A DNA stretch of 20,142 nucleotides from the NCBI GenBank assembly GCA_033551855.1, contig JAWSUI010000062.1, positions 1-20,142 on the forward strand, in the 5' to 3' direction. Made by a program: the position numbers and the translations under genes. This document shows positions 1-20,142 of the stretch, piece by piece. This DNA comes from Deferrisomatales bacterium (lineage in GTDB: Bacteria; Desulfobacterota; Deferrisomatia; Deferrisomatales; JACRMM01). The notes under the pieces are model-generated. The model was not told where the DNA came from, did no database searches, and saw nothing but the letters and a program-made list of their open reading frames with translations. The first letter of the stretch is position 1. Each line of letters starts with the position of its first letter.

Positions 1-283
1 CTAACCTTCTTTCTGTGTCAGCTGACTTCTTATATAACGTAAGTGAAATCGTGCAGTTCTTCCCGCCCCACCCCCGCATGTGTCGCGGTAGTGTCAACTT
101 TCCCTACCGCCCGACAGCCCGCGTCCGGAACCCGACCGCGGGGACGGCGGTGGGGTTTGCGGCACTCCGCCCACGAGGCACAGGGATCACCCGCGTACCC
201 CATCGGCAAGACACAACATACTGCAGCTACGGGGCTGCTTTGTTGCTTGACGGCAGACGTGCCGGCGGCATCCCCCGCCGCAG

Positions 284-706
284 TCAGTGAGGGAGGGGGT
301 TTTCGATGAGGACACCGTCGATCTCTTGGCCGGCGTTCAGATCCTCGGAGAGCACCCTCGACGCTCCGGCGCGCCGCGCAGCAACCACGATCAGGGCGTC
401 CCAGAAAAAGATCCGGTGTCTCTCCTCCATTTCCGAGGCTTTCCCGATCAGGTCCACATCGATCCCCACTACCGGCCAGGCCGAGTATTGCTGGACGACG
501 TGCCGGGCCACCGCCCGGGGCAGAGGGGACGGGATCTTCCGGGTGACATTCACGTAGAACTCCTGGAGGACCTGCGTGGAAAGGACGCCGGCCCGGCCTC
601 TCCAGAGCTCTTTCAGCACTCTCGCCGCCGCGGCATGTTTCTCCCCGGCATCCCGGTCGTGAGCGTAGATGAGGATGTTCGTGTCGACGAAGACCTTACC
701 GTTCAT
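284..706 (-). CDS. vapC: PIN-domain (VapC-like) toxin ribonuclease, 140 aa
   Basis: MNGKVFVDTNILIYA... has the PIN N-terminal DTN motif, STQVLQEF, FWDALIV and SED acidic residues. ATG at 706 overlaps the end of the upstream antitoxin gene. Confidence 0.93.
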   Translation of the reverse strand: MNGKVFVDTNILIYAHDRDAGEKHAAAARVLKELWRGRAGVLSTQVLQEFYVNVTRKIPSPLPRAVARHVVQQYSAWPVVGIDVDLIGKASEMEERHRIFFWDALIVVAARRAGASRVLSEDLNAGQEIDGVLIENPLPH

Positions 707-935
707 GCCACTGCTCGCGGCTCGCAAGAATCTGCCCCCCCAAGGGGAACCCGTCTTCCAGATACGAGAGGGCGGCTCGCTGGGCCGTTTCGTACCGCTC
801 CTCCTCTTCGACGAGCCTCTCCACGAGTACGGCGAGCAACCCGGTGACCGAGGTGTTCCTCCTCGCCGCGAGGACCTTCGCCTTTCGAATCGTTTCCGGG
901 CTGAGGGCAATCGTGAGGTTTTGTCGGGCTCTCAA
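696..935 (-). CDS. Putative ribbon-helix-helix antitoxin (DUF6364/CopG-like), about 79 aa
   Basis: RQNLTIALSPETIRKAKVLAARRNTSVTGLL fits an RHH pattern, and the C-terminus SREQWHER is typical of PIN partners. TTG start at 935 follows a GGAG; ATG at 962 is an alternative. Overlaps the PIN gene. Confidence 0.85.
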   Translation of the reverse strand: MRARQNLTIALSPETIRKAKVLAARRNTSVTGLLAVLVERLVEEEERYETAQRAALSYLEDGFPLGGQILASREQWHER

Positions 936-975
936 GCGAACCGCTCCAAGAGAAGGTGTCATGCACGTCGCTCCA

Positions 976-1004
976 CGTGTAACACGCAATCCGCGTGTTC
1001 GCAA
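976..1004 (-). promoter_or_regulatory. Putative sigma70 promoter of the TA operon with overlapping operator inverted repeat
   Basis: Minus strand reads TTGCGA-17 nt-TACACG. A perfect inverted repeat AACACGC-N5-GCGTGTT at 981-999 covers the spacer, as expected for RHH autorepression. Confidence 0.6.
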
Positions 1005-1073
1005 GCATTCGATGCATTGGATGAAGACCTGCGTAGAGAGCACAGCCCCGCCGAGGGCCCCCCGCCGAGGGGA

Positions 1074-1133
1074 CGCTGGTGGCTTTCGTGCCTTCCTTCC
1101 CTGTCGCCGGAGTCGGGACGCTTTGGCCCGCCT
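1074..1133. repeat. Dispersed intergenic repeat, copy 1 (copy 2 at 9960-10020)
   Basis: 1074-1101 CGCTGGTGGCTTTCGTGCCTTCCTTCCC matches 9960-9987 CGCTGGCGGCTTGCGTGCCTTCCTGCCC at 25/28. Both are followed about 25 nt later by GCCCGCCT. Confidence 0.6.
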
Positions 1134-1274
1134 TTGACGGTTGTGTCCTATAAACTCCATAATTTCCTACAGTTGCAACACACAGACCTTGACGTGGCAC
1201 CATGGTGTCGGATGCATCGGTGGGGGTATGGTGGCTCTCGCATCGCATCGGCGGTAAGGCACATAAACCACAAG

Positions 1275-1306
1275 CGTCCCCGCCGCGGGGCGTCCCCGCC
1301 GCGGGG
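1275..1306. repeat. Perfect 16-bp tandem duplication (CGTCCCCGCCGCGGGG)x2
   Basis: Read directly at 1275-1290 and 1291-1306. Confidence 0.9.
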
Positions 1307-1307
1307 C

Positions 1308-1380
1308 TCCAGGTTCGCAGCAGACTGGACGAGGCGGACAACGTCCACGTCGAGCGCGTGAGACGGCGCTGACGCGAATC
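1308..1380 (+). repeat. Inverted, diverged copy of the 3' end of the cytochrome c gene (partner 5572-5645)
   Basis: Matches the reverse complement of 5572-5645 with 6 substitutions and 1 indel. It includes ...NVHVERVRRR-stop, and weaker similarity continues to about 1407/5543. Confidence 0.9.
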
Positions 1381-1637
1381 TGTTGAGGGGCAACCTGGCT
1401 GGCCGGGACTGGTGGTTTATGTAGCGCTTCGGCGATAAGGCCAAGGAACACAACGGGTCTTTCGCCGTTCCGCCGCCCCTCGACCAGGTTCTCCAGACCC
1501 GCCCCCCCAGATTGCCGGCTCATCTCCTGGCAGCGCGGCTTCTTTGACACCCGGTCGGGGCCTCTCTAGAGTCTATCCACGATGGCGAGCACCGGGAGCC
1601 GCTGCGGCACCCGGCGCGTGGAGGGAAAGGAGTCGGG

Positions 1638-4600
1638 TTGTCTCGGGGCATCAAGCGCATGGTGCTCGGGCTCGGTGCCGTCTTGGCGGTCCTTGCGGCA
1701 TTCCTCGTCCTGGTCGCCGCGATTGGGGTGTACCGCCCGGCAACGATGATGCCCCTGGCCGAGAAGCTCCTGCGGCCGCCGGGGGGTACGGCCTCCCTGG
1801 AGGGCCTGGAGGTCGGCCTCCGGCCCCCGGTCCTCGTCCTGCAGGGCCTCGACGTCCGCTGGGCCGATCCCGATGACCGCCTTCGCCTGGAGCGACTCCG
1901 AGCCGTCATCGTTCCGGGCCGAGTCCTCGGCCGCGACCCCTGGCTCCGAGCGCTCGAGATCCACGGCCTGGAGGTCCGGCGGCACCTGCGCGGCGAGGGA
2001 ACCGGCGGGCCGCCGGACCTGTCTCCGCTTTCCTGGCTCTTTGCCGTGGAGGACCTCACGGTACGGGAGGCCCGGTTCGACGTGGACGTGGGTGGCACGG
2101 AGGTGACCCTGGACGGACTCTCCCTGAGCCTGACCCCTGTGGGAGACACGGCGCGGGCGCTCGCCCTGGAGGCCGGGATCGGCCTCCGGCGGGCAGGGGC
2201 GACCCCGACCCGGGGCTGGATCCGGGGTATCGGGGAGATCACCGCGGAGCAGACGCTGGCCCTGCGCCTGGACCTGACCGTCCCGAGCCCCGCAGTGAGC
2301 GGCCTCGGCGGCGACCTCAACGCGAACGCCGACCTTGCGCTGAGCCCGAAACGCATGGAAGTGGGAGCGCTGGAGCTGGAGCTCTCCGGCGCCCGCCTCC
2401 GCTGGACGTCCGGGGAGGCGTGGGAGCTCGGCACGGGCCGCGCGTCCCTGGCGGGCGGGGTCGGGCTAGACGGCTCGGACCCGCGCGTCGAGCTCAGCCG
2501 GCTCGATGTCGGCGACCTGCTTCAGGGCCGCGGAAGCGTCTCGGGCCCGACCCTGGCCCGGCTGTCCGGCCGCATGGATGCCACCCTCTTGGACGTCGGC
2601 CTCCTGAAGGCGGGTCTGTCGCCGCTCCTTCCCGCCGACCTCCGGGACCTCGACGCGGGGGGCGAGCTGCTCCTCCGGCTCGAGGGTTCTGCCAGCCGGG
2701 ACGGCCTCTCTCTGGCCCTGGACGCACGGCCCGAAGAGATCGTCCTTTCCTGGCCGAGCCGGGGGCTCGAGGCCCGCCTGGGAGGCACCCTGCGGGTCAC
2801 GGCGCCCCTGCGCGGACCGACCGCGGAGACGTGGGCCGAGACCGCCCTGGAGGGTCGTTTGGAGGCCGTGGCCGACCTGGCACGCCCGCCACTGGCGGTG
2901 CGGTCCGTGCACCTCGCCCTGCCGCTATCGGGCTCGGTCTCGGCGCTCCGCTCCCGGGGGGCCTCCCTCTCCGTAGGCTCCGGCCAGGTGCTGTGGGACG
3001 GCCGAACCCTGCCCCTGGGAAACCTCAGCGCCCAGGGCAACATGGCTCTCGACGGGGCTGCGGTTCGCATCGACGCCTTTCGGATCGAGTCGGGGGCTCT
3101 GGGCCGTATAGAGGGAGAGGCAACCCTGGACGCCGGAGTCCGGACCGCCCGCCTCACCGGGGACTCCTTTCCGCTGGGTCCCCTCTCAGACCTCCTGTGG
3201 GCGGCGGCGGACCTCCCGGGGCAGGCCTGGCACGCCGAGGGCTCGGCCGCCGTCACCGCCCGGGTGGATCCCGCCGAGGGCGGAGAGCGGGTGGCGGCGG
3301 AGCTCCGGCTCCTGGGGGCGGGGTTCAGCTCTCCGGACGGCGAGCTCCTGGCTCAGGGACTCGAGGGGAGCCTGGCACTGGAGTCGCGAACCGGGCCTAG
3401 CCCCGCCGCTCCACAGCTCATGGGTGAGCTGAGCCTCGGTCGGGGCGAAGCCCTATGGGGCACCGTGTACCTGGACCTCTCCCGCTCGCCCCTCGACGTC
3501 CGCCTCAGCGGCTCGCCCAGGAGCGGCGCCCTAGAGAACGCTGCAGCCTCAAGCCGACTCCAGGGGTTCGCCAGCCTGCGCGTCACCGGCGACCTGCGCC
3601 GCGAGGAGGACCGCTGGCGCCACCGGGGCCGTCTCGTGGTGGACGAGGCCGCCCTGGGGCCCCTGTTCCAAACGTTCGTGAGGGAGCCGCTCGCCGCCTC
3701 ACGCCCCGATCTCGGCGTCCTGCAGGCCGGGGGAATCGGCAGACTGGAGCTCGAGTTCGAGGGGTTGGACCGGGACGCGGACCTTCGGGGCCGCCTCGAG
3801 GTGCGCTCTGCCGGGCTGACGGCCGAAGGCGAACCCGCGATGGTGTCCGGGCTCGACCTCGACCTTCCCCTCTCCTATGCCCTGAGCCGCACCCGGGGAT
3901 CCGCCGCCCCCCCCGCAGGGGCCGGCTGGGGGCGCCTCCGTGCAGAGAGCCTGGCACTAGCCGGAGCAGAGCTGGGACCGCTGGACCTTCCGGTGGCCCT
4001 CGTGCCCAACCGCCTCTATCTCGGCGGCACGCTGGAATTCCCCCTCCTCGGGGGGCACCTCGTCGTGAGCCGAATCGTGCTGGAGGAACCCCTCTCCCCG
4101 GACTTCCGCGCGACCTTTGCGGCGGACGTGGAGGAGCTGGACCTAGGCCGGACGGCCTTGGAGAGGTTGACCGCGGAGGGGAGCCTTCGGGGCGCCCTCG
4201 ACCCCGTCACGGTCGATGCTCGCGAGCTCGCCGCGGCCGGGACACTCACGGGCGAGCTGTTCGGCGGCCGGCTCCAGGCCCGCAACCTCGCGGTTCGGCA
4301 CCCCTTCGCGGCGGGCCGTGAGATCGCCGGCGACTTCGAGGCGATCGGCATGGACCTGGCGCAACTCAGCCGGGCCCTCGACGTGGGGCAGGTCACCGGT
4401 CGGCTCTCGGCCTCGCTCACCGGTCTGCGCGTGGCCTACGGCCAGCCCGTGGCCTTCCACCTCCGGGCGGAGTCGCAGCCGGCCAAGGGGGTGGATCAGC
4501 AGGTGAGCCTCAAGGCAGTCAATACGATCTCGCTCCTCAGCACCGGGTCCGCCATCGGGGGGGCCGGCGTCTCGTTCATGACCAGCCTGTTCCGTCAGTT

Positions 4601-4823
4601 CCCCTATGACCGGATCGGCTTCGAGTGCGGTCTCGAGAACGACGTGTTCACGGTGCGAGGCCTCATCCGGGAGCATGGGGTAGAATACCTGGTGAAGCGG
4701 CCGTTCCTCGGGGGCATCAATGTGATCAACCAGAACCCGGACAATCGGATCCGCTTCTCGGACATGGTCCGGAGGCTGACGAGACTGACCCAGGAGAACA
4801 TCGGACCCGAAACCCGGCCCTGA
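1638..4823 (+). CDS. ydbH: AsmA-like/YdbH-family intermembrane lipid-bridge protein, 1061 aa
   Basis: TTG start after GGAG, one N-terminal TM helix, long Gly/Leu-rich amphipathic beta-strand repeats, and a C-terminal FPYDRIGFECGLENDVF...GINVIN...IRFSDMVRRL region. Directly followed by a YdbL-type gene, as in the ydbH-ynbE-ydbL operon. Confidence 0.75.
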   Translation: MSRGIKRMVLGLGAVLAVLAAFLVLVAAIGVYRPATMMPLAEKLLRPPGGTASLEGLEVGLRPPVLVLQGLDVRWADPDDRLRLERLRAVIVPGRVLGRDPWLRALEIHGLEVRRHLRGEGTGGPPDLSPLSWLFAVEDLTVREARFDVDVGGTEVTLDGLSLSLTPVGDTARALALEAGIGLRRAGATPTRGWIRGIGEITAEQTLALRLDLTVPSPAVSGLGGDLNANADLALSPKRMEVGALELELSGARLRWTSGEAWELGTGRASLAGGVGLDGSDPRVELSRLDVGDLLQGRGSVSGPTLARLSGRMDATLLDVGLLKAGLSPLLPADLRDLDAGGELLLRLEGSASRDGLSLALDARPEEIVLSWPSRGLEARLGGTLRVTAPLRGPTAETWAETALEGRLEAVADLARPPLAVRSVHLALPLSGSVSALRSRGASLSVGSGQVLWDGRTLPLGNLSAQGNMALDGAAVRIDAFRIESGALGRIEGEATLDAGVRTARLTGDSFPLGPLSDLLWAAADLPGQAWHAEGSAAVTARVDPAEGGERVAAELRLLGAGFSSPDGELLAQGLEGSLALESRTGPSPAAPQLMGELSLGRGEALWGTVYLDLSRSPLDVRLSGSPRSGALENAAASSRLQGFASLRVTGDLRREEDRWRHRGRLVVDEAALGPLFQTFVREPLAASRPDLGVLQAGGIGRLELEFEGLDRDADLRGRLEVRSAGLTAEGEPAMVSGLDLDLPLSYALSRTRGSAAPPAGAGWGRLRAESLALAGAELGPLDLPVALVPNRLYLGGTLEFPLLGGHLVVSRIVLEEPLSPDFRATFAADVEELDLGRTALERLTAEGSLRGALDPVTVDARELAAAGTLTGELFGGRLQARNLAVRHPFAAGREIAGDFEAIGMDLAQLSRALDVGQVTGRLSASLTGLRVAYGQPVAFHLRAESQPAKGVDQQVSLKAVNTISLLSTGSAIGGAGVSFMTSLFRQFPYDRIGFECGLENDVFTVRGLIREHGVEYLVKRPFLGGINVINQNPDNRIRFSDMVRRLTRLTQENIGPETRP

Positions 4824-4845
4824 GCGGGCCGAGAGAGGAGACCCC

Positions 4846-5448
4846 ATGGGATCCCTTCGGAAGCTGTGGCCCCCGAACCTCCCCCCCCTGGCCCCCTTGA
4901 CCGTCGCGGCCTTCTTGGCCGCCTGCGTGACGGTGAACATTTACTTCCCGGCGGCCAAGGTGGAAGAAGCCGCGAAGCAGATCGTGGAGGAGGTCTACCA
5001 GGAAAAGGGGGAGAGACCCCAGACCTTCCGCGACCCCTCCCCGGGCACCGGCGGATGGCCGGCGTGGCTCGGACCCCGGGAGGCCCACGCCCAGGAGGCC
5101 GCGACCGTCAGCAACGCCGCCATCCGGGCACTGAAGGACCAGATCGCCCAGCGCCACGGCCAGCTCGCCCCACACTACGCACAGGGGCAGATCGGCATCG
5201 ACCGCGAAGGGTACCTGCAGGTGCGCGACACCGCCGGCCTCGGGCTGTCCGAGGTGGCGAGCCTGAAGCGCTTGGTGGAGGCGGACAACACAGCCCGACG
5301 CCAGCTCTACGCGGAGGTCGCCCGAGCCCTGAACATCGAGCCCCAGCAGGTGGGTCAGATCCAGGAGATATTTGCCCGGGAGTGGCGCGACAAAGCCCAG
5401 GCCGGCTGGTGGGTGCAGGACGACGCCGGGGTGTGGAACCAGCGATAG
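4846..5448 (+). CDS. ydbL: YdbL (DUF1318) family lipoprotein with YnbE-like N-terminus, 200 aa
   Basis: RBS GAGGAG, lipobox FLAA-C then VTVNIYFPAA. DUF1318-like core GQIGIDREGYL...LVEADNTARRQLYAEVA...FAREWRDKAQAGWWVQDDAGVW. Confidence 0.85.
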   Translation: MGSLRKLWPPNLPPLAPLTVAAFLAACVTVNIYFPAAKVEEAAKQIVEEVYQEKGERPQTFRDPSPGTGGWPAWLGPREAHAQEAATVSNAAIRALKDQIAQRHGQLAPHYAQGQIGIDREGYLQVRDTAGLGLSEVASLKRLVEADNTARRQLYAEVARALNIEPQQVGQIQEIFAREWRDKAQAGWWVQDDAGVWNQR

Positions 5449-5580
5449 TCTGTCCAGGTCTTGACCGGATTCAGACCCTCGACCACGGCTGAATTGTCAC
5501 GATGCAGCGGACCACACGGCAGGAGGTGTGCGACCGGGCGAACCCGATCAACCCGGGCGGCCCCCCAACCGGATTCGGCG

Positions 5581-6531
5581 TCAGCGCCGTCTCACGCGTT
5601 CGACGTGGACGTTGCCGGCTTCGTCCAGTGTGCCGCGAACCTGGACGTAGTCGCCGGGCCCGGGGCTGTCGTCGAACCGCGTGCGGGGGCCGATGACCAG
5701 GGGCAGGCCGTCGAGCTGCCGGCCGGGGTCGAGGGTTCCGTGCAGGCGCACGGACGCCCCTGCCGGGACTCTGGCGGGCGTCCCGTGTTCGTCGGGAGCC
5801 CCCTGGGCGATCCATTCCTCCACCAGGCGGGTCTCCGCCTCGTCCAGGTAGGGAGGGCCGTCCAGCGGCATGCGCGGGCGTGCCTGACCCCGGATGCGCC
5901 GGAGGAACTCGCTCGCCTCAGGGTGGCCGGGAACCACCCGCGCCCGGTCCCGGGTTGCGAGCGTCTCCTCGTAGGAAGTCAACCGATACCCCTCCGGTGC
6001 AGGGCCCATGATGCCGTCGGCCGCGTGGCACCGGGCGCACTGCGCCAAGAGGATCGGCTCCACCTCTCGATAGGTCACCAACCCGCCCGGTCCCACGGGC
6101 TGCGGGACCACGGGCACCGAGGGCGCCGCAGCGGCAGGGCCCTCCGCGCCCTTCTCCACCCAACGCTCCAGCAGGGCGATCTCGTCCTCGGACAGAAACG
6201 GGGGGCCGGTCATCGGCATGCGCGGCCGAGCAGTGCCCTTGACTCGGCGGATGAGCTCGCTGGCCGCAGGGTCGCCCGGCTCGACGACCGCCCCGTTGAC
6301 GCTCCCCTCCCGCAGGGCCTCATAGCCGTCGAGCCGAAGGCCGAGTGGAGCTGCTTCCCCGGAATGACAGATCACGCACCGCTGGTTCAGGACCGGAGCG
6401 ACGTCCGCGTAGCTCGGGTCGGCGGCGGAGACCGCCGGCATTCGGGTCATCCCCAACAGGAGGAAAGATGCGAGACAGATCACGCGGAGAACAGACCGGG
6501 AGGACATGGACCACGGGAACGTCGGCAGCAT
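5581..6531 (-). CDS. Exported dihaem cytochrome c (two planctomycete-type cytochrome c domains) with C-terminal DUF5666-like domain, 316 aa
   Basis: RBS GAGGAG and a hydrophobic signal sequence. Two repeated domains carry CVICH...PGDPAASEL...RMP and CARCH...PGHPEASEF...RMP. The C-terminus TRFDDSPGPGDYVQVRGTL is DUF5666-like. Confidence 0.88.
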   Translation of the reverse strand: MLPTFPWSMSSRSVLRVICLASFLLLGMTRMPAVSAADPSYADVAPVLNQRCVICHSGEAAPLGLRLDGYEALREGSVNGAVVEPGDPAASELIRRVKGTARPRMPMTGPPFLSEDEIALLERWVEKGAEGPAAAAPSVPVVPQPVGPGGLVTYREVEPILLAQCARCHAADGIMGPAPEGYRLTSYEETLATRDRARVVPGHPEASEFLRRIRGQARPRMPLDGPPYLDEAETRLVEEWIAQGAPDEHGTPARVPAGASVRLHGTLDPGRQLDGLPLVIGPRTRFDDSPGPGDYVQVRGTLDEAGNVHVERVRRR

Positions 6532-6593
6532 CGGGGTCTCCTCGAAAAAGAGCCCTTCCGGAAACTCAGTGGGTCAAGCAAGAGCAAGAACGA

Positions 6594-6661
6594 TCTCGCG
6601 CAGAGGCGCTGCGACGCGGAGGAATTCGTCTTTCCCTGCGCCTCTGCGGCTTTGCGCGAGA
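6594..6661. repeat. REP-like imperfect palindrome built of CGCAGAGG-type units
   Basis: Arms TCTCGCGCAGAGGCGC... and ...CTGCGCCTCTGCGGCTTTGCGCGAGA; the outer 9 bp are perfectly complementary. Confidence 0.7.
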
Positions 6662-6917
6662 ACACGATGGTTCCTCGCGCCCTCAGAAAACCCCGAAGCT
6701 CCCGAAAAAGCTCTTGCTGCCCCCTTCAGCGCGGACTTCCGAGTCGGGAGGGCCGGTACACTATAGCGAATTATGCGCCTTTCTTCTCGGCGGCGCATTC
6801 CCGGCGCGCCGTGTCGATGGCGCTACGCACCTGACCGGGTACGGAGGAGGCAGCCGAGGGGGTCAGCGGGGCGGTGGGGTCGGTGGGGGAGACCGTACCC
6901 CTGGGCAGGAACGGCGC

Positions 6918-6945
6918 TCGACCTGCCGTCTGAGTAGCCTATAGT
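6918..6945 (+). promoter_or_regulatory. Possible sigma70 promoter for the multicopper oxidase genes
   Basis: TCGACC-16 nt-TATAGT, about 150 nt upstream of the 7093 start. Confidence 0.3.
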
Positions 6946-7092
6946 TTCGATGGCATCAAGTTTTCCCTGCGACTGCGGCATTTCCTGTTGCGCCGGGGGA
7001 GCTCGGGGGTCCGCAAGGAAGCCCGGAGACTCACCACCCTCGGGGTAGAGCTGTGAAGGCCGTGTCTTGAATCCCTTGGGAGGAGAGCCATC

Positions 7093-8549
7093 GTGAAGAG
7101 ACGGGAATTCCTTCGTTTCGGGTCCTGCGGCCTGGCCGCTGTGACCTTCGGGACTGTGAGTCTCCCGAGCTTTCTCCGAACGGGCCGAGCGCATGCCGCC
7201 TCTCCATCCGGGGCGCTCCCTCTCACACTGATCGAAGCCAATGCCGAGATGGTCGACGGCACCCTCGTCTACTCCTGGGCCTTCGACGGTCCGGCCGGGC
7301 CGCGGATTCCGGGACCGCTGCTTCTCGCGACGGAGGGGAGAGGATCCGCCTGGAGGTCCGAAACGAGATTCCGAACGGGGGCGACCACGGCTTTGCCGTG
7401 CCGGGCGTTGTGGACAGTGGCCCCATCCCCCACGGGGCGACGGTGCCCGTGGAGTTCACCGCCCCGGAGGCCGGGACATACCTCTACTTTGACCCGTTCA
7501 ACGCGCCAGTCAACAGGGTCATGGGTCTGCACGGGGTGTTGCTGGTCACACCTTCCGCCGTGGGCAGCGATACCCCCTACAGCCGGCCGACTCCCAACGT
7601 CCAGCGCCTGTTCGACGATCTCGGGAGCCCCGGCTGGTCTTCCGGACGCGGCACGAACCACTTTCCGGGGCACCCCTGGGATCCCGACAGGACATGGATC
7701 TGGCTCTTCCATACCGTCGATCCGGACAAGAACGCCCTGCTGGACCCCGAGCGGCCCGGATCGGTCCCCTTCCTGTCGGCCTCCGAGTACCAGCAGGGCT
7801 ACCTGCCGCGCTACTTCACGCTGAACGGCAAGAGCGGTTACTTCGCGGCCGGCCACCATCCGGACGACGACGAGCATGCCTACACCGGGCCCTTGGCAGA
7901 TTACGACCTGCAGCGCGACATCGCGCCATTTGGCAACGTCGGCCAGCCCGCCCTCATCCGAACCGTCAACGCGGGCCTGGCCACCCACTCGCTGCACCCG
8001 CACGGCAACCACTACTACCTGCTCGCGGAAAATGGGACGGTACGCGACAACCTGTGGTGGGTCGACACCTGGACGCTGGCCCCACTGGACCGAAAGGATC
8101 TGCTGCTCCCCTTCATCCGCCCCCCGGAGATCCCCGTGTGGCCGCCGGTGGACGAGCTTTTCCCCCTGCAGTACACGATGCACTGCCACACGGAGATGTC
8201 GCAGACCGCGGCCGGCGGCAACTACCCCCAGGGGGCCGTGACCCACTGGCAGATCGACGGCGACGTGACCCCGGACGACGCGGTGATCCTCGTGGACCGG
8301 GCCGAGATCCGGGTTCGCTCCGGCCGCCTGCTCCTGGAGGGCCGCTGCTCGACGGCGGGGATCGTCCTCGACCTGCACCCCGGCGACGGTAGCGCGCCGG
8401 CCCTCGCGGAGTTTCCCGTGGGCGCGGACGGCCGATGGCGCGTCCAGGGCCGAGCCCTGCCGTTTCTCTCCAGCCGCACTGCCACGGTAATGTTCCACGA
8501 GGGCGACGTGGTGCGCGCGACCCGCACGGTCCCGTTGCAGCTGCGCTGA
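7093..8549 (+). CDS. Tat-exported two-domain multicopper-oxidase-like protein A (about 485 aa reconstructed), interrupted by a 1-nt frameshift at about 7335-7338
   Basis: RBS GGAGG and GTG start; MKRREFL...AHA is a Tat signal. PGPLLLATEG continues in the other frame as ERIRLEVRN...HGFAVPG...GTYLYFD. The C-terminal cupredoxin domain has HSLHPHG and HCH. Either a pseudogene or a homopolymer sequencing error. Confidence 0.85.
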
Positions 8550-8642
8550 CACAGCAGGCCCCTTGCCCCCAAGGCCGGGGGATGAAGGCATTCGAGCCCG
8601 CGCATCCGCTTCAGGAATAGCCCCTAAAATGGAGGACAGATC

Positions 8643-9911
8643 ATGGCGCCCGTGACCATTCCTCGCGACGCCGGCCTCCCGGCTGCCGCCGACGTCGAGG
8701 ACACACCCTCCTTTCGCGGCTTCGCCTGCGACGTGCTGCAGTCGACGGACATCCTGGCCGATCCCGATGTCACGAACCTCTTCAGCGCCGAGTTCAAGGA
8801 ACGGCTGCAGCACGACATCGATGAGGGGGTGCTGGCCCCGGGGTACCGCTCCGTGAGGGTGCTGCGGACGCCCGACCGGGTGGAGCCGGACCGGCTTTTC
8901 ATACGGGAATTCGACCGGCGCGACCTCGCACTGCCGGTGAACGCGGCGGACGGAGCCACGGAGGAGATCGCGATCTGGGGCTTCACCGACCCCCTCGGGG
9001 CCGACGAGCTCGGGTTCCCCAGCCCTACGATCCGTGCGGTCCAGGGGGAGGTCGTGCACGTGTACCATCGACCCGGGCACGGGCCCCACACCATCCACTC
9101 CCACGGCATCGGCATGACCCCGGTGAACGACGGGGTGGGCCACACCACCTTCGAGCTGGAAGGGGACGGCTACATCTACCAGTGGCTGGCCCCCGAGCCG
9201 GGGACCTACCTCTACCACTGCCACCGCAACACGGTGCTGCACTTCGAGATGGGGATGTACGGGCTGCTCATCATCGACCCCCCCGTGGCGGGCGCCCCGT
9301 TCGCCGACGGCGGGCCCGGGTTCGCGGCCCGCCGGAAAGACCTGGTCCATTACGACGTCGAGGGGCTTTGGGTGATCGACGACATCGACCGCCGCTGGCA
9401 CGACGACCGGGAAGACGACGGGGTGCTCATTCACGGCCACGGCGCGGGCCTGCTCTGCCCCTTCCTGCCCTGGGACCCCGACCCGACGGAGCACCCGCAC
9501 CTGCACCGCTTCGAGCCCGACCGCTTCCTCATCTCCGGGGTCATGGCCGGCCAGGACGACCCCCTGATCACCCATCCAAGAGTTGCGGTCTCCGCCCGTC
9601 CGGGAGACACGATCCTCCTGCGCATTCTCAACGCCGCCTACACCCGGGCCCGCTTCGTCTTTCCATCCTCCCTCGCCGCCGAGGTCATCGCCGTGGACGG
9701 CAAGGCCCTGGGCGGCTCGGGACACCGGAGCTACTCCCAGCCCTTCCCCCTGAGCGAGCTGGACCACCGGTTCGAGCTGACCACTGCCCAGCGTTGGGAC
9801 GTGCTCATCCCCAATGCCCCCGCCGGAGAGTGGGAGGTGGGCGTGGAGTTCCGCGACTGGATCAGCGGGGCCCTTCTGGGGCGCGCTCGCACCCGGATCA
9901 CCGTGGGTTAG
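8643..9911 (+). CDS. Two-domain multicopper-oxidase-like protein B, 422 aa, no signal peptide
   Basis: RBS GGAGG; FPSPTIRAVQGE, HTIHSHG and GTYLYHCHRNTVLHFEMGMYG give a complete type-1 Cu motif. The second domain (ILLRILNA, VIAVDG, AQRWDVL) lacks His motifs. Confidence 0.9.
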   Translation: MAPVTIPRDAGLPAAADVEDTPSFRGFACDVLQSTDILADPDVTNLFSAEFKERLQHDIDEGVLAPGYRSVRVLRTPDRVEPDRLFIREFDRRDLALPVNAADGATEEIAIWGFTDPLGADELGFPSPTIRAVQGEVVHVYHRPGHGPHTIHSHGIGMTPVNDGVGHTTFELEGDGYIYQWLAPEPGTYLYHCHRNTVLHFEMGMYGLLIIDPPVAGAPFADGGPGFAARRKDLVHYDVEGLWVIDDIDRRWHDDREDDGVLIHGHGAGLLCPFLPWDPDPTEHPHLHRFEPDRFLISGVMAGQDDPLITHPRVAVSARPGDTILLRILNAAYTRARFVFPSSLAAEVIAVDGKALGGSGHRSYSQPFPLSELDHRFELTTAQRWDVLIPNAPAGEWEVGVEFRDWISGALLGRARTRITVG

Positions 9912-9959
9912 CAGGAGATCGTTCCACGGCTCACCCGGGCACCCCCATGGGGGCCGGGC

Positions 9960-10020
9960 CGCTGGCGGCTTGCGTGCCTTCCTGCCCGGCGGCGTTCGAT
10001 GGAGCGCCCCTTGCCCGCCT
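9960..10020. repeat. Dispersed intergenic repeat, copy 2 (copy 1 at 1074-1133)
   Basis: 25/28 identity over the core plus the shared downstream GCCCGCCT. Confidence 0.6.
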
Positions 10021-10106
10021 CTACCAACCTTCGCCGGCCCTTGACCTTTCTTCGCGCCGTGCTACGCACGTTCTCGCGGGTCCGCAGGAACGGCACCGCC
10101 ACTCTC

Positions 10107-10149
10107 CGCCGCGCAGGATCGCCATGCCCGAGCCGCTGCTCATCGCCCG
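10107..10149 (+). repeat. 43-bp perfect direct repeat of the RBS and first codons of the HerA-like gene (17495-17537)
   Basis: CGCCGCGCAGGATCGCCATGCCCGAGCCGCTGCTCATCGCCCG is identical at both sites, and both are preceded by CTCT(C). Confidence 0.95.
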
Positions 10150-10322
10150 CCCGCACCCCAGGTCCAGCACCCGCGCCCCGGGCCGCAGCTCCATGGCCCC
10201 GGCAAGCCACTCGGTCATCCACAGCGCGTTCGGCCCCATCTGGTTCTCGAGCACCCAAGCGGATCGTACCGGCTAGACCTCGGGAACTCGGGCTTGTGGA
10301 GGAAATCCAGCGGTTCCGCCAT
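10135..10322 (-). pseudogene. 5' fragment of a class I SAM-dependent methyltransferase, frameshifted and truncated
   Basis: RBS GGAGG and ATG at 10322. MAEPLDFLHKPEFPRSSRYDP, then a 1-nt shift near 10259, then WVLENQMGPNALWMTEWLAGAMELRPGARVLDLGCGRAMSS. It breaks off just after SAM motif I, inside the 43-bp repeat. Confidence 0.8.
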
Positions 10323-10537
10323 CGAGCACCTCCCGACCCGCTACCAGGCCCGGGCATCCCTCCGGGGGCGGCCGTGCGCTGTCCCGCCCGGGTCACCCGG
10401 AGGCTTGAAACCTCGAACGGCCCCGAGGCGCAGCAAACCTAGCACACGCGCCCCAAGGACTCCACCGGGCTCCCGCCGAAACCCCCGGCCCCACGGAAAT
10501 CCAGCCTCCCGTTCCCCGCCTGTCGGCGGCCTAGGAC

Positions 10538-10565
10538 TTGACAACGGGGGAATCTCGACTAGGGT
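10538..10565 (+). promoter_or_regulatory. Putative sigma70 promoter upstream of the E1 cluster
   Basis: Perfect TTGACA, 16 nt spacer, TAGGGT. Confidence 0.45.
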
Positions 10566-11068
10566 TTCTTTCAGGGCCCCCGAGCGGTCCCCCGGCAGGT
10601 CGACAGGCACCTCGACGGGCGGTGCCCCAGAGAAGTGGGCGGCTCCCGGTGTGGTTTCCTCAGCACGCCGGCGCGACGTACCTCTCCCCTGCCTTCGCGG
10701 AGGGAGCCATGAGAGGGTGGCTGCGAAAATTGCCCATACCAGGGCCTCGAGGGGTGCAATTACCGCTTGAGGCCTCCCGCCAACGAGATCCGACACGATC
10801 CCTCGCCCCCGGCTGTTCCTGATTTCCTGCCCCCGGCGGGCATTCGATCTGAACCACGCTCTCCGCCGCGGGGGCGGAGCACCAGACGTCCATGTGATTT
10901 CTTGCGCCAGCAGCGGCCCGCCGGAGGGTGCCGCGCTTTCGGGTCGCGAGATGAGCTTACCGCGTTGGATGCGCTTATGCGTCGCAAGCAGACCCGGTAC
11001 ACACCCCTGGAAAGAATCTCTCCAGACCCCGGATCCCCGTGGGGGCCGGTTTGCTCCGGAGGAACGTC

Positions 11069-12295
11069 ATGACAGAGAACACCAGCAGCCCACCGAAGAC
11101 CCAGGACCGCGACGACAGCGACTGGATCCCTCCCACCAGCCGGCGCGGCTTCCTCGCGGCAATCGCGGGGGCCGGCGCGGCGATTTCGCTCGGAAGCAAG
11201 CTCTCGTGGGCCAACGGCGAGATCGGCTTCTGGGCCAAGGATCTCTCGAACGAGCAGTTGATCCACCTCTACACGACGATCCAGCGCATCCGCTGGTTCG
11301 AGCGCACCTGCGTGGACAAGATGCTCACCGAGCCCGGATACCGCGGGTACAACCACTTCTACGTCGGCCAAGAGGCGGTGGCCACCGGCGTTTCCGCCGC
11401 CCTGAACAACACCGGCGGGGTCATGGAGGCCGACCTGGTCTACAGCACCCACCGGCCCTCCGGCCACGCCATCGCCAAGGGCGTGGACGTGAAGAAGATG
11501 GCCGCCGAGTACGAGTTTCGGGCCACGGGCCTCAACAAGGGCTACGCGGGCGAGATGCATATCGCCGACAAGGCGGTCGGCTTCATGGGGGCCGACGGCA
11601 TGATCGGACCCGGGTACGTGATCGCCACGGGGTCCGCGTTCGCGATCCGCGCCCGGGGTAGCAAGCAAGTCGTCGTCAACTACGGCGGCGACGGGACGTA
11701 CGCCACCCCCCACTTCCACAGCGCGCTGAACAACGCCGCCCTATTGAAGCTTCCGTTCATCTACGTGCTGGAGAACAACCTGTACCATCAGTACGCCCAC
11801 TACTCCTACTCCTGCCCCATGAAGGACATCGCCATCGCCGCCAAGACCTATGGGATCCCCGGGGTGGTGGTGGACGGACAGGACGTCATCCAGGTGTACA
11901 ACGTGGCCAAGCAGGCCGTGGACCGGGCGCGCGCCGGTGAGGGGCCGACCCTCATCGAGGCCAAGACCTACCGCTACTACAACCACTGGGGCGCCCCCGG
12001 CGCCAAACCCGGCGAGCTCGGCGCCTTCGGGTACGACCCGCTGGCGATCACGTCCTTCCGGCCGGAGCGCGAGGTGCGCGCCTGGATGGCCCGGGACCCG
12101 GTGGACATCTCCCGGAACACCCTCATCAGTTGGGGGGTGATGGACCGCGCGAGAGCCGACGCGATTGAGGCCGCCGCCAAGAAGGAGATGGTCGACGCCT
12201 TCGCCTGGGCCGACAAGCAGCCCCTCGGCAAGCCCGAGGACGGGCTCCGGCACGTCTTCATCGAGGGCACCGTCCTGCCCCGCCAGTTCGGCTGA
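11069..12295 (+). CDS. ThDP-dependent dehydrogenase E1 alpha subunit (AcoA/PdhA-like) with Tat signal peptide, 408 aa
   Basis: RBS GGAGGA. HFYVGQEA, STHRPSGHAIAKG, GEMHIAD, ThDP motif GDG-x-ENN, VDGQDV and GPTLIEAKTYR are present. The N-terminus reads SRRGFLAAIAGAGAAISLGSKLSWA. Confidence 0.93.
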   Translation: MTENTSSPPKTQDRDDSDWIPPTSRRGFLAAIAGAGAAISLGSKLSWANGEIGFWAKDLSNEQLIHLYTTIQRIRWFERTCVDKMLTEPGYRGYNHFYVGQEAVATGVSAALNNTGGVMEADLVYSTHRPSGHAIAKGVDVKKMAAEYEFRATGLNKGYAGEMHIADKAVGFMGADGMIGPGYVIATGSAFAIRARGSKQVVVNYGGDGTYATPHFHSALNNAALLKLPFIYVLENNLYHQYAHYSYSCPMKDIAIAAKTYGIPGVVVDGQDVIQVYNVAKQAVDRARAGEGPTLIEAKTYRYYNHWGAPGAKPGELGAFGYDPLAITSFRPEREVRAWMARDPVDISRNTLISWGVMDRARADAIEAAAKKEMVDAFAWADKQPLGKPEDGLRHVFIEGTVLPRQFG

Positions 12296-12364
12296 GCAAT
12301 CGGACCGGGGCGGCAGAAACGCGCGCAACAACCCCTCACCCGGCAAGCGGGAGGGAGGACGAAG

Positions 12365-13336
12365 ATGGCACGCAAGAGCTTCATGTACTCGGTCCTCGAG
12401 GCCGTCCAGTACGAGATGCAGAGAGACCCGAACATGATCTGGATCTTCGAGCTCACGCCCCCCGTGGCGTCGACGCCGGGGAAGCCGGTCATCAACCTGG
12501 AAAGGGAGTTCGGCCGCAAGCGGGTGGTCAACACCGGCATCGACGAGATGTGGATGGCCGCCTGCGTCCTGGGCGCCGGGCTGGCCGGCTCCCGGGCCGC
12601 CACCTACATCCCCTACCAGGGCAACGCGATGTGCTTCCAGATCCTGCAGAACCACGCCGGCAAGCTGCACCACATGACCGGCGGCATGGCCGAGATGCCC
12701 GTGGTCTTCGTGCTGGAGATGACCGGGCAGACCCCAGGCTTCGCCGGCCAGCACTCCGACTACGAGATCGACACCTACTACGCCCACATCCCCGGCCTCA
12801 AGACGGTGATCCCCTCCAACCCCACCGACGCCAAGGGGATGATGGTGTCCGCCCTGCGGGACCCCGACCCGGTGGCGTTCCTCTATGCCGCCGGCCTGCG
12901 GGACATGATCGAGGAAGTGCCCGACGAGCAGTACACCACGCCCCTGGACAAGGCCGCCGTCCGCTCGGAGGGGAGCGACGTGACGATCGTGGGCTCCGGC
13001 GGCGGGATGCCCGAGGTGCTCAAGGCCACCGACGAACTCCAGAAGCAGGGGGTGAAGGTCGAGACGATCGACCTGCGCTCCCTCAAGCCCATGGACACCG
13101 AGACCCTCGTGGCTTCCGTCCGCAAGACCAGGCGCCTTCTTGCCGTGGACCAGTCCTACTACACCCTCGGCCCGGCGGCGGAAGTGATCGCCCGCGTAGC
13201 GGAGAACGTGGACGGGGCCCGCTTCAAGCGCGTCGCATTCCCGGACGCTCCCCCGCCCGCCTCGCCGGAGATGTTCCTGTGGATGCGGCCGAACGCCGGC
13301 CACATCGTGGCGGCCGCGAAGAAGCTCATCGGCTGA
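12365..13336 (+). CDS. ThDP-dependent dehydrogenase E1 beta subunit (AcoB/PdhB-like), 323 aa
   Basis: FGRKRVVNTGIDE (cofactor-activating Glu), AGQHS, HIPGLKTVIPSNPTDAKG, DPDPV and ETIDLRSLKPMD. No signal peptide. Confidence 0.93.
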   Translation: MARKSFMYSVLEAVQYEMQRDPNMIWIFELTPPVASTPGKPVINLEREFGRKRVVNTGIDEMWMAACVLGAGLAGSRAATYIPYQGNAMCFQILQNHAGKLHHMTGGMAEMPVVFVLEMTGQTPGFAGQHSDYEIDTYYAHIPGLKTVIPSNPTDAKGMMVSALRDPDPVAFLYAAGLRDMIEEVPDEQYTTPLDKAAVRSEGSDVTIVGSGGGMPEVLKATDELQKQGVKVETIDLRSLKPMDTETLVASVRKTRRLLAVDQSYYTLGPAAEVIARVAENVDGARFKRVAFPDAPPPASPEMFLWMRPNAGHIVAAAKKLIG

Positions 13337-13404
13337 GAGTGCTCGGGTGCCGCCGCGGGCGAGCGGCGGCACCTCCCGGAGCCCACCCACGGAGGGCACC
13401 CCCC

Positions 13405-13722
13405 ATGGAAACGCGCAGTGCTCGTCCCGGCGCGATGGCGCCGCCGGAAGCCCCCGTCCCGCGGTGCGGCAACTGCGGCAGCGAGCAGGTTTGCAGCACC
13501 ACGGTCCGGTCGGCCTTCTGGCACGGCGACCGCCTGGTGGTCGTGGAAGACGTCCCGGCGCTCGTGTGCGATGCGTGCCACGAGCAGTTCTACGACGACG
13601 GCACCGTGGTGGTGCTCGACCTGCTCCAAGGGGACGGTTTCCCGCCCGAGCAGGCCCGCAGGGAGCTGCGCGTCCCGGTGTTCTCCTTCGAGGACCGGGC
13701 CCGCCGCCGAGGGTCGTCGTGA
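13405..13722 (+). CDS. YgiT/MqsA-type zinc-finger protein, 105 aa
   Basis: RBS GGAGGG. CGNC...LVVVEDVPALVCDAC.EQFYD matches the YgiT-type finger pattern. No HTH follows. Its stop overlaps the next start (GTGA). Confidence 0.85.
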   Translation: METRSARPGAMAPPEAPVPRCGNCGSEQVCSTTVRSAFWHGDRLVVVEDVPALVCDACHEQFYDDGTVVVLDLLQGDGFPPEQARRELRVPVFSFEDRARRRGSS

Positions 13723-14297
13723 GGCCCGGGCGGGGTTGGCCGATCGCCGCAGCGTTCGCGGCCCTCCTGCTGGGGATGGCCCCTGGGCCGGCCGCGGCCC
13801 AGCTCGACTACGCCTTCATGCCCAAGGGGGGCAAGGCGCTGTTGCTCGAGGTCCTCTCCGGCGCCGGAGCCGGGCTGAGCTTCGAGGAGATGCTCTCCGC
13901 CCGACGAACGGAGGACGAGTGGCGGGAGCTCCTGGCCCCGTGGGCCGAGGGCCTGAGCGTCCGCGAGCGGCAGACACTGGCGGTATACCTCGAGGTGAAC
14001 CTGCCGGTGCGGGATCCCGGGGCGGTCGCCGCCAAACGGGGGGACCCGGGGGCCCTCTACGCCGCGCTTCCGCGCGACGGCCGGGAACTGGCCTGGCACG
14101 AGTGCCAGTTCTGCCACTCCCTCTTCACGAGCCACCTGACCCAGGACCGCGGGGTGCAGGCGTGGATGAACATGTTCGAATCGCCCTTTCACCGGGAGAT
14201 GAAGATGACGCCGCAGGAGCGCGAGGAGTTCTCCCGCTACTCGGCGATCAACATGCCCATGAAGATGGAGGACGTGCCGCCGGACCTGCGTTTCTGA
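13719..14297 (+). CDS. Exported monohaem cytochrome c, paralogue 1, 192 aa
   Basis: GTG start coupled to the upstream stop; Sec signal ending AAA-Q; CQFCH; alignable along its length with the next gene. Confidence 0.82.
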   Translation: MRPGRGWPIAAAFAALLLGMAPGPAAAQLDYAFMPKGGKALLLEVLSGAGAGLSFEEMLSARRTEDEWRELLAPWAEGLSVRERQTLAVYLEVNLPVRDPGAVAAKRGDPGALYAALPRDGRELAWHECQFCHSLFTSHLTQDRGVQAWMNMFESPFHREMKMTPQEREEFSRYSAINMPMKMEDVPPDLRF

Positions 14298-14361
14298 CAG
14301 CCCCGCGGCGGGAGCCGCCCTCGGGCGGGCGTCGTGAGGCCTTCCGGGGAGGTTTGACACC

Positions 14362-14964
14362 ATGAGGTGCAAAGGACTGGGCGTGATCGGCGCGCTGGCC
14401 CTCGCCGCGGTGGCGCTGGGCGGGCCCGCCCGGGCAGAGTTCGACCCGATCTTCGACTTCATCCCTCTCGGCGGCCGTTCGCTCCTTGCCGAGGTGCTGG
14501 CGGCCAAGCCGCCGGCGGACGAGGTGCGCGCCCTCCTCACGGGGCAACGCTCCGCCGAGAAGTGGCTCGGCTACCTGAAGGACCGCACGGCGGCCCTGAG
14601 CGGATTGCAGGGCCTCGCCGACGAGGAGCTGGCGACCCTCGCGGACTACCTCGCCGTGAACATGCCCCTCCCGCCGGACCGGGTGCCCGCGGATCCGGCC
14701 AGGGCGAACTGGCCGAAGGTCCTTCCCCGGGACGGGCGCGACCTGGCGCTGGAGTACTGCCAGTCCTGCCACATCATCACGGTCACCGTCACCCAGGACC
14801 GGACCGTGGAGCACTGGCTCGGCACGATGAACAAGCCGAGCCACATCGAGATCAAGCTCTCGGCGAAGGAGCGCGAGGCGCTGGCCCGCTACCTGGTCCT
14901 CAACGCCGGGATCCCGATCGACCTGATCCCCGAGGACCTTCGCGCCGGCGGGGCCTCGTACTGA
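14362..14964 (+). CDS. Exported monohaem cytochrome c, paralogue 2, 200 aa
   Basis: RBS GGAGG; Sec signal ending ARA-E; LPRDGRDLALEYCQSCH...TQDR...W. Confidence 0.85.
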   Translation: MRCKGLGVIGALALAAVALGGPARAEFDPIFDFIPLGGRSLLAEVLAAKPPADEVRALLTGQRSAEKWLGYLKDRTAALSGLQGLADEELATLADYLAVNMPLPPDRVPADPARANWPKVLPRDGRDLALEYCQSCHIITVTVTQDRTVEHWLGTMNKPSHIEIKLSAKEREALARYLVLNAGIPIDLIPEDLRAGGASY

Positions 14965-15025
14965 CGCGCGCGCAGGGCCCCGGGGAGCCGCCGTCCGAGA
15001 CCCGAACGCTGCAGGGGAGCCGGCC

Positions 15026-16498
15026 ATGCTCTTCACGTCGTTCGGCTTCTTCGTCTTCCTGCCCCTGGCGCTGGTGGGGTTCGCCGCCGTGCCGGCCCGC
15101 CACCGCTGGCTGTGGCTGCTCCTGGCCAGCGCCGTCTTCTACGGCCTCTGGCAGCCGGCCAACCTCCTGTACCTGGGGGCCATGACGCTCGCGGTTCTCG
15201 GCTGCGGGCGGGGCCTCGACCGCGCCCGCGGACGCCGCCTCGCCGATCTGATCCTCGCCGGCGGGCTCGTCCTCGTGCTCGGCTCCCTGTTCGCCTTCAA
15301 GTTCTACGACTTCCTCGCCGCGGAGCTCGAGGGCTGGGCGGGGCCATTGCTGGGCCTGGAGCCCGCCGGCCTCCTGCCCCGCATCGGCGTGACGGCGCCG
15401 GCGGGGTACTCCTTCTACGCCTTCGCAGCGGCCAGCTACCTCGTGGACGCTCGGGCGGGCCGGCTGCCCGCCGAGCGAACGTGGGGCCACACGGCTCTCT
15501 ACGTGGCCTACTTCCCGAAGATCTTCGCCGGCCCGATCGAGCGGGCCACGACCTTCCTGCCCCAGGTCTGGTCCGGCCTGCGCGCGAACCCCGAGATGGC
15601 CGTCCTGGGCCTGCAGCTCATCGGGTGGGGGCTGTTCAAGAAAGTGGTCATCGCCGACAACCTAGCCCCGGTGGTCGACCGGAGCTTCACCATCGCCGCA
15701 TACGCGCCACCGATGGAGCTACTGCTCAGCGTCTATTTCTTCGCCTTTCAGATCTACTGCGACTTTTCGGGATACACCGACATCGCCGTCGGGGTGTCGC
15801 TCCTGTTCGGCATCCGCCTGATGGAGAACTTCCGCCGCCCGTACCTTTCGGTGAGCACCGCGGAGTTCTGGGGAAGCCGGTGGCACATCTCCCTGGGGCA
15901 CTGGTTCCGGGACTACCTGTTCATACCCCTGGGAGGCAGCAAAGCCGGGCCGATGCGCCGGTACCTGAACATCATGGCTGTCTTCACCGTGAGCGGGCTG
16001 TGGCACGCCGGCCTGGGCTACGGGGTGGGCTGGACTTTTCTCGTTTGGGGGGCGCTCAACGGCCTCTACCAGTGGGTCGGCGTCGGGACCGCCCCGGTCT
16101 GGCGGGGGCTGGGAGAGCGGATGCCCCGGGTGCGCGCCAGCACGGCCCTGCGGGTGCTGCGGGCGGTCCTGACCTTCCACCTGATCGCGATCGCCTGGGT
16201 CTTCTTCCGGGCCTCTTCGGTGGGCGACGCGCTTCTCGTCCTGAAGCGGATCGGTACCAGCCTGGGACAGATCGCCGGGCTCGTGACGCGCTACCCTTAC
16301 AGCGTCGACCACTATCTGGCCTTCGGCCTCATCGCCCTCCTTCTCGTCATCGAGGTGCTGGACGAGCGGCGCTCCATCTTCCAAAGGCTCTCCGCCGCGC
16401 CCGTTGCTCTGCGGTGGGGCGTGTACTACTTGGTCCTGTTCTCGCTGCTCATCCTCGGCCGCTGGCAGGCCAAGGAGTTCATCTACATGCAGTTTTGA
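15026..16498 (+). CDS. MBOAT family O-acyltransferase (AlgI/PatA/DltB-like), 490 aa
   Basis: Polytopic. YFPKIFAGPIER, QIYCDFSGYTDIA, ENFRRPY, EFW..RWHISL..WFRDYLFIPLGG, SGLWH (catalytic His) and C-terminal FIYMQF. Confidence 0.95.
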   Translation: MLFTSFGFFVFLPLALVGFAAVPARHRWLWLLLASAVFYGLWQPANLLYLGAMTLAVLGCGRGLDRARGRRLADLILAGGLVLVLGSLFAFKFYDFLAAELEGWAGPLLGLEPAGLLPRIGVTAPAGYSFYAFAAASYLVDARAGRLPAERTWGHTALYVAYFPKIFAGPIERATTFLPQVWSGLRANPEMAVLGLQLIGWGLFKKVVIADNLAPVVDRSFTIAAYAPPMELLLSVYFFAFQIYCDFSGYTDIAVGVSLLFGIRLMENFRRPYLSVSTAEFWGSRWHISLGHWFRDYLFIPLGGSKAGPMRRYLNIMAVFTVSGLWHAGLGYGVGWTFLVWGALNGLYQWVGVGTAPVWRGLGERMPRVRASTALRVLRAVLTFHLIAIAWVFFRASSVGDALLVLKRIGTSLGQIAGLVTRYPYSVDHYLAFGLIALLLVIEVLDERRSIFQRLSAAPVALRWGVYYLVLFSLLILGRWQAKEFIYMQF

Positions 16499-16544
16499 CC
16501 GGCGGGCGCCCCGGGGAGCCCGCAGTGGGGGACGCCAAACGCCC

Positions 16545-17483
16545 ATGAGAGCTCTCGGCAAAGCGGCTGTGCTCTTCACCGCCATCGGCGTGCTGCTCTA
16601 CGGCGGCCTGTACTGGACGGCGGAGCGGCTCGTCTACCGCACCGGGCGCACCAACCCCTTCTTCAAGATGGCCACCACAGAGGACCGATCCCTCGACTGG
16701 GTCATCCTCGGCGCCTCCCACGCAATGCCGCTCGACTTCGACGATTTCAACGCCCACATGGAGGCCGCAACGGACCTACGCATCCTGAACCTCGCGGCAC
16801 CCGGCACGGGACCGCTCTACACCCGGTTCGTCCTGGAGCACTTCCTGCGCGGGCGCCGAACCGGGAACGTCCTCTACGTCCTGAACTCCTTCGCCTTCTC
16901 GTCTCGCGCGTGGAACGAGGACCGCTTCGCCGACGCCGGCCTGCTCCGGCGCACCCCCTTCGAGCCGTCCCTGGCCCGACACTTGCTGGAGTACAGCCGG
17001 CGCCACGGCGTGTCGGCCCTCGCCGTGCTCGACTACGTGACGGGCTTCTCCAAGATCAACAACCGGGGGCGCTTCCAGCCGGACATCTGGGAAGGGGAGA
17101 AACAGTTCGACCGGACCCACCGCCCGTCGGCCGTGTCCGACCGCAAGAGAATCAGTTATCTTTACCCGAGCCCGCCGGACGCCGCAGCTCGCGAGCGGTA
17201 CCTGCGGGAGTTCACGGCCCTCCTCACCCTGGCCAGGACCAGGGGCGCCCACGTGGTGGCCGTCAAGATGCCGGTGCCCAAGCGCTTCCACACCCGCCTC
17301 CCGGAGGAAGAGGTCTTCGACCAGGCGGTCAGGAAGCTTCTCGCGGCCGGCGGCGCCGACTTCCACGACTTTTCCCTGACGATGGACGAGCCGCGCTTCT
17401 ACTTTGACACCGACCACCTGAACCGCACGGGGTTGACGGAGTTCTTCGAGCGACACCTGAAGGAGATCCTCCTCACCCCCTGA
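16545..17483 (+). CDS. Membrane-anchored SGNH-fold (DltD/AlgJ-like) acyltransferase/esterase partner, 312 aa
   Basis: N-terminal TM, VILGASH (block I Ser), NLAAPG (block II) and FDTDHLN (block V DxxH). Directly follows the MBOAT. Confidence 0.8.
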
Positions 17484-17511
17484 CATGCCCCTCTCGCCGC
17501 GCAGGATCGCC

Positions 17512-18996
<1,485 letters not shown>

Positions 18997-19195
18997 ACGT
19001 CGGTCCTCGGCCGGTACGCCGGTGTACACGAGCATTGTGGCGGCCCCAGGAGGTTGTCGCATCGGTATGAATGGAAACTCCCGCCTGGTGTTTCCTGATC
19101 TCTCCCCCTTGGGCTGACCGGCAAAGGGCCCGACACTTTGGTCTGGTGTCGTCGTCAGGACGGTTCGATCGCGCGGCGGCAGGACCCCTTATGCC

Positions 19196-19249
19196 TTGAC
19201 CTGAGGGGCGCGTCGGGGCTAGGTTGAATCATGCCGTTGTGCTGCACAA
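19196..19249 (+). promoter_or_regulatory. Putative sigma70 promoter and palindromic operator of the right-hand TA-like operon
   Basis: TTGACC-18 nt-TAGGTT (19196-19225). Perfect inverted repeat TTGTGC-T-GCACAA (19237-19249) lies just before RBS GAGGAGG. Confidence 0.6.
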
Positions 19250-19264
19250 AACGAGGAGGTGCCT

Positions 19265-19519
19265 GTGCCGGCGTTGAAGACGGTGGGTAGCAGCGGGCAG
19301 ATCGCCCTTGGCAAGCAGTACGCGGGCCGCCACGTATTGGTGGATCAGGTCGAACCCGGCGTCTGGATCGTGAAGCTCGGAGAGTTCATCCCGGACAACG
19401 AGCGATGGCTCCACACAGAGGAGGCTCGGGATGCCCTCGACGAGGCCGTGCGCTGGGCCGAGGAGCATCCGTCGGAGCCCACCGACCTGGACGACCTGGC
19501 TACAGCGGTCGAGTCGTGA
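19265..19519 (+). CDS. Putative AbrB/MazE-like antitoxin, 84 aa
   Basis: Strong RBS. KTVGSSGQIALG resembles the AbrB-type N-terminal hairpin, and the C-terminus is acidic. GTGA overlap with the next gene. Confidence 0.7.
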   Translation: MPALKTVGSSGQIALGKQYAGRHVLVDQVEPGVWIVKLGEFIPDNERWLHTEEARDALDEAVRWAEEHPSEPTDLDDLATAVES

Positions 19520-19833
19520 CCGCAGCCGAGGAACCCGTACGGCTCGACCTGAAGGGCCCCGTGTTTCAACGGCAGCTCTTCGGGTTGCCCAAGGATCGTC
19601 AGTGGGCCGTGTTGCGCACCTTGCGCAAGCTTTCCGGCATGACCTGGAATCAGGTTCATCGGGACGGCGGCCTCAAGTGGGAGCAGATCCTCTCGCGGTC
19701 CGGACCCCATGGCTCGAAGCTTTACAGTCTGCGCGTCGATCGGGGGTTCCGGGCCGTAGCCTGCCGGGACGGCTCCTGGCTGCGCATTCTCTCGCTTCAC
19801 CCCGACCACGATTCGGCATACTCCGGACGATGA
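19516..19833 (+). CDS. Putative RelE/ParE-fold toxin, 105 aa
   Basis: Small and basic. LYSLRVDRGFRAV...LRILSLHPDHDSAY resembles RelE/HigB C-terminal strands. Translationally coupled to the upstream acidic gene. Confidence 0.68.
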   Translation: MTAAEEPVRLDLKGPVFQRQLFGLPKDRQWAVLRTLRKLSGMTWNQVHRDGGLKWEQILSRSGPHGSKLYSLRVDRGFRAVACRDGSWLRILSLHPDHDSAYSGR

Positions 19834-20142
19834 GGGGGCAACCGCAGACGGCCCCCGAACCGGAAGACGTGAACCGCAGAGGCAATTGAGTAAGGAGCAG
19901 GGAATGCCGAGTTTAGGTTCACCTTGGCTGTGTCGGCCGTTTCCGGCTTCGTGCCCGTTTAGGCGGAAGTTCTGGTGCAGAAATCGTCTAACCTCCTTGA
20001 ATAGCTGAAGGTTTCAAAAAGCAAAGCAGCGCCTACTGGGTACAATTACAGATGGACACCCAGGAGATCCAGTGCGCGCTGCTGTACCCCGACTTTGACA
20101 GTTGCACGTACATATTTCACAAATTCACAGGTGTGTTTTCCC

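Follow-up and report, generated by a model that had tools for sequence, protein, structure and literature searches.

A conserved seven-gene cassette encodes an E1-type ThDP enzyme with a predicted export signal together with two candidate cytochromes c and an MBOAT/DltD-like acyl pair

Introduction

The alpha2beta2 E1 enzymes of pyruvate, acetoin and branched-chain 2-oxoacid dehydrogenases combine two-subunit domains with a ThDP motif, an activating Glu and two active-site His, and the E1 described here shares all of these features. E1 enzymes also reduce artificial one- or two-electron acceptors such as ferricyanide and DCPIP. A normal E1 has its active site at the base of a deep funnel, thus direct access of a haem would require remodelled loops or a relay. 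In contrast to the E1 of the dehydrogenase complexes, the E1 reported here has a Tat signal, is encoded without E2 or E3 in all 80 loci analysed, and always precedes genes for a zinc finger protein, two cytochromes c and an acyl-transfer pair.

Lipoamide is dispensable for PoxB, pyruvate oxidase and pyruvate:ferredoxin oxidoreductase (PFOR), which are ThDP enzymes as well; PFOR and pyruvate oxidase use Fe-S clusters or flavin to oxidise the same enamine. These enzymes resemble the chemistry that we propose here in having a non-lipoyl acceptor and an acyl-ThDP that is resolved by water, phosphate or CoA. However, they belong to another protein family, carry FAD or Fe-S in the same polypeptide and work on the cytoplasmic side, whereas the cassette encodes an exported E1-type enzyme whose proposed acceptors are separate haem c proteins. 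A Tat- or Sec-exported catalytic unit that adjoins its own small cytochrome c is also found in SorAB and quinohaemoprotein amine dehydrogenase (QHNDH), but there the cofactor is molybdenum or a quinone instead of ThDP. The lxa locus of Burkholderia cenocepacia is reportedly a low-oxygen stress island. Such islands (lxa, FixK/FNR regulons) share with the cassette loci an FNR-type box and neighbours of the Usp, HSP20, BON and nitroreductase type.

The acyl pair has its counterparts in PatA/PatB, DltB/DltX/DltD and AlgI/AlgJ/AlgX, with which it shares the MBOAT His. PatA/PatB and the Dlt system run an outward relay from a cytoplasmic thioester via tyrosine and serine to an outside acceptor. The tyrosine tail is known to swing as an arm from one active site to another, and in PatA and DltB the tyrosine was shown to be loaded from the cytoplasmic thioester (PMC12148441).

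Here we describe a seven-gene cassette for which no earlier description was found in the literature, in line with the original prediction, whose author knew of no described system of this kind. We hold with slightly less than even confidence that it encodes a periplasmic ThDP E1-type oxidoreductase that hands electrons to its own cytochromes.

Results

The window (the whole 20,142-nucleotide stretch of DNA that was analysed) contains seven genes in a row at positions 11069-17483, all on the + strand. The intergenic gaps from E1 alpha to the SGNH gene are 69, 68, -4, 64, 61 and 46 nt; the -4 gap is a GTGA overlap of the zinc-finger stop with the GTG start of cytA. This agrees with the original prediction of seven co-directional genes with gaps of at most 70 nt and one overlap. 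E1 alpha starts with ATG, with GGAGGA six bases upstream, and no terminator-like sites were found on the + strand inside the cassette. None of the RNA runs contains cassette sequence.

Gene content, export signal, catalytic residues, folds and co-occurrence are shown by the sequences of this copy and its relatives. Altogether, 80 related loci were collected, 60 of which are long enough to show all seven genes (6.3 kb or more downstream of the E1 alpha start). The set is complete in every one of these 60; in 59 the order and strand are also the same, and the arrangement is thus far beyond chance. The remaining locus (L071) has all seven genes with the MBOAT/DltD-like pair inverted. In the 20 shorter loci every gene expected before the contig end is present. 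Carriers are Alphaproteobacteria, Betaproteobacteria and a few other labels. A gene-neighbourhood search, which had been suggested as a check, thus found the cytochromes, MBOAT and SGNH protein beside the Tat-signal E1 alpha in 60/60 loci.

The original prediction also held that the window lacks E2 and E3 genes, and tblastn gave no match to either. Neither gene is present in any of the 80 loci; outside the window, the same queries identified three E2-like and five E3-like genes in the host genome. Distant clades of Tat-signal E1 alpha retain E1 beta and the zinc finger, and no cytochrome or MBOAT gene was found in the two contigs that extend past the zinc finger. We therefore assign the zinc finger to the E1 and regard the other four genes, for both cytochromes, the MBOAT and the SGNH protein, as an add-on of the cassette clade of the window. 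Thus, the predicted association of E1, cytochromes and MBOAT holds for all 60 cassette loci, but apparently not for the distant clades (two contigs). Since these clades appear to lack cytochromes, the ancestral exported E1 may have had another acceptor or a non-oxidative chemistry.

The cassette of the window nests among Hyphomicrobiales copies while the host genome belongs to another phylum, and this copy was therefore probably acquired horizontally. The host genome encodes TatC and a ResB-type cytochrome c maturation protein. An FNR/FixK-type box is located within -200 to -1 in 52 of 76 loci, with a density of 3.8 per kb upstream versus 0.115 per kb over the remainder of these loci; no such box was found at the window copy or at its same-genus relative G804. 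The box pattern points to low-oxygen (FNR/FixK-type) control in most carriers. Genes for Usp, HSP20, BON, nitroreductase, CBS, Crp/FNR or hibernation-factor proteins are found in the flanks of 39/80 loci, and ADP-forming acetyl-CoA synthetase genes flank five. No account of low-oxygen stress loci was found to include the cassette, and PMC2908626 and PMC10888616 name none of its genes. The FNR/FixK-type box, the likely horizontal origin and the acyl-shuttle tyrosine described below were not part of the original prediction.

E1 alpha (11069-12295, 408 aa) is the ThDP-binding subunit (PF00676, 4.6e-53). Its Tat signal peptide comprises residues 1-48 (11069-11212, SRRGFLAAIAGAGAAISLGSKLSWA) and is followed by NGEIGFWAKDL. 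In support of the proposed export, every one of the 78 loci that cover the N-terminus has RRxF(L/F)K, a hydrophobic segment and AxA before GEIGFWAKDL, and these elements are also conserved in Tat-E1 clades of only 37-52% identity. Alternatively, the Tat-like N-terminus could be non-functional and the E1 a cytoplasmic enzyme that works with a lipoyl-E2 encoded elsewhere. The E2 and E3 genes elsewhere in the host genome would fit this, as would the TAT_signal_seq score, which is barely at the cut-off (16.8 versus 16.7 bits). With the signal conserved in 78/78 N-termini and in the 37-52% identical clades, neighbouring gene products that are all extracytoplasmic or membrane proteins, and E2/E3 in 0/80 loci, we consider a cytoplasmic E1 extremely improbable.

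The ThDP motif GDG...NN is retained in the exported E1 alpha, as is a His that matches the active-site His in the alignment with human E1 alpha. After this His, the loop that lines the entrance to the active site has 15 residues more than its human counterpart. In contrast to the E1 of the dehydrogenase complexes, the cassette E1 is far below the NCBIfam equivalog cut-offs (TIGR03182 on E1 alpha, 229.9 bits, cut-off 393.85), and the closest solved relative of E1 alpha, human PDH E1 alpha, is found at only 1.6e-31. E1 beta (12365-13336, 323 aa; Transket_pyr and Transketolase_C) is closest to Geobacillus PDH E1 beta among solved structures (1.5e-51). Its E61 and H130 align with chain positions 59 and 128 of 1w85_B and are invariant (n = 63 sequences; mean column identity 84%). 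Judged from the conserved ThDP motif, beta E61/H130 and alpha His, the E1 chemistry is predicted to be intact. E1 beta has no signal peptide; presumably it is carried out in a complex with alpha by "hitchhiking".

The YgiT-type zinc finger protein (13405-13722, 105 aa; TIGR03831, 45.7 bits versus cut-off 20.2) has no signal peptide either. Its four Cys are invariant (n = 76 sequences), and no HTH was detected (TIGR03830, 18.9 versus cut-off 61.8). A single or tandem YgiT finger also follows E1 beta in the four distant Tat-E1 loci L094-L097. We propose that the protein serves the E1 in the cytoplasm, as an escort or maturation factor, or is exported with it as a further subunit.

The next two genes encode the mono-haem proteins CytA (13719-14297, 192 aa, haem motif CQFCH) and CytB (14362-14964, 200 aa, CQSCH), paralogues with 40% identity and with Sec signal peptides as judged by eye. 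Each has CxxCH and one further invariant His: in CytA, C120, C123, H124 and H149 (numbered on a 183-residue stretch from 13746) are at least 97% conserved (n = 73 sequences), and in CytB, C133, C136, H137 and H161 are invariant and the C-terminal tail RAGGA(S/T)Y nearly so (n = 61 sequences). CytA has no Pfam or NCBIfam match. The AlphaFold model of CytB (pLDDT 84) has two class-I-like halves, with haem binding predicted for the second only; Foldseek returned no match at E <= 1e-3. In VIA-align comparisons each half is similar to class I cytochromes c (Z up to 5.7), and there are weak leads to SorB and the QHNDH haem domain in fold or features. The assignment as cytochromes draws on the haem motif and a weak fold similarity (Pfam below cut-off, Z <= 5.7).

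Within the genomes sampled, the cytochrome family occurs only inside the cassette: it was found in none of 400 further genomes from the phylum to which the window belongs and in one of 400 other Alphaproteobacteria, again as an adjacent CytA/CytB pair, and three carrier genomes have exactly two copies each. This bears on the alternative that the exported E1 acts non-oxidatively on a compound of the envelope or periplasm, by decarboxylation, C-C cleavage or carboligation, and that the cytochromes serve another purpose such as sensing or an unrelated electron path. Distant Tat-E1/zinc-finger loci without cytochromes, the remodelled active-site loop and the label acetoin:DCPIP oxidoreductase, given to some homologues by JGI, are compatible with it. 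However, two dedicated, cassette-only cytochromes are retained in every complete cassette, and both active-site His of oxidative E1 enzymes are conserved, which makes a non-oxidative E1 very unlikely.

The MBOAT protein (15026-16498, 490 aa; PF03062, 82.9 bits versus cut-off 27) has DltB as its closest solved relative (5.6e-20). It ends in ...EFIYMQF, an FXYXXF acyl-shuttle motif that is fused to the MBOAT as in PatA (PMC12148441), and F-[IV]-Y-x-x-F is located at the very end of all 64 orthologues with an intact C-terminus. H327 (WHAG), Y487 and F490 are at least 97% conserved (n = 66 sequences); R27, R173, R285, R295, R311, R395 and R463 are conserved Arg.

Its partner is a DltD-like SGNH protein (16545-17483, 312 aa), identified by conserved residues and the DltD fold. 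Like the partners in other MBOAT-SGNH systems it is membrane-anchored (an N-terminal helix, judged by eye and from the AlphaFold model) and has a putative Ser/Asp/His triad, S58 (GASH), D288 and H291 (DTDH). G56, S58, G87, G89, N124, D288, D290 and H291 are invariant (n = 54 sequences). In a Foldseek search with the AlphaFold model (pLDDT 96.2) the ten best matches are without exception DltD structures (E 1.4e-7 to 4.8e-6), and SGNH esterases and PatB come next; the Pfam DltD match is weak (21 bits versus cut-off 22.7). The family comprises 893 clusters, a number comparable to the 956 of the CytB search. Outside the centre genome (G401), whose copy lies in its cassette, no whole cassette-type DltD-like protein was found outside a cassette in 400 sampled Alphaproteobacteria. 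The other matches are a decayed fragment in G462 and a distant pair in G760, the nearest non-cassette relative found (35% identity), an ordinary MBOAT/SGNH-like pair that adjoins PBP1A and amidase genes. In contrast to known MBOAT-SGNH acyltransferases, the cassette has no carrier-protein or ligase gene, and its subfamily was found whole only beside the exported E1 and cytochromes.

Chemically, an outward MBOAT/SGNH pair of the canonical kind does not obviously require an E1. The cassette might consist of two separate units that share an island and a regulator and exchange no acyl group. One would be an E1/cytochrome oxidoreductase in the periplasm whose acyl group is set free by hydrolysis, as in PoxB; the other would be an ordinary MBOAT/SGNH pair that draws on acyl-CoA to O-acylate peptidoglycan or a different envelope polymer under low-oxygen stress. 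The pair has all canonical features, is inverted as a unit of its own in L071 and is missing from the distant Tat-E1 clades (two contigs), and the many stress genes in the flanks are suggestive of an island in which diverse functions are co-regulated. Yet the seven genes stay together in 60/60 loci although MBOAT identity drops to 45%, and the DltD-like protein is never whole outside the cassette in the Alphaproteobacteria sampled. Linkage of unrelated functions rarely survives such divergence and transfer, and we regard two independent units as rather improbable.

Discussion

In our model the seven genes form a horizontally mobile module whose E1 would act in the periplasm without lipoamide, E2, E3 or NAD; we infer on which substrate it acts, that its electrons reach the haems, what the zinc finger does and that the acyl pair is connected to it. 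E1 alpha and beta would fold and take up ThDP in the cytoplasm, with the zinc finger protein escorting or maturing both, and the complex would leave via Tat by the signal peptide of alpha, carrying beta along. The periplasmic E1 would then attack a 2-oxo compound, most likely a 2-oxoacid such as pyruvate, possibly an acyloin or diketone. The enamine would give up its two electrons singly to the pair of dedicated cytochromes, which are probably His/His-ligated and would supply periplasmic acceptors of a low-oxygen respiratory chain.

The MBOAT and the DltD-like protein would form a complete tyrosine-shuttle acyltransferase (His327, Tyr487, Ser58), and their strict co-inheritance suggests that they act in the same process as the E1. 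For the direction of this relay we tentatively favour the canonical outward one, in which the acyl group of acyl-CoA would end up on an acceptor in the periplasm or envelope that is linked to the E1 reaction; that the pair takes up the acyl group left on ThDP is doubtful.

Such uptake is the core of a further reading, a 2-oxoacid dehydrogenase split across the membrane. Here the periplasmic E1 oxidises pyruvate, the cytochromes accept the electrons in place of E3 and NAD, and the acyl pair replaces E2 by an inward relay from acetyl-ThDP via Ser58, Tyr487 and a reversed MBOAT to acetyl-CoA inside. This would give a role to all seven genes and account for their strict co-inheritance. The two one-electron carriers equal the two electrons to be removed, several of the conserved MBOAT Arg are compatible with a CoA pocket, acetyl-CoA synthetase genes of the ADP-forming type flank five loci, and low-oxygen control is compatible with an NAD-independent route. 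Transfer from acyl-ThDP to a thioester is thermodynamically feasible overall. However, the step from serine ester to tyrosine ester is uphill, we know of no MBOAT that runs inward, and the nearest non-cassette relative found, in G760, is an ordinary pair near PBP1A and amidase genes. The tyrosine tail would provide the swinging arm, but in PatA and DltB it is loaded from the cytoplasmic side (PMC12148441). Altogether, we consider the split dehydrogenase unlikely. Of the MBOAT/SGNH relay in the original prediction, the pair itself is borne out by the FXYXXF tail in 64/64 orthologues and the DltD fold, whereas one of the two directions that it considered, inward to CoA, is without precedent, since such pairs run outward in the published PatA/PatB and Dlt systems (PMC12148441).

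For the reading that we prefer, an exported E1 that passes electrons to its own cytochromes, the combination of a PDH-type E1 outside the cytoplasm with haem proteins and an acyl pair points to an undescribed keto-acid oxidation that would take place outside the cytoplasm.

The Cassette and Its Conservation

The window is an entire contig of 20,142 bases, one of 132 in a 4.24-Mb genome, and has a G+C content of about 69%; real genes were recognised by their third-position G+C. Seven genes follow each other on the plus strand. The first two encode the subunits of a ThDP-dependent 2-oxoacid dehydrogenase, E1 alpha (11069-12295; PF00676, 4.6e-53) and E1 beta (12365-13336; Transket_pyr and Transketolase_C domains). 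They are followed by the gene for a YgiT-type zinc finger protein of 105 residues (13405-13722; TIGR03831, 45.7 bits against a cut-off of 20.2) and by the genes for two cytochromes with one CxxCH motif each, CytA (13719-14297) and CytB (14362-14964). The last two genes encode an MBOAT protein (15026-16498; PF03062, 82.9 bits against 27) and a protein of 312 residues with weak sequence similarity to DltD (16545-17483). The gaps between the genes are 69, 68, -4, 64, 61 and 46 nt, the negative value being a GTGA overlap of the zinc finger stop with the CytA start, and no plus-strand terminator-like sites were found inside the cassette. The description of these seven genes in the original prediction is right in each point that can be checked.

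Relatives of E1 alpha number in the thousands. Identity is 76-92% for the best 120, most of which are from Alpha- and Betaproteobacteria; a few sources already label such relatives as Tat-signal proteins. A scan with one genome per species gave at least 142 relatives among about 185,000 species genomes, including cultured strains of Ramlibacter, Chelativorans and Roseovarius that carry the cassette. The best 80 loci were kept and searched by tblastn with the proteins of the window. Sixty of them extend at least 6.3 kb past the E1 alpha start, and 59 of these contain all seven genes with order and strand unchanged. In the sixtieth locus (L071), which is likewise complete, the MBOAT and DltD-like genes come immediately after CytB as an inverted pair. 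Every gene expected ahead of the contig end is present in the 20 shorter loci.

Homologues of E2 and E3, the usual partners of E1, are absent from the 80 loci and from the window; the same queries match several genes elsewhere in the host genome. The neighbourhood search proposed with the original prediction recovered the complete set in 60 of 60 long loci, and the E1 stood without E2 or E3 throughout, as had been claimed. An E1 next to E2/E3, or one lacking the cytochromes and MBOAT, was looked for and did not appear in these loci.

A few loci show irregularities. About 2 kb separate E1 alpha from an intact E1 beta in a Xanthobacteraceae genome (L008). This stretch includes a reading frame of 208 residues (10216-10842) that contains part of a Transket_pyr domain and resembles a partial E1 beta duplicate. 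CytB has an internal stop and the E1 beta match is shortened in L029, and E1 beta has an internal stop in L050; both cases could be decay or sequencing error.

The E1 Is Predicted to Be Exported

E1 alpha begins with SRRGFLAAIAGAGAAISLGSKLSWA, followed by NGEIGFWAKDL. This N-terminus comprises a twin-arginine motif, a hydrophobic stretch and a signal-peptidase site after SRRGFLAAIAGAGAAISLGSKLSWA (before NGE), and it scores 16.8 against the TIGR01409 cut-off of 16.7. A regular expression found the twin-arginine motif in 73 of the 80 loci; since five of the other seven read RRxFFK and two are cut at a contig end, the motif is present in 78 of 78 N-termini, which bears out the Tat signal originally proposed for E1 alpha. 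It also occurs in distant E1 alpha clades that are 37-52% identical. The host genome encodes TatC and a ResB-type cytochrome c maturation protein; CcmE was not found in it. E1 beta has no signal peptide and would travel bound to E1 alpha, like known Tat hitchhikers.

The two proteins share the domains of alpha2beta2 E1 enzymes: E1_dh with a GDG...NN ThDP motif that aligns with human E1 alpha, and a beta subunit with Transket_pyr and Transketolase_C. Residue E61 of E1 beta is invariant in 63 sequences; it matches chain position 59 in the Geobacillus enzyme (1w85_B) and corresponds to the glutamate that activates ThDP. H130 of E1 beta, also invariant, aligns with position 128 of the Geobacillus enzyme, and H306 of E1 alpha, conserved to at least 90% in 72 sequences, aligns with the histidine that precedes SMSDPG and the phosphorylation loop in human E1 alpha. 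Both correspond to active-site histidines (His128 of beta and the His of 'GHS' in alpha). The loop after the E1 alpha histidine is 15 residues longer than in human E1 alpha, and the mean column identity of E1 beta is unusually high (84% in 63 sequences). Judged by these alignments, the E1 looks catalytically complete and altered at its entrance. The scores stay far below the equivalog cut-offs for pyruvate dehydrogenase (TIGR03182, 229.9 vs 393.85; NF006667, 194.1 vs 321). Whereas the known alpha2beta2 enzymes are cytoplasmic and usually encoded with lipoyl-E2 and E3, the cassette E1 carries a Tat signal and is encoded without either.

Two Paralogous Cytochromes Accompany the E1

CytA and CytB are paralogues with 40% identity and have signal-like N-termini which, judged by eye, end in small residues. 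The haem-binding residues are conserved to at least 97% in CytA (C120, C123, H124) and invariant in CytB (C133, C136, H137). An additional histidine about 25 residues beyond the CxxCH motif is conserved to the same degree in each protein (H149 in CytA, H161 in CytB). This extra histidine and the lack of an invariant methionine suggest that both haems have His/His ligation and that their potential is fairly low. The two proteins also have in common an F-x-(F/M/I)-P-x-GG motif near the N-terminus.

Known families are matched weakly. The Cytochrome_CBB3 profile reaches 16.6 bits against 27, with matches at E <= 1 in 52 of 61 members, and a Foldseek search with the CytB model (pLDDT 84) gave no match at E <= 1e-3. 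Alignment with VIA-align showed that each half of CytB resembles class I cytochrome c (Z up to 5.7), the haem motif being kept in the second half only. Weak leads connect CytB with the haem domain of quinohaemoprotein amine dehydrogenase (Atlas, 0.94; PF09098 at E <= 1 in 11 of 61 members). A separate di-haem cytochrome c gene upstream of the cassette on the minus strand (5581-6531; PSCyt1, 1.7e-17) is unrelated to CytA and CytB.

Relatives of CytB were found in none of 400 other genomes of the window's phylum and, apart from the sample's centre genome, in one of 400 Alphaproteobacteria. Three carrier genomes contain exactly two copies each, CytA and CytB. The DltD-like profile, run on the same 400 Alphaproteobacteria, matched the cassette of the centre genome, a decayed C-terminal fragment in genome G462 and a distant pair in genome G760. 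In the protein collection, 956 clusters were matched for CytB and 893 for the DltD-like family, all named hypothetical or generic cytochrome. As far as sampled, the families added to the E1 thus seem to occur in the cassette only. The G462 fragment (L209, 7772-8065) is 65% identical over residues 212-309 and has no other cassette gene nearby. The G760 pair is MBOAT/SGNH-like, with an MBOAT 35% identical to that of the window, and adjoins PBP1A and amidase genes.

Both cytochromes end in near-invariant tails, ...VPPDLRF in CytA (14277-14297) and ...LRAGGA(S/T)Y in CytB (14941-14964; SY in the window copy). The tails DLRF and RAGGASY might be arms that reach into the E1 funnel. A complex prediction with E1 alpha 49-408, E1 beta, CytB 26-200 and haem gave a score of 0.00, which has no bearing on binding either way.

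Our core model is a periplasmic ThDP E1 that gives electrons to its own cytochromes, and we put its chances at a little under even. E1 alpha and E1 beta would be exported with ThDP bound, and the exported enzyme would attack a periplasmic 2-oxo compound. The two electrons of the enamine would then pass singly to CytA and CytB, which would hand them on to a low-oxygen respiratory chain. E1 enzymes reduce artificial acceptors, and pyruvate:ferredoxin oxidoreductase (PFOR) and pyruvate oxidase oxidise the same ThDP enamine without lipoamide; the core chemistry is therefore plausible.

A Putative Acyltransferase Pair and Its Direction

The nearest solved relative of the MBOAT protein is DltB (5.6e-20). 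The universal MBOAT histidine is H327, conserved to at least 97% in 66 sequences. The protein of the window ends in FIYMQF, and the pattern F-[IV]-Y-x-x-F stands at the C-terminus in 64 of the 64 orthologues whose end is intact; L033, a 65th, is truncated where its contig stops and was left out of this count. In the DltD-like protein the SGNH blocks are invariant (S58 in GASH, G87/G89, N124, D288 and H291). The top ten Foldseek matches of its model (pLDDT 96.2) are DltD chains (E 1.4e-7 to 4.8e-6), and SGNH esterases and PatB follow below them. The histidine, the FXYXXF end and the SGNH blocks and fold together give the pair all sequence features of a complete tyrosine-shuttle acyltransferase.

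According to the available text of a 2025 JBC paper (PMC12148441), PatA acetylates the tyrosine of its FXYXXF motif from acetyl-CoA and PatB moves the acetyl group from there to peptidoglycan, while the same motif on DltX passes D-alanine to the DltD serine in the Dlt system; outward is the direction documented there for MBOAT-SGNH pairs. The cassette pair shares with PatAB, Dlt and AlgIJ the MBOAT histidine, the FXYXXF end with an invariant tyrosine and the adjacent SGNH partner with Ser/Asp/His. It differs from DltB/DltD in that it stays below both equivalog cut-offs (TIGR04091, 128.8 vs 375; TIGR04092, 23.1 vs 150) and has the shuttle motif fused to the MBOAT, whereas Dlt carries it on the DltX microprotein. 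Pairs of this type draw on acyl-CoA or a carrier protein as cytoplasmic donor and acylate a polymer outside; neither a donor nor an acceptor gene was identified for the cassette pair.

Co-inheritance argues that the acyl pair acts in the same process as the E1. That the pair is merely co-regulated with the E1 and biochemically independent of it is unlikely in our view, although its inversion in L071 shows that it can form a separate transcription unit. In this locus (12862-15253), the only one of its kind, the pair is convergent with CytB. Another reading is that the pair works outward from acyl-CoA, like all known pairs, onto an acceptor tied to the E1 reaction. The original prediction had made the pair a substitute for E2 that takes the acyl group from acyl-ThDP; an inward relay by this route we consider improbable. 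An E2-surrogate role in which the MBOAT is involved beyond its tail would imply inward transfer to CoA, opposite to all known pairs.

The most far-reaching form of this relay, a 2-oxoacid dehydrogenase split across the inner membrane, is less probable still. The periplasmic E1 would oxidise pyruvate or another 2-oxoacid and pass the electrons to the two haem c proteins. The DltD-like serine and the tyrosine arm of the MBOAT would rescue the acyl group, and an MBOAT running in reverse would yield cytoplasmic acyl-CoA, all without lipoate, E2, E3 or NAD. If true, each of three features would be a first: an exported ThDP enzyme, an E1 linked to haem c and an MBOAT that runs inward.

Distant Tat-E1 Clades and the Zinc Finger Protein

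When metagenomes were scanned with the distant Tat-E1 clades, ten loci matched into the signal region, two of which (L099 and L100) belong to the cassette's own clade. Four loci (L094-L097) extend past E1 beta, and in all four the next gene encodes a YgiT-type finger, in tandem in L095-L097. No cytochrome, MBOAT or SGNH genes follow the finger in L095 and L097, the two contigs that reach further. The old core thus consists of Tat-E1 alpha, E1 beta and the zinc finger, and by this comparison of gene content CytA, CytB, MBOAT and the DltD-like protein are an apparent add-on of the proteobacterial clade. Many of the distant Tat-E1 alpha subunits (37-52% identical) end in ...PRQLA(D/T)CPLY. A profile search for distant Tat-E1 in the window's phylum matched in 107 of 301 genomes and gave no further context; nearly all matches begin at about model position 50, as in ordinary cytoplasmic E1 alpha, and few at 22-32.

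The finger protein shares its zinc finger with MqsA-type antitoxins but lacks their HTH domain (TIGR03830, 18.9 vs 61.8). Escort proteins of the REMP type bind the signal peptides of Tat substrates, as stated in the available text of a 2026 Tat review (PMC13673990). The zinc finger protein, small, cytoplasmic and encoded beside a Tat substrate, may be an escort of this kind that binds the signal peptide.

Origin of the Cassette in This Genus

A tree built from concatenated E1 alpha and beta places the window within a Hyphomicrobiales clade (12 rows, support 95), where L004 is its neighbour at 89% identity. A second genome of the same genus (G804) carries the whole cassette with different flanks. 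Between the two, E1 alpha is 92% and E1 beta 95% identical, while the zinc finger reaches 65%, CytA 76%, the DltD-like protein 77%, and CytB and MBOAT 79% each. The simplest reading is that the genus acquired the cassette horizontally. Misbinning of the contig was also considered; it is unlikely, because the composition is typical (GC 68.7% vs a genome mean of 69.6%; tetranucleotide distance rank 34 of 88) and because the second genome holds the whole cassette. No E1 alpha copy was found on plasmids at E <= 1e-60. Cassettes in bins labelled Polyangiaceae, Gemmatimonadota, Flavobacteriales and Anaeromyxobacteraceae (L012, L033, L042 and L058) stand in the tree beside near-identical proteobacterial copies, which could be due to transfer or to binning error.

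Upstream Region and Flanking Genes

In 52 of 76 loci, the 200 nt before E1 alpha contain a box of the FNR type, TTG[AG][TGC]N4[ACG][TC]CAA, mostly between -54 and -130. The box reaches a density of 3.8 per kb in this region and 0.115 per kb elsewhere in these loci, consistent with induction under low oxygen in most carriers. With one mismatch allowed, TTGAN6TCAA occurs in 17 of the 24 loci that have no strict box; there was no chance control, so these were not counted. The window contains no exact box, and none within two mismatches of TTGATNNNNATCAA in 10397-11069; likewise, no FNR-type box precedes the cassette in G804. A 670-nt non-coding stretch (10397-11068) lies before E1 alpha in the window. 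Neither sigma-70-like sites nor plus-strand terminators were found in 9800-19400, and no Rfam families in the window. Among sequencing runs, one DNA run and no RNA run contained the sequence.

In 39 of the 80 loci the flanks include at least one gene for a nitroreductase, HSP20, BON, Usp, hibernation factor, CBS or Crp/FNR protein, and the most frequent flanking family is present at 16 of the 80. In the window, a HerA_C/DUF853-type P-loop ATPase gene (17485-18996, plus strand; PF05872, 8.6e-221) begins a single base beyond the cassette; its homologue in the same-genus genome is on a different contig from the cassette. According to tblastn against the 80 loci, neither this gene nor three upstream frames (1638-4823, 4846-5448 and 5461-6834) are conserved with the cassette, the last of them probably not being a real gene. 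With no conserved flanking gene, no eighth component of the cassette was found.

Immediately before the cassette, the plus strand carries two divergent genes that are cupredoxin-like or multicopper-oxidase-like (7071-8549 and 8643-9911); such a link to the cassette was not seen in the 80 other loci. In G804, a CueO-like multicopper oxidase gene (L204, 5828-7342) is convergent with the cassette and next to genes for a Cache/PAS histidine kinase and a LuxR-type regulator. Further upstream in the window, the plus strand encodes a 1061-residue protein without a Pfam match (1638-4823) followed by a DUF1318 protein (4846-5448), an arrangement that we take to resemble enterobacterial YdbH/YnbE/YdbL. 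A PIN-domain protein is encoded near the contig start on the minus strand (284-910; PF01850, 2.1e-11).

Significance

An exported E1, an E1 with cytochromes and this gene set are nowhere described in the full-text literature searched, outside which lie most subscription journals and supplements; within that literature the system is novel, as the original prediction had supposed. The available text of PMC3305326, PMC2908626 and PMC10888616 does not mention such genes, and homologues could be listed in their supplementary Tat-substrate and regulon tables. The cofactors of Tat substrates named in the available text of the 2026 review (PMC13673990) are Fe-S, molybdenum, Ni-Fe, flavin, F420, NADP, haem, PLP and cobamide; thiamin, TPP and ThDP have no mention in that text.

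The cassette is rare yet widespread: of about 185,000 species genomes at least 142 matched, and metagenomes contain about 900 protein clusters. Its presence in cultured, harmless strains such as those of Ramlibacter, Chelativorans and Roseovarius makes direct testing possible. The strict link of the E1 to a tyrosine-shuttle pair offers a tractable case for the question whether pairs of this type can swap acyl groups with a further enzyme or even operate inward. An exported, ThDP-loaded E1 would, if true, add a new cofactor class to the Tat pathway and a new site of 2-oxoacid oxidation. Transfer from E1 to cytochrome c, if it occurs, would be a fourth way to oxidise the ThDP enamine, beside lipoamide, flavin and Fe-S, and would tie keto-acid oxidation directly to low-oxygen respiration without NADH.

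Follow-up and report, generated by a model that had tools for sequence, protein, structure and literature searches.

A Predicted Twin-Arginine Signal on an E1 Alpha Subunit and a Conserved Seven-Gene Cassette Pointing to a Thiamine-Dependent Enzyme System Outside the Cytoplasm

The window considered here is a stretch of 20,142 nucleotides from a Deferrisomatales bacterium (contig JAWSUI010000062.1 of assembly GCA_033551855.1) that makes up a whole 20-kb contig in an assembly of 132 contigs with 4.16% contamination. On its forward strand it carries seven colinear genes, for an E1 alpha subunit with a twin-arginine (Tat) signal, an E1 beta subunit, a YgiT-type zinc-finger protein, two CxxCH proteins (cytA and cytB), an MBOAT membrane O-acyltransferase and a DltD-like SGNH protein. 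We consider it probable, at roughly 0.7, that this cassette encodes a thiamine diphosphate (ThDP)-dependent E1 working in the periplasm, which would be exported by the Tat pathway with beta as its passenger and would deliver electrons to the cytochromes, the zinc-finger and acyl-transfer proteins having the roles proposed below. The sequence evidence points to an undescribed thiamine-dependent enzyme system outside the cytoplasm. Our analysis supports the reading of an earlier note on this DNA, that the alpha subunit has a Tat signal and carries the beta subunit with it, and that reading was incomplete rather than wrong.

The E1 alpha subunit and its signal peptide

The E1 alpha subunit (408 aa; 11069..12295, + strand) contains the ThDP diphosphate-binding (PP) domain, based on its match to PF00676 (180.6 bits), its closest solved structure, human PDH E1 alpha (1ni4_A, E 1.6e-31), and its invariant residues. 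The latter include the GDG-X27-NN ThDP motif (11687-11779, residues 207-237) and the catalytic His306 of the YRYYNH(306)W loop, after which there is an insertion of about 12 residues. The protein scored under the cut-offs of two equivalog profiles, TIGR03182 for PDH E1 alpha (229.9 bits against 393.85) and TIGR03181 (179.4 against 411.35).

Translation is predicted to start at ATG 11069, behind a ribosome-binding site read from the sequence as GGAGGA (11058..11063, + strand) at a distance of 5 nt. The first 48 codons (11069..11212, + strand) encode a predicted Tat signal peptide, assigned by motif, by TIGR01409 and by conservation of the arginine pair (RR). Residues 1-48 are MTENTSSPPKTQDRDDSDWIPPTSRRGFLAAIAGAGAAISLGSKLSWA and are followed by NGEIGFW; the S-R-R-G-F-L that the earlier note had placed in a 48-residue N-terminal extension lies exactly at 11138-11155. 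The order of elements is that of a Tat signal: a polar n-region, T-S-R-R-G-F-L-A (residues 23-30) in agreement with the consensus S/T-R-R-x-F-L-K, the core AAIAGAGAAISLG, and the c-region SKLSWA leading into NGEIGFW, with cleavage predicted after S-W-A and before NGEIGFW. Both the weakly hydrophobic core and the A-x-A type c-region are as expected of a Tat signal. The Ala/Gly-rich h-region and S-W-A site recorded in the earlier note were likewise borne out, the core having 15 residues, which is the typical length across related loci, where the mean Kyte-Doolittle hydropathy is typically about 0.7. Such a short, weakly hydrophobic core in itself counts neither for nor against a signal that stays uncleaved.

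Signal peptidase I cleavage is usually marked by an A/S-x-A directly before the mature N-terminus. The cleavage-type site is S-W-A in the window and A-W-A in most relatives, and all 52 parsed rows have A/S-x-A ahead of the conserved mature N-terminus. It is unlikely, in our estimation, that the signal is Tat-targeted and not removed, in which case the alpha N-terminus would tether the enzyme to the outer face of the inner membrane near the MBOAT and DltD-like proteins. These two partners are indeed membrane proteins, and a lipobox-like FSSC after the RR core of a distant signal-bearing locus (L153) implies that membrane attachment occurs in the lineage; against a tether are the invariable A/S-x-A in front of a strongly conserved mature N-terminus, and a 15-residue core with a mean hydropathy of about 0.7, which would be a poor stable anchor.

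The profile TIGR01409 (TAT_signal_seq, NCBIfam) scored 16.8 bits on E1 alpha against a cut-off of 16.7, a marginal pass by 0.1 bit, and a precomputed Pfam TAT_signal (PF10518) label was present for only 3 among the 120 homologues listed. One homologue (P0011) carries the source label "twin-arginine translocation pathway signal protein". We regard conservation of the RR pair as stronger evidence for the signal than the marginal TIGR01409 score. The pair is invariant in the 24 aligned E1 alpha homologues (24/24, chosen by hand among the 120 listed) and was found in 78 of 80 related genome loci (51 of 52 rows parsed by regular expression and 27 of 28 read by eye), the two loci without it (L039 and L052) lacking it because in both a contig end cuts into the gene. 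The next in-frame starts that the window offers, TTG (residue 64), GTG (residue 82) and ATG (residue 85), would all delete the invariant NGEIGFWAKDL block, so a translation start 3' of the RR pair, which the earlier note had named as grounds for abandoning its reading, is not reasonable.

Ten representatives that are only 37-52% identical to the window alpha also have RR signals, extending the conservation expected by the earlier note to distant relatives. In a FastTree analysis of 110 rows these representatives and the window family fell into one 16-row clade with a local support of 98, and by this tree the signal-bearing E1 alphas form one clade, three rows of which have no clear RR (replaced in P0127, N-terminally short in P0130, no signal in P0164). 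The claim that export is highly atypical for the family holds among characterised E1s; it does not hold in sequence space, where a whole signal-bearing clade exists. There are three further E1 loci in the same assembly, and both of those that are of the alpha-beta type begin directly at the catalytic domain; judged from these loci, the signal-bearing E1 is an extra copy in this assembly. The assembly also encodes TatC (242.8 bits) and has three Cytochrom_C_asm matches for cytochrome c maturation, although all such same-genome arguments hinge on correct binning, because the contig comes from an assembly of many contigs with measurable contamination.

These observations leave little room for a leader that is non-functional, through a mis-called start or as a vestige, with the enzyme in the cytoplasm like other E1s, and we consider this very improbable. 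While the Tat profile score is marginal and the characterised members of the family are all cytoplasmic or mitochondrial, the RR pair, the core and the cleavage-type site are conserved across 78 of the 80 loci and also in relatives with as little as 37% identity, no alternative start is available, and no conserved E2 or E3 partner lies nearby. Furthermore, every remaining product of the cassette except the zinc-finger protein (and the signal-less beta subunit) has a signal or a membrane helix.

The beta subunit and the zinc-finger protein as candidate passengers

The E1 beta subunit (323 aa; 12365..13336, + strand) has the Pyr and transketolase-C domains (PF02779, 56 bits; PF02780, 100.4 bits), and its closest solved structure is 3duf_B (E 1.5e-51). 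It has no signal peptide. The protein begins M-A-R-K-S-F-M-Y, and the same start without a signal is found in 78 of 79 loci, in agreement with the earlier note; often a stop codon lies only 1-5 codons upstream, leaving no space for a signal. In an alignment of 74 rows, Glu61 and His130 are invariant and the mean column identity is 87%, and the gene adjoins that of the signal-bearing alpha in 79 of 80 loci. We take Glu61 to be the cofactor-activating residue and assign the role of His130 from what is known of the family together with the alignment to 3duf_B; alpha His306 and beta His130 are presumably the histidines that E1s use in reductive acyl transfer. Both subunits retain the predicted ThDP/Mg-binding and catalytic residues.

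In the E1 family the ThDP site is formed by both subunits, as in solved E1 structures. Export of alpha alone, by Sec or Tat, with beta remaining in the cytoplasm or pairing with another alpha, would fit the lack of a signal on beta and the presence of other E1 alphas in the assembly. An alpha subunit on its own would be inactive, though, because the site is built by both, and the high column identity of beta (87% over 74 rows) and its position next to alpha in 79 of 80 loci also argue against separation; for Sec in particular, the invariant RR and the weakly hydrophobic core speak against the route. We find this alternative scarcely credible. In the preferred reading, alpha and beta would be folded and joined around ThDP-Mg while still in the cytoplasm, the only place where this cofactor is expected to be available, and the ThDP-loaded alpha-beta complex would cross the membrane through TatABC on the signal of alpha, with beta as the passenger, after which the signal would be cut behind S-W-A.

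Directly downstream of beta lies the gene for a YgiT-type zinc-finger protein (105 aa; 13405..13722, + strand), which has no signal peptide and passes TIGR03831 with 45.7 bits against a cut-off of 20.2. Its CxxC knuckles are CGNC (13465-13476) and CDAC (13567-13578). By tblastn, 75 of the 80 loci have the gene, and it comes after beta in all 75 that extend that far; the five misses stop no further on than the end of beta. The zinc finger likewise comes after beta in all 6 distant loci that bear a signal, compared with 0 of 47 signal-less metagenome loci, one of the loci in this comparison (L091) having been assigned to its class by eye. We propose that the signal-less zinc-finger protein would either escort the signal of alpha until assembly is complete or be a third passenger subunit. 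An MqsA-type antitoxin, which combines such a zinc finger with a C-terminal HTH, was considered as an identity for this protein and rejected on its length of only 105 aa, a TIGR03830 score of 18.9 against 61.8, and a PF15731 E-value of 0.22.

Cytochrome-like and acyltransferase-like partners in the cassette

The two CxxCH proteins are paralogs, each with a Sec-type signal and one CxxCH motif: cytA (192 aa; 13719..14297, + strand; signal ending ...GPAAA|QLDY) has CQFCH at 14103-14117 and cytB (200 aa; 14362..14964, + strand) has CQSCH at 14758-14772. The GTG start of cytA overlaps the stop codon of the zinc-finger gene (GTGA), and starting at GTG 13719 yields a normal signal peptide. A longer ORF (13347-14297) was rejected as cytA, its first 124 codons overlapping the zinc-finger gene in another frame. 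All 73 copies of cytA and all 73 of cytB have the CxxCH motif, and the C-terminal tail of cytB, LRAGGASY, is invariant. A predicted model of cytB (pLDDT 87.9) gave local Foldseek matches to cytochromes c553 and c6 at probabilities of 0.7-0.85 and E >1, with nothing at E <=0.001. VIA comparisons of the model gave Z values of 4-5.6, and most of the 50 rows were c-type cytochromes; the top match, a weak one, was SorB (2blf_B, Z 5.6) over 62 residues in the haem-less N-terminal half of cytB. In the cytochrome profile scan PF13442 scored 16.6, under its cut-off of 27. The CxxCH motifs and the weak fold matches tentatively suggest that cytA and cytB are putative class I cytochromes c. A complex prediction with alpha (residues 49-408), beta and mature cytB on their own alignments scored 0.00 with a mark of 0.32, and has no bearing either way.

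The last two genes encode an MBOAT membrane O-acyltransferase that is DltB/AlgI-like (490 aa; 15026..16498, + strand) and an SGNH protein of DltD-like type that has a membrane helix at its N-terminus (312 aa; 16545..17483, + strand), its start at 16545 being a choice among candidate starts. The MBOAT protein passes PF03062 (82.9 bits) and scores 128.8 on the DltB equivalog TIGR04091, under the cut-off of 375; its best solved relative is DltB (6bug_C, E 5.6e-20). The DltD-like protein was assigned by fold and triad. It has the motifs GASH (16710-16721) and DTDH (17406-17417), and its Ser58, Asp288 and His291 are invariant in a 48-row alignment. Its model (pLDDT 96.0, helix at residues 2-33) has only DltD among the top ten Foldseek matches, with 3bma_F the best (E 2e-7) and 6pfx, 6o93 and 7dxm also present, and the Pfam DltD score is 20.6, under the cut-off of 22.7. 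Neither a DltA ligase nor a DltC carrier is among the seven cassette genes, and at the distant signal-bearing loci the MBOAT and DltD genes are absent from the available sequence. It is only through operon membership that we would tie the MBOAT and DltD-like proteins to the E1 chemistry.

The cassette is colinear wherever it was found, with counts over the 80 loci of 80 for alpha, 79 for beta, 73 each for cytA and cytB, 70 for MBOAT and 62 for the DltD-like gene. Both cytA and cytB are missing from 7 loci, each of which, judged by its length, stops just past beta. Harmless cultured carriers among the related loci include Ramlibacter lithotrophicus, Chelativorans xinjiangense, Roseovarius marisflavi and Palleronia pontilimi. 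The zinc-finger gene had escaped the earlier note, as had the partners of cytochrome, MBOAT and DltD-like type. No neighbor past the seven genes is conserved, the largest flank cluster covering 13 of 80 loci, and by eye some flank genes resemble small heat-shock, BON or CBS proteins. On this basis neither E2 nor E3 is a conserved neighbor of the cassette across the 80 loci, a result that describes the neighborhood of the cassette and does not imply absence of E2 from these genomes. In the window itself, upstream ORFs (9999-10442, 10294-10770, 7269-9767 and others) and a HerA-like gene were rejected as cassette members, having no cassette-adjacent counterpart in the 80 loci. A tblastn search with alpha for plasmid carriage of the cassette, against 633 plasmid records, returned only ordinary E1s of <60% identity.

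Of 76 related loci, 68 have an FNR-like box (<=2 mismatches) upstream, mostly at a distance of 130-170 nt from the RR codon, compared with 12 of 76 in an in-gene control. At the same threshold no such box was found upstream of E1 alpha in the window, where the sole match falls inside alpha and is at chance level. An FNR/FixK-type box before the operon in most relatives, if not in the window, would imply induction at low oxygen. A run search found no RNA sequencing data containing the cassette; the stretch is contained in one DNA sequencing run, which may come from the source sample.

Within the periplasmic reading, the enzyme would turn a 2-oxo acid or an acetoin-like acyloin into hydroxyalkyl-ThDP, which would then be oxidized to acyl-ThDP by two one-electron transfers to the two monohaem cytochromes, these substituting for lipoamide, E3 and NAD. 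The serine of the DltD-like protein, with the MBOAT, would accept the acyl group and so substitute for E2. An exported enzyme could also act as a lyase or carboligase whose substrate is secreted or belongs to the envelope, the CxxCH proteins serving another role. ThDP enzymes of the same fold do carry out non-oxidative reactions, no cytA or cytB homolog was found in the available sequence beside four distant signal-bearing loci (L088-L091), and the interaction of the E1 with the cytochromes is only putative. We nevertheless judge such a function quite improbable, based on the fact that in each of the 73 loci long enough to include them, cytA and cytB run colinear with alpha and beta and keep their CxxCH, that the reductive acyl transfer histidines (alpha His306, beta His130) are invariant, and that a cytB match recurs at the distant signal-bearing locus L153.

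Comparison with known systems and significance

The cassette E1 resembles the heterotetrameric (alpha2beta2) E1s for pyruvate, acetoin (AcoA/AcoB) and branched-chain 2-oxo acids in its two-gene alpha/beta arrangement and Pfam domains, and shares with them the ThDP motif and the catalytic Glu and His. It differs from them in the Tat signal of alpha, in the insertion of about 12 residues and in scoring under the PDH equivalog cut-offs. The nearest signal-less relatives bear a THRGHGH-type motif, and some homologs are labelled acetoin:DCPIP oxidoreductase by their sources. In the textbook view, E1 enzymes are cytoplasmic or mitochondrial and depend on a lipoyl-E2 and on E3. Unlike the E1s of such multienzyme complexes, the cassette has no conserved E2/E3 neighbor and has zinc-finger, CxxCH and DltB/DltD-like partners instead.

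Passenger export itself has parallels. In the known Tat hitch-hikers, such as the small and large subunits of [NiFe] hydrogenase or DmsAB, the RR motif is on one subunit, the co-encoded partner is signal-less, and the cofactor is loaded before export. The cassette differs from these in that the cofactor would be ThDP-Mg, for which the literature search found no Tat precedent, and in that a YgiT-type zinc finger, rather than a chaperone of the TorD/DmsD/NapD/HybE type, would be the escort. PaoABC is a comparable Tat hitch-hiker enzyme (PMC4273604). A full-text search, with subscription journals outside its coverage, found no paper on a Tat-exported E1 or other Tat-exported ThDP enzyme, and PMC10888616 concerns ordinary PDH.

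For the proposed electron transfer, the SorAB sulfite dehydrogenase of Starkeya novella provides a functional analogy, in which a periplasmic catalytic subunit passes electrons to a small c-type cytochrome subunit; SorA differs from the cassette E1 in being a molybdenum enzyme, and the fold match of SorB to cytB is weak. That hydroxyethyl-ThDP can be oxidized through a redox partner other than lipoamide is known from PoxB and pyruvate:ferredoxin oxidoreductase, which demonstrate only that the chemistry is feasible. These enzymes have other folds or architectures with internal FAD or Fe-S relays, and are cytoplasmic or peripheral on the inner face of the membrane. We know of no haem c acceptor for either of them.

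The pairing of an MBOAT with an extracytoplasmic, membrane-anchored SGNH-type protein is shared with DltB/DltD, AlgI/AlgJ and PatA/PatB. The cassette departs from the Dlt pathway of D-alanyl-teichoic acid in having no DltA or DltC, in that its two proteins fall under the equivalog or Pfam DltD cut-offs, and in that its hosts are Proteobacteria. To our knowledge, the extracytoplasmic acyl donor is unsettled for several bacterial MBOAT systems. It is conceivable, if doubtful, that the cassette is a PDH-like machine rebuilt outside the cell, with acyl-ThDP as an ATP- and CoA-independent acyl donor and the zinc-finger protein as escort or third passenger, in which case the acyl group would decorate an envelope polymer or return across the membrane.

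If the enzyme is exported, ThDP would join the cofactors carried by Tat and would be the first of its class among Tat substrates, and the export of beta as a passenger would be a new case of its kind. Because the YgiT-type zinc finger is strictly associated with the signal, this protein becomes a candidate, open to testing, for a new kind of Tat escort or passenger. For the organisms concerned, the periplasmic reading would mean that 2-oxo acids or acyloins are oxidized outside the cytoplasm, probably when oxygen is low, with their electrons going straight to the cytochrome c pool. The DltB/DltD-like pair beside the E1 bears on the acyl donor of extracytoplasmic bacterial MBOAT systems, and the machine suggested in the preceding paragraph, if real, would answer how acyl groups become activated beyond the cytoplasm. 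Since cultured carriers exist, the cassette is directly testable.

The signal region of the E1 alpha gene

The E1 alpha gene (11069–12295, + strand) opens with a 48-codon Tat-type signal (11069–11212) comprising an n-region, a twin-arginine (RR) motif, a core and a c-region, and its ATG at 11069 is preceded, five bases upstream, by the ribosome-binding site GGAGGA (11058–11063, + strand). The n-region is polar and leads into T-S-R-R-G-F-L (S-R-R-G-F-L at 11138–11155); the core, AAIAGAGAAISLG, is followed by SKLSWA and, directly after codon 48, by the mature block NGEIGFWAKDL. The sequence reads as the earlier note had described it, with a 48-residue extension carrying S-R-R-G-F-L, an Ala/Gly core and S-W-A behind a good ribosome-binding site. 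The NCBIfam Tat signal model is passed marginally (16.8 bits against a cut-off of 16.7), and at least one alpha homologue has already been named a Tat-signal protein by automated annotation.

Conservation is a stricter check than this score. The RR motif is conserved among close homologues, being invariant in all 24 that were aligned (out of 120 listed; 76–92% identity), which also keep the Ala/Gly core, the A-x-A-type site and the mature N-terminus. Among 80 related cassette loci from one-genome-per-species contigs the motif was present in 78, and the other two (L039 and L052) are truncated by a contig end inside alpha. Nor does translation appear to begin downstream of the RR motif, as the next in-frame starts (residues 64, 82, and 85) would each remove invariant mature residues. 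These analyses confirmed the alpha signal.

The alpha and beta subunits as an enzyme

The beta gene (12365–13336, + strand) lacks a signal, as had been claimed. Its product begins M-A-R-K-S-F-M-Y, as it does in 78 of 79 loci, and among these loci a stop often lies one to five codons upstream of the start, which together exclude a hidden beta signal.

Alpha is an E1_dh protein (PF00676, 180.6 bits) whose best solved relative is human PDH E1 alpha (1ni4_A, E 1.6e-31), while beta has transketolase Pyr and transketolase C-terminal domains and is closest to Geobacillus E1 beta (3duf_B, E 1.5e-51). The pair looks like a working enzyme rather than a relic, based on the fact that the ThDP/Mg motif GDG-X27-NN and His306 of alpha, along with Glu61 and His130 of beta, are invariant. 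Compared with its human relative, alpha has roughly 12 extra residues inserted in the loop that follows the catalytic histidine. The enzyme belongs to the heterotetrameric E1 superfamily, yet it falls outside the PDH equivalogs: alpha scored 229.9 bits with the PDH E1 alpha equivalog model, below the cut-off of 393.85, and is not a PDH E1 alpha equivalog. Unlike the 2-oxo-acid dehydrogenases, it does not appear to work in a multienzyme complex with E2 and E3, neither of which was found as a conserved neighbor.

The assembly to which the window belongs as one entire 20-kb contig among 132 encodes TatC, cytochrome c maturation proteins and three further E1 loci, of which the two of alpha-beta type begin straight at the catalytic domain. 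Provided that this contig is correctly binned, the presence of these other loci with signal-less alphas indicates that the pair in the window is an extra, specialized copy.

The conserved cassette and its surroundings

Searches of the 80 loci by tblastn with the window's proteins as queries found the matched genes in one constant order: alpha (80/80), beta (79/80), the putative cytochrome genes cytA and cytB (73/80 each), MBOAT (70/80) and the DltD-like gene (62/80). The seven loci without cytA and cytB all stop just past beta. None of the window's other genes recurred in any of the 80 loci, and when all flanking ORFs were clustered, no additional conserved neighbor emerged, the biggest cluster covering 13 loci. 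A 1061-aa ORF (1638–4823) with no Pfam or NCBIfam match and the DUF1318 protein gene after it (PF07027, E 4.1e-18; 4846–5448) are unrelated to the cassette.

The gap between beta and cytA (median 447 nt) seemed too long, and it contains a seventh cassette gene, which the earlier note overlooked. This gene (13405–13722, + strand) encodes a YgiT-type zinc finger of 105 residues (TIGR03831, 45.7 bits against 20.2) with no signal peptide, and is present in 75 of the 80 loci; the five that lack it extend no further than the end of beta. Its stop and the GTG start of cytA share GTGA (13719–13722), an overlap that suggests translational coupling of a cytoplasmic product with an exported one.

The cytA (13719–14297) and cytB (14362–14964) genes, both on the + strand, are paralogs, each with a Sec-type signal and a single CxxCH that is kept in 73/73 copies of each. 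The cytB model is confident (pLDDT 87.9), and its fold matches are weak, although the great majority point to class I cytochromes c. This fold is matched by each half of the protein, with the heme motif solely in the C-terminal half; by its model, cytB looks like a diheme cytochrome minus one heme site. The N-terminal half (mature residues 10–78; 14437–14670) gave VIA Z values of 4–5.6 and has no CxxCH. After a common V-P-x-x-L-R, cytA ends in a conserved D-L-R-F (14283–14294) and cytB in an invariant L-R-A-G-G-A-S-Y (14941–14961; model pLDDT <50), tails that might serve to dock a partner.

The best solved relative of MBOAT (15026–16498, + strand) is DltB. The DltD-like gene, which starts at ATG 16545 and ends the cassette (16545–17483, + strand), encodes a protein with an N-terminal membrane helix and invariant Ser58, Asp288, and His291; its model has a pLDDT of 96, and its ten best Foldseek matches are all DltD (best E 2e-7).

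Of 76 related loci, 68 have an FNR/FixK-type palindrome (TTGAT-N4-ATCAA, ≤2 mismatches) upstream of alpha, usually 130–170 nt before the RR codon, versus 12 of 76 for a control region inside the gene; at ≤2 mismatches there is none upstream in the window itself. The ~670 nt upstream of alpha (10400–11068) contain no convincing gene.

Distribution of the cassette is patchy, with cytB found in two of 41 searched related genomes, the window's assembly and one of the same genus. The HerA-like DUF853 ATPase (17485–18996; PF05872, E 8.6e-221) has its closest relatives in Thiobacillus/Hydrogenophilales (identity up to 88% with 84% of the query covered; ~83% at near-full coverage), whereas alpha is closest, among the matches listed, to proteins of Hyphomicrobiales MAGs (85–92%). 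These differing relatives, along with the occurrence in two of 41 genomes, would fit either horizontal acquisition or a mis-binned contig.

A signal-bearing E1 lineage and its proposed mode of action

When 1.84 billion cluster representatives were searched, ten proteins that are only 37–52% identical to alpha proved also to open with RR signals (for example, VSRRSFLKGLAVTGAG and ISRRDFLKTLGITGAG), while signal-less relatives from the same search begin directly with the catalytic domain. In a FastTree tree built from 110 full-length rows, 14 of which bear a signal, a single 16-row clade (local support 98) takes in 13 of these, and the fourteenth, P0173, attaches to it weakly (support 42). The other three rows of this clade are P0127, with its RR replaced, the N-terminally short P0130, and P0164, with no signal. 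Based on these sequences, the predicted export signal on E1 alpha is a lineage trait, not a one-off. At its N-terminus, the distant alpha of metagenome locus L153 has RIDRRTLIGIMGSAGASSVVFSSC, an RR signal with a lipobox-like cysteine at its end, which would make this protein a lipoprotein variant routed by Tat.

When metagenomes were scanned with the aligned distant signal-bearing alphas, 80 loci came back, most of them ordinary E1s, and 53 were usable (alpha and beta on the same strand, ≥300 nt past beta). Six of these have RR signals (five detected by script, L091 by eye). One or two zinc-finger homologs directly follow beta in all six, and none follows beta in the 47 signal-less loci; at the distant signal-bearing loci, the sequence covered showed no MBOAT/DltD pair. 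No other association in the data set is as tight as that between zinc finger and predicted signal, which would tie the zinc finger to export, not to MBOAT/DltD. The zinc finger is tandemly duplicated in L089 (5839–6522), L091 (3862–4575), and L090 (3151–3738), in the first two apparently inside one ORF of 227–237 aa.

The interpretation of an exported alpha-beta enzyme is thus supported at the sequence level. The earlier note's reading, in which a ThDP/Mg-loaded complex leaves the cytoplasm with beta hitch-hiking, agrees with the alpha signal, the signal-less beta and the intact ThDP residues; an exported form is atypical among characterized E1s, but a whole lineage is signal-bearing. The E1 ThDP site is formed by both subunits and ThDP is present only in the cytoplasm, so the complex would have to assemble and load its cofactor there before leaving through Tat on the alpha signal. 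As an alpha2beta2 tetramer the complex would be ~150 kDa, within the size range of known Tat cargoes, and the zinc finger may be a cytoplasmic escort of the signal or else a third passenger. Because there is no lipoyl acceptor outside the cell, we propose that the two monoheme cytochromes would oxidize hydroxyalkyl-ThDP in two one-electron steps, the acyl-ThDP then being resolved by the DltD-like serine and MBOAT. Because its nearest signal-less relatives resemble acetoin dehydrogenases, an acyloin is as likely a candidate substrate as a 2-oxo acid. Full-text literature searches turned up no Tat-exported ThDP enzyme; by analogy, the redox layout of the cassette appears similar to that of SorAB, and the enzyme would be exported in the manner of hydrogenases, DmsAB, and PaoABC, with one subunit hitch-hiking on the other.
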